Shown here: in pieces, positions 1 through 64,000 of the stretch | How the letters are laid out: each line of letters starts with the position of its first letter | Position numbering within the stretch: the first letter of the stretch is position 1 | From: Macrostomum lignano | Taxonomy: Eukaryota | Direction of reading: 5' to 3' | Length of the DNA stretch: 64,000 nucleotides | NCBI GenBank assembly: GCA_002269645.1 | Contig: NIVC01001888.1 | Span: forward strand, 124,001 to 188,000 | Position numbers and translations under genes: made by a program | Notes under the pieces: generated by a model | The model's database searches: none | Told to the model about the DNA's origin: nothing | Seen by the model: only the letters and a program-made list of their open reading frames with translations

Positions 1-1
1 G

Positions 2-763
2 TTCCTGACATTGGCTGTCCGACTTTGTCCCGGCCTTGGCCATCTGCAGCTGCTGGACGCGGTCGGCAGCAACTTGCCGAGATTCCTCCGCACTGCCAGG
101 TGTCGCCGGCTGGTGAGTCTTCGATTGGACCGAGTCTACCCGGAGCGCGGCACTTCTCAGCTATTTTTTGCTCACGTTGCTCGTCGATTCCCCCGACTGT
201 CGCGGTTGTCGTTAAACGCCGCTACAGCCGGCGATGCGCCCGCCGCTTTGGCCTCTCTAGCGCCGCTTCGATTTCGACTTCGCCGGCTGCGCTTTGGCAT
301 CGGTGGCGACTGTCGCGGCGGTGCTGGCGGCAGTGAGAACTGTCGCCTGCAGGCCTTGCTGAGCGCCCTGCCTTCGCCGATGCTGGCGCACTTGCGATTG
401 ATCTCGCTGGACCTGTCCAACCTCCGGCTGCCGGCCGCTCCGGAAGACAGTCTCAGACCGTTGCAGGCCGCCGCCAACTTGACCTGCCTGCGTCTCGACG
501 GCAACTTCTTTCCGCAACTGGCGCCGGCGTCCTTAGCCGAAGCGTTGCGTTCGCTGCGTCACCGGCTGCGCTGCCTCCGTCTGGCCGAAATGTCTCCATC
601 GGCTACTCCGGATGCCTGCTGCTCGCCGGCTGTCATCGACGCTCTGTTCCGACGCCGGATGCCGGCGCTTCGCTCGCTCACCGTTGGACTCCGGAGATTT
701 GTCGATAGGCACGCCGGCGCCGTAGCGCGCGCCGCCCGAGGCTGCGTCGACTCGCCTTTCTAA
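2..763 (+). CDS. Leucine-rich-repeat (RNI/F-box-LRR-like) protein, 5'-partial
   Basis: Frame is open from the window start to TAA at 761-763. Repeated LxxLxL motifs (LVSLRL, LSRLSL, LRRLRF, LISLDLSNL, LTCLRLDGN, LRCLRL, LRSLTV) in GC-rich coding-like sequence. Confidence 0.6.
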   Translation, partial: FLTLAVRLCPGLGHLQLLDAVGSNLPRFLRTARCRRLVSLRLDRVYPERGTSQLFFAHVARRFPRLSRLSLNAATAGDAPAALASLAPLRFRLRRLRFGIGGDCRGGAGGSENCRLQALLSALPSPMLAHLRLISLDLSNLRLPAAPEDSLRPLQAAANLTCLRLDGNFFPQLAPASLAEALRSLRHRLRCLRLAEMSPSATPDACCSPAVIDALFRRRMPALRSLTVGLRRFVDRHAGAVARAARGCVDSPF

Positions 764-1315
764 ACTGCGGCATCGGCGCCGACACTCTGCGTCGGCTGTT
801 GCTGCCGATTGGCTCGCCGTTTCCAAGCGCTCGGCGTCCGCGTCGGCTCCGCCTGTTGGCCGTGGTTGCGGGCTTGTTTGGCTCGAAATTAGAAATGGAT
901 GGGGTTGAGAGTGGTCAAGATGTTACGGAGAAGCGCAGCATCGGGTATTGTGTAAGAGGATTGAGTATCGATCGCGAAGCTGACTGTCTGCGCTGCGTCA
1001 GCCTGAGCGCTCCGGCTTCGGTTCATGCTGGCCTGGAGTCGCTGCTGACTTTAGCCCTACCGCCGGAGCCGTATTTCGTTCGCTTGAGTTCCGCCGACTC
1101 AGCCGCGTCTGGAATGTCGATGATCGACAGTTGGATGACGGCGGGTTGGCTGACGCCCCGGCTGGCTGCAGGCGGAAGGGCTGGTGGCGCGGAGCCCCTG
1201 GCTTTGATTGGTCACTTAGTGCATGATCGCTGGTGCGTCTGCGAGACCCGCGGGCCCGCCGAAGCTTTCTCGGCTGCCGTTCTGCGGGACTGACTTTGCT
1301 GCGCTCTGGGCTCGA

Positions 1316-1930
1316 AACTTCATGTTTCTCAAACTTCAATAAACTTCATGCTTCTCAAACTTCAATAAACTTCATGTTTCTCAAACTTCAATAAACTTCA
1401 TGTTTCTCAAACTTCAATAAACTTCATGTTTCTCAAACTTCAATAAACTTCATGTTTCTCAAACTTCAATAAACTTCATGTTTCTCAAACTTCAATAAAC
1501 TTCATGTTTTTCAAACTTACTGAACCTCATGTTTCTCAAACTTCACTAAACTTCATGTTTCTCAAACTTCACTAAACCTCATGTTTCTCAAACTTCACTA
1601 AACCTCATGTTTCTCAAACTTCACTAAACTTCATGTTTCTCAAACTTCACTAAACTTCATGTTTCTCAAACTTCACTAAACTTCATGTTTCTCAAACTTC
1701 ACTAAACTTCATGTTTCTCAAACTTCACTAAACTTCATGTTTCTCAAACTTCACTAAACCTCATGTTTCTCAAACTTCACTAAACTTCATGTTTCTCAAA
1801 CTTCACTAAACCTCATGTTTCTCAAACTTCTCTAAACCTCATGTTTCTCAAACTTCACTAAACTTCATGTTTCTCAAACTTCACTAAACCTCATGTTTCT
1901 CAAACTTCACTAAACTTCATGTTCCCTAAA
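1316..1930. repeat. 26-bp minisatellite (AAACTTCATGTTTCTCAAACTTCAAT / ...CACT variant), about 23 copies
   Basis: Tandem units read directly from the sequence. Confidence 0.95.
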
Positions 1931-2302
1931 CTTCAATTCCCAACTGGCTTCCCTAACACACAAAAGTTGTGGAATATGAAGTTGCCATGGGCTTAGCTGT
2001 TGTTACATATGTACTTTTTGTCTCTGTTGGCATTCCATGCAATAATCTTCTATGAGCTTTTCCTACATTCCTTATATTTTTAATAAATTGGTGTGTTTAA
2101 AGTTGCAATCTTATGCGATAGATGGAGAGCAAAATTTATTCATATTTACTATACCACCGGAATATGCAAAAAACCGAAACATCAGTTAACACTTCTTTAT
2201 TATTTTTTACTGATTTTAGATTTGTATTGACGGTATGGTGTTTACAGTAGTACTGTGTGCGAGTAAGTTCTGAGACAATACACTAAAAATAACAATGCAA
2301 TA

Positions 2303-3613
2303 CGAGGAGTGATCAAAAAGTTCTGCAAGTGACCTCACAACTCAGTGTTACAGCAGCCGAGGCGTCAAATCAGTGTCACATTCCCTCAAAGTACTTTCCA
2401 CCACCATCTATGCACCATCGCAATGCCTATGCACCATGTCTGAAAGCAGTCGTGGTACTCCGAAGTTGGTATACCCTGTAGAGCTGAATTTACCGCTTGG
2501 GCAAGCTCTTGTATGTGTTAAAACGGCCTCGCAGAAATGACGGATTTGATCCTCGGGAACAGCCAAAAGTTGCATGGTGCTAGATCTGGATGGATGGGGC
2601 AGCAGCTGGACCCCCTGCTGCTCCAGGTACGCCATGGTTGAGGCCGCTCTGTGCGGTGCCGCATTGTCATGGACTGGTGCAGCAGGAGTCGAGGTCCATG
2701 TCTGGTTCGCGCACGTTCCCGCCGCTCCTGCAGCACGCCTGGCAGAACAGTGTCTGTGTAGTACCTGGCAGTCACTGTGGCACCCGCTGGAAGGATGTTC
2801 ACCGATACAACACCCTGAGAGTTGAAAAAATGATGAATATCCGCTTCCGACTGCGGAATCCGGTCTTCAGCACCTTGGGCCTCGGGCTCATCTTCTGCTA
2901 GCCAGACCATGTTGGACTGCTTATCCTTCATGGTAAAAGAAGGAGATCCAACATTCGTCTCCTGTGATGACATCCGACAGTCGTCGTGGGCCGTGAGGGT
3001 CAAACATTTGCACCCACAAGCGACAGATCTCTGCTTGCTGCTCCGGAGTGAGAAGATGGGGTACTCACCGAGCGCAGGTCTTTGTGCGGCCTAGTTGCTC
3101 ATGCATGATGTAATGAGCACTTCCATAGCTGACACCAAGCTCATTGGCAAGGAATCTCAGCATAATGCTCCAATCCTCACGAATTATTGCATCGGCATGG
3201 GCCACAACATCTTCGGTCACGGATGTCCGGGGTCGGCCAGAACTCGGTTCATCGTTAAAGCTGTCCCGGCCTTCCAAGAAATGGCGCAGCCAGCGGGCAA
3301 CCGTGTCAAATGATGGAGCAGAGTCAGCTAAAACATTCACCAGATCGGTATGAATCTCAGTCACTTTGCAACCAAGTTGCATGCACAAAGATATAGAAGC
3401 GAACACTGTCTTTATGATGTTTCCATCAGCTACTGAAAACACATGGAAAATATATGGCTGTGAAATTTGACTGGAGCACATTTGGAAGCCAAAATTGCAT
3501 ATAGCTAAATATAGCAAACAGATATAGCCGCATATGTGTAAGTTTTTGGCTTTTGCCGATTCTATAACTAAGAGCTATAACAAAAGGTTGCAAAACTTTT
3601 TGATCACCCCTCG
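2303..3613 (-). mobile_element. Full-length (1.31 kb) inactive mariner (Tc1/mariner DD34D type) DNA transposon
   Basis: 26-bp TIRs CGAGGAGTGATCAAAAAGTTCTGCAA / TTGCAAAACTTTTTGATCACCCCTCG (2 mismatches), TA TSDs at 2301-2302 and 3614-3615. Minus-strand transposase fragments: HTH region, GRPRT, AR*VPHLL (WVPHLL with TGA), VITGDECW, HDNA, PDLAPCNFWLFP. Stop and frameshifts present. Confidence 0.95.
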
Positions 3614-4663
3614 TATAGAATTGGACCAGCGCAATCAGATTCAATAACAATAGACACAGTACGAATGCTCGCGTTTGCGAAAGCACTGTTTAATAACAGC
3701 GGGAGTAAGAGCTCTAAAGTAGCTCACCATAAAACTGATGGATAAATATGATTAAATGAAGGCGGGATAAAAATCCTGCAATGTTGGCCCAATTTAAGGC
3801 ACAGCACAAAAAATTAACGCGTCAGGAATCAGAACTTCGATCTGCCATCCTAGAAGACTCAAGGAGTAGCTAGTTCAGATTTCAATGGGATACTTTGGCC
3901 GTATGATTAAATAAAGTGAGAATTTGCTCAGCAGTTTTTGCTTAAACTCTAAGTGAGGGAAGTCTTCATATAACTGAGTCTATCGACCTGAAGCTCAATA
4001 TTTTTGGTCGACTAGAGACTATAGTTTCTACTTGAGCATTGATTGAGAAAAGATGATTGTTTTTGGCAAAAGTTTGAGCGAATGCTCACTTATATTCATC
4101 CGGCCAAATGAGTACAGCATGCACCATTAACAAAAAAGGTCGAAGCACAAAATCAGGCACTTTTCTATTGAAAAGTTTGAGAGGCTGTTGCTAGTTTCTT
4201 TTTAAAATTTTAATACAGGTTGAAATCAGAAATTTAAGGCTCGGTCACACCGCTATCAAATGCAGTCACGCATTTGAACAAACTTCTAATAGAATTTCGA
4301 GTATAGCTAGTATCTGGCAAAAACATCTGACCCGTGGCACTTCCTGACTTCCAGTACTTCATAAGACCGAATTACACAGCACCGAAAAGGCATAAAAACC
4401 TTAAAAGCAGAGTCCTTCATAAGATCTTTTGATGGGGCTTATAACCATGTACAAGCATGCTGAAGCATGATGGAGTTTATTGCAAGAATTTCAATTACGT
4501 TTATATTTTGATCGCATGGATCGAGGATGCTGCGTTTTGATTCTGTTGTCGTGGTGAGATTCTGGTCTTATGAAAAGTGTCAACGACGTTTGACAGCCTC
4601 AATTTGAATAGCTACCACTCTGGCAGCCAGCCATTTGACTGCCAAAAACGATTATAACTTAAC

Positions 4664-5142
4664 CAGGGCCACATGCGGCCCACGAAGCCTCTCTATCCGG
4701 CCCTCGGGTCCTTTGAACCTTCACAGTGGGAATCCGGCCCGCTCAAGATGCGACTCTTCGGCTCCTTTGTCAGTTCTCTCCTCTCCACTCTCCTCCTCTT
4801 TCTCATCTCTCCTCTTTTCTTTTCTCACATCTCATCTCGTTTCTTCTCTCCCTATTAACCTTCTTATCTCTCTTATTTCTCTCCTTTTTTCTCTCTTATC
4901 TTCTCTCTCATCTCCTCTCTCCTCTCATCTTTTTCTTCGCTTCTCTTATCTTCTCTCTCATCTCTCCAATTTTCTCTCTTCTTATCTTCTCTTATTGCAT
5001 CTCTCATCTCGCCTCTCACTTCTCATCTCTTTCCTCTTCTCTCTTCTCTATTCCTAATTTTCTTTTCTCTCTCATCCGGCCCGCGGCAATGATCTATAAA
5101 TTCCTTATCTGACCCTGAGGTACAAAATTTTTCCGATCCCTG
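4664..5142. mobile_element. Possible hAT-type MITE remnant interrupted by CT-rich low-complexity sequence
   Basis: GGGCCACATGCGGCCC and repeated ATCCGGCCC motifs, ending ...CCGATCCCTG, resemble non-autonomous hAT elements. No TSD verified. Confidence 0.35.
4770..5075. repeat. CT-rich low-complexity tract
   Basis: Almost pure pyrimidine on the + strand. Confidence 0.9.
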
Positions 5143-5307
5143 ACTCAAACCCCTAACCTAAATTGCTAGTGGGTAAAATTCTCTTTCGGCAGTCAAAAGT
5201 CTGGCTCCCCTTTGAAAGATTTTTGTTCCATCGGTCTTGCGACCGACCCAGTCTTAGAGGTCCTTATAGAATCACTGCAGAATGCACAACTGCCGTCAGA
5301 ACTTGAG

Positions 5308-6610
5308 CTAATAGAGCTTCCCATTGTTTTCACCATCATCAGTTTTGTCGGCACCGGGATCTGATCCATGTCCGACAGTGTTGGACAGACGACGGGACCT
5401 GCGAAACACGTCGCTTCGCAGTAGGATGACAAAGAGGGCCGGATTGATGAGGTTCATGATGCACATTGCGCCGCCTAGCAGGCACAAGTAGGCGGTGTCT
5501 ATGCGGCTACGCTCGGCCACTATGCCGTAGGTGATGCGAGCTAAGCAGTAGCCGCGGCACAGCAAAAATGTGGCCAGATTAATCAGCGCATTTAACCGAT
5601 AGACTGGAGCCGTGAATGAGACGCGCAGCATTTGCATCAGTTTGCGCAGGTGAAGAAAAATTGAATTCACCTCGGTGAGCAAAGCCACAGCTGTGTAGCC
5701 AATGAACATCCGATTAGATAAGTTGTAGACAAATGTTGATATCACCTGTGAGTGTAGAAATGTGTTTATATTGATCTTTATCTATAGTAGCTTATGTCAT
5801 ACACCTATATCAATATAGATTTAGTCAATAATTAATTATTCTTTGTTAAAACAGTCAAACTGCTAAGTTTATTGTGCCTAAGATACTAAAAAGTTGCTTT
5901 CAATGGGGTAAAAATTTGCATTCTATAATGAGATCCCATTAAAAATGATAACAGTCTAAGCTTATACTTACAGCAATATGATGAAGACTTAGCTCCCATT
6001 CCTTGAGCAACTTTCCTTGAATTAGGAGGTCCATAAAGTCGTAGAAAAAGTATCCTAGAAATATATTTGTGAAGAAGAAATGCATATTTCTTAGATCAAA
6101 AATTTTAGTAATAGAAGTATAAATGAAAATATTCAAACCTGTTGATATGGCAACCATATAGTATGTAAATGGAGATATATGGTTTATCAAATCCTGCCAC
6201 ATCTCAGGATACAAGTAGAAACTACAATTAATAAAGAAATAGTGAGAGCAGACACTACTTAATATAAAAAACTTGTCTTTATGTTTTATGTTAATAAATC
6301 AGGATAATATTACATGTTATTTAAACACCCTCTTTAAAAGATCAATAAGAACCAATAATACTTACCAAGAAAGGTCCCATATGCCAATTATTAGAGCATG
6401 AATCCACGATAGAAGAAGATTTTTCCATTTCCATAACTCCTCTTGATTTTTCGCTCGATGTACAATGATTCTTGGGGGTCCAATCACGGTTAAAATTTGA
6501 TTTAGTAATCCGAAAATTGCAATAGTAAATAAAGCGGCACAAAATCCTCCCTTCACAGAAACTACACCAGCTTCGTTAGGAAAAGCATATTTGTAGAGTT
6601 CATTTTTCAT
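5308..6610 (-). CDS. TLC (TRAM/LAG1/CLN8) domain membrane protein, TLCD1/2-like; 4 exons (6610-6366, 6221-6139, 6054-5972, 5745-5308), 282 aa
   Basis: All three introns are GT-AG and phase-compatible (849 nt total). Motifs SWIHALI, GYFFYD, LHHIA and LLTEVNSIFLHLRKL are typical of the TLC domain. Confidence 0.85.
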
Positions 6611-7599
6611 CTGAACTACTCAAGAGAACACAAAGTCTATAAATAACTAGCTAATGCTAGAGCCAAACCGTAAGGCGTTGGGTTGTTACGTGAGCGTGGC
6701 AACATTAAAGTTTATCTTTGTAATTCTCCAAGTTAAAATTGTGAAGTTATACATTTAAAACGGAAATAACAACATTTTCGTCAGAATTCAAGATATATTC
6801 ATATAATGCAACAAGAGAAAATACAGCTTTTTACTTAATATAAATTTATTATTTAGAACTTTCCCAGTATTTTTATCGCAAAACACTTTGTAATTGTAAC
6901 AGAAACTTATAGTGCAAATAAGTCGTAAAAACCAATGCAACATTGTCCGAGCCCGAGAGCTTGCTTATACGAGCTATTCATCTTAAGAACAACTTGAAAT
7001 CGTTCATAGTGGTCATTGATTCGTCTACGAAGTGAAAATATCAGGTAATACATATTCAAAATGCCTATATAATTCACAACAAAATTTAATATTACATGTA
7101 CGCGCTCGTATAAATTTAGAACCCAAGTGTACGTATTCTTTAAATCAAAACATGCATGGACAACTGAATTTGTATAGTAGCTATTAGACTTATAATTCAG
7201 CTGGTCCATGGATGAAACTACATGTGTACAAATGTATACACATAAGAACTGTAAACATGTACTGTAAATTCACGAGGTCTTTCGCGGGTACGAGATAATC
7301 TTCGCGGGCAGCATATGCAGCAGTTGAAGCCAGGTTCCGGATAAGCAATTAAGATTATACATGTACATGTAAAGCTATAAATTTTACTATAAAACCAACA
7401 TATACTGATGTACATGTTAAGTATAGCTAGTAGGTACCTGATACCTTAAAGCACGAAAACTACTATGTATTTTCTGTTAATAGATTCTATATACTAATTA
7501 GTTAAGACCAAACTCCTTGCTTAAAAAATCAATTTAATAAGTAGTAAATTTATCAATAAGGTTTTATCTATCTTTCATAAGAGCCCGAGTTGTCAAGTT

Positions 7600-7810
7600 T
7601 AAAAGATCGGCACGTACGTTTCCGCTCTGACTTGCACTGACTGCACGTGAGCGACAGGGCTGACCAACTTAAAAATATTACATTAACAAAAAGTGCAACT
7701 ACCTACAAAATACAGCTGTTTGACCTGGGCTGGGTGACTGGGATTGGTGCTGTTAATAGAGATTGATTCGCGTGTAAGACAATCACCTTAGCTTTGTTTG
7801 CACTGCCCAC
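7600..7810 (-). promoter_or_regulatory. Diverged paralog of the peptide-gene upstream region
   Basis: Reverse complement aligns by eye to 14210-14430: GCAGTGCAAACAAAG...AAGGTGATTGTCTTACACGC, CACCAATCCCAGT.ACCCAGCCCA.GTCAAACAG, CACGTG, ATCGGCACGT..TTCCGCTC. Confidence 0.6.
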
Positions 7811-8137
7811 AAGTATTAACGGCCTTGGATCGAGCTGGGTTGCTCCATCAACACAATGCGTATTCGTTAGGGGTGCTTAATTGTATTGGATTATCTGCCG
7901 GGAGGAGTGCGATTCTCAAGTTGTGGTGAAGTGATCCTCAGTTTGGAGCAGTGCTTATTTGACATTTATTTGACTGCCAATCAATGGAATGTAGCTGGAT
8001 CTGTAACTGGATGATTAATTTTTTGCCTTCTCATTGATTTCTACTTCAGAATATAAAAAAAGTGTTGGGAGAGTTATATATGTTGAAAATGCCAGTGCTT
8101 TGGTTTTGATCGACCGACTATCGGAAACACCAGCCGA

Positions 8138-8750
8138 GATCAGAAGCACCGGAGATAAGAAACGCAGAAGATCAGAAACACCGGAGATAAGAAACGCAGG
8201 AGATCAGAAACACCGGAGATAAGAAACGCAGGAGATCAGAAACACCGGAGATAAGAAACGCAGAAGATCAGAAGCACCGGAGATAAGAAACGCAGGAGAT
8301 CAGAAGCACCGGAGATAAGAAACGCAGAAGATCAGAAACACCGGAGATAAGAAACGCAGGAGATCAGAAACACCGGAGATAAGAAACGCAGAAGATCAGA
8401 AACACCGGAGATAAGAAACGCAGAAGATCAGAAACACCGGAGATAAGAAACGCAGGAGATCAGAAACACCGGAGATAAGAAACGCAGAAGATCAGAAACA
8501 CCGGAGATAAGAAACGCAGAAGATCAGAAACACCGGAGATAAGAAACGCAGGAGATCAGAAACACCGGAGATAAGAAACGCAGGAGATCAGAAACACCGG
8601 AGATAAGAAACGCAGAAGATCAGAAGCACCGGAGATAAGAAACGCAGGAGATCAGAAGCACCGCGGAGATAAGAAACGCAGGAGATCAGAAACACTGGAG
8701 ATAAGAAACGCAGGCGATCAGAAACACCGGGAGATCAGAAACACCGGAAA
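8138..8750. repeat. 32-bp minisatellite (GATCAGAAACACCGGAGATAAGAAACGCAG(A/G)A), about 19 copies
   Basis: Tandem units read directly. Confidence 0.95.
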
Positions 8751-9205
8751 CATTGAAGATCGTTTTCAGTATTGCCTGTGTAGATTTCTATGTATATTTT
8801 ATCTTCGGAAACTTGTTCACCAACCGCGGACTAAGCATTTCGACAAATTGCAAGCCGCTTCCATCAAGCTTGCCAAATTCTTCGAATGCAACGTCTTTCT
8901 ACGTTGATAGTTTCACATGCCAATCTCAAAACCCCAAACAAAATATCAATTATTACATTAAAAGCATGATGTTGTTGATTTCGATTTTCCATTAGTCTCT
9001 CATCTATAGCTACATGTACATGTAGCTTCAATGCTACAAAAGAATGTTGAGTCCGGAACGGTCATGCAGAGGTCGGCATGCCTTCATTTTGAATAAATAG
9101 GAGCTCCAATTGTTAAGCTTAAGCGTGTATTTGTGCTGCGTATTCGGGCACTTGGGCAGTCAGATCAGAGTCAAAGCCGGGGTTCTCCGAGCTCAGCTGC
9201 TCAGC

Positions 9206-9448
9206 TCAGAGCACCGCCTTGGCGACCTTGCCGGCCACGCGGATGGCCTTCCTCCAGCGGAAGCGCCTCCTCCTGCGCCACTTCTCGGCCGGCTGCAGGG
9301 CGCCGTCCTCGGACATGTCGGACTCCTCCAGGTTGGCCAGGGCCTCCAGCGCGTTCATCGCATCGGCGTCCTCGGCCTGCTCCGCGCTGGGAGCGGCGGC
9401 GGCCAGGGCCGTGCAGAGCAGAAGTCCGAGAGCGAGTTGCCACTTCAT
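9206..9448 (-). CDS. Secreted cationic peptide precursor (putative antimicrobial/cytolytic peptide), copy 1
   Basis: 80 aa, intronless. Hydrophobic signal peptide about 1-18, acidic propiece 19-55 (11 D/E), C-terminal KWRRRRRFRWRKAIRVAGKVAKAVL (8 R + 4 K). Strong GC3 bias. Confidence 0.85.
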   Translation of the reverse strand: MKWQLALGLLLCTALAAAAPSAEQAEDADAMNALEALANLEESDMSEDGALQPAEKWRRRRRFRWRKAIRVAGKVAKAVL

Positions 9449-10194
9449 GGTTGAGTTTGTTGCTGTGCGAGCTGATGAAGCTGAGAGTCTGTGACTACTA
9501 TTCCTGTTAATTGATCTCAGCCAGCTGCTTTAGGGGACGCATTTATGCAGCCGAAATCGGCACGTTTTTCCGCTCCGACTGCCTTCTGTTTGGACTGCTG
9601 GGCTGGCACGTGACAAGGGCTGACCTCTCCCAGATCGCACACTCTCTTTTCAATCATTTGAAACAAAGTTTCTGGTGGCAAATAGAACCGAATTCCTGTA
9701 TAATTACGAGTAATAAGGTTCTTGAACAAGCAACTTAATCTGTAAATTTACACTAGAGTTTTTTCGTTTAGTGTTACGTTTGTTTGAGCGGCTGTTGCAC
9801 TCTGGGGGTCTTGCTACTGCAAACACGGCCCTATTTGAATAGTCATCGAATTCACATTCTATTGAAATGCGCAATTTAATAGCTCTTGTAGCTTATGAGC
9901 ATCAGGAACTCGCGATGAAGAGAGCTGAGCTTCACGATGGAGAATCCATGATGAATACATTGAAATGATCGATAAAGCATAGGCGTAACAACATCCAAGA
10001 CTCTGGGGTTCCGTTTTAATTATTACTGATGATTGAATTCAGCATTTCTGATGTGAAATCCTTATACTTTTGTTTAATAAAAGATTTGTATAGAGAAGCC
10101 GTGTCTGAATTTCAAGGTTATCCACAAAGTCCCATATTAAATATGACTGATAACTGAGAATCATTTCCCCCAACAGCTAGATAATCATGCATTG

Positions 10195-10350
10195 CTCTTC
10201 AACTGAGAATCACTGCTCACAACTGCTCACAACTGAGCATCACTGCTTACACGTGAGAATCACTGCTCACAACTGAGAATCACTGCTCACAACTGAGAAT
10301 CACTGCTCACAACTGAGAATCACTGCTCACAACTGAGAATCACTGCTCTT
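10195..10350. repeat. 20-bp satellite CACTGCTCACAACTGAG(A/C)AT, short array (about 7 units)
   Basis: Tandem units read directly. Confidence 0.95.
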
Positions 10351-10405
10351 CACAGCTTCGGTACTCGTTAATAAGTATTAAGCATTTACCCTACCTGAGT
10401 CTTAA

Positions 10406-12561
10406 CCCTCCAAAGACTGATGGCACACGCCAGGCGTGCCATGGGTCTCATTTAACCATATACTGAGAATACATGTCTATGGCCTAGATAGTTTAGCATA
10501 AATATGACTTTTCGACATCCCCATAAGTTACGGATGGCATGCTGTGCGTACCATGTTTTTCGCAATTTTTCAACTATATTTCACTGCAAGTACAGGATAG
10601 ATAAGAATTCTTTAAAAACTTTAAAAAAGGACAACAACAGAACTAAGAACAGTTAGGTAAACAATATTTAATGCATCGATGAGGCATTTAGGAGGAGCGT
10701 TTTGAATTTCGTATTCTGAACGTAATAAGTTTTACACCGTACCACCAGTGCAACTACTGTGCTGCTGCAGTGTGCCAATTCTGAAGCACGGGACAGCACA
10801 CAGCCCGGGCTCTCCTGGGCAACCAGCGCATTCGAACACCGTTCTCTTGGCCACACCAAATTATTTTGTAAGTGCAATAAAAGTGCAATATGAATCGATA
10901 TGAAAACTGGCTTAAATACTAAGTTGCAAAAATTGACACCATTGCTGTAGCAGACTCTGCATCGCTTTGTCGGCCTTGCATTGGCATCTGTCGGCGGCAG
11001 CTTCGATGGCGCGTGCTGTGAGACGGCCCTGCGCTTCGATGTATTCAGACGTTTGCCCCGGCCTGTCTGCTCCATGAGAGTGCGGATCGCAGCTATCAAA
11101 AATTCAACGAATTTGATATCGCTTCCTTCTTGGCAGTTGCAGACCCAGGCACTGCGGACCAACTGCAGCAAAACGTGGAACCCGAGCTTCTGGTGCCATC
11201 TGTAGGTCTGTAGGCTCCCCCCACTGTAAGGCTGCAGTGCTGCATCAAGGCGATCAACGCCTCCCATGTTCTTATTGTACTGCAGCACCGAATTCGGCTT
11301 TAAAACTGACTCCTCTGCTCGGCCTTGGATCACTCGCCTCACTTCCGTGATTTCAGCAACACCGTGCGTGACTGACGGGTTGCACGGGCAGCAATTTCAG
11401 CTCATTCGGCACACCTCGATTGGGCCTCACCGTCCCAGTCAGTCAGTAAAGTACTGAGTTCCAGCAGAAACTGCGCCAGACGGAGCGATGTGAAACAGCT
11501 GTCACAGAAGACCTTGTGCCCCAGGTCCAGCAAATTTTTACTCAATTCAAGGACGATCTTCTCGCTCATCGACAAATTCCCGCAGTTTAATCCATCTCCA
11601 AACTTGTCGTTATCCTGCTTAGCAGCATGTACATGAAAGTTCCACAGAAAACATGTCAAAGCTTCTGTGTCCAGCAGTACACCTTGATGCCGAATCTGGC
11701 ACGCTTGTTGGGCATGAACGGCCGGAAAATGAGCCTGCCCTTGTACATGACCAGTTCTTCATCGACAGACACCTCTTGACTTGGGCTGTAATTTGCCTTG
11801 ACTTGGGCTGTAATTTGCTTGGCAAATATCGCGGGCAATGTTAAGAAACGGTCGAATCTTTTTCAAGGAGTCCTTGTTGGTTGACGGTGGTGCAGTCGTA
11901 AAATCGAAGGAATGATAAAATCTGCACAAACCGATCCCTTCCAAGGCAATGTTCTTTCTGCAAGTATTCGCCGCCGTAGAAGTCTCCCGTGGACCAGTAC
12001 ATGTGCATTTCGGGCTTCTTCACAAGACCCATGTACAGAACGATTGCTAGAGACTTCTTCACCTCATTGTCGGTACACGCTCTCCAAGTTGATAGCAAAT
12101 TGGGAAGAGCTCCGTCCTGAGCTTCAGCTGTTGAAGCTCCATGTCAGCTCGGGCGTTGGTCCAGATGCGAATGGCAGACACCAGATCAGCGGTGAGAAAG
12201 TGCTGCAGATAGAATTGCACCTGGGCCATTTTATATGTACCTTCAGGAGCTTGTGCTTGAATGTCCGGGTTCAGGCCAGACACAGCGAGGAATTCTCGTG
12301 GTTAAGCACAGCGAAACGTACCATTCCACAATCCAGTGATTAAGCAGCTGTGTCAGCGGGAAAAAAGTCGCGCTGAAGAGGATCTCAAGGCAACTGCTGC
12401 AAAATGCGGAGGATGGCATCGGAAAATGATGGAGCTACCTCCACCGGTGCATTACTGGCAACATATTCTCCTAGCTTGGTAAATTTCGAAACTGACTATT
12501 CAGCACGGTGGCTCCTTTGTTGCGTTGCGTTGCCTTGTTAGATGCTAGAAGATGCACGATG
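10406..12561 (-). mobile_element. piggyBac transposon, 5'-truncated, pseudogenised transposase (copy 1)
   Basis: TTAA (10402-10405) followed by CCCTCCAAAGACTGATGGCACACGCCAGGCGTGCC terminus. Transposase fragments carry SVDE, FCDSCFTS, NKNMGGVD (DDD triad) and a C-terminal RCRVC. Several frameshifts. Confidence 0.92.
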
Positions 12562-14105
12562 ACTGCTCACAACTGAGCATCAATGCTCACAACTGAGCAT
12601 CACTGCTCACAACTGAGCATCACTGCTCACAACTGAGCATCACTGCTCACAACTGAGCATCAATGCTCACACCTGAGAATCACTGCTCACAACTGAGCAT
12701 CACTGCTCACAACTGAGCATCACTGCTCACAACTGAGAATCACTGCTCACAACTGAGAATCACTGCTCACAACTGAGCATCACTGCTCACAACTGAGCAT
12801 CACTGCTCACAACTAAGCATCACTGCTCACAACTGAGCATCACTGCTCACAACTGAGAATCACTGCTCACACCTGAGAATCACTGCTCACAACTGAGCAT
12901 CACTGCTCACAACTGAGAATCACTGCTCACAACTGAGAATCACTGCTCACAACTGAGCATCACTGATCACAACTGAACATCACTGATCACAACTGAGCAT
13001 CACTGATCACAACTGAGCATCACTGATCACAACTGAGAATCACTGCTCACAACTGAGCATCACTGCTCACAACTGAGAATCACTGCTCACAACTGAGCAT
13101 CACTGCTCACAACTGAGCATCACTGCTCACACCTGAGAATCACTGCTCACACCTGAGAATCACTGCTCACACCTGAGAATCACTGCTCACACCTGAGAAT
13201 CACTGCTCACACCTGAGAATCACTGCTCACAACTAAGCATCACTGCTCACAACTGAGAATCACTGCTCACAACTGAGCATCACTGCTCACAACTGAGAAT
13301 CACTTCTCACAACTGAGAATCACTGCTCACAACTGAGCATCACTGCTCACACCTGAGAATCACTGCTCACAACTGAGCATCACTGCTCACAACTGAGCAT
13401 CACTGCTCACACCTGAGAATCACTGCTCACACCTGAGAATCACTGCTCACAACTGAGAATCACTGCTCACAACTGAGAATCACTGCTCACAACTGAGAAT
13501 CACTGCTCACAACTAAGCATCACTGCTCACAACTGAGAATCACTGCTCACAACTAAGCATCACTGCTCACAACTGAGAATCACTGCTCACAACTAAGCAT
13601 CACTGCTCACAACTAAGCATCACTGCTCACAACTAAGCATCACTGCTCACACCTGAGAATCACTGCTCACAACTAAGCATCACTGCTCACAACTGAGCAT
13701 CACTGCTCACAACTGAGCATCACTGCTCACACCTGAGAATCACTGCTCACACCTGAGCATCACTGCTCACACCTGAGCATCACTGCTCACACCTGAGAAT
13801 CACTGCTCACACCTGAGCATCACTGCTCACACCTGAGAATCACTGCTCACACCTGAGAATCACTGCTCACACCTGAGCATCACTGCTCACAACTGAGCAT
13901 CACTGCTCACACCTGAGAATCACTGCTCACACCTGAGAATCACTGCTCACAACTGAGAATCACTGCTCACACCTGAGAATCACTGCTGACACCTGAGAAT
14001 CACTGCTCACAACTGAGAATCACTGCTCACAACTGAGAATCACTGCTCACAGCTGAGAATCACTGCTCACAACTGAGCATCACTGCTCACACCTGAGCAT
14101 CACTC
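12562..14105. repeat. 20-bp satellite CACTGCTCACA(A/C)CTGAG(A/C)AT, about 77 units
   Basis: Tandem units read directly. Confidence 0.97.
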
Positions 14106-14371
14106 CTTTCAGCAGATAATCTAGGAGTACTACATGCAATTATAAGCAGCACTAACGACTAGGCGTTCTGTTGATTATGTAGGTCAACACAGCTACAAGG
14201 GTTCATGCTTGAATGCAGTGCAAACAAAGGCTATTAAGGTGATTGTCTTACACGCCAACTCATCCTAACTGAGAGCACCAATCCCAGTGACCCAGCCCAA
14301 GTCAAACAGTATTTCGGAGGCAGTTGCAAGTTTTTGTTGCTGTGATCTTTTTAAGTAGGTAAGTCTGGCGC

Positions 14372-14475
14372 TCACGTGCCAGCCCGGCAGTCCAAACAGA
14401 AGGCAGTCGGAGCGGAAAAACGTGCCGATTTCGGCTGCATAAATGCGTCGCCTAAAGCAGCTGGCTGAGATCAAT
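14372..14475 (+). promoter_or_regulatory. Putative proximal promoter of peptide gene copy 2 (shared with copies 1 and 3)
   Basis: CACGTG E-box at about 14373, GCGGAAAAAC, and TATA-like CATAAAT at about 14438-14444, roughly 95 bp upstream of the ATG. Conserved in all three copies. Confidence 0.45.
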
Positions 14476-14536
14476 TAACAGGAAAAGTAGTCACAGACTC
14501 TCAGCTTCATCAGCTCGCACAGCAACAGACTCAACC

Positions 14537-14779
14537 ATGAAGTGGCAACTCGCTCTCGGACTTCTGCTCTGCACGGCCCTGGCCGCCGCCGCTCCCAGCG
14601 CGGAGCAGGCCGAGGACGCCGATGCGATGAACGCGCTGGAGGCCCTGGCCAACCTGGAGGAGTCCGACATGTCCGAGGACGGCGCCCTGCAGCCGGCCGA
14701 GAAGTGGCGCAGGAGGAGGCGCTTCCGCTGGAGGAAGGCCATCCGCGTGGCCGGCAAGGTCGCCAAGGCGGTGCTCTGA
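14537..14779 (+). CDS. Secreted cationic peptide precursor, copy 2 (in palindrome spacer)
   Basis: 243-bp CDS, same 80-aa translation as copies 1 and 3; nucleotide-identical to copy 3. Confidence 0.85.
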   Translation: MKWQLALGLLLCTALAAAAPSAEQAEDADAMNALEALANLEESDMSEDGALQPAEKWRRRRRFRWRKAIRVAGKVAKAVL

Positions 14780-15015
14780 GCTGAGCAGCTGAGCTCGGAG
14801 AACCCCGGCTTTGACTCTGATCTGACTGCCCAAGTGCCCGAATACGCAGCACAAATACACGCTTAAGCTTAACAATTGGAGCTCCTATTTATTCAAAATG
14901 AAGGCATGCCGACCTCTGCATAACCGTTCCGGACTCAACATTCTTTTGTAGCATTGAGGCTAGCTGGGAATGCAAAACAGAAGCATCATGTTTAGGCTTG
15001 ATTAGATATGAATTT

Positions 15016-16395
15016 GATTCTCAGTTGTGAGCAGTGATGCTCAGTTGTGAGCAGTGATTCTCAGTTGTGAGCAGTGATGCTCAGGTGTGAGCAGTGATGC
15101 TTAGTTGTGAGCAGTGATGCTTAGTTGTGAGCAGTGATGCTTAGTTGTGAGCAGTGATGCTCAGTTGTGAGCAGTGATTCTCAGTTGTGAGCAGTGATGC
15201 TCAGGTGTGAGCAGTGATTCTCAGGTGTGAGCAGTGATTCTCAGGTGTGAGCAGTGATTCTCAGTTGTGAGCAGTGATGCTCAGTTGTGAGCAGTGATTC
15301 TCAGTTGTGAGCAGTGATGCTCAGTTGTGAGCAGTGATTCTCAGTTGTGATCAGTGATGCTCAGTTGTGATCAGTGATGCTCAGTTGTGAGCAGTGATTC
15401 TCAGTTGTGAGCAGTGATTCTCAGTTGTGAGCAGTGATGCTCAGGTGTGAGCAGTGATGCTCAGTTGTGAGCAGTGATGCTCAGTTGTGAGCAGTGATTC
15501 TCAGGTGTGAGCAGTGATTCTCAGTTGTGAGCAGTGATGCTTAGTTGTGAGCAGTGATGCTTAGTTGTGAGCAGTGATTCTCAGTTGTGAGCAGTGATGC
15601 TCAGTTGTGAGCAGTGATTCTCAGTTGTGAGCAGTGATGCTCAGTTGTGAGCAGTGATGCTTAGTTGTGAGCAGTGATGCTTAGTTGTGAGCAGTGATGC
15701 TCAGTTGTGAGCAGTGATGCTCAGTTGTGAGCAGTGATGCTCAGGTGTGAGCAGTGATTCTCAGGTGTGAGCAGTGATTCTCAGGTGTGAGCAGTGATGC
15801 TCAGTTGTGAGCAGTGATTCTCAGGTGTGAGCAGTGATGCTCAGTTGTGAGCAGTGATGCTCAGTTGTGAGCAGTGATTCTCAGTTGTGAGCAGTGATGC
15901 TCAGTTGTGAGCAGTGATTCTCAGTTGTGATCAGTGATGCTCAGTTGTGATCAGTGATGCTCAGTTGTGATCAGTGATGCTCAGTTGTGATCAGTGATGC
16001 TCAGTTGTGAGCAGTGATTCTCAGTTGTGAGCAGTGATTCTCAGTTGTGAGCAGTGATGCTCAGGTGTGAGCAGTGATGCTCAGTTGTGAGCAGTGATGC
16101 TTAGTTGTGAGCAGCGATGCTCAGTTGTGAGCAGTGATGCTTAGTTGTGAGCAGTGATGCTCAGTTGTGAGCAGTGATGCTCAGTTGTGAGCAGTGATTC
16201 TCAGTTGTGAGCAGTGATTCTCAGTTGTGAGCAGTGATGCTCAGTTGTGAGCAGTGATGCTCAGTTGTGAGCAGTGATTCTCAGGTGTGAGCATTGATGC
16301 TCAGTTGTGAGCAGTGATGCTCAGTTGTGAGCAGTGATGCTCAGTTGTGAGCAGTGATGCTCAGTTGTGAGCATTGATGCTCAGTTGTGAGCAGT
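15016..16395. repeat. 20-bp satellite in reverse orientation (CTCAG(T/G)TGTGAGCAGTGAT(G/T)), about 69 units
   Basis: Reverse complement of the 12562-14105 array unit. Confidence 0.97.
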
Positions 16396-18551
16396 CATCG
16401 TGCATCTTCTAGCATCTAACAAGGCAACGCAACGCAACAAAGGAGCCACCGTGCTGAATAGTCAGTTTCGAAATTTACCAAGCTAGGAGAATATGTTGCC
16501 AGTAATGCACCGGTGGAGGTAGCTCCATCATTTTCCGATGCCATCCTCCGCATTTTGCAGCAGTTGCCTTGAGATCCTCTTCAGCGCGACTTTTTTCCCG
16601 CTGACACAGCTGCTTAATCACTGGATTGTGGAATGGTACGTTTCGCTGTGCTTAACCACGAGAATTCCTCGCTGTGTCTGGCCTGAACCCGGACATTCAA
16701 GCACAAGCTCCTGAAGGTACATATAAAATGGCCCAGGTGCAATTCTATCTGCAGCACTTTCTCACCGCTGATCTGGTGTCTGCCATTCGCATCTGGACCA
16801 ACGCCCGAGCTGACATGGAGCTTCAACAGCTGAAGCTCAGGACGGAGCTCTTCCCAATTTGCTATCAACTTGGAGAGCGTGTACCGACAATGAGGTGAAG
16901 AAGTCTCTAGCAATCGTTCTGTACATGGGTCTTGTGAAGAAGCCCGAAATGCACATGTACTGGTCCACGGGAGACTTCTACGGCGGCGAATACTTGCAGA
17001 AAGAACATTGCCTTGGAAGGGATCGGTTTGTGCAGATTTTATCATTCCTTCGATTTTACGACTGCACCACCGTCAACCAACAAGGACTCCTTGAAAAAGA
17101 TTCGACCGTTTCTTAACATTGCCCGCGATATTTGCCAAGCAAATTACAGCCCAAGTCAAGGCAAATTACAGCCCAAGTCAAGAGGTGTCTGTCGATGAAG
17201 AACTGGTCATGTACAAGGGCAGGCTCATTTTCCGGCCGTTCATGCCCAACAAGCGTGCCAGATTCGGCATCAAGGTGTACTGCTGGACACAGAAGCTTTG
17301 ACATGTTTTCTGTGGAACTTTCATGTACATGCTGCTAAGCAGGATAACGACAAGTTTGGAGATGGATTAAACTGCGGGAATTTGTCGATGAGCGAGAAGA
17401 TCGTCCTTGAATTGAGTAAAAATTTGCTGGACCTGGGGCACAAGGTCTTCTGTGACAGCTGTTTCACATCGCTCCGTCTGGCGCAGTTTCTGCTGGAACT
17501 CAGTACTTTACTGACTGACTGGGACGGTGAGGCCCAATCGAGGTGTGCCGAATGAGCTGAAATTGCTGCCCGTGCAACCCGTCAGTCACGCACGGTGTTG
17601 CTGAAATCACGGAAGTGAGGCGAGTGATCCAAGGCCGAGCAGAGGAGTCAGTTTTAAAGCCGAATTCGGTGCTGCAGTACAATAAGAACATGGGAGGCGT
17701 TGATCGCCTTGATGCAGCACTGCAGCCTTACAGTGGGGGGAGCCTACAGACCTACAGATGGCACCAGAAGCTCGGGTTCCACGTTTTGCTGCAGTTGGTC
17801 CGCAGTGCCTGGGTCTGCAACTGCCAAGAAGGAAGCGATATCAAATTCGTTGAATTTTTGATAGCTGCGATCCGCACTCTCATGGAGCAGACAGGCCGGG
17901 GCAAACGTCTGAATACATCGAAGCGCAGGGCCGTCTCACAGCACGCGCCATCGAAGCTGCCGCCGACAGATGCCAATGCAAGGCCGACAAAGCGATGCAG
18001 AGTCTGCTACAGCAATGGTGTCAATTTTTGCAACTTAGTATTTAAGCCAGTTTTCATATCGATTCATATTGCACTTTTATTGCACTTACAAAATAATTTG
18101 GTGTGGCCAAGAGAACGGTGTTCGAATGCGCTGGTTGCCCAGGAGAGCCCGGGCTGTGTGCTGTCCCGTGCTTCAGAATTGGCACACTGCAGCAGCACAG
18201 TAGTTGCACTGGTGGTACGGTGTAAAACTTATTACGTTCAGAATACGAAATTCAAAACGCTCCTCCTAAATGCCTCATCGATGCATTAAATATTGTTTAC
18301 CTAACTGTTCTTAGTTCTGTTGTTGTCCTTTTTTAAAGTTTTTAAAGAATTCTTATCTATCCTGTACTTGCAGTGAAATATAGTTGAAAAATTGCGAAAA
18401 ACATGGTACGCACAGCATGCCATCCGTAACTTATGGGGATGTCGAAAAGTCATATTTATGCTAAACTATCTAGGCCATAGACATGTATTCTCAGTATATG
18501 GTTAAATGAGACCCATGGCACGCCTGGCGTGTGCCATCAGTCTTTGGAGGG
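16396..18551 (+). mobile_element. piggyBac transposon, 5'-truncated, pseudogenised transposase (copy 2)
   Basis: Ends ...CAGTCTTTGGAGGG followed by TTAA (18552-18555). Same DDD motifs as copy 1. A 22-bp tandem duplication (17139-17160 / 17161-17182) causes a frameshift shared with copy 1. Confidence 0.92.
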
Positions 18552-18607
18552 TTAAGACTCAGGTAGGGTAAATGCTTAATACTTATTAACGAGTACCGAA
18601 GCTGTGA

Positions 18608-19062
18608 AGAGCAGTGATTCTCAGTTGTGAGCAGTGATTCTCAGTTGTGAGCAGTGATTCTCAGTTGTGAGCAGTGATTCTCAGTTATGAGCAGTGATTC
18701 TCAGGTGTGAGCAGTGATTCTCAGTTGTGAGCAGTGATGCTCAGTTGTGAGCAGTGATTCTCAGTTGTGAGCAGTGATTCTCAGTTATGAGCAGTGATTC
18801 TCAGGTGTGAGCAGTGATTCTCAGTTGTGAGCAGTGATTCTCAGTTATGAGCAGTGATTCTCAGGTGTGAGCAGTGATTCTCAGTTGTGAGCAGTGATGC
18901 TCAGTTGTGAGCAGTGATTCTCAGTTGTGAGCAGTGATTCTCAGTTGTGAGCAGTGATTCTCAGTTGTGAGCAGTGATTCTCACGTGTAAGCAGTGATTC
19001 TCAGTTGTGAGCAGTGATGCTCAGTTGTGAGCAGTTGTGAGCAGTGATTCTCAGTTGAAGAG
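18608..19062. repeat. 20-bp satellite, reverse orientation, about 22 units
   Basis: Tandem units read directly; mirror of the 10195-10350 array but about 300 bp longer. Confidence 0.95.
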
Positions 19063-19808
19063 CAATGCATGATTATCTAGCTGTTGGGGGAAATGATTCT
19101 CAGTTATCAGTCATATTTAATATGGGACTTTGTGGATAACCTTGAAATTCAGACACGGCTTCTCTATACAAATCTTTTATTAAACAAAAGTATAAGGATT
19201 TCACATCAGAAATGCTGAATTCAATCATCAGTAATAATTAAAACGGAACCCCAGAGTCTTGGATGTTGTTACGCCTATGCTTTATCGATCATTTCAATGT
19301 ATTCATCATGGATTCTCCATCGTGAAGCTCAGCTCTCTTCATCGCGAGTTCCTGATGCTCATAAGCTACAAGAGCTATTAAATTGCGCATTTCAATAGAA
19401 TGTGAATTCGATGACTATTCAAATAGGGCCGTGTTTGCAGTAGCAAGACCCCCAGAGTGCAACAGCCGCTCAAACAAACGTAACACTAAACGAAAAAACT
19501 CTAGTGTAAATTTACAGATTAAGTTGCTTGTTCAAGAACCTTATTACTCGTAATTATACAGGAATTCGGTTCTATTTGCCACCAGAAACTTTGTTTCAAA
19601 TGATTGAAAAGAGAGTGTGCGATCTGGGAGAGGTCAGCCCTTGTCACGTGCCAGCCCAGCAGTCCAAACAGAAGGCAGTCGGAGCGGAAAAACGTGCCGA
19701 TTTCGGCTGCATAAATGCGTCCCCTAAAGCAGCTGGCTGAGATCAATTAACAGGAATAGTAGTCACAGACTCTCAGCTTCATCAGCTCGCACAGCAACAA
19801 ACTCAACC

Positions 19809-20051
19809 ATGAAGTGGCAACTCGCTCTCGGACTTCTGCTCTGCACGGCCCTGGCCGCCGCCGCTCCCAGCGCGGAGCAGGCCGAGGACGCCGATGCGAT
19901 GAACGCGCTGGAGGCCCTGGCCAACCTGGAGGAGTCCGACATGTCCGAGGACGGCGCCCTGCAGCCGGCCGAGAAGTGGCGCAGGAGGAGGCGCTTCCGC
20001 TGGAGGAAGGCCATCCGCGTGGCCGGCAAGGTCGCCAAGGCGGTGCTCTGA
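19809..20051 (+). CDS. Secreted cationic peptide precursor, copy 3
   Basis: Identical 80-aa translation to copies 1 and 2. Confidence 0.85.
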   Translation: MKWQLALGLLLCTALAAAAPSAEQAEDADAMNALEALANLEESDMSEDGALQPAEKWRRRRRFRWRKAIRVAGKVAKAVL

Positions 20052-21132
20052 GCTGAGCAGCTGAGCTCGGAGAACCCCGGCTTTGACTCTGATCTGACTG
20101 CCCAAGTGCCCGAATACGCAGCACAAATACACGCTTAAGCTTAACAATTGGAGCTCCTATTTATTCAAAATGAAGGCATGCCGACCTCTGCATGACCGTT
20201 CCGGACTCAACATTCTTTTGTAGCATTGAGGCTAGCTGGGAATGCAAAACAGAAGCATCATGTTTAGGCTTGATTAGATATGAATTTTTTTGGTGATGAT
20301 TCACAAAGACTAAATATAAAGTTTTTACTGGTGGTTCATCAGTGTACTATACAGTTAGATAATTACATCACAAAAGTTGTGCTCGCAGCCTACTACTGCA
20401 CACGGCTCTGTTAGTAGATACAGTTGGCAAAAGCTTGTGCACAATAATGGGAGAGGTGATATTAACAAATGAGTGACGCACATTTCTAATTATTGATATT
20501 AATGATATAGGCATACAAAATTGGCATTAGGGAAGCATGACGCATACATTTATTAATAAATTCAAAAACCTAGCATTCAAGTAAATTTCTATCGTTCTTG
20601 CGACTGAAGCTTAAAATACACGCAGGAGACAACTGCAACACTTTATTAGATAGTAACAGACAAATTTTCGGTTACATTGTCCTGGAATAACACTGGCTGG
20701 AAACTGGAATAATATAAAAGTACGCACAATCAATCAGCTTAAACGTGCATCATTTTAACTAGCAGTAAGTGTTATTAAATGCTTCTATCCGATTTAAAAT
20801 ATGATTGAGCTCTTTCCCGATGAAATCGCTAAGAAGCGTCCCAGTCACTTGCATCGTCCCAAGAGTTTTTGTCTGCGACTTTGAAACGATGCTGGGGCGA
20901 CAGAGTCGCACTTTATAACAGCTACATTTAGTCTATTTGAGTTAGTGAAAAAGTTAAACGCTAACACTTTTAGACGACTTTTTGGCGACTTTTATTACGA
21001 TGCTAAAACTCTATAGTCGCTATAGTCACTAGCGACTTGTTTGCAATGACTCTTTAGCGATTCTCTATCAAAATTAACTACTACCTAGATACAAAAGTAC
21101 ACGATAAACTTTAATTTAACGGACATTCAGGA

Positions 21133-22738
21133 CTATCCGAGAGGTGCCTGAACAGCCCGCACAATGGACCGCTCGCAGCAGGGACAATGCGGCGGCGGGC
21201 CAGACTGTCTCCTAATAAAATTCGAGCAGATCTCGCACAGGCGGATAGCGTGAGTCTCCACTCGAGCAGCCGCCAATGCGCAGACCGTATCGTACTTGGC
21301 GGTACACACGGGCTGATTGATCCGGCAGAACTGGCACAGATCTAGCAGGCTGAATGCGGGCTCGCGGAAGCGGAGAAACAGGCAGCTGAACTGCGTTGAT
21401 GCCCAGCTGATTGCGCGGACCATTCGGCGGAAGGCGTCGTCCGGGTTGGTCTCGCTTGGCACGATGCCAAACCGGCTAGCGAGAGGGCGCGGGGAGGGGC
21501 CAGGGAGTTTCTTAGAAAAAGTCACTCATGTTTGAGACAGCAGACTTTGGTATGAACCTAGTCTTTGAGAGAGAGTCATCTGCTGGGGTTCGTCTTTAGG
21601 GACGAAGTCATGGATGAGGTCATAGATGAGGTCACGGATAAGATCATAGATGATGCCACGGATAAGATCATAGATGAGGTCACGGATAAGATCATAGATG
21701 ATGCCACGGATAAGATCATAGATGATGCCACGGATAAGATCATAGATGATGCCATGGATAAGATCATAGGTGAGGTCACGGATAAGATCATAGATGATGC
21801 CACGGATAAGATCATAGATGATACCATGGATAAGATCATAGATGATGCCACGGATAAGATCATAGATGATGCCATGGATAAGATCATAGGTGAGGTCACG
21901 GATAAGATCATAGATGAGGTCACGGATAAGATCATAGATGATACCATGGATAAGATCATAGATGATGCCACGGATAAGATCATAGATGATGCCATGGATA
22001 AGATCATAGGTGAGGTCACGGATAAGATCATAGATGATGCCACGGATAAGATCATAGATGATGCCACGGATAAGATCATAGATGAGGTCACGGATAAGAT
22101 CATAGATGATGTCACGGATAAGATCATAGATGAGGTCACGGATAAGATCATAGATGAGGCCACGGATAAGATCATAGATAATGTCATCACAGCCTAAGAA
22201 AGCAGTGTCGCCGCTCTCACCGGTACAGGAACAGCACATCGTCCACAGTGATGTTCTGCCTGCAGCGATGGTCGGAGTGTCGGCTGAAGTGCTCATTCAA
22301 TCTGGCAGCGAATCGCTGGGGCGTGTCGGCTAGCCAGTGCTCGGGGCCGCCAGTCAATCTCATCAGCCGATGCCAGCGCTCTAGCAGGCCAATCAAATCG
22401 TGACAGGTCAGGTCGCCGCCTCTGGCAGATTTGAAAAACTCGAACAGCAGATGAGAGTTGGGATTACTAGCGTTGCCAGGCGGTAACCAGGCTCGCCAGC
22501 CGTCTGGCCCGCGGCAAGTGGGATCGGGGAACAGCTGTCTAGTCGATTGACTGGCGCGCAAGTGGACGTAAAACTCGGCGCTAGTTGCGTCCGGCCGGCC
22601 GGACAAAAAGCTGGCCAGCTCGTCTACTAAGGTGACGCTGTCGGACACGGCGCGGGGTGAGGGCGGAACGGCTAGGGGACTAACAGGATTGCTGACGGAT
22701 GAAGCTCTGCTGCTATCGCGCCCCGCCGCATATTGCAT
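21133..22738 (-). CDS. Candidate two-exon protein (22738-22221, 21475-21133; 286 aa) with C-terminal RING-like Cys cluster
   Basis: Phase-2 donor (TACCG|GTGAGA) and acceptor (CCCTCTCGCTAG|C) join the two ORFs in frame. C-terminus reads CQFC...C...H...CEIC...CPCC. Confidence 0.5.
21605..22185. repeat. 24-bp minisatellite (GATGAGGTCACGGATAAGATCATA variants), about 24 copies, intronic
   Basis: Tandem units read directly; produces the spurious repeat ORFs in the track. Confidence 0.95.
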
Positions 22739-22879
22739 AGACTAAAATCTATGGCGATGGGGTGGCGATGGGGCGCTGCTTATAATTAATGGCGCCTCCA
22801 CCGTCAGCAACATGCAATGAAACAGTGGCTAAGCATTTTAGGGGCTGCGGTCTGCGGCAGAAGCGGGATATCTAGAGGA

Positions 22880-23405
22880 CTGGGAATAGGATACTAGAGG
22901 GTTGTGAGTGGGATATCTAGATGGCTGAGAGTGGGATATCTAGAGGGTTGTGAGTGGGACATCTAGATGGCTGAGAGGGATATCTAGAGGGTTGGGAGTG
23001 GGATATCTAGATGGCTGAGAGTGGGATATCTAGAGGGTTGTGAGTGGGATATCTAGATGGCTGAGAGTGGGATATCCAGGGGGCTGGGAGTGGGACATCT
23101 AAAGGGCTGGGAGTGGGACATCTAAAGGGCTGGGAGTGGGACATCTAGAAGGCTGGGATTGGGATATCCAGGGGGCTGGGAGTGGGACATCTAAAGGGCT
23201 GGGAGTGGGACATCTAAAGGGCTGGGAGTGGGACATCTAGAAGGCTGGGATTGGGATATCTAGAGGGTTGGGAGTGGGATATCTAGAGGGTTGGGAGTGG
23301 GATATCTAGAGGGTTGGGAGTGGGATATCTAGAGGGTTGGGAGTGGGATATCTAGAGGGTTGGGAGTGGGATATCTAGAGGGTTGGGAGTGGGATATCTA
23401 GAGGG
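22880..23405. repeat. About 23-bp minisatellite (GGGAGTGGGATATCTAGAGGGTT)
   Basis: Tandem units read directly. Confidence 0.93.
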
Positions 23406-23668
23406 CCGGGTTGTGACTTGAGCTTAAGAGGTGAAATAAAACTTGCATGAGCAGTTCGGAATCCCACAGCCACATCAATGGTGCGTACGGATAATGAAGT
23501 ATGAGTTTGCAAATTCTCAAATGTAAAACTTTCACGTCAATTTATTGCAGTGACTGCAAGGGCAAAGTACATTTGAAAACTAAGTTACTACACGAATCGA
23601 TAATAATTGCCAATGAATAGCAATTATGACATTACAAACGAGTTTAAAAATCCGAAATGCATCAAATA

Positions 23669-23938
23669 TCAATTAGATTGCTTCTGCGGCTGTTGATCAG
23701 CCTGGTGGAAGCCCAACTGTTCGAAGTCTTCCCGAAGCATTAGGCGCTTGTCCATTCTGCATTGAAAGTAGCGCTTAGACAGGTGCTTGCACTGCGCCTG
23801 GTCGCTGTTGTTCGCTTTCAGGCAGCGCATGTACTCCACCATCTCCGCCTTGCACTCGCCGTAGTGGTCGAGGGGGAACGAGCCCTTGTCTGGCGGCTTC
23901 ACCTGCGACGGTTTCGGCAGATTTATAAAGGACGACAT
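23669..23938 (-). CDS. COX19: Cytochrome c oxidase assembly protein COX19 (twin CX9C)
   Basis: PPDKGSFPLDHYGECK...Y.RCLK......QCKHLSKRYFQCRMDKRLM..EDFEQLGF is the COX19 signature. Confidence 0.95.
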   Translation of the reverse strand: MSSFINLPKPSQVKPPDKGSFPLDHYGECKAEMVEYMRCLKANNSDQAQCKHLSKRYFQCRMDKRLMLREDFEQLGFHQADQQPQKQSN

Positions 23939-24068
23939 TGTTCCTGCAATGTGCCAATCATACAGGCTGAAATCATTATGTCAACAGATTGCATAATAAA
24001 TATTAATACATTTTTAATGTTCCTAATGATATCATTTGTGAAACTGAATGACAAGGTGCCATTTTTCA

Positions 24069-24302
24069 CATAAATGCGCAACACTTGGTCGAGCCAGCCG
24101 ATTCAGCCAGCAAAAATGCCCACCCAAGATTCAAGAAATACAGATGTAGTAATAATTAGATGACGAGGCATTTAGACTTAATAATACTGTTATAGTTACT
24201 CCTGCCGTTTACCCAAATTTAACAAAATTTTCTTAGTTTTTTTCATAGGTAAGTCACATTTTTGGCCAAAAAGTAAGTTGCATGGCCGGTTGCGCATGTA
24301 TG
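24069..24302. mobile_element. hAT-type MITE (234 bp)
   Basis: 14-bp TIR CATA(A/C)ATGCGCAAC...GTTGCGCATGTATG with perfect 8-bp TSD ATTTTTCA (24061-24068, 24303-24310). Confidence 0.85.
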
Positions 24303-26764
24303 ATTTTTCATGATGCTAGCTGGCCTCAGTCAGGATATTCGAAATCAAATAAGATTCTTCTCACATGCAAAAGTTGTAGAAGATATATATACAGATTATT
24401 CAAATTTGACAGAAGTCTTGAAATTTAAATAATTGCAAGAGTTAAATAAAATTATTGATAGCTCAAATTAAATGACAATTGAGAACAAAATTCTGAGTGT
24501 CAAATTTAAAGTTGATGACATATGCAATGATATAAAACTAGACATGGAAAGCATTGGCATAGAAATTGGCCTATTTGACATATATAAAAATATTGAATAA
24601 TACCTATAAGGTATCCTCTCCTTTCCTTCTTTCTCATCAACTATTCTATCTTTGCTGTTTGTTTAATATCATTCATGCAAAATGATTTTCCTAATATGGC
24701 CTTAGCTACTAGTCATTTTGTATATTAACTATTAGTAACTAGTAACTAATAGTAAACTACTAAATAATGACTAATAGCTTTTGTATGTTAGCTACAAGTC
24801 AAAATTGTATACATGCATTAATTTTTTAGAATTTTAAATTTACAAGTTTTAAAAACATTGTGACTTTGATAATTATACTTTTAAAATTGTCTTTTTGGCC
24901 TATTTGGCTTACATTTAAATACAATATAGGTAAAATAATAAATTTGTTAAAATAGAAAAAAAATTAATATAGTGACACAGTGAATACTTTTGCAAATGCA
25001 ATAATATATTTATATATGCTGTTTATATAAGTACTATATTATGTCATATATATACATTATAGGCTTGTATTAAGATGTTATTCTTATTACCAATAGGCCT
25101 ATTACCAAATATGTTATTGTCGAAATGACTAGTATTCTAAAGTGTCTGTGTCAATAATGTAAAATTCAAACTCAAGCACTTTTTAAACTTTCTTAGACAT
25201 TCATTGACCCCTACTATATATTTAACCAATCAAAGCAGGAAATTCTTCATTATTTAGCAGTGCTATTTAATGGTAAGAATATCTTCTATAATGGTACAAA
25301 AAGAAATTTGATAAAGAGAGCAATGGAAGAGTGGGTAGATTCTAAGGATGAAGACCTAAAAGAGATATAGGATAGTAAAGTCTAGGCTATATGATAATAA
25401 AAATTCACTTGGTCTTAGCAATTCTTCTCTAGACTGTTGCTATAATGTAGAAAGCAGCCTTCTTGTATTTTCTTAGTTGACATTGCAATTATTTAGGTTG
25501 ACATGACAACTTGACAATGATTTGATCCACTACATTTTGTCTGCTACCTTTTCATCTACTAATTTTAAAGTAATTTTGTCCATAAATTTGGTCATTTTAA
25601 AAGCCAAATGCCAATGTGTACTTCATACACCAAGCGCGCAAAGAAAAAAATTTGAACAATAAAGGCGCGAAGAAATAGTGGAATTTTTTACCAGAAAAGT
25701 GCACATAATGTCAGGTTTAAATTTAGCAATGTAAACACTAGCGCCAATACTAATTTACTAAAGCTCCCACTAAGCCAAAAATTTTTAAGGAAGTTTTGCA
25801 TGCACGCGCATTTTATTTTTTGCCTTCCGCGCAGAACTCGTTTTTTGTTTCTTTTGGGATGAATTTCCCCCGGGTGGTGGTTTCTGGCGTTTTCTATGAA
25901 TATTAACAGAAATTTGGGTCTCAGTTAAATGTCACTAGACACAACGCAAATAAAACGGTTTATCAATATACTATATAAAACTTCGAATTTATTATAGTCT
26001 TAAACTAGCTTTATTAAGCTGACTGCAACCTAAATACCTTCAAAGCTATTTTTTAAATTCTTTTGACCGCGGCGGTTTGTTTTTCTGCTGGCAATTGTCG
26101 AGGTCCGGTACAACTCACGCAATCAAAAATGCTTATCTTAAATAAGCATTAAACTTAAAAATGTATAAATAGGTATAATAGAAGGGCTTGCACGTTGCCC
26201 ATTAAATTGCCTCTGCTGAGCACACAGGGGCATAGTCTAGCTAGGGGTGGGTGGGGTCGCCTCAATCGGTTGGCAAAAGCATGTTGAACACCTTCGGGTC
26301 CATGAAAATTGCCCGCAGACAAATTGCCCGAAGAGATTGCCTGCGAGCGAATTGCCCAAGGAGTTTTTTCCTGTCGAGGTTTGCCCGCAATGCCTTAGTA
26401 AGTCTCAATAAAGAGATTTACCCGATCAAAACGTTTTGATAGTAACTGCAGCATAGCATATCAAATTGCATATTTTCTTGTAGGTATTTTTATATATACA
26501 CGCAGGGGGTTACATCGTTCGGTGAGCTATTAATCTCTTTTTTAGACATACTAAGCATTGGGGGGGGGCAATGCAGACAGAATCTGCCACGTGGCAAAAT
26601 ACGCTGCAGGAAAATACATGCATTAAAGCGAGGCAAGCCTCGGCTGAAAAAATCTCACAGTGAGCAATTTACTCGCACGGTAAATTGCACTCAAGGACCT
26701 GTATGTAGCTATATACAGTGGCTAGTGGTCCTTGCGTGCGCGAGTAACGCGGTCTTTTGTCCTA

Positions 26765-26890
26765 CCGGGTCAGCGGCGCCCGAGCACTTGATCCGGACAG
26801 AGCCTACTATAGCTATGTATACATGTACATGTACATGTACATAGCCTGCTGCCCTGAGCCGCTGCAGGATGTCCTGCTACTGACGCTGCA
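26765..26890 (+). mobile_element. Short diverged fragment of a related LINE RT 3' region, opposite orientation
   Basis: Translates as CCPEPLQDVLLLT versus YCPEPLQDVLLWT in the adjacent LINE. Confidence 0.55.
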
Positions 26891-26968
26891 AGCACTGCGT
26901 ATGTATGGTAGTGTACAGGGAAGGGCGGCTTGTACTGTTACTGTACTTGGTTGACCGACTAAATGAAA

Positions 26969-29900
26969 TGTAATAATAATAATAATAATAATAGTTACGC
27001 CCCACGCCAGCCACAGAAGTGGCCAAAAGGGGGGAGCGTAAAATCGCGCGTTTCAGAGCTAGGTCTCTAATGTGCTTCACACCGGCCGCCTGGCTGGGTG
27101 CTCACGCATCTTCAAAAAGGCGGTCGACGTAGCGGGCTGATCGTCCCTGGCCACGCCTGCGCGGTCCCTGCGGGGTCCACAGCAGGACGTCCTGCAGCGG
27201 CTCTGGGCAGTAGGCTTCGGCCCGGATGACATGTCCGGCCAGCCGCAGGCGCCGCTGACTCAGCAGGGCAGAAGGCCGCGTCAGGCCTGTGCGCTTGTAC
27301 AGGGACTCGGTTGTCTCGCTGCCAGGGCCGCGGCGGGCGCCGAAAGCGGCGCGGACTAGGGCCGCATGTGCCGCGTCGAGCTGCGCCTCAAGCGCCCCGG
27401 TCAGCGTCCAGGTCTCAGCATTGTACAGCAGGGCGGTCTCAACAACCGCCTGGAACAGCTGGGACCTGGCGTCGTCGGACAGGGCCTCGGAGAGCAGCAC
27501 CGCCCGCACAGATCTTAAGGCAGCCCAGGCCTTGCCGCGCCGTCTCGCTAGGTCGTCGCCGAAGTCCGGCACCAGTCCGCCGAGGTAGACGAACTGAAGG
27601 CACTTCGGGAGCGACGTCCCGGGGCCGTCGCCGTCTCGAAGTCGAATCTCGGCGGGTAAATCATGCGGCACCGTCAGCACCTCGGTCTTCCTGGCGTTGA
27701 TGACGAGACCGACCCTCGCCGCCGCTGCAGTCAAGCCGTCCAGCAGCCGTTGGGCGCCTTCGGCCGTCGAAGACAGCAGGGCGAGGTCGTCCGCGTAGCC
27801 AAGGACAGACAGTTTCTTTTCCGGGTGCCGTCTACTGGTGCGCCTTTGCAGCAGAAAGCCGTCCTCTGATGTCGGCAGGCCGGTCCTGAGCACCCAGTCC
27901 ATCACCAGCACGAAGAGAAAGGGCGCCAGAGTGTCACCCTGTAGAACTCCGGACGTCGTGCTAAACAGGTCCGACGGTCCGTCTGGCGTCGCTACCGCGG
28001 CGGTGGTGTCCTGATACAGCGCCATGATGGCGGAGATCAGCTGCTGCGGCACGTTGTAGGCACGGAGAACGTGAGGCAGCGCGCCGCGCGTCACCGAGTC
28101 GAAGGCCTTGAGGAAGTCAACAAAGATGACGATAAGGCTTGACTGGTGGATGCGCGCCTCCTCGATGATGCGGCGGAGGGCCAGGATCTGTGTCACCGTA
28201 CCGCGACGGGGGCGGAACCCGTTCTGCTCGTACCGCAGGAACTAGTCCAGCACGGGCTGTAACCGTGCTAATAGCAACGGTTGAACAGCTTCGCGGTACA
28301 GGACATGAGCGAGATTCCACGATGCTCCTCCTTCCGTGTAGTGCCCGGCTTCTTCGGGATGCCGACGATGTTGGCCTGGGTCCACTCGTGGGGCGCGGGG
28401 CCTCCCGCCAGGACGCCGTTCATCACGCGGGCCACCTCAGTGGCAACCCTTGTGACTCGCAGCGCCTCGACGGGGACCTCGTCCGGGCCGGGGGCGCGGC
28501 CTCCCGGAGCCCTGCGGGCGAATTCCACGACGTCGGTGCTGGTCACAGGACGGGTGTCGAAGTCCTCCTGCCGCGGCAGCGCCACCTCGGGGGGCAGCGG
28601 CATCTCGTTCGGCAGAGTCGGCGGCGGCGAAGAAGGTGCGCAGCTCGTTTCTGCGCTCTTCGGCCGTGTCGCCAGCCAGGTTGAGCGCCGTCTTCTTTTT
28701 GCGACCGGTTAGGGCGTTCACGACCGGCCAGACGACCCTATTCTGCCGTTCAGGCCCAACGGAGGCGACTGCCCTGATTGCGTCGTCAACAGCGGCTTGC
28801 TGTCGACTAGCGTAGGCGTCTGCCAGGGCTTTCTCGGCATCGGATGTCGGTCGCCTGGCTCGTCGCAGCTGCTCGACTGTGCGGCGGGCCTCTCGGACCT
28901 CCGGGTCGCTCGCCCAAACCGGAAGTTGCCGTGACGCGGGCTCCATAAGCGGCAGAGTTTTAGCAGCGGCAGTGGTGATGGCTGAGCTGATTGTGGAGTA
29001 GTCTGGCGCCTGCGCAGATCCCAGGGCAGTCGCGAAGGTGTACGCAAAGTTGCTGAGGGTACCAGGGTCTTGCAAGGCGCGGAAAAATAGTCTCCTAGGG
29101 CGTTTTGGTGGCCTGTACAGCGGGTCAGAGAGCCTCAGGTCGCAGTAGAGAAGGCGATGGTCGGACCGGACAGCCAGGGGTTCCACTGTGTCACAGTTCT
29201 GCAGCCGACTGCGTTCGCGGTGTCGAACCAGCACGTGGTCAAGCTGTGCCAGGCGGGTCGTGGCGAGTCGGCCTCGCGCATTCTGTTTCCTTCGCTTGCA
29301 GCCGGCGAATGTTGCCAGCCGGTTGGGTGGTTTGCGGAAGCGCGTGTTGGCCGACACCAGGTCGAGCCTCGCCATCAGGTCCGCTAGCGCGGCGGTGTTG
29401 GCGTTCTGGCGTGGCGACACAAACGGGCAGCGCTCGGACCGCGGTGCCACGGCGTTGAGGTCACCAAGCACCACCACAGTGTCGCGGTGCGCCACCGACT
29501 CGAGCTGCTCGGACAGGAGCTCGAAGAACTCCTGTGCCTCCTGCTGATGGGCAGCCGTGGGAGCGTACGCACAGAACAGCCGCGCATTGCAGCGGCGCAG
29601 CCTCACGTCCACGCGCAGCAGTCGGGCTGACAAGCTGACGCAGCAGACGCTCTCGCGTAGCCGTGGTCCGACGAGCGCGCCGACTCCTCCGTGGCCTCTG
29701 CTGTCCGCTGACGTGTAGTGCAGCGTCCAGCCGGCCCCCAGGTCTTCACGGTGAAGTCCAGACTCAGCAGTGATTGACAACTCCTGCAGCATGACGAGGT
29801 CTAGCCGCAGGTCAGATGCCAGCAGTGCGAGCATGCCCCTTCTCCAGGCGGACTTCAGTGTTCGGCAGTTAAAGGTGGCTAGTCTTAGAGCGCGGTTTGT

Positions 29901-30190
29901 AAAGGCTGGGGCCCGATGTTGGTGGGCCTCACGGTTCCCGGCGCCACCCGGCGGAGCCGACTGGACGGGGGTCGGCGGGTCAGAGTTGCCAGCAGACTGG
30001 CGAAGGCGGCCTTTCGTTCGTCCTCGCCGGTTGCGTTCCCTTCGCCGTTCAATGCGACGTCGGGTGCTTCGCTGTCCACGCCGTCCTCCTGTCCTGCCGC
30101 ACTTAGCAGCCGCAGCACCAGGGCGCGGCTCTCCGTGTTGGCCGAGGCAAGCGCTGGGGCTCCAGCGTCACCAGGAGGCAGCGGCATTTA
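26969..30190 (-). mobile_element. RTE-like non-LTR retrotransposon (APE + RT), near full length, at least 2 frameshifts
   Basis: APE motifs LATFNCRTL, LQE, VLGDLNA, LDHVLV, SDH. RT motifs RGISL, FVDFLKAFDSV, GVLQGDTLAPFLF, YADD, YLG. About 100-bp 3' UTR followed by an (ATT)n tail at 26969-26992. Confidence 0.92.
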
Positions 30191-30502
30191 TTTGCACCAG
30201 GGTGCATTTCTTTAGAGGTATTTAAATTTCAAAAGTACCTTTTAAGTAAAGCATGCAATAAATTGAGTCTTCGCAGTAAGAGACCGTCTTTACGGCTTTA
30301 CGAAATGTAAATAAATTTTAATGCATGTTAGATTTGCTCACTTACATGTACGAGTATGTCTCGTAATGCAATTATGCTTAAAATAAAAATTCAACAGCCA
30401 AAAATTGTATTTTTCATTCAAACAATCAATAACTAACAAACGATAGTAATAGTAATATGATAGTACTGTACGTGCATGAGTGCATGTGTACTCAGTCAAG
30501 GC

Positions 30503-32050
30503 TTAAGCATAATCGTCGCTATACCGCGAAGCGTTGTCATCTTCGGACAAGTCCGACAAGCGGGTCGCATTGCCGCGCAGCTTGCGCAAATCCGTGGCGG
30601 TCTCGTTCAGGCAGACCCGCTGGATATTGGTGCCGCACTCTTCGTACTCGGTCAGTAGGGCGTGCAGCTTCGGCCCGAATCGGCGCTGAGCCTCCTGCAG
30701 CCAGCGTCGGTGAAGCAGCGGCAGGTGGCGCGGCTTCTCTTCGAGTAGCTCTTCAAGCTGGCGCTGGCCTCGAGTCTCTGTGGCCAGCATTGCTCGCTCG
30801 TTGTCCATGTGCAACTGCTGGATGTTGGCAAAGTACGGGACAGCTCGTACAGTTAAGGGAATTTCCGGTTAGGCAGTTAGGGGGTCTTTCCGGTGGGACA
30901 GTTGAGGTAGTTTCCCTTGAGACAAATGAGAGACATTTTGGATGAGACAGTTAAACTGAAAGAGTAGTTTCCAGTGAGATTGTCAGAGGAGTTTCCAGAG
31001 ACATTTCAGAGAAGTTCCGGTGAGACATTTCAGAGAAGTTCCGGTGAGACATTTCAGAGAATTTGCGGTGAGACATTTCAGAGAAGTTCCGGTGAGACAT
31101 TTCAGAGAAGTTCCGGTGAGACATTTCAGAGAATTTACGGTGAGACATTTCAGAGAATTTCCGGTGAGACATTTCAGAGAAGTTCCGGTGAGACATTTCA
31201 GGGAATTTCCGGTGAGACATTTCAGAGAAGTTCCGGTGAGACATTTCAGAGAAGTTCCGGTGAGACATTTCAGAGAAGTTCCGGTGAGACATTTCAGAGA
31301 AGTTCCGGTGAGACATTTCAGAGAAGTTCCGGTGAGACATTTCAGGGAATTTCCGGTGAGACATTTCAGGGAATTTCCGGTGAGACTTTTCAGGGGATTT
31401 CCGATGAGACATTTCAGGGGATTTCCGGTGAGACATTTCAGGGAATTTCCGGTGAGAAATTTCAGGGGATTTCCGATGAGACATTTCAGGGAATTTCCGG
31501 TGAGACATTTCAGGGGATTTCCGGTGAGACATTTCAGGGGATGTCTCGTGAGACATTTCAGGGAATTGCTGGTGAGGCAGTTGGGGTTTTCGGTGAGCAA
31601 TTTCAAAGAATTTCCGGTGAGAAGTTTGGGACTTTCAGAGAATTCGACTTCCATGCAGTAATAAAACTTCAAATCGCCGACATAAAAGCTGACATCTAGC
31701 AAGAGCAATATCTCGTGCCTATCAGGCGGGAACTACAATCATGCGATAAGCAGCAAGCTGCGGCTCACATCCTGCTGTGTTCCTACGCCTTGCAGCACGC
31801 GGTCGGCCCTCTCAAACAGCCGGTCGTAGCTGTCCCATTCGTCGAACATAGTATAGGCGAAATACTCTGGATAAGACAGTATAAAAAGCGCCAGAACGAA
31901 GAAGGTGCCGTACAACGCAAAGAACAGCAGATAAGGACTGTGCCAGATCTTCAGGGTGACAGTTTCTTCAATGTAATTCTGCACAAATTCCGTACTTAAT
32001 AGTATCTGCTGGGCTACAGATTCCATTTTGCATTCGCGCTTGTAGCACAT
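30503..32050 (-). CDS. Candidate spliced gene for an unknown membrane protein (hydrophobic segment exon about 32050-31769; charged/helical exon about 30820-30503)
   Basis: Two coding-like ORFs either side of a minisatellite, with plausible GAT|GTGAGC donor and CCAG/CAG acceptor. TM-like YLLFFALYGTFFVLALFILSY. No family recognised. Confidence 0.4.
31000..31560. repeat. 24-bp minisatellite (GAGACATTTCAG(A/G)GAA(G/T)TTCCGGT), about 23 copies
   Basis: Tandem units read directly. Confidence 0.95.
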
Positions 32051-32389
32051 GCTTGAGTTGGCAGTACTCCAGCAGGAACAGGTTGCAGAGATGACAGCTC
32101 GATAACAGCCAGCAGACTTAGATTTGCTTTATTTTATACATAAAAGATTGAATTTTGGGTATAGCGAGTTATCAATTCGAGTCGGTAAGTTCAATTTCCA
32201 GATGCTGTTCGACATCTCTTCTGTTGTCTATGGCTAAAACCACTCGTATTTCGCCGGCTTTTTTCACCGCCAATTTCTCTGCTCAAGTTGAACGATAAAC
32301 AAAACAGTTTCTCTTGAAGTTGAGTAAGGCCACAGATACTAAAATAACTACGGTAGATGGGTTACTCAGGTATATGTACATATGTAACA

Positions 32390-32545
32390 GCTTTCTACTT
32401 TCAGTTCAGTAGCAATGAAGAATACATAAGCTATTTTATAAAAAAAGGCAGTTGAAACTACTGTGATAGGTTTAGAAGCCCAAGCTTGCATGCGTAAACA
32501 ACTTGCTAATTGGTTCAGCAGTAATGTACATTAGCCAGTCCACTG
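32390..32545 (+). repeat. Dispersed repeat fragment; other copies at about 54325-54475 (+) and 46245-46405 (-)
   Basis: Shared blocks TTCAGTAGCAATGAAGAATACATAAGCT and TTGCTAATTGGTT.AGC..TAATGTACATTAGCCA. Confidence 0.7.
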
Positions 32546-32884
32546 TACACAGTGTCGAAAGGCTCAGTTGGAGCGTTTGGGCTGGGGGTTATTTTTTTAT
32601 TAGAGGCAGGGGGGTTGTATGCACCCTGGTGCACTTTAAGCGACATAGGCACACAACCGGCGAGAGGCATTACTGCCCATTCCCCCCGACTCCCCTGAGC
32701 AGGCATACAAGCGCGCCGATACGTACGCAGTCACACACACAGGAGTGTACAGCGGCCCTAACTTTATATTATCGTTAGGCATGTACACTTCACTGCGCCT
32801 TGGGGGGTTGGCTCTCAAGGCCGTTAATTGCACGAGCAGAGCCAAGCCGAGATTCCAATTCAGCCCCAAATTAATGTGACTGCA

Positions 32885-32947
32885 CTTGGATTCGAGCCTG
32901 GGTCGCTGGCACACCAGAGCCTGCGCTACCGCTGGGCTTACGGCTGG
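32885..32947 (-). mobile_element. tRNA-derived SINE head (degenerate)
   Basis: Minus strand has A-box-like TAAGCCCAGCGG and B-box-like GGCTCGAATCC. Confidence 0.45.
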
Positions 32948-33744
32948 AGGTTAGGAGCCAATAAATAAGCCTTGGCTTTAAAAATACATTAAAATGCTTC
33001 TGTTCAACTTACTACTGAGCTGAAAGTAGTTTACATGCAAATGTGCTGAGTGGCCCATCTAGTTATTTTAGTATATGTGAGTAAGACTAACCTTACAGGG
33101 CCTGTACATACATAATTCTAACAGGCGAACCTGCCTCTGTAACATGTACATGGAATCCTTTGCTTATTCTGTAATGGGAACTTCTGACATCTTATAGACT
33201 TTGTTTTTATTCCCACAGCATGGTGAGAAATTAGTGACAGACAAGCAAACGCGGGAATAGATCAGAAATTTGATTCACATGGAGCGAAGGCTCGCACAAG
33301 AACAGCCGCACAGTTTGAAGCATGCTGTTTGTATTAGAAAAGATTTTGTAACTAACGATACTCATGGCGGATAAGGAAATGCATTCAGCAAACCCTACTT
33401 GAAATTACCTTAATAATTGAACAAACTAATTGAGTTAAAATAACACCGGAACATAGATTAGGTAAACTAACGTTACTACTAGCAGCGAGGGACAGCAGTA
33501 GCTAATGATGCATTCGAGTTTTTGCAATGGCTGGACTTGCACAATTTTGGAAACTTAAAAAACCAACTGCCATACCGAACAGAGTGACGCAAAAGTTTGT
33601 TAAGGAAAGCTACACTAATATGTATATATATATAGTAGAGTAAAACTTACTTCTATCGTACAGAGTAGTTAGTCCAAGCTTACTGCTGCCAACACAATTG
33701 AGGCTTAGTAGGGGATAGAGACAGACACTAAGATAGGCAATAAG

Positions 33745-33872
33745 ACAGACAGACAGACAGACAGATAGACAGACAAACAGATGGGCAGACAAACAGACAG
33801 AAGACAGACAGACAGACAGACAGGCAGGCAGACAGACAGACAGGCAGGCAGGCAGAAGACAGGCAGACAGGC

Positions 33873-33945
<73 letters not shown>

Positions 33946-34030
33946 GGCAGGCAGACAGACAGACAGGCAGGCAGGCAGAAGACAGGCAGACAGGCAGACA
34001 GACAGGCAGACAGACAGGCAGGTAGACAGA
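33745..34030. repeat. (GACA)n / (GGCA)n compound microsatellite just 3' of PRPF19
   Basis: Read directly. Confidence 0.95.
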
Positions 34031-34033
34031 GGC

Positions 34034-37000
34034 TCAGTCAGAGCCGCAGCCGAACACTTTGAGGCTGCGGTCAAGCGAGCAGCTGACAATGGACCGGGCG
34101 TTGGTGCCGAAGCGCAGTCCAGTGACGGCGGCGGTGTGGTTGTCCAGCATGCAGAGCTCGTTGAACTGCTTGGTGTGGTACAGCCGGATGTCGCCGCCGC
34201 CAGCGGCCAGGTAAGTGCCGGAGTGATCGAAGGCCAGGGCCCTGGCGTGAGAGCTGGCCGGGCCGGAAGGCTGGCCGGATTCGGAGCCGCCCAGCTGCAG
34301 CACCTTGAAGTTCTTGAGCTTGCGCAGATCCCACAGCCGGACTGTGGAGTCCTCGGCGGCCGTGGCCAGGTAATAGCCGTTCTCAGAGAAGGCAAGCGCC
34401 GTCAACGGGGCGGTGTGCTGCTCAAAGTTCGTTAAGAACTTTTGCTCGCGAAGGTCCCACATTTTGACCTTGAAATTGGAATTCGTATAAGATAATTGTA
34501 TTATTCATAACCGTGGGGTCTGATCAAGCCGAGTGGAGACAGATTAGAGATGGGAGGGGAATGCAGACACAGATTAGAGATGGGAGGGGAGTGCAGACAC
34601 AGATTAGAGATGGGAGGGGAGTGCAGACACAGATTAGAGATGGGAGGGGAGTGCAGACACAGATTAGAGATAGGAGGGGAATGCAGACACAGATTAGAGA
34701 TGGGAGGGGAATGCAGACACAGATTAGAGATGGGAGGGGAATGCAGACACAGATTAGAGATGGGAGGGGAATGCAGACACAGATTAGAGATGGGAGGGGA
34801 ATGCAGACACAGATTAGAGATGGGAGGGGAATGCAGACACAGATTAGAGATGGGAGGGGAATGCAGACACAGATTAGAGATGGGAGGGGAGTGCAGACAC
34901 AGATTAGAGATGGGAGGGGAGTGCAGACACAGATTAGAGATGGGAGGGGAGTGCAGACACAGATTAGAGATGGGAGGGGAGTGCAGACACAGATTAGAGA
35001 TGGGAGGGGAATGCAGACACAGATTAGAGATGGGAGGGGAATGCAGACACAGATTAGAGATGGGAGGGGAGTGCAGACACAGATTAGAGATGGGAGGGGA
35101 ATGCAGACACAGATTAGAGATGGGAGGGGAATGCAGACACAGATTAGAGATGGGAGGGGAGTGCAGACACAGATTAGAGATGGGAGGGGAATGCAGACAC
35201 AGATTAGAGATGGGAGGGGAATGCAGACACAGATTAGAGATGGGAGGGGAGTGCAGACACAGATTAGAGATGGGAGGGGAATGCAGACGCACAGAGCGGA
35301 GGGGAGGGGAATTCAGACACACAGAGCGGAGGGGAGGGGAATGCAGACACACAGAGCGGAGGGGAGGGGAATGCAGACACACAGAGCGGAGGGGAGGGGA
35401 ATTCAGACACACAGAGCGGAGGGGAGGGGAATGCAGACACACAGAGCGGAGGGGAGGGGAATGCAGACACACAGAGCGGAGGGGAGGGGAATGCAGACAC
35501 ACAGAGCGGAGGGGAGGGGAATGCAGACACACAGAGCGGAGGGGAGGGGAATGCAGACACACAGAGCGGAGGGGAGGGGAATGCAGACACACAGAGCGGA
35601 GGGGAGGGGAATGCAGACACACAGAGCGGAGACGGGAGGGGAATGCAGACACACAGAGCGGAGGGGAGGGGAATGCAGACACACAGAGCGGAGACGGGAG
35701 GGGAATGCAGACACACAGAGCGGAGGGGAGGGGAATGCAGACACACAGAGCGGAGGGGAGGGGAATGCAGACACACAGAGCGGAGGGGAGGGGAATGCAG
35801 ACACACAGAGCGGAGGGGAGGGGATTGCAGGCCAACAACACTAGCGGATCAGTGCCTGCAACGCCCCTAATGGAATGGAACAATCAGATCCAATAAGACG
35901 CACCTGCGCATCCTGGGTGCCGGTGGCGGCAATCATGCCGTCCGGATGCAGCTGGGCGCAGGTGAGCGGCTGCTGTCCGGCCGGATCGGCCACTCGGACC
36001 AGCAGGCGGCCGGCGCGGATGTCGGCAAATGCCCAAGTGCCGTCGCGCGAGCCGGACAGCAGGAAGTCGCCAGTCGGATGAACGGAGAGGGCGGTGACGG
36101 CGTCCTCGTGGGCGCGCAGCTGGAATTAGGCGGGGAAATTGAAGGTAAAAAATGCACACGCGAGACAAGTGATTAATGCATATGCATTTGGCATAGAGGC
36201 AATGATGATCAGGGAGAAAATAGCAACCGACAGCTCAGCCGCAGCTATTGCGCAGCGCATCTGAAGGCTGCATACGGCTGTTCAGTCCAAGGTCTGGGGG
36301 GTCGCCACACACACATTCAATTACCCCAACTAAAGCTGGCACCATTTTACAGCTGGATGAACTGAAGCAATGCAGAGTTAAAGTGTCTCGCTCAAGGACA
36401 CAAATTGTTCCAGTGAGATCAGGAATCGAACCCCCGACCTTCAAGTCGTGAGCCCGACGCTCTAACCGCTAGGCTACAACCCCTCCCAAACCAAAAACCA
36501 AAAAGAAATCATCATTAGAATACAAACCTGGGTGCGCACCGCCGCAGTGCGCGGATCCCACACTAGCACTAGAGAGTCCTGACCGCCGGTGAACACTAGA
36601 TCCTCCTCGTAGGGGTGATAGGCCACCGAGGTGACCTTCTTAGTGTGTCCGTGCAGCACGCAGACCAGCTGTTGCGCATCTGTGTTGAACACCGCGGCAG
36701 TTTTATCGTTGCCGCCGGTGACAACCCGGGCTGGATTGGCCAGGAAGGCGTCCAGACAGAGGATCCCCGGATTAGAGGCCGAGTGCAGGCCGATGTGGCT
36801 GGCCAGCTGCCTGTAGGCCGACACCAACTCCACTGAGCACAGGCCTTCGGGCGCCGATTTGCCTCGCTGCTTGCGCTGCGCAGTGAGCTCCTTGGCCTTC
36901 TGCTCCAGTCGGCCCGTGACAGCGTCTGACATGCCGGATGGTTCCTCTAGTGCGGCCGCTGCGGCAACCGCGGCCGTGGCCTGCTGGGCATCGCCGGCAG

Positions 37001-38347
37001 CGTGCTCCGGCGTCGGCGGCGGGTGCTGCGGTGTGGCTGCGGCCGAGCCCATCGGCTGTTGGGTCGTCTGCGGCTTCAACGTGGCGAGCGCCTCGCGAGC
37101 GGCCGTGACCTCCTTGGTGAGGCGGGCGATAACGCGACAGGCGGCGTCGTGCTGAGTTGTGCGAGCGCGTGTGGGAGAGGGGTGTGAGATAGTGAGGAAT
37201 AAAGTGGACTGTATGCTCGTATATCCGAAATATCCCTAAATCCAAATTTTAGAGTTAATATGTTTCATTTTTATTTCAAATCTAATTCTGCATTCCAGAA
37301 TTTATGATCGTCTTGTTAATAATCCAGATTTCAGGCGCCAGATCCCAGATCCCAGATCTCAGATCCCAGATCCCAGATCTCAGATCCCAGATTTCAGATT
37401 TCAGATCTCAGATCCCAGATCCTCAGATCCCAGATCCCAGATCTCAGATCCCAGATCTCAGATCCCAGATCTCAGATCCCAGATCTCAGATCCCAGATCT
37501 CAGATCCCAGATCTCAGATCCCAGATCTCAGATCCCAGATCTCAGATCCCAGATCCCAGATCTCAGATCCCAGATCTCAGATCCCAGATCTCAGATCCCA
37601 GATCTCAGATCCCAGATCTCAGATCCCAGATCTCAGATCCCAGATCTCAGATCCCAGATCTCAGATCCCAGATCTCAGATCCCAGATCTCAGATCCCAGA
37701 TCTCAGATCCCAGATCTCAGATCCCAGATCTCAGATCCCAGATCTCAGATCCCAGATCTCAGATCCCAGATCTCAGATCCCAGATCTCAGATCCCAGATC
37801 TCAGATCCCAGATCTCAGATCCCAGATCTCAGATCCCAGATCTCAGATCCCAGATCTCAGATCCCAGATCTCAGATCCCAGATCTCAGATCCCAGATCTC
37901 AGATCCCAGATCTCAGATCCCAGATCTCAGATCCCAGATCTCAGATCCCAGATCTCAGATCCCAGATCTCAGATCCCAGACCCCAGCTCTCAGTTCCTAA
38001 ATAAAGATTTATGAAATCACCTGGTACATAGTCTGGGACAGCTCCTGTCTGGCTGTCTGCAGTTGCTGCCGCAGAGTGAAGGAATGCAGCATAACGGCAT
38101 CCCACTCGTCCTGCAGGGCTTTGAGAATAGCCGGAATGCTGGTGGCGCTGGGCGGTCGCGGCTTGGCAGACGGCGGAACTTTAATGTCAACTAGCTGTTC
38201 AACAGTTAGCGGCTCGCCATTCATGGGGTCGGTGCCGTTCTCTTGAATGTACTTTTCAATTAGGCGGCGTTCGAACACATGGCCGGACACCTGAGAGACG
38301 CAGGGGCTTTCGGGCACCTCCTGGCATATGCTGCAGGTTAGGGACAT
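34034..38347 (-). CDS. PRPF19: Pre-mRNA processing factor 19 (U-box, coiled coil, WD40); 4 exons (38347-38021, 37151-36528, 36119-35904, 34468-34034), 533 aa
   Basis: U-box [34 protein letters not shown], then [52 protein letters not shown], then WD40 repeats. All introns GT-AG, phase 0. Confidence 0.97.
34540..35825. repeat. Two consecutive related 30-bp minisatellites filling PRPF19 intron 3
   Basis: About 25 copies of GCAGACACAGATTAGAGATGGGAGGGGA(A/G)T, then about 18 copies of GCAGACACACAGAGCGGAGGGGAGGGGAAT. Confidence 0.95.
36235..36483 (-). mobile_element. tRNA-derived SINE with conserved central domain, in PRPF19 intron 2
   Basis: A box TAGCCTAGCGG, anticodon-like loop CTCACGA, B box GGTTCGATTCC, then TTGTGTCCTTGAGCGAGACACTT...CATCCAGCTGTAAAATGG resembling the widespread metazoan SINE core. 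No proper acceptor stem. Confidence 0.8.
37335..37985. repeat. 14-bp repeat (GATCCCAGATCTCA)n filling PRPF19 intron 1
   Basis: Read directly; built from two 7-bp subunits. Confidence 0.95.
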
Positions 38348-38409
38348 TTGCTGTCAGTGGCATGCAAGAGGAAGAAGTTTTTATCTTAGGCATAAAATAT
38401 TGTGTACCC

Positions 38410-38690
38410 ATGATATGCCTGAGCATCTGAGGTGGCCCAGCCTGAGCATCTGAGGTGGCCCAGCCTGAGCATCTGAGGTGATGACCCAAATGGAGGATGT
38501 GAGAGAGTGGCCCAGGCTGAGGATCTGAGAGGATGACCCAACTGGAGGATGTGAGAGGGTGGCCCAGCCTGAGCATCTGAGGTGGCGCTGTCTGAGCATG
38601 AGGTGATGACCCAAATGGAGGATGTGAGAGAGTGGCCCAGGCTAGGATCTGAGAGGATGACCCAACTGGAGGATGTGAGAGGGTGGCCCA
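38410..38690. repeat. Composite 23-bp / longer-unit repeat upstream of PRPF19
   Basis: GCCTGAGCATCTGAGGTGGCCCA units, plus repeated GATGACCCAA.TGGAGGATGTGAGAG.GTGGCCCA. Confidence 0.8.
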
Positions 38691-38769
38691 ACCAAACCAA
38701 TCGATGCAAGGGCAGCTCTGCTTGAAACTTCATTTCACCGAGACTATAATCCAGGCCTTTTCAGAATCA

Positions 38770-39235
38770 ATAAAATGCTGTGAAGCGAGTCTGACTGACT
38801 GACTGGGCTACCTGAACCAGATGCAAGAGCGTCAGAGTAGAAAGCTGAGGAACATGAGAACACGATACAGTGAATTGGAAAGAGTGGGTGGCTGATGCCG
38901 GCCAAAAAATAAGGGGATAGAAAGTCTGATAGGGAATAGGCCAGCTAGGGAATAGGCTCTCAAACAAGCGCTTTGGGTAGGACGAAATAGAAGGGAGGAG
39001 AATAGATGTAGGCAACAGAATGGAAGCTTGACGTGGGAGCGATCGTAGCGGACAGAGGCACACCAGGTGTACAGAGGAGGGTGGGTGAAAATCTTTAGAT
39101 CTAGCATGTAGGCGCTGTTGGGGTGGTAGTGAGTGAGCATAGAAAAAATGGAGAGAGGGCGGGTGGAGGGCGAGAAGGAACGCAGCACTGGGTGTGCACT
39201 AAAGCTTGCTGGTCGCTGAACACCCACCCTGGCCT
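38770..39235 (-). mobile_element. Possible decayed LINE 3' fragment (I/Nimb-like)
   Basis: Weak protein-level resemblance only (LTH...PPL...C...H...C). Confidence 0.2.
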
Positions 39236-39554
39236 GGACCCCCGCTAATGGAACGCGCTCTCAAATTTGCACACCTATAGAAAAGACTGCTAATACAATC
39301 TCGTGTTGGCTCTGCGGTTTTTTCTCGCACACTCTCCTCTATCTTATTATTTTACAACAATCTCTGGGTAGCCTGCAGACTAGCCAGACATTTAATTATC
39401 TTTAAAAAAACTTTGCAGCCATATGCTTGCATACCAATGCCTTAAAGATTGAGCTGTGCTCGAGTAAAAAAAAGCGCTAAGTAGCCGGCTCGTTGCGTCT
39501 TGTAAAAAGTAGATACAAATAGCGGTTTAAACCGGCTAAACTCGACTGGTAGAA

Positions 39555-42449
39555 ATGGAAGACAGCAGCGCCATGGACTTGTCGTTGCCAAGCGGAAGCG
39601 ATTCGATGCAAAACGTCAGCAGCAATCAGGAGTCATCCTACATACCAATTAACTGTTTAGGCAAAGGCGCTTTTGGCGAGGCATGGCTCTATAGGTAATT
39701 TTTTACTCCCTTTGAATGTGTAAAAGCTTTATATAGCTATAGATTTAAGCACCATAACCAAACCAAGACTTTCACCAACACAGAAAAACGGAAGAGAACG
39801 AAGAGCAGCTAGTGGTTTGGAAGATGATCAACCTGACCGGACTAGACGAGAGGCGAAGACGAGAAGCGCAAAATGAAATCGACGTATTGCACATGCTCGA
39901 CCATCCGAACATAGTAGCTTATTACAATCATTTCTTTGACGGCAACATACTACTAATAGAGATGGAATACGCCAATGGAGGATCGCTTTATCAGTTTATT
40001 GGCCAGTGCAACTCGCTGCTCAAAGAGGAAACTATAATTTGGTACTTCTTCCAGATGACAATGGCAATTCGGCACATTCACGAAGCCAGCATACTGCACA
40101 GGGATATTAAAACATTAAATATCTTCCTGACCAAGGCGGGCTTGATCAAACTGGGCGATTTCGGCATTGCCAAGGTACTGGGCAGCGATGAGATGGCAGA
40201 GACGTGCCAGGGCACGCCGTACTACATGTCGCCTGAACTAGTACAAGGCAAGCGGTACAACTACAAAAGCGATATTTGGGCGCTCGGCTGTGTGCTATTT
40301 GAACTTCTGACTCTAAAGCGCGCATTCGATGCCACTAATCAACTGAAGTTAGCGCAGAACATTGTGCACACTGAGATTAGCCTATCCCTGGTGGATGAAA
40401 GCTATTCGGTCCAGCTGAAGGCGCTGCTCGGTGCTACACTGAGCAAAGAGCCGGAGGCGCGACCGTCGGCTAGCGAGATTCTAATAAATAAACTTTTTTC
40501 GGACGGCGAACGGATGCAGTCGCGTGTGCGCGAACTTCAACAGCAGAGCCGGCTGGCGAGGCCATCCAGCGCTGGTACCGACACAACGCCAGTAGTTACG
40601 TCCAAGACAACTGAAGTATTCTATTGGGGCGGCGGTAAGCAGACTCCAATAAAGATCGAACAGTTTGAGCGACAGAACAGCGCACTCCAGGTGGCTACGG
40701 GTAGTCACCACATGGCGGTAGTCACAATAGAGCGCGAGGTGTTCACTTGGTGTAACGTGCAGGGCTGCGCTAAACTTTGTGGCCAACTAGGCCATGGTGA
40801 TCTGGCCTCCTATCGGACACCAAAAAAAGTGGAAAAGCTAAACGGAGTGCCAATCGAAGAGGCTCGCTGCGGTGACGAATTCACAGTGCTGCGCACCGTT
40901 GAAGGCCAACTGTACGCATGCGGATCCAACTATCACGGCTGTCTCGGCGTGCCGCGCGAACAGCTAGAAGAGGAGACGGGCGACTCAGATCAGGCCCTAG
41001 AGCCTGTGCCCGTCCCTTTCTTTCTCAACCTGGAGGTGAAACGAGTAGCCTGCGGCGATGCCCATGTGCTGGCGGTGACGCGCCAATCGGAGGTGTTCGC
41101 CTGGGGCTGCGGCGAGTTCGGCCGGCTGGGGCTGAACGGCGAGGACAACTACGACACGCCGCAGCCGGTCAGCCTGCCAGTGAAACGGCAGCTTATAGTC
41201 GGCGCTTGCTGCGGCTCGGACGGCAGCTTTTTACTAACTGATGGAGGCCGAGTGCTCGCCTGCGGCAGCAATGAGCACAACAAACTCGGCTTTAATAGCG
41301 TCGCCAAGGGACTAACAGCAGCTAATTCTACCTGCAGTTTTGACACTCCATGCGTTCACACGTTCAAGGTGGTGAAACCGCTGACAAAATATCGCGTGCG
41401 CCAGTTAAGCTGCGGTCGATCGCACACAGCGGCTATCGACGATTGCAACCAGTTGCTCATGTTCGGCTCCAATCGGATGGGCGAACTTGGCCTAGGAGAG
41501 ATGCGGCACAGAAACGGCGTATTTAATATTGGCCGAGCTTGCGGTGGTAAGCGCTTCCTACGAGTGGCCTGCGGTGACGGGTTCACTGTTGCCTGCACAA
41601 CGGACAATCACATCTATAGCTGGGGCAGGGCAGACAACGGCCGACTAGGCATTGAACTACAGGCAGCGAGCCTGCTCAATATGAACAAAGCCTCGGCCTC
41701 AGCGTGCGTCTCAACGCCGAGACCAATGTTCGGCTCGCTGCACCTGGTGGCCGATATCTCCAGCCGGCACTGGCACAGCCTCATGATTGCAGAGCGGGTG
41801 AGTTTGACGAGTTTGACGTTGGACAATAAGATTTACAAGTCTGTGAGAGTGCAGGCTGAGGGATCAGTACCTGAAAACCCATAGCCCACTCCCTGCAAAC
41901 AAACAAGCTAACCGATCCCCACACAACTCAAATCAGGTTCTGGAGCAGCGCACAGTCAGACGAGGCGGCGGTCGAACACAAGCCGGCGTGTCGGCATCAT
42001 CGGCGGCGAGAAGCGCCGGCTCGACCCTGGATGACTTGTCCTCGCTGCCAGCCGATGACGAGCAGCAGCAAGTATCGTCGGCAAGCCTAGGCGTCACAGA
42101 TAGCGTCGACGGTGGGAACAGTGGCGCCAGCAGCGCTAACAGAGGCGCCGGCCTGGATGGAACAGACACCTGCCCTAGCTGGCTGGCAGCCGAGCTGCAG
42201 CAGGCGGAGTTCATACCAATGGATAACGAAGGTGGAGGAGGATTAGGAGTAGCAGCGGCGGCAGCATCAGACGGCGGCCTTGACGAACAAACACCAGAGC
42301 TAACTCCGCGCTGCAATTGCAACTGCCACTGTCACAGCCTAATTGGCCTAAAGGATCAGGAGATTGCCAGACTACAAGCGGAAGTAGCAAGACTGATGGC
42401 GCAGCTTAGCAAAGGAGACGAAAAAAACAATGGTGGATCAATGGATTGA
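39555..42449 (+). CDS. NEK9: NIMA-related kinase with RCC1 repeats, NEK9-like; 3 exons (39555-39694, 39784-41797, 41937-42449), 888 aa
   Basis: [42 protein letters not shown]1 repeats ([22 protein letters not shown]). C-terminal [17 protein letters not shown] and a coiled coil as in NEK9. Splice phases are consistent. Confidence 0.93.
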
Positions 42450-43820
42450 GACAATTCTTCTGACACAGTAAAAACACATCACAAATTGATTAGCCTCTAA
42501 AACTAGTCTTGAATGTTAAATTACTGTTTTAGGGCCTTCCCTCACTAAACTGAAAAGAACTGAAAGTGTTAACATATACTAGCTTTAAAAATGTCTTGGC
42601 TTATGTATAAATAAAGCATATGTGCCTTATATAACAAAAACCTGTCTGGGATTGTTTATTTATAGAAAAATGTTCACTTGATTAACCTAAAAACACATTA
42701 AATTTCATTGATAGATTATAGAAATTTGCAAGTTAATAACCATTTAATCATAAGCTTTTGTAGTTCTTAATAAAAAGTTAAAACCAAAGGTCAAAACATT
42801 TGTGTATAAAAATGTATATTTTTTATATTGAATAACATTTAAAAATCAAATATTAATCATTTAGTCCAATGCACCAATATTTTAACTGATTAATTCATAA
42901 TGCATATGAGCAACTCCACAAGAAGTGGACACCTTCAAAGAAATGGAAATCTCCAGATTACATCTAAACTAATAAAGATATTTAAAAATGGCTATTTTAT
43001 ACTATTTTATAAGAAATATCTATACATAAAAAGCCGATTTATGATTCTAGATTGATTGATTGCTAATTGCCAAATAAGGGTCTTATAGCATTATATGTAC
43101 ATTAGTTAAAATTAGCACAAAATTTAAGCAAAAATTTTATGACTTTGACAAACTATTATTATTCATTATTTCTAGCCTTTGTCTTTAAATGTTAGCAAAA
43201 GAACAATGAAGATCTCTCCTATTGAATTGAATGCATTGGAGATAAAGCTAAAATATAACTGAATTTTAAAAAATTCAATTTGTTGAAAATTGAGGAACAA
43301 ATCCAGTATGACCAGGATGCTACAACCAAGATATTAGAAAAATAATATCATAGTAATCAAAGACTTAAAAATGATTATCTGTCTTTCTAAAACAATTTAA
43401 TTGATTGTTTATGCTATAAATCTTTAATATTTTTTATCAATAAACTTGATATATTTAGTAACATAAAAGTAAAAAAACTATTTAACAGTAGGAATACCAA
43501 GCTATTTTTCTGACCATCAAACTACCAAGAGGAAGAAACCCCCCCTGACAATTTTTTGCTGCACTAGAATGGAGCACTGCAGGCACATGAAACTAAAGAA
43601 CATGGGTTAACTTTTTTGTTGCACACCTTCTCAAACAAGAATCAAGTTTCCAGCCCTCCAGACCATCAAGATATTTGACAATACTGCCAGAAGTTTGGAC
43701 TTTTCCCATAAGCGCTAGTGTATTCAGTATACCCATGTGTGCCAATCAGCACTGCGCCTCAGTGCAACCTTGCCAGACCTCCAAATTTCATTAGCACATC
43801 AAACACGTGTGTCTACATCA

Positions 43821-44580
43821 GCTCTGACTTTGTTGGTAACTGGCCTTCACCCAGGTGGAGTTTCTGGACCTTCAACAGGTAATACCAGGTCACTATGGGC
43901 ATGCTGATACAAATTTCTCAAGTTCCGCTGATCAAGCCTCAATAGTAGACAAGCCTTAACTGCTGGACATCTTCAGCTAGTCTCTCAAGCATTAAGTCAT
44001 CACCTTGATGCTGTTGCCAACATCACCTTCAACAGATTACACTTGGTGACTATAAGCACCCTGATGCAATGCGAATTTCTCTAGTTTCATTGATGAAGCC
44101 TTGATAGTAGGCAAAAATCTACTGCTGGATATCCTTAGCTAGTCTCTTGAGCATTCAGTCATCATCCCAATGCTATCAGCACCTTCAATAGATAATACCA
44201 GGTGACTATGGACCTCTTATTACAACTATGTCAGGTTTTTCTTATCAAGCTTCAATAATAGGCAAAACTCAACTGCCAGATATCCTCAGCTAGTCTCTCA
44301 AGCATTCTGTCATCACCCTGACACTATCAGTACCTTCAACAGAATATACCAAATGACTATAAGCCTGGTTTCATCTGTTAAAGGTGCTGACAGCATTGGG
44401 GTGATAACTTAATGCTTGAGAGACTAGCTGAGGATGTCCAGCAGTTGAGGCTTGCCCACTGTTGAGGCTTGATCAGCAAAACTAGAGAAATTCATAGAGT
44501 GTTCATAGTCACCTGGTGCCACCTGTTGAAGGTCCAGAAGCTCCATCTTAGTGAAGACCAGTGATCAACAAAGTCAGAGC
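43821..44580. repeat. About 155-bp unit in 3+ tandem copies followed by an inverted copy (fold-back structure)
   Basis: ACCTTCAA(C/T)AG unit starts at 43868, 44025, 44181 and 44332. 44375-44580 is a diverged reverse complement of about 43821-44040. Confidence 0.75.
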
Positions 44581-45106
44581 TTATTGCTAAGCTACCAAGT
44601 TGTTGCAGGGCTAAACTTCTCTTTTTAAATCTTAATTGCTATCACCAAATTATAATAGTGCTTTCTGTTCTATCTTCTAAAATATTTAAGTGATCCTACC
44701 AATGTTGCTGCAGGCCTTTCAGCTGTTTGTATAATTATATCTATCAAAAGTTATAATAGAGATTACTTCTACCATAATAAAAACCCTATTAATGTCATTA
44801 TAGTTATGGTAGATTATAGTTCATCTCTGGGTGTAGGTCTTAAGAATACTAAGTATTAGACTAAGTATAGGTCTAAGTATTAGTCTGAGTATATATCTGA
44901 GTATATTTCTTATTCCTTACTAGTAGCATTTTTATTCTGTAATAGTAGTGTACTAGTATTATTAGTAGGCCTGAGTGGTATATTACTATTACCAGTATGT
45001 TATAATGTTATAAGAATAGTACAATATTAGAACTTAGCTAAAAGCTTAAATAAATATAGTTTTTTTTACTTTAGTCAATAGATACTAGAATCTTAGGCTC
45101 TTATAC

Positions 45107-46117
45107 TGAAATAGATGGGGGTTTTCTCGGGTGGCCTGGTAGGTCTTTGAATCCCACCGCTGCCACCAGTGAAGTGCTTTGCTATTTGCTTCCCGGATTA
45201 GGCCCTTGCAGATTACCTTAAACCTTGAGCCTCTTCAGTGGGAAGTTCTCTCAACTCTCAGTAGCGTAGGTAGTGCTGCCACCAGTTCCTTCAGGTCTCG
45301 GCCTTCGATGAGGTGAGCTTCCCGTCGGAACAAAATAAACAAGTCAACGAACTCAGCACAGCATGCAGATTTGCAGATTAATGAACAAGGCGTCCTGATC
45401 AGCAGGTCCCCGCTGGGCTCAGGGGTGGCTGGGAAGGCAGTGTTAGCCTCCCTTAGGCTTGGGCTTTAGCGGGGTCTGTCAGACCAGTACAAACAGATTC
45501 AGTACGCAAAGGGCAGTTAGTTAGACACTGATGCACACGGGATCTTAGTGAATTCTCTGCAGATAAGAAGCCAATTCCTTGACGGAAACAAGGGGAGAGG
45601 GGTCCTATTTATAGCCGGGAAACACCCACGCACAAGACCTTGTGACTTGTTCTATTTTTAGAACTGATGTCATTTGAGATCTCGAGGCAGGGTCTCAGTG
45701 TGCACAAGACCTCGTGACTCGTTCTATTTTTAGAACTGACGTCACTTGAGGTCTCCGGCCAGAGTACACGTGGCTGTGACTCAGTTGTTATTTTTAGCAA
45801 CATGAGTCACTCCTCTCCTTAGAGAAGGGAGGGGTCCGAAAGCATGTGATTTTCCTGGTAATGTTTACTGCACTTTAGGACTCGAAGAACGCAGAGTCTG
45901 TCATGTGACTTGCTCACATGACAGAGGACAACGGGACGGGAACAAAACAGAGACAGCCCACAGCAGAGAAGCTGAGGGCTGAGAACAGAGACGCAGAAGG
46001 GCAGAACAGGCCAAGGGCAGCAACAGACGGGCCAAGGGGGGCGGGAAGCTGACCAGCGGCAGACAGCAACCCAGGGCGAGGGCGAGGGAGACTGCTGACA
46101 AAGTGGGATGCCTAACA
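45107..46117 (-). mobile_element. Probable solo LTR
   Basis: Minus strand begins TGTTAGG, contains two tandem ~70-bp enhancer-like repeats (about 45630-45765, one with TGACGTCA), then TATAAATA (45606-45613), and ends ...TTTCA. GC-richer than its flanks. No TSD found. Confidence 0.4.
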
Positions 46118-47304
46118 CCAACTAGCGGATCACTACAATACCCTAGCTTAAAATTTCTAATTGCGCCTTTCTGTATTATCCCTGTCTTGCCCTAATTTTT
46201 ATTGCCTCTTGGAATTTTAGCCTAAAGCTACCATGTAAATTTCAGTAGACTGGCTAATGTACATTATTGCTAAACCAATTAGCAAAAGTAAATTGTTTAC
46301 ACTTACAAGCTTGGCTTCTAAACTTATTTAAGTAGTTTATCTGTCTTTATTTTTATAAAATGGCCTATGCATTCTTATTTGCTACTGAACAAAAAGTAGA
46401 AAATTGTTTTACTAAGTATATATGCCTAAGTGGCCTATTTAATCATTTTAGTTAGTATTTGTACTTTAGTTTAATAACTGATAATAATAAGCTACCTATT
46501 AGTATATCAGATATCTAAGGAAATAAAACATTTGGGTACTAACCAATTTGGTGCCAAACAAATTTGGCAATAGAGATATTTATACATGTGTAACCTTGAG
46601 TTTTGGAAATTAGGGAATATAATCCTGGGATCCTAAGATCCTGAAATCCTGGGATTAGGCCCAAAGGATTGACCACCAGGATCCCAATCTTGGTTTGCAA
46701 TAACTTAATCATTCATTGTTGAGTAATAGTATCTATAGCTGAGCTAATATTAGGTGAAAATCATAACCCAGTTGTCCTGCTTTGATTTAATAATCTTTTA
46801 AACATGTAGGCTAATGAGAAGGCTAATGCTGCAGGGATAAAAAACTGAAGCTATTGGGAGATTGTAGGAGAATTCAGGTATAAAATGTATATGCAACTCT
46901 GTGCATATGGTACTTGCAGACTAGGAGAATTCAGGTATAAAATGTATATGCAACTCTGTACATATGGTACTTGCAGACTAATCTAATCTAAATATACTAA
47001 TTACAAGCTGTTGAAACCCGCGGATTTTGAACCCGGGGAATTCTAATCTCCGGAACTACTTTTGCATGTATTCTGAAATCTAAGGCCATACACAAACAAA
47101 TTAATAGTAGGATAGAGGTAGACATAAAATGGAGCACATTCGTGTAAAATTAGGGTTTGAGGCAAACGTTGATATTGTTGGCTGGGGTACTGCGCAAAAT
47201 GTCAGGCAATGTCTGTCTGACTCTAAAACATATATTGCTAAACTCTGGTCTCTCCCTGACTCTCCCTACATCCCTTGGATCCTTTAAAATTTCTATCGTC
47301 TCTT

Positions 47305-47715
47305 TGTTTCCTTTCTTCTCTCTCATCCCTCGTCTCTCCTCTCTCTTCTCTCCTCTCTCCTCTCTTCTCTTGTATCTTCCCTCATCTCTCTTCTGTTTCA
47401 TCTCTCTTCCCTATTCTTTTCTCTCTCCTCTCCTCTCTCCTTTCTACTTTTCGTTTTCTCTCTGCTCTTCTCTCTCCTCTCTACTCTTTCGTTTTCTCTC
47501 TCCTCTCCTCTCTCCTCTCTCCCCCTCTTCTCTCATCTCTTCCCTCACATCTTTCCTCTCTCTCTTTCCACTCATCTCTTTTCTTGTTTTATATCTTCTC
47601 TCTCCCCTCGTCGCCCGTCTCTTCCCTCACCTCTCTTCTCTCTCGTCTGCTCTTTCATCTCTCCTTTCTCTTCTTTTATCTTTTCTCTTATCTCTTCTCG
47701 TTTCTATCTGCTCTG

Positions 47716-47795
<80 letters not shown>

Positions 47796-48800
47796 CATTC
47801 TCCTATTTCCTCTTCTCTCTCCCTGTCTCTCCTCTCTCCTCTAGTCTCTGTAATCTCTTCTCTCCCATCTTTCTTCTCCTCTCTACTCTCTCCCCTCCAT
47901 TCTCCTCTTTTCTCTCCTCTCGCCTCACTCACTTCTCTCTCCCTTTGTCTCTCCTCTCGTCTCTGTAATCTCTTCTCTCTTATCTCTCTTCTGTTCTCTC
48001 TATTCTCCCATCTCTCGTCTGTTCATTTTCGTCTCTGCTCTCAGCTCATCCCCCTCTTTCATCTGTCATCTTTACTGTCTTAATGTTCTCTCATTTTGTC
48101 CTCTGTACTCTTTTCTTTCACCTCTTTTGTCTCCTCACTTTCCTTTCTCCTTTCTTCTCTTCTCTTCTCTTCCCTCTTCTATATACTCTCTCCATCTCTT
48201 GTCTCGTCTCTTCTCTCTCCACTCTCCTCCTTTATCTCTCATCTCTCATTTCTCATCTCTCCTTACACCTCTCTCATCTGTACAACTTTATCTCTTCTCT
48301 CTTCCATTCTTTCTCTTATCTCTCCTTTCTCCTCTTTACTAACTCCTCTCTACTCGCTCCTCTACACTCTCCTCTCCACTCGCTACTCTACTGTCTACTC
48401 TCTCCTATCTACTCTACTGTCTACTCTCTCCTATCTACTCGCTCCTCTACTCGCTCCTCTACTCTCTCCTCTCTACTCGCCCCTCTACTCGCTCTTCTAC
48501 TCTCTCCTCTTTACTCGCTCCTCTCTACTCTTTCCTCTCCACTCGCTACTCTACTCTCTACTCTCTCCTCTCTACTCGCTACTCTACTCTCTCCTCTCTA
48601 CTCGCTCCTCTCTACTCTTTCCTCTCTACTCGCTCCTCTACTCTCTCCTCTACTCTCTCCTCTCTACTCGCTCCTCTACTCTCTCCTCTCTACTCTCTCC
48701 TCTCATCGTCCTCACTCCCTCATCTCTCCTATTATCTTTTATCTTTTCTCTTATTCCCTCTCTCACCTCTCCTCTCTTTTCGAATAGTCTATTCCTTCTT
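47305..48800. repeat. CT-rich low-complexity region with pure (CT)n at about 47722-47790 and CTCTACTCG-type repeats
   Basis: Read directly. Confidence 0.95.
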
Positions 48801-49524
48801 CTCCCCACTCTCAACTGCCCCTCAGCCATAAGCTGGATTCTTTTCTGGACTTAGAGGTAAAAGTCTGCCCATTCCTGCTTGGAAAGCCAGTTTGTGGGAC
48901 GTAGTACTCTCATGGCTGTTCTCATGCTTTGATCATGTCATCTTTCTTGCCAATTTGCAAGCCCTGAAAAGAATTTTTGTATCTTCAGCTCCACTGCAGT
49001 CTGCATCAGTCTAACAACCAAGGAAATACGCATTTCTTAGGAGGCCATTTAAAATTTACACAGTACCTTTAAAAGAAACCTAAAATTTCCATGGTGTGCC
49101 TAATTTAGTAGGGTTATATTGCATTGCATCGCATCGCCTTTTCATAAATCTTTCGCTTTTACAAACCATGCTGGATTCCCTCGATTTGCCAATTGCCATC
49201 CAGTGTTAAACTGCTGCAGAGTTTGCCAATACAGAGGGGAGGGCAGTGGTTAGAATTTCTCACTAAACTGTTATGGCTAAACGTAGCCTCTCCACTCTCG
49301 GGGTGCAGAGAAGGTTATAAATAAAGCTATTCCAAAACACTGTACATTCGCTATGTACATTGAGCCCTATCGCCTGACCCTTCGTCTGGACTGCGGGAAT
49401 GAGTGAGTTGAGCGCCACAAACAACAGAAAAAGCAGACAAACTTCACATGCTTACAGTTTCTGTTCTGATTGAGTTACAGAGTTAAGACTTAACATTTAG
49501 ACAGAGAATGAGTCAATGAAGAAT

Positions 49525-50030
49525 TGTGTCAAGTTTGAAGTCAATCGCTTCACGTGGAGCAAACTTATGGCAGCCGAAAGTTAGTCATTTTAAACCCCTT
49601 TTTCACATCTGGGCCCAGATCGGGAAAGAGAGGCAGGCGGGCGGAGGTTGGGGTGGCTGCCTCGCTGAAAAAACAGCCTAACTTTAAAAGTGCACAGCGG
49701 CTTTCAGGAGTAACTTTAAGATTTGAAATTTTACACGATTGTGTCAAAATAGTTGAAAATTGCCTGTGTCAAATTTGAAGAGAATCGGTAGAAGTGGAGC
49801 GGCGCTATGGAGGATTTAGTGAAAAAATCGCGCATTTTGAGCAGTTTTTTGTACTTTTAGGTAGGAAGACTTGAGTCTAGGAAATTAAAAGGTAGCCTAA
49901 GACATTCTCCGTAGTAAGTTTAGGGTGGGTGTAAAGTTTGGTGTAATTTGGTTGAGCGGTTTGGGAGTCCATAGCGAAGTAATTTGTCCACAGACAGACA
50001 GACAGAGTTTTGGTTTTTATAGGTAGAGAT
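49525..50030 (+). mobile_element. Possible non-autonomous Helitron/Helentron-like element fragment
   Basis: AAGTTTGGTGTAATTTGGTTGAGCGGTTTGGGAG...(CAGA)n...TTTTTATAGGTAGAGAT resembles, from recall, the 3' architecture of such elements. TGTGTCAA(G/A)TTTGAAG is repeated internally. Confidence 0.4.
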
Positions 50031-53000
50031 TATTCTAAAACCCGTGCACAGAGTCCAAAGCAATAGAGGCCAATTCCTCATTGTTTCCTATCATAGTACT
50101 ATAGCTTGCCAAACGGGAGTCAAATCATTGTTAATTTGAACTCTTAAACCCAGCTAAAATCAAGGGGTGTCAAGTCTTAACTTGTGCAGATCAAAAGCCC
50201 CTTTTTAAAGTGCAAAAGTATATGTATTTTAAGCAGTCCTTACCTTCAAAACTCCTTGACCATAGTTAGGATTAAAATAGTAGGACCTTGCTATCTAACT
50301 ATAACCCAATATACCAATTTACTATCTAGGATAGGTGCCCTTAGGAGGGTGAAGTCTGATCCTCTTCTACCCTGATATCAGTACCTTAGGTCATAGCTGC
50401 TCTATAAGCTATTATTTCCAAGGCTATATTACAATCAAGTGCAATTTTCCTGAGCTGATACTAGCATGTAAAAAAGCACATCTATTATGCTAGCCTATAC
50501 ATTAGACTCAAATTCAGAGCTCACTGTCAGTTTCTTGTTAGCAAAATATTTTGTTCTATTCTACTTTTATCATTAAAAGCCCTTTAAAATTAGTCTAGAT
50601 AGCTTTATAAACCAAAGTTGCACCAACAAAGAATATAAACTTTTTGGCATTCTTCTCAAATAGTTTATTAAACTATTTTTATGTTTTTCACATTTTCTCT
50701 ACTTTTTTAGAAGCTGATTTTAGCATGTTTGGACATCTCCTAAGCTATTAAAACAGTAAAATTAACAACTTTTTAAAGTAATTTTTCTGTCTTTAGACTA
50801 GAGCAGGGCAAAAAAGAAATGAAGGGCCTAGGCTACAAGTTAAACTTGTATTTATACTAAAAAAGCAAATAGGTCAGCTTATATATCTATGGTAAATTAA
50901 TGGCTAGGATTGTCTGTGGGGAAGAGCATGGTAGACAAAGGGAGTTGGCTAAATTGCAAAACATAAAGTACAAATCCAACATGTGTTGTCTAACATGATA
51001 CTAATGCTTGTTGGGAAGTGTCTATGGTCTAAAGGGATGAGTTGGTTAGAGGGGGGGAGTCTAAACACTTAGACTTATGTTCTTATTGCTAATTAGTTTT
51101 TGCTAAGACCATTAACCAACTATTAAATCTATAATACCATGCCAGGAGGCTGCCTTCAAATTGTTAGGAATCGTTAAGAATTGGTAAAGGCAAAAAAAGT
51201 GCTTAAAAACAAAGTTGTTGATTTTACTATTTTAATAGCTTGGGAGATGTTCAAACATGCTAAAATCAGCTTCCAAAGTAGAGAATATTAAGTAGAGAAA
51301 GTAGAGAATAGTAGAGAAATATTAACAAATGATTTGAGAAAAATGCCAAACTTTTTTTAATCTTAAGATCTTAGGATCCAGGCCCAATTCATCAGGATCC
51401 TAGGATTGGCAAAGTCTAGGATATCCCAATCCTAAGAGTCCCAGGATTGGTGAAACTTTGGATTTTGTATTTCCTATTGGAAATCTTCAAGAAATTGGAT
51501 AGAAATGCTAAGCAAAATTTCTGGGAAGAATAGAACTTTATCAATGAGCATTTTAGGAAAAATTTAAGTAATTAGCTTTAAATTTAGTTAGATTAGGCCC
51601 CTCTGATCAAATCAACTATAGATATATAAGATTTATTACCAAATTTGTCTAGATTAGGCCTATTATCAAATTTGCTTTTGCCAAATTTATCTATATTAAA
51701 TTTCTGTCAACAAATTAGTTTGTCCTCAATTTGGTTAGCATTCAATAATTTACACATTGTAAAAGTTTCAATAACCAAAAACCATGACAAATATAGTATT
51801 AAGACAGACAAACATTGCGTCAGTTTTAGTATTAGGAGATACCTTTTTTCAGTTTTTGCCAACCAAGTCCAAGGCATCAAATCTATAAAGTTTGTGAACA
51901 ATCTGTAATAAAAAACAGAAAATACAATATTTAGGCATTTTGGAAAATAGTCCTTAATTTTTACAAAGAAATCCACAATGTAGAAAAATCCTTGGTGGTA
52001 ATCTTTTGGTTTGCCACAAAAAATTATTTTAATGTGTGTTATATCATATCATATATCATATTATAGCATAGGCCTAAAAATAATTGAAAGCAGGAAACCA
52101 AAAGATTGCCAAATCTTCAACCCAAATCTATAGGTAGGGGGCCCTATATGGGAATACAATCCATTTCGGTAACGGCCACTTCGGTAACAAATCAGATTTA
52201 CGACTGTCAACACTTTATTTTTATGATAATTAAGTTTAGCAATAAGTAGTTTTAATAACTAACATCTCAAATATCTTATTGCACATATCGTTAAACTTTT
52301 TAGGTAAACTGTATTATACTTTGTTTAAACTTGTGCGGTAACTTTGGAAACATTTACAGGCAAAGAAAATGAGGGCCTAACTGTTCGCAAATTAATTTAT
52401 ATGAATTATTATAGGGCCTAGTTTATGCCTATAATAATTTCATCTTATTATTCTAAAATCTTAGTTCATCAGTGTGCATCAGGATATGTGATCCTTAGAT
52501 TCAGTTTCTAGTTCATATGACTTAAAATCTCCACCTAGTTCTAGGTCGATTAAAATCGCTTTTCTTTATGCCATACTTCTACTCTACTTTAAATCTCATT
52601 TATAGATTTAGAGCAATCTCAAGACCCAAGTGAAATTGTAACAGTTTAATTTAAATGTAATTTTTTATGGCTAGTCCTAATAAAAAACATTATTATAATT
52701 TGCTTTTATTTCTTCTAGTTTGTAATTTAGTGAAATCTACATTTTGTATATCACATGTACAATCAGGTAAGTTATTATAAATTATTTTCTTTAAGCCTAC
52801 TTAGGCCCAATGGCAATAGCCTAATACTTTTATTATATAGTAGGTCTAGTTACCAATCACATAAAGAGACCCTAATATAACTGTAGACCTAGTACTCCTA
52901 ATTCATATTCTCTGGTTTTCTTTTCACTTTCCTATTCTTATCTATCTTTTGTATAATATATTTATTTCATATTTATTTCTTTTACTAGTTAGATATAAAA

Positions 53001-53498
53001 AATCATATAGGGCCTAATCAATTAGGTATTTCTTTGATTAAGCCTAGGCTTATATTTGGATTGGGCCTAGATCTTTTTCATATTTCTAGGCTATTCTTTC
53101 CAAAATTGTTAGGTCTAGATATAGTTTTTCTAAAAGAACCAAGAAAATAATTTTTCTATTTGCTTTTAAAATAATGCTATTTAGTATTTGCTAAAAAAAT
53201 TCTTATAGCCTATATAGTAATAAATTTCTATTTCTAGCTAGGCCCTATAATTTTTGTCAAAATAATGTAGAAAAGACTTCAAAAAATATCAATCAGCCTA
53301 TCTAGCACTAGCAAGGCCTACGTTTTGGTGATTCTTCGGTTTCCCACTCTAAATTATTTTAACATTAGATATTATTATACTATAAAACAAGTTTGAATAG
53401 CACAACAGAGGTGAGCATAACAAAAAAATAAAAATATATAATATAAGAAGCTATAGTCAGTTACTCAGTCAGTGGCACTACAGTAGATAGTAGTGACT

Positions 53499-53764
53499 CA
53501 TACATGCGCAACAGTCGGCTGAGTCGGCCAATCCAGCCGACCGATTTGGTGGCCAGCCAAGGAAGTTGCAAAAATGCCCACCCAAAAAAAATAATCAAGT
53601 AGTAGTACTAAGTAGCTGATGAGGCATTTTGGCTTAATAAGACAGTCATAGGCTAGTTACTTTTGCCGTTTACCCAAAGTTGCATTAATTTTGCTTTAGG
53701 GTTTTTTTACATGTAAGTTGCATTTTTGGCCAAAAACTATGTCACATTTGGTTGCGCATGTATG
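53499..53764. mobile_element. hAT-type MITE, same family as 24069-24302
   Basis: Perfect 14-bp TIR CATACATGCGCAAC; perfect 8-bp TSD TAGTGACT (53491-53498, 53765-53772). Confidence 0.88.
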
Positions 53765-53789
53765 TAGTGACTAATCAAAATCAAAACCA

Positions 53790-53945
53790 TTCACTTTAGA
53801 ATCAGGATCATTCACTTCAGGATTGGGAAAATTCACTTCAGGGTCGGGATAATTCCCTTAGGATTGGGTTCATTCACTTTAGAATCAAAATCATTTGCTT
53901 CAGAATTGGGATCATTAACTTCAGAATTGGAATGGATCATTTTAG
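53790..53945. repeat. Degenerate ~21-bp tandem repeat (ATTCACTT(T/C)AG(A/G)AT...)
   Basis: About 7 imperfect units. Confidence 0.7.
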
Positions 53946-54756
53946 AATTATTTTAGAATTGCCATTCAAACCCTTTATAATATAATATCACATTAAAATA
54001 ATTTCAAGTGGGAAACCGAAGGATCGCTCATATTCTATCTCAGCATATTCCAGCCTTTTTACTATAGCCATTATAGGAATCACCTAGCTGTTTCTATTGG
54101 CAATATACACATAAGTTGCTATTGGCTAAGACTAAATTTTGTCTTATAGCAAATTACTTGTGTTGCTAATAGGAAATAGCTGGGTAAATCACTAAGTAGT
54201 AGGTTGTGCCCAAGTATAAAGCATCTATATTGACAGATTTTGCTATAATTTTTAATGTCAATATTAACCACAGAAATTAAAATAACTAAATAGGCTATCT
54301 AGGTATATATACTTGGTAAAACAGCTTTCTACTTTTTGTTCAGTAGCAATGAAGAATACATAAGCTTTTAAAAGCATAAAGAAAACTGAGATGACTTTGA
54401 TAAAATTTGAAAATAAACTTTCAGATATAAACAGCTTGCTAATTGGTTTAGCCATAATGTACATTAGCCACTGAAATTTAACAAGTAGATTTTTAGATTG
54501 GAACAACCAAGGAAGGTAATAAAAATTAGGGGTAGCTAGGTAGGGATAAAGATTCTGTATGGTCTCCACCTTAGACACTACCTTAGACTCTAATCCTATA
54601 CCATTCATGTTAGCTTTGTATATACCAGACAAAGTCAAATTTTGAAAGGTATGTTTGTATTTTATGTCAGTTTTGATTTTTAATCTAAGGTATAAATGTA
54701 TATTAAAATTGTCCAGATACAACTTTTTGGTCAAGGCCTGTATTTTTCTACATAAG

Positions 54757-57700
54757 CAGCTACAATGAGGTGCAAAAGTCAGAGACTATGCCTATAATTG
54801 TTCCAAAGCTGGCTGGCAACTTGTCTGTTAACTTGCAAGTGGATGATGGTTGTCCTATTTATCCAATGGATGTGTAAGTATGTTTTCATTTTTTCAATAT
54901 TTTTGCATGTGGAAATAGTTTTTTCTTTTGAACAAAATTTTATGTATAGGCTTGTGCATGTTGATTTTGGGTCACTCACTATAAATTATATTTTATTCAT
55001 TGTCTTTTAGATATTTTCTACTACTATTGTGCAGTAGTAGACTATTGGACTATTAACTCTATGTTAAAGTCATATAGGTAATCTTCACCTTGCATTGGTA
55101 TCAGATGTGCTTGCTCTAGCATCTATCAACATGCTGCAAATCAAAAAAATTAATTCTTTCATTTTGATTTCTGAAAGATTTTATGGCGATGGTTTTTAAT
55201 GTGACTTTTTGCATATTGATTAAATTAAATATAGCCAAATTGCTGTGCTAAAGAACAGGTTAGTTAGTTGCGCATATTGGTATTGGTTTGTATTTGAAGT
55301 TGTTTTTTGTCTAGGTGCCATTCTGCCAAAGGTGACAAGTGCACGGGGATTTTTTCTAAACTGTTTGTTTTTTTTTACCAATTATGTACTATAGAGTAGC
55401 TTATTTCAGAATAATCCTACTACAGAGTAGCCTACTACAGAGTAACGTACTGCAGAGAAGCCTATTGCAGAGTAACCTACTACAGAGAAACAGCAAGTTC
55501 AAATAAGCATCTCAGAGGTCGTAGTTACAAAAGAGTGTTTCTCTGGATGAGAAAAGGTTTAAATTGTCACGTGACTGGTCTGAACCAATCCCCATCAGCA
55601 AGGTCGCAAAAGTGCCCATCCGGAAAATATACTAATACTAAGTAGATGACGCGGCATTTAGCCCTAATAATGCGGTCATAGTTACTCCTGCCGTTTGCCC
55701 AAAATCACGTCAATTTTGGTTTAGGTTCCTTTCATAGGTAAGTGGCATTTTCGGTCCAAAAGTAAGCCGCACGGCCAGCGTAGATCATGCCTGCATGACC
55801 AGCGATGAAGAAAGGTTATCGGTGTGTCACCCGCAGCTTGATCAGCAGCCAGCACGGCGCCGTTCCCTGGCTAAACGAGTCAGCCTGGTCGCCAGATCTG
55901 CTGATCCTTCGCCGACAGAGATTCGCTATTCGATTGGACAAATCCTCTACTCGCGCCCGGGCTATGTTCGATACCGTGGGCGGCGGGCTGTTCTACTTTA
56001 CCGTTATTAGCATGGAGCCCGAGCAGTCCAAGCTGCAGAAACTGGTAGGTAGGGCTGAAGACTAGGAACTCAATTTCTTAGAAACGCTCTTGAAATCCAC
56101 CTCTCAGAGTCTATCAACTTTTAGTTAAAACAATTTTGCTAGGGACTTTAAAGGTCGCTTTCTTGGACAATCTCTTTGCTCATGGAGATGTGTATCTAAT
56201 TATCAGAAGTTCCAGCTTTCATATGCTTCGAAAACATCGTGTTCTCCAGTCAATTTTATAAAATAGTGAATAAGAAAATTACTAAAAAGTACATTCCTAA
56301 AAACCATCCGACAAGCATATTCCTAGACAGCGTTGTATAGGCATTTTCCTTAAAATCATTCGATAAAGGTATCCCATTTTGCTAGAAACTCTGGCATGAC
56401 TTAAAGCACATTCCTAGAAAATCTGATAAGCATATTCCTAGAAACCTCCCGATAAGCATATTCCTAGAAACCTTCCGATAAGCATATTCCTAGAAACCTC
56501 CCAATAAGCATATTCCTAGAAACCTCCCGATAAGCATATTCCTTGAAACCTCCCGATAAGCATATTCCTAGAAACCTCCCAATAAGCATATTCCTAGAAA
56601 CCTCCCAATAAGCATATTCCTAGAAACCTCCCAATAAGCATATTCCTTGAAACCTCCCGATAAGCATATTCCTTGAAACCTCCCGATAAGCATATTCCTA
56701 GAAACCTCCCAATAAGCATATTCCTAGAAACCTCCCGATAAGCATATTCCTTGAAACCTCCCGATAAGCATATTCCTTGAAACCTCCCGATATCCCGATA
56801 AGCACATTCCTAGAAACCCTCGGATAAGCACATTCTTAAAAACCCTGCCTGCGGCCACGCCTCCCCTGAAGAGAGAATTCGGTCGATACAATATGCCCTG
56901 AAAACTACTGATTTCCCATGAATCCATGACCCAGCAGAAGTCCAAAAAAGCAATCCTAGAAATCCTATCGCATTGTCTGCACAGTGTACAGGTATGCAAA
57001 ATATTAGTGACTTTAGTTGATATCGGTATAGAATGAAACTAATCCATTCTGCCAGAGCCTCAGAAGTTGGCCTTTCATGGCTGAGTATCGCCTCAGGCCA
57101 ATCGCACGGAATCGAACCAACTATACATGCATACATTTTTCGCAAGAGGCAGCTGCTCAGCCTCTCAATTGCTTCATCAGTTGTTTATTATTAAAGTGCA
57201 GCCGAGCTCTGGCAGCCCGTCTCTATTCTGTCCAGCTCTCGGCCTGCCCAGGACAGTGCGGGACTCACATATAGGCTGATTTTGGATTTCACACGGTTTA
57301 TCTGTGCACTGCGGCTGCCTGGCTTTTTTATTGCATTTTGCACTTGGTGACCGACACTTCAGCATTTCACTGCTGAGATTTGTCAACTCGAAAGCTCAGC
57401 TTCTTTGTTCTCTATCAGATCCCAGCTCAGATCATGCAGACTCCGCTCAATAAACGCTTGTTTTCTCATGCTTCGAGAAAGCGCTAAACTATCAAAAAAA
57501 TGCAGCTGGCTGGCAGCCCAGCCTCCGCCCGTCATCTCTGAGCACAGAAGCGAAGGTGCAGTGAGGGGGCAGGCAGGGTGCTAAAGCACAATGCAGAGTC
57601 TCCATTGTGCAAGGCTGGGGCTGCAACTCTTTCGGGAGCAGCTGCCACTGCAGCCTCAGACAGCTCAGCTTTGCGCTGGTCATCTCAGCAGCCTCATCGC

Positions 57701-60700
57701 TAAATGAATCTCCAAGCTTCATCTGGAACGGCCCCACCCAGCTCAGCACTCGCAGTGCGACAGTCTGGCGTCATAAAAGCCCGCAAAGAGAAAACTACTC
57801 GAGTTCGCAATCACCCCATACTGGCCTCTCGAACCACCCAACCCCCGCAACTCCTGCCTGAGATAATAAATAAGTCTAGCTAGAATGCAGCTCCATTCAG
57901 CTCACTACTCAAAACAGACCGAGTACAGCACTGCTGGTTGCCCCCGGAGTCTGCCAAACTGCAGGGAGGCTGACAGAGCGGTGAGCTGGCCTGAGAATAG
58001 CGAGCGAGCAGAGATACAGAGAGGTTAAGCTGGCCTCTCTAACCACCCGCTGCCTACAGCTCGACTGCGTTTTGTCTTAAAAAGCCATTGTGACCATGCT
58101 CGCATATCATAATTCGATGGCTCTCAGGCCATTCAGTGCGTGCTCAAGCCTGTCTGTTGCTGCTGGCTGCAGGTGGCAGGAATGCAAAATGCAGCGAATT
58201 GCTGCGGCCGAGAGCTGGACAGAGTGGAGACGGGCTGCCGGAGCTCGGCTGCACTTTAATAGTAAACAACTGATGAAGCAATTGAGAGGCTGAGCAGCTG
58301 CCTCTTGCGAAAAATGTATGCATGTATAGTTGGTTCGATTCCGTGCGATTGGCCTGAGGCGATACTCAGCCATGAAAGGCCAACTTCTGAGGCTCTGGCA
58401 GAATGGATTAGTTTCATTCTATACCGATATCAACTAAAGTCACTAATATTTTGCATACCTGTACACTGTGCAGACAATGCGATAGGATTTCTAGGATTGC
58501 TTTTTTGGACTTCTGCTGGGTCATGGATTCATGGGAAATCAGTAGTTTTCAGGGCATATTGTATCGACCGAATTCTCTCTTCAGGGGAGGCGTGGGCCTG
58601 ATATAAGGAAATTCCTAGAAAACCTGGTATAAGCACATTCCTAGAAACCCTCCGGTAAGTAACTCCTAGAAACCCTCGGATAAGTACATTCCTAGAAACC
58701 CTCGGATAAGTACATTCCTAGAAACCCTCCGGTAAGCAATTCCTAGAAACCCTCTGATAAGTACATTCCTAGAAACCCTCCGGTAAGTAATTCCTAGAAA
58801 CCCTCGGATAAGTACATTCCTAGAAACCCTCCGGTAATAATTCCTAGAAATCCTCGGATAAGTACATTCCTAGAAACCCTCCGGTAAGTAATTCCTAGAA
58901 ACCCTCGGATAAGTACATTCCTAGAAACCCTCCGGTAAGTAATTCCTAGAAACCCTCGGATAAGTACATTCCTAGAAACCCTCCGGTAAGTAATTCCTAG
59001 AAACCCTCGGACTGTACGCCTATTCTTAGACAAAAATCTTAATGCTAGATGCTTAATCTTCAGATTTCGTTTTTTAATGCTCTTCAGCGGACACAAGCAA
59101 ACGTATTTCAGTGCTGCATACTTGTACTTTTAAATCGCAAACAATTTTTAGGGCATAAAAAAGACGCCATGCTATGCCGTGAACATTATGCTATCTGGTT
59201 ATGTGCCAATCACTACGCCCCTGCTTAGCCTGGATACTAATGTTACTGTGCGAATACTAATTGGCCAGGTGCAATTCTTCCGGTGAGTATAACCCCTATT
59301 CCTGTCATTTTTGCTTGATAAGATTGTAAGATTCGAGCTTATGAGATTCGACTTTATGAGATTTAAGTTTGTTAGATTCGAGTTTATGAGATTCGAGCTT
59401 ATGAGATTTGAGTTTGTTAGATTCGAGCTTGTGAGATTCGACTTTATGAGATTTAAGTTTGTAAGATTCGAGCTTATGAGATTCGACTTTATGAGATTTA
59501 AGTTTGTAAGATTCGAGCTTATGAGATTTGAGTTTGTTAGATTCGAGCTTGTGAGATTCTAGTTTATTAGATTTGAGTTTATGAAATTCGAGTTTATGAG
59601 ATTCGAGCTTATGAGATTCGAGTTTATGAGATTCGAGCTTATGAGATTTCAAGCTGATATGATTCGAGCTTGTGAGACCCCTGCCCTGTCTAGTGTTTAC
59701 AAATCAGTTGTGTTTTTAACTTCTACTAACAATTTTAGCCTCGCCCTGCCCGAGTTTGCCTACAGCGTTGAACTCGAGATATTCGACTGCACTCCGAAAA
59801 TCCACTTTGCCGGCTTAGGCCTCAGAAATGCCAGCGAATCCGGCTGCGCGCTGTTCGCTCTCGTGTCAGCCGGCTCCGTTGCCGACCCTCGCCAGCTGTC
59901 AGCAAGATTAACGTCTACTAAGCGAATATTCGCCGGCCAATTGTCGCCTCTGTCCGATGCCAATTATTTGTCATTGGCTGCTAATAAAGTTCCAGTTAGT
60001 GTGACTGTATCGGTGCGCCTGCACCGGAAATGTCGACCGCCTTCGGCTAACCTGTCGTTATTGGCTACTTCAGCCTCATCCAATTCAGAAACTGCGTGCG
60101 AGCTGTACTCGCCAAGTTTACAGGTGAAAAATAGTTTTTTTAGTTTCTTATCTTAAGTTTTATCTCCTATGTGCTCAATTTTATATCTTTCATCACTTCC
60201 TCAATCTGATCTGATCTTTCAATTATCTTATACCGAATATTGTTTTCATATGTCTCTTGAACGTTCTTTACATCTTATCTACAGCCCTATCTTCTCTTCA
60301 TATTATCATTAATCTTCCTCTTATCGTCTCCCCAATCTTCCCTTTATCTCATCCCCAAACTCGCCTTCATCTCATCCCCAAATCTCGCCTTCATCTCATC
60401 CCAAATCTCGCCTTCATCTCATCCCCACTCTTCAATGATTCCTTAATCTCATCCCATCATTCTCGCCTAATCATCTCGCCACCGTGACCCCCACCCCACG
60501 CAGAACTACATCTATGGCAAGACGCTGATCGCGCCGTCCAGCCGAGAGGCTGGCGGACGAATTCTGCGCATTTATTCCAGCATCCCCACTGTGATCCCCT
60601 TCACTATTCGCGGCCTATTCGACTCGGTTCGCTACCTGCTAATTGATGTCGAGTCCAAGACTAATCCAGTGTCCTTGGACTTTTGTCTCGGCAGGCGGCT

Positions 60701-63591
60701 CAGCCTTGGCCTCGAAGAGGACGCCAAGTTTTGCGAGATTCGATTTCAAATGCGAAACCATGACAACCAGCTGAGTCGCGTGATGCCGCATCCGCCGGCC
60801 GGGGTCTGGTATCTGGCGATCGTGAATAAGCTGCTTAACAGGTAAAACTGTCTGCTTATTTTTTATTAGAGATGAAGGGAGAAATAAGTGATAAAGAGAG
60901 AGGCAGGAGATAAAGGGAGAGGCAAAAGATGACAGGAGAGGCAAGAGATGAAAGGAGATGCTATAGATGAAGGGAGAGGCAATAGATGAAGGGAGATGCA
61001 ATAAATGAAGGGAGAGGCAAGAGATGAAGGGAGAGGCAAGAGATTAAGGAAAGGGCAAGAGATTAAGGAAAGGGCAAGAGATGAAGGGAGAGGCAAGAGA
61101 TGAAGGGAGATGCAATAGATGAAGGGAGAGGCAAGAGATGAAGGGAGAGGCAAGAGAGTAAGGAAAGGGCAAGAGATTAAGGGAGAGGCAAGAGAGTAAG
61201 GAAAGGGCAAGAGATTAAGGAAAGGGCAAGAGATAAAGGGAGAGGCAAGAGATGAAGGGAGATGCAATAGATGAAGGGAGATGCAATAGATGAAGGGAGA
61301 GGCAAGAGATGAAGGGAGATGCAATAGATGAAGGGAGAGGCAAGAGATGAAGGGAGAGGCAAGAGATTAAGGAAAGGGCAAGAGATGAAGGGAGAGGCAA
61401 GAGATTAAGGAAAGGGCAAGAGATGAAGGGAGAGGCAAGAGATGAAGGGAGAGGCAAGAGATTAAGGAAAGGGCAAGAGATGAAGGGAGAGGCAAGAGAT
61501 TAAGGAAAGGGCAAGAGATGAAGGGAGAGGCAAGCGATTGAAAGCAAGAAAAGCAGAGGGAATTAAAAGATGGGGAAAAGCTGAATCGAGGTAAAGAAGT
61601 GCAGCGAACGGGATATGAAGGTCACATTTAAGTCGAAGATAGAGGAAAGAATTGATAAAGGAAAATTCAGGAAACCTCCGGAACCGTATCTTAGCACCCG
61701 TTTGTAACCCGCTCAAACTGCAGAGCAGAGATTACCTTAACGATTCGAACCACGGATTGTCCATCAAAATGCTTAAACGGTGGCCAATGTGACAAGCAGT
61801 CCATTGCATCGATGACCGTCCGCATCTGCCGCTGCTACGATGGCTTCGCTGGCGACCTGTGCGAGGCTCGCGTGCCCCGCAGCCCCGATCCGCTGACCTC
61901 CCTGCTGCTGCTCTGCCTCAGCAATGCCGCCTTCCTGCCTACCGTGGCCTTGGCCTTCCGCCGCGGCCTGCTGGTTGAAGCCCTCATCTACTGCGCTGCC
62001 ATGCTGGCCTCCGCGGTGAGCCTCCCTCATCTTGGCTCTCCCATCCTGAATCTCCCATCCTGACTCCCCATCCTGACTCCCCATCCTGACTCCCCATCCT
62101 GACTCTCCCGTCCTGACTCTCCCGTCCTGACTCCCCATCCTGACTCCTCTCCATCCTGAGTCCCCATCATGAATTCTCTCCATCCTGACTCCCCATCATG
62201 ATTCCCCATCCTGACACTTTCCCATCCTGACTCTCCCATCCTGACTCCCCATCCTGACTCCTCTCCATCCTGACTCCTCTCCCATCCTGACTCCTCTCCC
62301 ATCCTGACTCCCCATCCTGACTCCCCATCCTGACTCTCCCATCCTGACTCCCCATCCTGACTCTCCCATCCTGACTCCCCATCCTGACTCTCTCATCCTG
62401 ACCCCTCCCATCCTGACTCTTTCCCATCCTGACTCTCCCATCCTGACTCTCCCATCCTGAATCTCCCATCCTGACTCTCCCATCCTGACTCCCCATCCTG
62501 ACTCTCCCATCCTGACTCTCCCATCCTGACTCCCCATCCTAACTCCCCATCATGATTCCTACCCATCCTGACTCTCCATCATGATTCCTCTCCATCCTGA
62601 CTCCCCATCATGACTCCCCATCCTGACTCTCCCATCCTGAATCTTCCATCCTGAATCTCCCATCCTGACTCTCCCATCCTGACTCTCCCATCCTGAATCT
62701 CCCATCCTGAATCTCCCATCCTGAATCTCCCATCCTGACTCCCCATCCTGACTCCCCATCCTGACTCCCCATCCTGACTCCCCATCCTGACTCTCCCATC
62801 CTGACTCCCCATCCTGACTCCCCATCCTGACTCCCCATCCTGACTCTCCCATCCTGACTCCCCATCCTGACTCCCCATCCTGACTCCCCATCCTGACTCT
62901 CCCATCCTGAATCTCCCATCCTGAATCTCCCATCCTGACTCCCCATCCTGAATCTCCCATCCTGACTCCCCATCCTGACTCCCCATCCTGACTCCCCATC
63001 CTGACTCTCCCATCCTGAATCTCCCATCCTGAATCTCCCATCCTGACTCCCCATCCTGACTCCCCATCCTGACTCCTACCCATTCTGACTCCTCCCCATC
63101 CTGACTCCTCCCCATCCTGACTCCTCATCATGACTCCTATTCTGACTCCAATCCTGTCTCCCGCATCCAAAATCTTCCATCTTGACTCTCTCCTCTTGAC
63201 TCCCTCTCTGACACTCCCTGACCCTGACTCTTCCACCTCGTAACTAATCCTCATTGACCCTTACTGTCCCTGACCCTCAATCTGCCCCTCATCTCCATCT
63301 TGAACCGCATCTCCCTGGCATTACCAGTTTTACCACGCCTGCGACAACAACTACGTGAATCAGCTGTGCGTCTTCCAATTCGATACTCTTGGCAAGCTGG
63401 ACTTTCTCGGCGCTTTTCTCAGCCTATGGGTTACTCTACTCCTACTGGTGGACCTGACGCCGCAGTTGAAACAGCTGGCGCAAACTGCCGGCTCGCTGTT
63501 CCTAATGATTGGCGTGCTGATCAATCGGACTAGCTTTGTTATAATTGCTGTCCCGCTGGGTGTCGGCTTTGCGGCGCTAATCCTGTCCTGG
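54757..63591 (+). CDS. TMEM8: TMEM8/PGAP6-family protein (EGF-like plus multi-TM domain), partial; exons about 54757-54873, 55837-56044, 59152-59282, 59739-60123, 60504-60841, 61724-62015, 63328-63591; first and last exons not located
   Basis: All six introns are GT-AG with matching phases. EGF CPSKCLNGGQC...CRCYDGFAGDLC, then LLLCLSNAAFLP, EALIY, FYHACD, LDFLGAFLSLWVT. Upstream exons are less certain than the last three. Confidence 0.85.
55608..55780. mobile_element. Internal portion of a third, more diverged copy of the hAT MITE family
   Basis: Shares AAAA.TGCCCA.CC, GATGACG.GGCATTTAG, TAGTTACTCCTGCCGTTT.CCCAAA and TTTCATAGGTAAGT. TIR and TSD not seen. Confidence 0.6.
56426..56830. repeat. 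26-bp minisatellite (ATAAGCATATTCCT(A/T)GAAACCTCCC(G/A)), about 15 copies
   Basis: Read directly. Confidence 0.95.
56855..58595. mobile_element. Element with ~390-bp long inverted repeats (56855-57244 / 58206-58595) around a ~960-bp non-coding core
   Basis: Mirror ORFs 57077.. / ..58373 and ..57145 / 58305.. give coordinate sum 115450. Few mismatches. No TSD identified. Confidence 0.75.
58610..59010. repeat. About 26-bp minisatellite related to 56426-56830, same orientation (alternating ...CTCGGATAAGTACATT / ...CTCCGGTAAGTAATT units)
   Basis: Read directly; shares the TTCCTAGAAACC core. Confidence 0.92.
59325..59670. repeat. 15-bp minisatellite (ATGAGATTCGAG(C/T)TT variants)
   Basis: Read directly; intronic. 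Confidence 0.93.
60870..61535. repeat. About 19-bp AG-rich minisatellite (AAGAGATGAAGGGAGAGGC)
   Basis: Read directly; intronic. Confidence 0.92.
62035..63130. repeat. 13/14-bp minisatellite (CCATCCTGA(C/A)TC(C/TC)C)
   Basis: Read directly; intronic. Confidence 0.93.
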
Positions 63592-63920
63592 GTGAGGGCT
63601 GTGCCGCAGATTATCTCATTATTTGCTCAGTTATGATTATCAAGTGAAAAGTATTAGTTAAACGAAATCGGAGCACTACTCTAGAGCATAGATCCTTTAT
63701 TCTCTAGATCAGCAATACCATTGAGCTCAACGCAGCAATGAAAAAATCCGCGACATCAAAAACTTTTCAGTAGTGTGAACGCGCATGGTTGCTATTTTTT
63801 GTTTATGAAAGAGACAAGTGAAGCAACAGCTGCATCAAGCGTTGCGCTGTTGTCAAATGAGTAGTGAAGAAGATGACTGATTTCGCTTAGTTGACTTTAA
63901 ACCCGCGGAACACACTCCCC

Positions 63921-64000
63921 CCGTTCCTCACCCATGGACACGCGTTCCTCACCCATGGACATGCGTTCCTCACCCATGGACACACGTTCCTCACCCATGG
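63921..64000. repeat. 21-bp tandem repeat (CGTTCCTCACCCATGGACA..), truncated by window end
   Basis: About 4 units visible. Confidence 0.85.

Follow-up and report, generated by a model that had tools for sequence, protein, structure and literature searches.

The palindromes P1–P8 of the human Y chromosome are ampliconic and are maintained by arm-to-arm gene conversion. Replication can also generate inverted gains: in ODIRA, template switching at inverted repeats produces inverted gains and palindromic junctions. At the human MECP2 and PLP1 loci, the rearrangements designated as DUP-TRP/INV-DUP arise when the template is switched repeatedly between inverted low-copy repeats (PMC11293582; PMC4352052). 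The published model for inverted gains mediated by inverted repeats (IRs) has two kinds of junction, namely a chimeric repeat and a second junction that is either blunt or carries 1–9 bp of microhomology (PMC11293582).

Here we describe an 11.2-kb palindrome in the flatworm Macrostomum lignano, in which copies of a small peptide gene lie at both tips and in the spacer. The palindrome is present in the assembled sequence; it presumably also exists in the animal. It resembles the primate sex-chromosome palindromes (e.g., human P1–P8) in its near-identical arms, unique spacer, and multi-copy genes in the arms. However, the arms of P1–P8 span 9 kb to 1.45 Mb and have been conserved across species over millions of years, whereas those of the present locus are ~5 kb long and the homeolog lacks the second arm.

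The analysed stretch of 64,000 nucleotides (the window) belongs to contig NIVC01001888.1 of the M. lignano assembly Mlig_3_7, which was made with Canu from PacBio reads. The comparison locus, designated as L001, lies on the homeologous contig NIVC01001363.1. Both loci come from one Pilon-polished assembly, based on a single set of PacBio CLR reads; in this draft, REAPR-error-free bases amount to only 64%, and chimeric scaffolds make up 36% of the assembly length. The subgenomes of M. lignano are 1.4–2.4% divergent from each other. Differences between homeologs are dominated by large indels (PMC10733133). Look-ups of the exact protein found no independent assembly and gave matches only on two Mlig_3_7 contigs; a further candidate locus, L003, was rejected as independent because it is the window's own contig. 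Likewise, when the neighbouring TLC-domain gene was used to look for a third homeolog, none was found; the only matches were the L001 contig and P0003, a 47%-identical protein on a 2.7-kb ENA contig.

Palindrome anatomy and arm identity

The inverted arms pair 9023–10348 with 18909–20234 (7 mismatches) and 10212–13942 with 15015–18745 (69 mismatches), and all of the mismatches fall within a 20-bp satellite except for 9027/20230, which marks the end of true homology. The non-satellite DNA of the arms (9028–10221 and 10349–12561; 3,407 bp) contains neither a mismatch nor an indel between the arms. Between them lies a 911-bp spacer (14105–15015), which holds peptide copy 2. The interior designated as X (satellites, piggyBac, and upstream region) is present twice and the unique part S once, while repeat A alone has three copies and 58 bp of the right flank is duplicated (Table 1). 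Positions 14143–14379, which lie mostly in S, are 78% similar, in inverted orientation, to 7879–7643.

Most of what an earlier, sequence-only reading of this DNA had claimed about the anatomy was borne out: the inverted repeat is near-perfect, the frameshifted piggyBac ORFs are mirrored identically in both arms, the satellite arrays differ between the arms in length and variant order, and there are three peptide copies, whose 80-aa ORFs are identical. The palindrome ends, which it had set at 9023 and 20234, needed correction to 9028 and 20229, the last 4 bp being a chance match. It also overlooked that copies 2 and 3 form direct repeats of 644 bp (14372–15015 = 19644–20287) that reach 58 bp past the palindrome tip.

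Table 1. Features of the palindrome and its right flank, in window coordinates
Feature	Position	Strand	Remarks
A1, left copy of the ancestral 586-bp inverted repeat, with peptide copy 1	9028..9613	(-)	also in L001 at 9788-10371
Peptide copy 1 CDS	9206-9448, including stop	(-)	promoter-like motif 9541-9571
U, unique region upstream of copy 1, left arm	9614..10221	(-)	0 mismatches to 19036-19643
Short 20-bp satellite, left arm, 6.3 units	10222..10348	(+)	contracted relative to right-arm and L001 arrays
Decayed piggyBac relic, left arm	10349..12561	(-)	PF13843 fragments in at least 3 different frames; single TTAA + TIR at 10402-10419
Long 20-bp satellite, left arm, 77 units	12562..14104	(+)	hairpin-type units
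S, unique spacer part	14105..14371	(+)	present in homeolog too
A2, original right copy of the ancestral inverted repeat, with peptide copy 2	14372..14957	(+)	G at 14386, shared with L001 right copy
Peptide copy 2 CDS	14537-14779	(+)	promoter-like motif 14414-14444
Duplicated 58 bp of right flank	14958..15015	(+)	identical to 20230-20287; ends at junction 2 (15015/15016)
Long satellite, right arm, 69 units	15016..16395	(-)	28 piggyBac-proximal units nearly match left arm
piggyBac relic, inverted duplicate	16396..18608	(+)	identical to 10349-12561; TIR 18538-18555
Short satellite, right arm, 21.4 units	18609..19035	(-)	unit order as in L001
U', inverted duplicate of upstream region	19036..19643	(+)	matches U without mismatch
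A3, recombinant third copy (junction 1)	19644..20229	(+)	left-copy alleles, then right flank from 20230
Peptide copy 3 CDS	19809-20051	(+)	promoter-like motif 19686-19716
Parental copy of the 58-bp right-flank segment	20230..20287	(+)	continues collinear with homeolog right flank

The satellite unit is a hairpin with a 6-bp stem, TGCTCA-CAAC-TGAGCA, with a folding energy of -4.9 kcal/mol per unit (z = -4.2 to -6.8). The short array has 6 units in the left arm and 21 in the right, the long array 77 and 69, respectively, and the distal units of the long array are ordered differently in the two arms. In its short array, the right arm has a unit order that is shared with L001 and absent from the left arm, which indicates that the right arm was not assembled from reads of the left arm. 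Across the distal two-thirds of the long arrays, the arms differ far more than expected for a brand-new copy; this counts against a recent duplication and calls for either fast array turnover or assembly noise.

Within each arm, three ORF fragments match DDE_Tnp_1_7 (PF13843; E 3e-10 to 6e-6) over profile positions 31–230; they lie in three different frames, and the transposase ORF is therefore not intact. One TTAACCCTCCAAAGACTG end was found per arm, and a second TTAA-flanked TIR was not found. The insertion is older than the homeolog split, since L001 also carries the copy. By these features, the piggyBac copy is a relic, not an active element.

The peptide gene copies and their family

The peptide begins with a hydrophobic stretch (residues 1–19), followed by residues 20–55 with a net charge of -11 and residues 56–80 with a net charge of +12, a putative signal, propiece, and cationic C-terminus, respectively, as judged from sequence. 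In an alignment of seven family members, the prepro region is conserved and the mature region is hypervariable, and the five members clustered at one locus (L006), which, like L005, L007, and L008, was examined through repeat, ORF, and DNA searches, have different C-termini. The family has a putative basic processing site, and the short cationic C-terminal peptide often ends in Gly. The peptide belongs to an M. lignano family that is clustered and uncharacterised, and whose predicted precursor architecture is AMP-like. A Pfam search of the peptide matched no family, a literature search on the gene ids of the family yielded no papers, and one on Macrostomum antimicrobial peptides yielded nothing relevant. 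The hydrophobic moment of the putative mature peptide, calculated as a measure of helical amphipathicity, was 0.55 and not significant against shuffled sequences (p ~0.08), and thus we make no structural claim.

Amphibian skin peptide precursors of the dermaseptin/temporin type are laid out as signal, acidic propiece, and cationic peptide. The flatworm family shares with them the signal, the acidic propiece, the basic site, the variable cationic C-terminus, and the gene clusters. However, the two have no sequence homology, the flatworm family has no Pfam match, and the likeness is an analogy of architecture only. The suggestion that the palindrome raises peptide dosage is trivially correct, as this homeolog has three copies versus two, but selection for dosage is without evidence. 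In M. lignano, a model organism for regeneration, the locus also draws attention to an unannotated clustered family of predicted cationic secreted peptides and to faulty gene models at these loci.

Homeolog comparison and junctions

L001 is collinear with the window over the left flank, A1, X, S, A2, and the right flank, and it lacks 15016–19643. The 586-bp A1/A2 inverted pair is present in both. The two loci differ at 124 of 6,892 positions (1.8%), and in the arm-equivalent DNA at 82 of 3,600 (~2.3%) together with 19 indel events. The identity of the arms (100% over 3,407 bp), with a 911-bp spacer between them, is thus far above that to the homeolog (1.8–2.3% divergence). Given the absence of mismatches between the arms and the homeolog divergence, the duplication is estimated to be no older than ~4% of that divergence (Poisson bound). 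A right arm that is in fact another subgenome assembled in reverse was also considered and was rejected, because the subgenomes differ by 1.4–2.4% and the arms at none of the 3,407 positions.

L001 is the sole comparable locus, and its lack of a right arm fits a young duplication or a later deletion between A2 and A3. Regarding polarity, a gain in the subgenome of this contig, rather than a loss in the homeolog, is the probable direction, as judged from two loci only. A deletion in the homeolog between the A2 and A3 direct repeats would yield the same pair of structures. The sequence-only reading had offered either a very recent inverted amplification or a palindrome kept homogeneous by arm-to-arm gene conversion; the former is better supported by the structure of L001 and the identity of the arms, and conversion between the arms, although it may have occurred, is not needed.

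The two junctions of the right arm are of different kinds. At junction 2 (15015/15016, at about 139,015 of the contig), ATATGAATTT is joined directly to GATTCTCAG with at most 1 nt of microhomology, and the 58 bp of right flank meet the hairpin-forming satellite. Junction 1 is A3 itself, a recombinant repeat that carries the left-copy (A1) alleles at all five informative sites (19658, 19722, 19757, 19800, and 20194) and turns into A2/right-flank sequence from 20230. Copy 2 differs at five sites (14386G, 14450G, 14485A, 14528G, and 14922A), which had been described as SNPs private to copy 2. The sites do differ, but their privacy does not hold: when compared with the homeolog, copy 2 is derived at 14922 only, while at 14450, 14485, and 14528 the derived state is common to copies 1 and 3, and 14386/19658 is an old difference between left and right copies that is shared with L001. 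These five sites are the key evidence for the recombinant origin of copy 3.

Origin of the palindrome and relation to known systems

The best reading, to which we give somewhat better than even credence, is a replicative inverted duplication of 5.3 kb with two template switches that used the pre-existing 586-bp inverted repeat. The ancestral state would have been two head-to-head peptide genes, constituting the inverted repeat A1/A2, ~4.8 kb apart, with a dead piggyBac element inside hairpin-forming 20-bp satellite in the interval. In the subgenome of this contig, a single replication-based event would then have copied the interior in reverse. Reading from left to right, the nascent strand would have left its template 58 bp past A2, at 15015, and re-primed on the opposite strand, within the long satellite, where no more than 1 nt of microhomology is seen. 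Reverse copying would have proceeded through the satellite, piggyBac, the short satellite, and the upstream region into A1, where A1/A2 homology would have allowed a second switch back to the original template and on into the right flank. The product, A1-X-S-A2-58bp followed by X'-A3-58bp-flank, would be the 11.2-kb palindrome together with a third promoter-bearing gene copy. The event is taken to have been replicative, and the fork may have stalled at the satellite. Both junction types match those of the IR-mediated model (PMC11293582), and this is counted in favour of the present reading, as are the hairpin fold of the satellite unit and the predominance of large indels among the homeolog differences.

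A misassembly, which we regard as unlikely, would leave the real locus homeolog-like (A1-X-S-A2-flank): a chimeric PacBio insert would have created 15015/15016, and Canu would have reached the right flank by crossing over within repeat A, whose copies are 99% identical. The draft is based on error-prone CLR reads and its reported error and chimerism are high, the microhomology at junction 2 is as small as in a blunt ligation chimera, and the other join sits inside a repeat that raw reads cannot resolve. However, Canu trims unsupported chimeric junctions, and the unequal satellites, together with the homeolog-type units that the right short array has kept and the left arm has lost, indicate that the right arm derived from different molecules; an artefact would thus need two independent errors as well as satellite-length polymorphism. 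A fold-back from a missed adapter would mirror S and A2 about one point, and neither is mirrored. A simple PacBio fold-back read was rejected on this topology, as the right arm begins within the satellite and runs out into the correct right flank. The concern that fold-back chimeras can mimic such a structure is thereby answered for simple fold-backs, leaving a chimeric read combined with a repeat mis-join as the form that an artefact could take.

We consider it distinctly unlikely that the palindrome is old and kept uniform by arm-to-arm gene conversion, having predated the subgenome split and lost one arm in the homeolog via the 644-bp A2/A3 direct repeats. Such a deletion would restore the structure of L001 exactly, and A1 resembles A2 about as closely as each resembles its orthologue, hinting at some concerted evolution; strongly diverged satellites beside identical unique DNA also fit. 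However, minisatellite arrays turn over much more rapidly than point substitutions build up, so that this last combination is expected for a young duplicate too. Moreover, three processes (formation, sustained conversion, and deletion) would be invoked instead of one, and the five A2-specific differences have survived only 4.7 kb away. The exact observed order and the recombinant A3 would also be obtained in two steps, in which crossing-over between A1 and A2 inverts X-S in one chromatid or allele and a non-homologous unequal exchange then joins 15015 to the satellite. The 586-bp inverted repeats, at 99% identity, are good substrates for inversion, but this scheme demands two rare events and the coexistence of two orientations in an inbred line, and no sequence trace sets it apart from the one-step model; we think it very unlikely. 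Aberrant piggyBac transposition has next to no probability. Each arm does hold a piggyBac relic, but no breakpoint coincides with an end of the element (TIR at 10402/18555, junctions at 15015 and inside A). A single TIR is left, the frame of the transposase has at least three breaks, and the insertion predates the homeolog split. A rearrangement mediated by this dead and old element is effectively refuted by the breakpoint positions.

The event is an ordinary kind of structural variant. If real, the locus provides a natural before/after pair, in which one subgenome has the ancestral inverted gene pair and the other the derived inverted duplication, whose two breakpoints can be read at single-base resolution. 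Template switching mediated by repeats, which has been investigated chiefly in yeast and at human disease loci, would then also shape a neopolyploid flatworm genome and add gene copies to it. If it is an artefact, the locus usefully illustrates how a misassembly can imitate a biologically plausible rearrangement. We give little credence to the broader proposal that this is a stable, conversion-homogenised palindrome rather than a single accident, and that inverted duplication from head-to-head pairs is the regular route by which the fast-evolving, AMP-like peptide family both expands and is maintained. Were it true, the locus would be an autosomal invertebrate counterpart of sex-chromosome ampliconic palindromes, and the mirrored piggyBac relics could additionally be a source of hairpin RNA.

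With regard to template switching, the product expected from ODIRA is an inverted triplication that contains an origin and is bounded by short inverted repeats in two pairs, whereas the present locus has one long pair, a non-homologous junction, and no triplication. With DUP-TRP/INV-DUP, the locus shares a prior pair of inverted repeats, a chimeric repeat as junction 1, a blunt or ~1-nt junction 2, an extra inverted copy in cis, and a short duplication where replication resumed. The two differ in scale (kilobases versus hundreds of kilobases) and in setting, with the palindrome fixed in a subgenome of an inbred flatworm line and DUP-TRP/INV-DUP arising de novo in a patient. Unlike in DUP-TRP/INV-DUP, reverse synthesis would have ended between the repeats, and thus X is only duplicated (inverted), none of the unique DNA is triplicated, and the repeat rises from two copies to three. 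Lacking a triplicated segment flanked by duplications, the locus is not a canonical member of this class, but it is DUP-TRP/INV-DUP-like in its working.

Anatomy of the palindrome

Self-comparison revealed two collinear inverted blocks, in which 9023-10348 pairs with 18909-20234 and 10212-13942 pairs with 15015-18745. Together with three identical ORFs and a piggyBac relic in each arm, this bears out the sequence-only reading of an 11.2-kb near-perfect palindrome at 9023-20234, with the peptide gene at both tips and in the spacer. Its further claim that only satellite arrays differ between the arms holds for 69 of 69 mismatches in the inner block and 6 of 7 in the outer block, but not for one outer mismatch. 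Non-satellite arm DNA (3,407 bp) exhibits no mismatches or indels between the arms. The piggyBac relic has PF13843 matches in three ORF pieces, each in a different frame, and a single surviving end per arm (TTAA-CCCTCCAAAGACTG). The spacer and right-tip copies are 644-bp direct repeats (14372-15015 and 19644-20287), which extend 58 bp past the palindrome tip, a feature missed by the sequence-only reading. In a five-way alignment with the homeolog, the sequence beyond A1, the left copy of the ancestral repeat unit A, is of left-flank type, and that beyond A2 (spacer) and A3 (right tip) is of right-flank type. Part of the unique spacer segment (14143-14379) is 78% similar, inverted, to 7643-7879, 1.2 kb past the left tip, and could reflect an older duplication or a dispersed repeat.

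The 20-bp satellite unit contains a self-complementary hairpin, TGCTCA-CAAC-TGAGCA (6-bp stem, 4-nt loop; -4.9 kcal/mol per unit, z = -4.2 to -6.8); in the right register, arrays of opposite orientation are therefore ~80% alike. The hairpin is a plausible fork-stalling site. No further occurrence of this satellite was found in the window outside the four arrays, and no other large palindrome was found in the window. A separate, unrelated inverted pair (56855-57244 and 58206-58595; 390 bp, 99% identity, ~960 bp apart), with 26-bp satellite arrays on both outer sides (56404-56846 and 58603-59011), may be a foldback-type element.

Features of the palindrome locus, its surroundings and related loci
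Feature	Position	Strand	Remarks
80-aa ORFs, mutually identical (n = 3)	9206-9448; 14537-14779; 19809-20051	-; +; +	
Repeat unit A, ancestral inverted repeat	A1 9028-9613; A2 14372-14957; A3 19644-20229		586 bp; five-way alignment with homeolog
20-bp satellite arrays	12562-14104; 15016-16395; 10222-10348; 18609-19035		
Promoter-like motif, window	9541-9571; 14414-14444; 19686-19716	-; +; +	
Promoter-like motif, L001 (homeologous locus)	10299-10329; 14192-14222	-; +	
Promoter-like motif, other loci	L008, four sites; L009, 394-423		
Peptide-family loci outside the homeologous pair	L004, L006, L007, L008, L009		
TLC-domain gene flanking the palindrome locus	5308-6610	-	PF03798
LINE-like retroelement	27102-29834	-	endonuclease ORF (PF03372), reverse transcriptase ORF (PF00078)
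Minisatellite arrays, examples	1315-1935; 8136-8742; 21612-22183; 30961-31622; 34539-35805; 37338-37980; 62028-63202		

The homeologous locus and the two junctions

The 80-aa peptide was found on two contigs of GCA_002269645.1 (Mlig_3_7) by exact protein look-up, and part of the length of the deposited protein BOX15_Mlig026085g2 is 100% identical to it. One hit, L003 (NIVC01001888.1, reversed), is the window's own contig and counts as no independent evidence; its left tip is identical in sequence to that of the window, and copies 1 and 2 lie 5,089 bp apart, ATG to ATG, in both. From the left flank across A1, upstream region, short satellite, piggyBac, long satellite, unique spacer segment and A2, the homeologous locus L001 (NIVC01001363.1) is collinear with the window; it then continues directly into the window's right flank from 20288 onward; in the collinear alignment, a counterpart of 15016-19643 is absent. 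The two loci would form a before/after pair.

Substitutions between them amount to 124 of 6,892 positions (1.8%) overall and, in arm-equivalent DNA, to 82 of 3,600 positions plus 19 indel events. This matches the published divergence among the three subgenomes S, L1 and L2 (SNPs ~1.4-2.4%, indels far more; PMC10733133); a third subgenome copy of the locus was not found. Given the zero differences between the arms, the arm duplication, or its last homogenisation, dates to at most ~4% of the homeolog divergence (Poisson upper limit of 3 events against ~78 expected).

Junction 2 lies between 15015 and 15016, where ...GATTAGATATGAATTT passes into satellite (GATTCTCAGTTG...); at the parental site, between 20287 and 20288, this sequence instead runs into TTTTGGTGATG..., and at most 1 nt is shared at the join. 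Junction 1 lies inside A3, which matches A1 at each of the five A1/A2-distinguishing sites (19658, 19722, 19757, 19800 and 20194) and from 20230 on is identical to A2 plus right flank; A3 is therefore a recombinant, a left-copy body joined to the right flank. Polarisation by L001 modifies the earlier view of five SNPs private to copy 2: 14922 is derived in A2 alone, but at 14450, 14485 and 14528 the derived state is that of A1/A3, and 14386 (G in A2 and the L001 right copy; A in A1, A3 and the L001 left copy) represents an old left/right difference.

The peptide family and its surroundings

In an exhaustive profile-free search, relatives of the peptide were found in M. lignano only, save one Logan contig of unknown origin. 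Family members share a signal-like N-terminus (MKWQLALGLLLCAALAVA), an acidic propiece, a KK or EK site and a hypervariable, Arg-rich, often Gly-terminated C-terminus; in the window peptide, the propiece has a net charge of -11 and the C-terminal 25 residues +12. This architecture suggests a possible antimicrobial role. The genes occur in clusters of mixed orientation: five are in L006 (- - + + -), one head-to-head pair lying within a 453-nt, 87% inverted repeat, and L004 has two direct copies. Annotated members of this uncharacterised multigene family are BOX15_Mlig010792g3, 020420g1, 001660g1, 015087g2 and 015779g1.

In 3/3 window and 2/2 L001 copies, the ATG is preceded at ~95 bp by a conserved promoter-like motif pair, GGAAAAAYGTG-N-GCATAAAT; in family members more generally the distance is ~95-120 bp, and a distant member on a Logan contig also has the motif. 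Across the five copies at the homeologous pair of loci, variable sites number 1 in 239 bp of CDS, a synonymous one, versus 11 in 337 bp in the rest of unit A (Fisher p = 0.018). Family, motif and CDS variability support a gene that is real and constrained. The proposal that the amplification raises peptide dosage stands as a count, three copies versus two at this homeolog; no indication of selection for the extra copy was found.

Deposited gene models at these loci are chimeric, likely owing to multi-mapping RNA-seq reads. In P0001 (127 aa, L001 10001-14554), an antisense ORF from the left copy is joined by splicing to the right copy, and a 103-aa model in L003 (window ~14537 to beyond 19448) appears to run from the copy 2 ATG across the entire right arm towards copy 3. 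The homeologous TLC-domain gene, BOX15_Mlig025937g1, is on the L001 contig. Minisatellite arrays are very dense window-wide (units 14-32 bp, 0.5-1.5 kb each), which fits the reported repeat-rich genome, and some give long spurious ORFs in several frames.

Probable origin of the palindrome

Mlig_3_7 was assembled from PacBio CLR reads with Canu 1.4 and polished with Pilon, with 64% error-free bases by REAPR (PMC5730564), and chimeric scaffolds make up 36% of assembly length (PMC10733133). In such a draft, a chimeric insert producing junction 2, a mis-join inside A and satellite-length polymorphism could together mimic the locus, which we consider unlikely. Because the unique spacer segment and A2 are unmirrored, the topology excludes a missed-adapter fold-back read; a right arm from another subgenome is ruled out by 0% arm difference versus 1.4-2.4% between subgenomes. 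Assembly of the right arm from left-arm reads is ruled out by its short array, which has 21 units versus 6 and an order, A-B-[TTACACG]-B-B-B-A-B, common to L001 and lost from the left arm; the long arrays (69 and 77 units) also argue against it, 28 piggyBac-adjoining units being near-identical but distal portions scrambled. Of all the observations, this strong distal divergence is the hardest to square with a very young duplicate; it needs fast array turnover, plausible for minisatellites, or consensus noise. The two structures would likewise result if the palindrome were old and kept by gene conversion and the homeolog had lost an arm through a deletion between A2 and A3, which are direct repeats; this history requires more events and leaves the A2-specific differences unconverted, and we judge it improbable.

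Between very recent inverted amplification and a conversion-maintained palindrome, the two origins offered by the sequence-only reading, we favour the former, refined, pending read-level confirmation, as a recent inverted duplication that was mediated by an inverted repeat already present and whose two breakpoints are resolved. With X the left-arm interval, X' its inverted duplicate, S the unique spacer segment and f58 the 58 bp of right flank, the structure A1-X-S-A2-f58/X'-A3-f58-flank would be expected from two template switches during replication, one non-homologous, from flank to satellite, and the other through A1/A2 homology. The same product would also arise in two steps, first an inversion by crossing-over between A1 and A2 and then a non-homologous unequal exchange, and the sequence does not distinguish this route from the one-step model.

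The event would be of a known kind in a new organism. The proposed scheme is the same as that of human DUP-TRP/INV-DUP, in which junction 1 is a chimeric inverted repeat and junction 2 is blunt or has 1-9-bp microhomology (PMC11293582). Unlike in that class, reversed synthesis here would have ended within the interval between the repeats, so that no unique segment is triplicated; the locus thus works like DUP-TRP/INV-DUP and is not a canonical member. ODIRA is a related scheme (PMC10766186).

Follow-up and report, generated by a model that had tools for sequence, protein, structure and literature searches.

Introduction

The skin peptide precursors of frogs (dermaseptin/FSAP, PF03032) consist of a signal peptide, an acidic propiece that ends in a dibasic site, and one cationic C-terminal peptide, often with a Gly; the prepro part is conserved and the mature peptides are hypervariable. 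In Hydra, arminins and periculins form lineage-restricted groups of paralogues; they have a signal peptide, their N-terminal part is anionic, and the C-terminal part, which varies and is strongly cationic, is set free. Cys occurs in the periculins, which are expressed in the female germline and in the embryo. Latarcins, cupiennins and pilosulin-like peptides of spider and ant venoms combine a signal, an acidic propeptide and a cationic amphipathic helix, with cleavage at a basic residue after acidic ones. The myticalins of mussels include Pro/Arg- and aromatic-rich variants with dibasic processing, and their cationic peptide precedes the anionic propiece. The HDMs of trematodes and the cathelicidins are secreted and have a C-terminal amphipathic cationic helix that is freed by proteolysis; the HDMs are conserved single-domain proteins and not a family with hypervariable tails, and in the cathelicidins four conserved Cys lie in a cathelin-like prodomain of about 100 aa.

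For free-living flatworms, we know of no description of a gene-encoded linear antimicrobial-type peptide family, and the searches made here found none. We analysed 64,000 nucleotides of the Macrostomum lignano genome (contig NIVC01001888.1:124001-188000, called the window below), in which a preliminary description had pointed out three copies of a secreted cationic peptide precursor. Judged by its sequence, the gene belongs to a previously undescribed M. lignano family of predicted secreted, highly basic peptide precursors. The explanation that we prefer, at a probability of about 0.55, is that these are secretory prepropeptides whose released tail would act as a membrane-permeabilising antimicrobial or cytolytic host-defence effector.

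The gene copies in the window

All three intervals translate into the same 80-aa protein, each with a stop codon, as had been claimed. The ORFs are intronless, and the three coding sequences are identical at the DNA level. The features of the region are:

9023-9613, minus strand: gene unit 1, a duplicated unit
9206-9448, minus strand: coding sequence of copy 1, same DNA as copy 2; the 80-aa GenBank model of NIVC01001888.1 is placed on this copy
9541-9571, minus strand: promoter of copy 1, same composite element as in copy 2
9023-13942: left arm of an inverted repeat, 98-99% complementary to 15015-20234; contains gene copy 1
10222-10348 and 12562-14104: 20-bp satellite arrays of the left arm
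10668-11342, minus strand: weak piggyBac-type transposase fragment of the left arm
14372-15015, plus strand: gene unit 2 (promoter, 5'UTR, CDS, 3' region), centre of the inverted structure
14414-14444, plus strand: promoter of copy 2, GGAAAAACGTGCC…GCATAAAT, an E-box-like ACGTG combined with a TATA box, located 93-123 nt before the ATG
14537-14779, plus strand: coding sequence of copy 2, 80 aa plus stop
15015-20234: right arm of the inverted repeat; contains gene copy 3
15015-16395 and 18609-19035: 20-bp satellite arrays of the right arm
17615-18289, plus strand: transposase fragment of the right arm
19644-20287, plus strand: gene unit 3, a duplicated unit
19686-19716, plus strand: promoter of copy 3, same composite element
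19809-20051, plus strand: coding sequence of copy 3, same DNA as copy 2

The shared gene unit is 591-644 bp long and about 99% identical between copies, and the six sites that vary among the three units all lie outside the ORF. Over six copies on three contigs, the coding sequence shows three differences in total: one is synonymous, and the other two fall in the same codon (V70I, conservative). By this arrangement, the window copies are recent duplicates: segments of a region rich in satellites and transposons were duplicated in inverted and in direct orientation. The number of the copies therefore says little by itself, and since they are identical they count as one duplication event, not as three independent observations. 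The copy-number amplification that had been seen as typical of defence genes is meaningful for the genome-wide paralogue family, but the triplet in the window is a recent inverted segmental duplication.

The GC3 of the window CDS is 0.91, as compared to about 0.47 in the flanks. GenBank models for the gene derive from RNA-seq assemblies; those of 127 and 129 aa are chimeras, and the correct length is 80 aa. All three antisense frames of the ORF are open too.

The composite promoter GGAAAMACGTG-N12-16-ATAAAT (N14 in its typical form) lies about 100 nt upstream of the ATG. It has three matches in the window against 0 expected, all of them at family genes, and it precedes every family start found in the loci L001-L008, pseudogene starts included. 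At the L009 paralogue it is absent (eight of the nine loci carry it). This distribution indicates that the promoter is family-specific, occurring at family genes only.

The window precursor

In copy 2 (plus strand), the parts of the precursor are located as follows:

14537-14593, plus strand: signal peptide, aa 1-19
14594-14704, plus strand: acidic propiece, aa 20-56, with E55-K56 at its C-terminal end
14705-14776, plus strand: cationic tail, aa 57-80
14708-14722, plus strand: the R58-R62 run
14723-14776, plus strand: predicted 18-mer, FRWRKAIRVAGKVAKAVL

The proposed layout of a secretory prepropeptide, with signal peptide, anionic propiece and cationic tail, was borne out. The signal region, MKWQLALGLLLCTALAAAAP, fits the family pattern M[KR]WQ[LF][AV]LGLLLC… followed by Pro20: after K2 comes a hydrophobic core of 16 residues with a mean Kyte-Doolittle value of 1.97, and the residues before P20 are small. 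With 11 D+E and not one K/R, residues 20-55 come to -11, while the charge of the tail, KWRRRRRFRWRKAIRVAGKVAKAVL, is +12, both in agreement with the earlier figures; we give the propiece of the window protein as -10 to -11 and its tail as +11 to +12. Propiece and tail are free of Cys, as stated before, but there is one Cys, C12, inside the signal peptide.

The amphipathic helix holds for the C-terminal 15-18 residues (11-residue muH of 0.74-0.79 over aa 64-80), but the 24-mer is no better than its shuffles (p=0.27). The 18-mer is both cationic (+6) and amphipathic, with a muH of 0.55 at 100 degrees that is marginally above shuffles (p=0.075) and a best angle of 105 degrees. An AF2 model of low confidence (mean pLDDT 61) places helices at residues 3-18, 27-44 and 53-79.

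Where its relatives have KK, the window gene has EK, K55 being replaced by Glu and K56 retained. Because the KK has degenerated, RRRRR↓F is the most likely cleavage site in this member, and it probably releases the 18-mer amphipathic helix. Cleavage in the Arg run, as suggested in the preliminary description, is thus plausible, but it would be atypical for the family since K56, invariant and part of a KK in the relatives, is the canonical site. With neither a KK site nor an amidation signal, the window member is the one whose processing is least certain in the family.

The family in M. lignano

The family comprises at least 26 clusters at 90% identity. Its annotated members are all M. lignano proteins named 'hypothetical protein' (BOX15_Mlig…), and one assembled contig outside the annotated proteins completes its range. 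Common to all members are the signal peptide MKWQLALGLLLC…, the acidic propiece, an invariant Lys (usually KK) and a hypervariable cationic tail. In the alignment P20, E26 and K56 are invariant, and M1, W3, Q4, L7 and G8-L11, as well as K55, are conserved in at least 90%. The tails are 6-34 aa long with charges from +1 to +17, mostly free of Cys, and can be helical, alternating (RV)n, Pro/Arg-rich, Arg/Tyr/Trp-rich or His-rich; the short ones, of 6-10 residues, are predicted to give amidated products such as FVRVRVRL-NH2 and GFHVHFH-NH2. Five intact paralogues lie within 20 kb at L004, and L008 has at least three, plus pseudogenes. The family pseudogenes look truncated or frameshifted, unlike the window copies.

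The window protein has the signal peptide with P20, the acidic propiece ending in K56 and followed by a cationic tail, the promoter and the intronless CDS. What it does not have is an ending in G, GK or GKR. The earlier remark that an amidation Gly is missing is correct for this gene, which ends in …AKAVL, but does not extend to the family, where 21 of 24 distinct members carry the signal; it is frequent, not universal. Amidation signals in the relatives imply passage through the secretory pathway. A protamine-like or sperm nuclear basic protein was considered and rejected, as the protein has a canonical ER signal peptide that is under purifying selection.

The earlier statement that no named family is recognisable was confirmed: Pfam, the PDB, searches of 5.8 billion and 1.84 billion proteins and the literature led to uncharacterised M. 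lignano proteins only. In Pfam at E<=10, the window protein gave just three irrelevant sub-threshold matches (TAFII55_N, Phage_coatGP8, DNA_pol3_tau_4) and no match to the HMMs of antimicrobial peptide families (cecropins, pleurocidins and others). The PDB, searched with the sequence and with the family profile, returned nothing relevant, and in the literature we found no report of microbicidal activity, haemolysis, leakage or infection response for peptides of this family.

Over six phylogenetically independent pairs, the signal peptide had the lowest pN/pS (0.32), the propiece was intermediate (0.62) and the tail had the highest value (1.03); pN was 0.341 in the tail as compared to 0.121 in the prepro region (Fisher p=6e-15). 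Diversifying selection and relaxed constraint fit a tail value close to 1 equally well. Propiece charge follows mature-peptide charge closely (Spearman -0.84, n=24 distinct members), also within the long-tail clade alone (-0.93, n=8, p=7e-4). This co-variation suggests a peptide whose toxicity calls for masking. A conserved prepro part, a hypervariable mature part and co-varying charges support the view that the family evolves like host-defence or toxin peptide families.

The window ORF is, on this evidence, a real gene and a member of the wider family, because frame and architecture are kept in at least 26 diverged paralogue clusters, the signal peptide is under purifying selection, the TATA promoter is conserved, GC3 is high and the GenBank models derive from RNA-seq.

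Expression of the closest paralogue

Transcript RNA815_1838.3 (501 nt) could be linked to the closest fetched paralogue, L008:10001-10267, since its published in situ hybridisation primers flank the whole CDS with 0 mismatches. It had been selected for social sensitivity in a social-environment screen, where its in situ pattern is listed as 'gonads'. In positional RNA-seq its reads occur in all body fragments (class [0,0,0]), with 93 normalised reads in the gonad-free head fragment and 94 in head plus testis, and the expression is weak, about 3.5 reads per million. The label and the non-regional counts, the only tissue data for a paralogue, neither confirm nor exclude a role in defence, and they speak for reproduction no less than for defence at the surface. 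For the window gene itself, the specific transcript evidence consists of the assembly-derived GenBank models only.

Discussion

In the preferred explanation, the precursor works in four steps. The N-terminal signal peptide (about aa 1-19) directs it into the ER, as its sequence features and conservation in the family show. During transport the 36-aa propiece (-11) may mask the +12 tail electrostatically, which the charge co-variation supports. A subtilisin-like proprotein convertase would then cut at basic residues, in the relatives at the KK before the tail; in the window gene the furin-type site RRRRR↓F would most likely free the +6 peptide, and release of the 24-mer WRRRRRF… (+11) seems less likely. 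Finally, the freed peptide could form an amphipathic helix on anionic membranes and permeabilise them, as a host-defence effector. The diverse chemistry of the sister-gene tails, all on one prepro cassette, suggests a diversified effector repertoire.

The 'gonads' label, coming from a screen of socially sensitive transcripts, could also mean that these are reproduction-related peptides secreted from testes and ovaries, involved in gamete maturation or in sperm-egg or partner interactions and shaped by sexual selection, with any membrane activity incidental. Reproduction-related genes of Macrostomum evolve rapidly (PMC7336406), as does the mature part of this lineage-restricted family. We regard this as unlikely, since the transcript is as abundant in the gonad-free head as in head plus testis, the charge co-variation suggests masking of a toxic peptide, and expression in gonads could also mean that gametes or eggs are provisioned for defence.

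The signal peptide, the KK site, the amidation signals, the neuropeptide-typical size of the short tails and the transcript in the head fragment would all suit precursors of neuropeptides or peptide hormones, with short amidated products acting on receptors and the window gene as a diverged member. The evolutionary pattern is the inverse of what such precursors show: the prepro part is conserved, and the putative bioactive part varies in length, charge and chemistry. Each precursor holds a single peptide, there are dozens of recent tandem paralogues as well as pseudogenes, propiece charge scales with tail charge, and neither KK site nor amidation signal is present in the window member, all of which makes a signalling role rather improbable.

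Architecture and evolution, the same evidence that speaks for host defence, would also fit cytolytic toxins or deterrents directed against eukaryotic predators, competitors or food organisms and not against bacteria, as a conserved prepro with a hypervariable mature part is typical of venom peptides too. To our knowledge, M. lignano is a diatom feeder with neither a venom apparatus nor a venom gland context. The paralogue's expression is low and not regionalised, and the very short (RV)n-amide tails are unlikely cytolysins, so there is little chance that this is what the family is for.

That the ORF arose by chance in duplicated DNA of high GC content or is a young copy turning into a pseudogene, as the open antisense frames, the chimeric GenBank models, the lost KK and amidation signals and the purely assembly-derived transcript support might suggest, is very improbable given the frame, signal peptide, propiece and invariant residues kept across the clusters, the pN/pS of 0.32 in the signal peptide, the promoter intact in all copies, the three CDS differences among six copies and the unlike appearance of the real family pseudogenes.

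If the tails are indeed host-defence effectors, this may be the first description of an arsenal of gene-encoded linear host-defence peptides from a free-living flatworm, though we would put this at somewhat under even odds. One taxonomically restricted cassette of promoter, signal and charge-matched propiece would, through dozens of duplications, have come to carry chemically diverse effectors, a part of them perhaps in gonads and eggs, protecting germline and embryos. The effectors would span an Ala/Lys amphipathic helix, Arg/Trp/Tyr-rich helices, (RV)n-amide beta-strands, and Pro/Arg-rich and His-rich pH-switch peptides. M. lignano is a transparent model that is transgenic and RNAi-tractable, which makes it possible to test the diversification of tails on a cassette directly, together with possible in vivo roles in reproduction, in the protection of eggs or in the control of the microbiome. 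About two dozen natural templates become available for peptide biophysics (very short amidated (RV)n, His-rich, Pro/Arg-rich and helical), the GenBank models of 127 and 129 aa can be corrected to 80 aa, and the compact family-specific promoter of about 130 bp could serve as a reporter.

Comparison with known systems

Like flatworm neuropeptide prohormones, 21 of the 24 members combine a signal peptide with predicted cleavage at KK and amidation at a C-terminal Gly; dibasic site and amidation Gly occur in most paralogues, and not in the window gene. The M. lignano precursors differ in having a single C-terminal peptide with a charge up to +17, and their mature part is the least conserved (pN/pS 1.03 vs 0.32 in the signal), contrary to the conserved bioactive peptide expected of a neuropeptide.

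A cathelicidin was rejected, the propiece being 36 aa long and Cys-free, with no cathelin domain and no Pfam match; neither Pfam nor the HMMER search of 1.84 billion representatives recovered trematode or cathelicidin proteins. For the linear cytolytic peptides of spiders and ants no homology was detected, and the expression here is low, while the putative cleavage context …PAEK↓W resembles theirs.

The myticalins of Mytilus are described in PMC5577615 as a multigenic family of linear cationic peptides from a marine invertebrate that was found bioinformatically. The order of the domains is the opposite in the M. lignano family, and there is no sequence match.

Lineage restriction and the layout of the precursor are common to the M. 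lignano family and the Hydra arminins and periculins. The same exhaustive HMMER search recovered no Hydra proteins, and unlike periculins the M. lignano tails mostly lack Cys. The germline expression of periculins would reconcile the 'gonads' pattern with a role in defence, which we take as a lead only.

Membership in FSAP/dermaseptin was rejected, as PF03032 matched neither the window protein at E<=10 nor 21 family members at E<=0.01. There is no sequence similarity to the frog skin precursors, the flatworm genes are intronless, and one cassette carries helical, beta-alternating, Pro/Arg-rich and His-rich tails. What the two have in common is the layout of signal peptide, acidic propiece with a dibasic end and one cationic C-terminal peptide, often with a Gly, as well as the conserved prepro, the hypervariable mature peptides and the many paralogues.

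The peptide family and its architecture

That the genes of the window form part of a multigene family which is both conserved and transcribed, and so far known only from M. lignano, can be regarded as essentially established. A word-indexed protein search with the window protein returned its own cluster only; 26 clusters at 90% identity were obtained when phmmer was run exhaustively against 1.84 billion representatives and a profile was then searched against 5.8 billion proteins. Wherever members are annotated, they are M. lignano proteins named 'hypothetical protein BOX15_Mlig…'. These GenBank models derive from a genome-guided RNA-seq assembly, and the family is therefore transcribed. One more member was found on a 929-nt Logan contig of run SRR31628392 (SRR31628392_42504, positions 541-813). 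It has the family promoter and a Pro/Arg-rich tail, …KK FLRVRLPRVRMPRVRLPRVRLPRLRVRFRWSKK. None of the annotated M. lignano proteins reaches 90% identity with it, and it could come from another Macrostomum species or be an unannotated paralogue. Two matches were set aside, P0007 (a 497-aa repeat protein on an ENA contig) as a low-complexity match and the Sushi-domain part of P0012 as a product of a fused gene model.

It is essentially certain that these genes encode secretory prepropeptides, that the precursors contain a basic processing site, and that most of them also carry an amidation signal. The signal peptide is nearly invariant family-wide, M[KR]WQ[LF][AV]LGLLLCAALAVA, up to an invariant Pro20. 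The propiece that follows is acidic (…EE.AEAMAALEAL..LDE..MSEE…), probably helical, and ends at an invariant K56, which stands in a KK or KKK context except in the window gene and its variant with V70I, where EK is found. The classical signal for amidation, a C-terminal G, GK or GKR, is present in 21 of the 24 distinct members. The tails in between are radically unlike among paralogues.

Tail types among the paralogues
Short alternating: FVRVRVRL-G, IFRVRVHI-G, WLRVRARVRI-G
His-rich: GFHVHFH-G, FIHIHF-G, FHLHLP-GK
Pro/Arg-rich: FLRVRLPRVRMPRVRLPRVRLPRLRVRFRWSKK
Long Arg/Trp/Tyr-rich: WRIRFRRIRIRWRRVYRVVRTAYRIYRHLPFP-GK, WLGRRRRVRIRWRKVLRLVYRIYRHMPL-GK
Two-Cys: WRIKSACKIFRRLLHLARKCYAKK-G

The family genes are clustered and lack introns. 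One locus (L004) has five intact paralogues and a fragment within 20 kb, and another, on NIVC01001664.1 (L008), has at least three intact paralogues together with truncated or frameshifted pseudogenes.

Family pseudogenes on L008 (NIVC01001664.1), in L008 positions
26217-26354, minus strand
33519-33626, plus strand
35162-35269, plus strand

These pseudogenes have an intact promoter and keep the first 9-13 signal-peptide codons before a frameshift or unrelated sequence, which shows birth-and-death turnover in the long-tail gene cluster.

The promoter is itself a family character. GGAAA[A/C]ACGTGCC-N(~12)-GCATAAAT is common to diverged paralogues, about 100 nt 5' of the ATG, and the pattern GGAAAMACGTG-N12-16-ATAAAT has three matches in the 64-kb window, one per gene copy, against 0 expected. 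In eight of nine other loci the promoter stands once 5' of each family start, those of pseudogenes included; the ninth locus (L009) is without it. From the position of the TATA box, about -100, together with the 501 nt of a paralogue transcript, we infer a small mRNA of about 70 nt 5'UTR, 270 nt CDS and 160 nt 3'UTR.

Sequence evolution and charge

That the mature part is hypervariable and cationic is likewise essentially beyond doubt. Substitutions were summed over six phylogenetically independent paralogue pairs.

Divergence by precursor region
Signal peptide: pN 0.060, pS 0.185, pN/pS 0.32
Propiece: pN 0.150, pS 0.244, pN/pS 0.62
Tail: pN 0.341, pS 0.332, pN/pS 1.03

At non-synonymous sites the tail has diverged about three times as far as the prepro part (Fisher p=6e-15), and at synonymous sites just marginally further (p=0.06). 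The contrast is understated, because many indels are ignored; in very recent pairs it is 5-10-fold. Members whose predicted mature peptide is more positive in net charge have a more negative propiece (Spearman rho -0.84, n=24, members not phylogenetically independent). Within the long-tail clade rho is -0.93 (n=8, p=7e-4, points again not independent); short-tail members alone show no significant correlation. Such tracking would be seen if the propiece served to neutralise a cationic peptide with the potential for self-damage.

The duplicated locus in the window

Window positions 6206-12448 match NIVC01001888.1:130206-136448 at 100% identity, which places the window at 124001-188000 of that contig in the M. 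lignano assembly Mlig_3_7 (GCA_002269645.1). The following features make up the locus.

Features of the window locus
9023-9613, minus strand (reverse complement): gene unit 1, shared repeat unit
14372-15015, plus strand: gene unit 2, shared repeat unit
19644-20287, plus strand: gene unit 3, shared repeat unit
9206-9448 (minus), 14537-14779 (plus), 19809-20051 (plus): coding sequences, shared translation MKWQLALGLLLCTALAAAAPSAEQAEDADAMNALEALANLEESDMSEDGALQPAEKWRRRRRFRWRKAIRVAGKVAKAVL*
9541-9571 (minus), 14414-14444 (plus), 19686-19716 (plus): composite promoter, GGAAAMACGTG-N12-16-ATAAAT match
10222-10348, 12562-14104, 15015-16395, 18609-19035: 20-bp satellite arrays
10668-11342 (minus), 17615-18289 (plus): piggyBac-type transposase fragment, weak (PF13843, E=0.013)

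The existence of the open reading frames is, for practical purposes, essentially shown. The preliminary description had the same 80-aa protein encoded three times, and this is correct; the translations are alike and the coding DNA is identical in all three copies. The shared unit is 591-644 bp long with about 99% identity across the copies, and all six variable sites between units fall outside the ORF (chance p about 0.04, allowing for the fraction of the unit that is ORF). A large inverted repeat contains the copies, and its arms (9023-13942 and 15015-20234) are 98-99% complementary. Copy 2 is central and forms a direct repeat with copy 3, and copy 1 is inverted. No additional diverged copies were found by tblastn in the 64 kb.

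It is unlikely that the palindrome is an assembly artefact of one contig, as the same gene occurs again head-to-head on NIVC01001046.1 (L010 positions 3602-3844, minus, and 8001-8243, plus), and the recurrence of the chimeric gene model on NIVC01001363.1 implies such a pair there too. Among six copies on the three contigs the CDS differs at only three sites, of which one is synonymous and the other two fall in a single codon and produce V70I. The locus is real and recently duplicated, in a neopolyploid genome, and the three window copies are one observation, not three.

The satellite unit is ACTGCTCACAACTGAGCATC, with about 77 copies in 12562-14104 and about 69 in 15015-16395 (94% match). These two arrays are oppositely oriented on either side of copy 2, and the smaller arrays lie near the outer copies. 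The duplicated 224-aa ORF, which matches weakly the C-terminal end of the PF13843 profile, is by its sequence probably a transposon remnant in each palindrome arm.

Gene models and reading frame

GenBank also holds a 127-aa (PAA68913.1) and a 129-aa (PAA73003.1) model. Their first ~30 residues (MAFLQRKRLLLRHFSAGCRAPSSDMSDSSR) are an antisense frame of the 80-aa ORF, joined through a canonical GT-AG splice (…TCCTCCAG/GT … AACAG/GAA) to 5'UTR sequence from a copy in the opposite orientation.

Locations of the chimeric models
Window: 9206-9448 with 14470-14536, and 19809-20051 with 9449-9515
L001: 1-3206
L010 (NIVC01001046.1): 3602-8212

This construction rules the longer models out as the true product, and the in-frame stop codon 5' of the ATG is a further point against them. 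The sensible product is the 80-aa ORF. If the chimeric junction is supported by RNA-seq, transcripts could span the inverted copies and form hairpin RNA. The ORF is a sharp island of GC3 0.91 in flanks of about 0.47 GC. Because of this GC3, all three antisense frames of the 243-nt ORF (14537-14779, minus strand) are without stop codons, and strand or frame calls from ORF length alone are therefore unreliable at this gene.

Other features of the window

Additional features
2518-3517, minus strand: mariner/Mos1-type transposase, degraded (HTH_48, Transposase_1)
27102-29834, minus strand: LINE-type retrotransposon, endonuclease (PF03372) and reverse transcriptase (PF00078) ORFs, a 65% GC block
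36474-37079, minus strand: exon with the start of a Prp19 WD40 domain (PF24814, E=6e-21)
39812-41884, plus strand: single 690-aa ORF, protein kinase (Pkinase E=2e-53) followed by an RCC1-like beta-propeller (RLD E=9e-90)
8136-8742 (32-bp), 21612-22183 (24-bp): minisatellite arrays (TRF)
30951-31708, 34501-35896, 37304-38014, 47157-48854, 62559-63254: putative minisatellite arrays, with repetitive 150-460-aa ORFs in several frames on both strands

The kinase ORF has a NEK8/NEK9-like architecture and apparently no introns over its length. The Prp19 exon agrees with a supplement of PMC5816591, where the PRPF19 homologue appears as Mlig003338.g1 / Mlig024774.g6. The repetitive ORFs should not be read as genes.

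Predicted processing and structure of the window peptide

The architecture first proposed, a signal peptide, an anionic propiece (-11) and a cationic tail (+12), is borne out. At the N-terminus, the basic residue K2 is followed by a hydrophobic core of 16 residues (mean Kyte-Doolittle 1.97), small residues precede P20, and residues 20-55 contain 11 D/E and no K/R. It is very probable that the family as a whole consists of processed secreted cationic peptides.

In the window gene the KK of its relatives has degenerated to E55-K56, and the Arg run R58-R62 gives an R-R-R-R↓F site of furin/PC type. For these reasons the 18-mer FRWRKAIRVAGKVAKAVL (+6), released by a presumed cut after R62, appears to be the most plausible product; the alternative we infer is a 24-mer, WRRRRRF… (+11). 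The paralogue at L008 10001-10267, the target of a published in situ probe, has a tail that starts KK-WLG-RRRR-V…, and cutting at both basic sites would yield a Trp-Leu-amide dipeptide and a long cationic peptide.

The suggested amphipathic helix stands for the C-terminal residues 64-80 (11-residue muH 0.74-0.79), and fails for the whole 24-mer (shuffle p=0.27). For the 18-mer, muH(100 degrees) is 0.55 (shuffle p=0.075), and the moment peaks at 105 degrees. The short paralogue tails are beta-amphipathic instead, muH(180 degrees) 1.1-1.45. Helices at 3-18, 27-44 and 53-79 appear in an AF2 model built from the family alignment; at a mean pLDDT of 61 (low confidence) they are suggestive only.

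Expression and possible function

One family transcript has published expression data. In Table S11 of Brand et al. 2020 the 501-nt transcript RNA815_1838.3 has an in situ probe, whose pattern is given as 'gonads' with reference to Ramm et al. 2019. The probe primers match L008 without mismatch at 9977-10000 and 10320-10340, and the span of 364 nt, exactly the published probe length, encloses the whole CDS of the WLGRRRRVRIRWRKVLRLVYRIYRHMPLGK-tailed paralogue. Among the fetched relatives this tail is the most window-like (shared Arg run, then RWRK). The positional RNA-seq data of Arbore et al. 2015 give this transcript 93 reads in head only, 94 in head + testis, 49 in head + testis + ovary and 176 in whole worm, and place it in class [0,0,0]. 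Since 93 compares with 94 reads, the gonad-free head has as much of the mRNA in relative terms (~3.5 reads per million). Cross-hybridisation of the probe to other family members is probable, as is multi-mapping of the reads. In four expression papers the supplements list none of the IDs searched, and no infection or wounding data turned up.

We put the probability that the family members are antimicrobial or cytolytic effectors at about 0.5-0.55. The idea of a defence-peptide-like family holds as far as its evolution is AMP-like, with a hypervariable tail whose pN/pS is 1.03 as compared to 0.32 for the signal peptide. The propiece would mask the charge of the tail until cleavage, and the released peptide may then act on membranes and serve in host defence. 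A reproductive role, for which the gonad pattern speaks and against which the head reads speak, we consider improbable; a defence role in gonads or eggs, if true, would unite the two readings. Neuropeptide-like signalling is more doubtful. In neuropeptide precursors the bioactive peptide is the conserved part, and the family pattern is the opposite, the tail being the fastest-changing part. A toxin directed against eukaryotes seems less probable still, and a non-functional ORF is hardly credible.

Relation to known systems

No recognised named family had been proposed, and the Pfam, PDB and protein searches agree, all being without a known relative. Pfam scans gave nothing meaningful for the window protein at E<=10 or for 21 family members at E<=0.01. 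The recurrent match to PF22991 'Lock_Gag1-like' is compositional: it covers an acidic stretch of 17 residues, no single domain hit is significant, and the cut-off is passed in P0015 only, a member with an internally duplicated propiece. PDB searches with the window sequence and with the family profile found no relative, and the family is undescribed in the searchable literature (gene IDs, peptide strings, topic).

Every homology test run was negative, and the family is therefore not a member of the systems compared; by its sequences it is taken to be new and non-homologous to known systems, of a known kind. Among its closest analogues in function and architecture are the frog dermaseptin-type precursors, the arminins and periculins of Hydra, and the linear venom peptides of spiders and ants. 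The Mytilus myticalins and nematode or tunicate peptides are also analogues, but their domain order is reversed. What is unusual in the M. lignano family is that tails of helical, beta-alternating, Pro/Arg-rich and His-rich type all sit on a single cassette.
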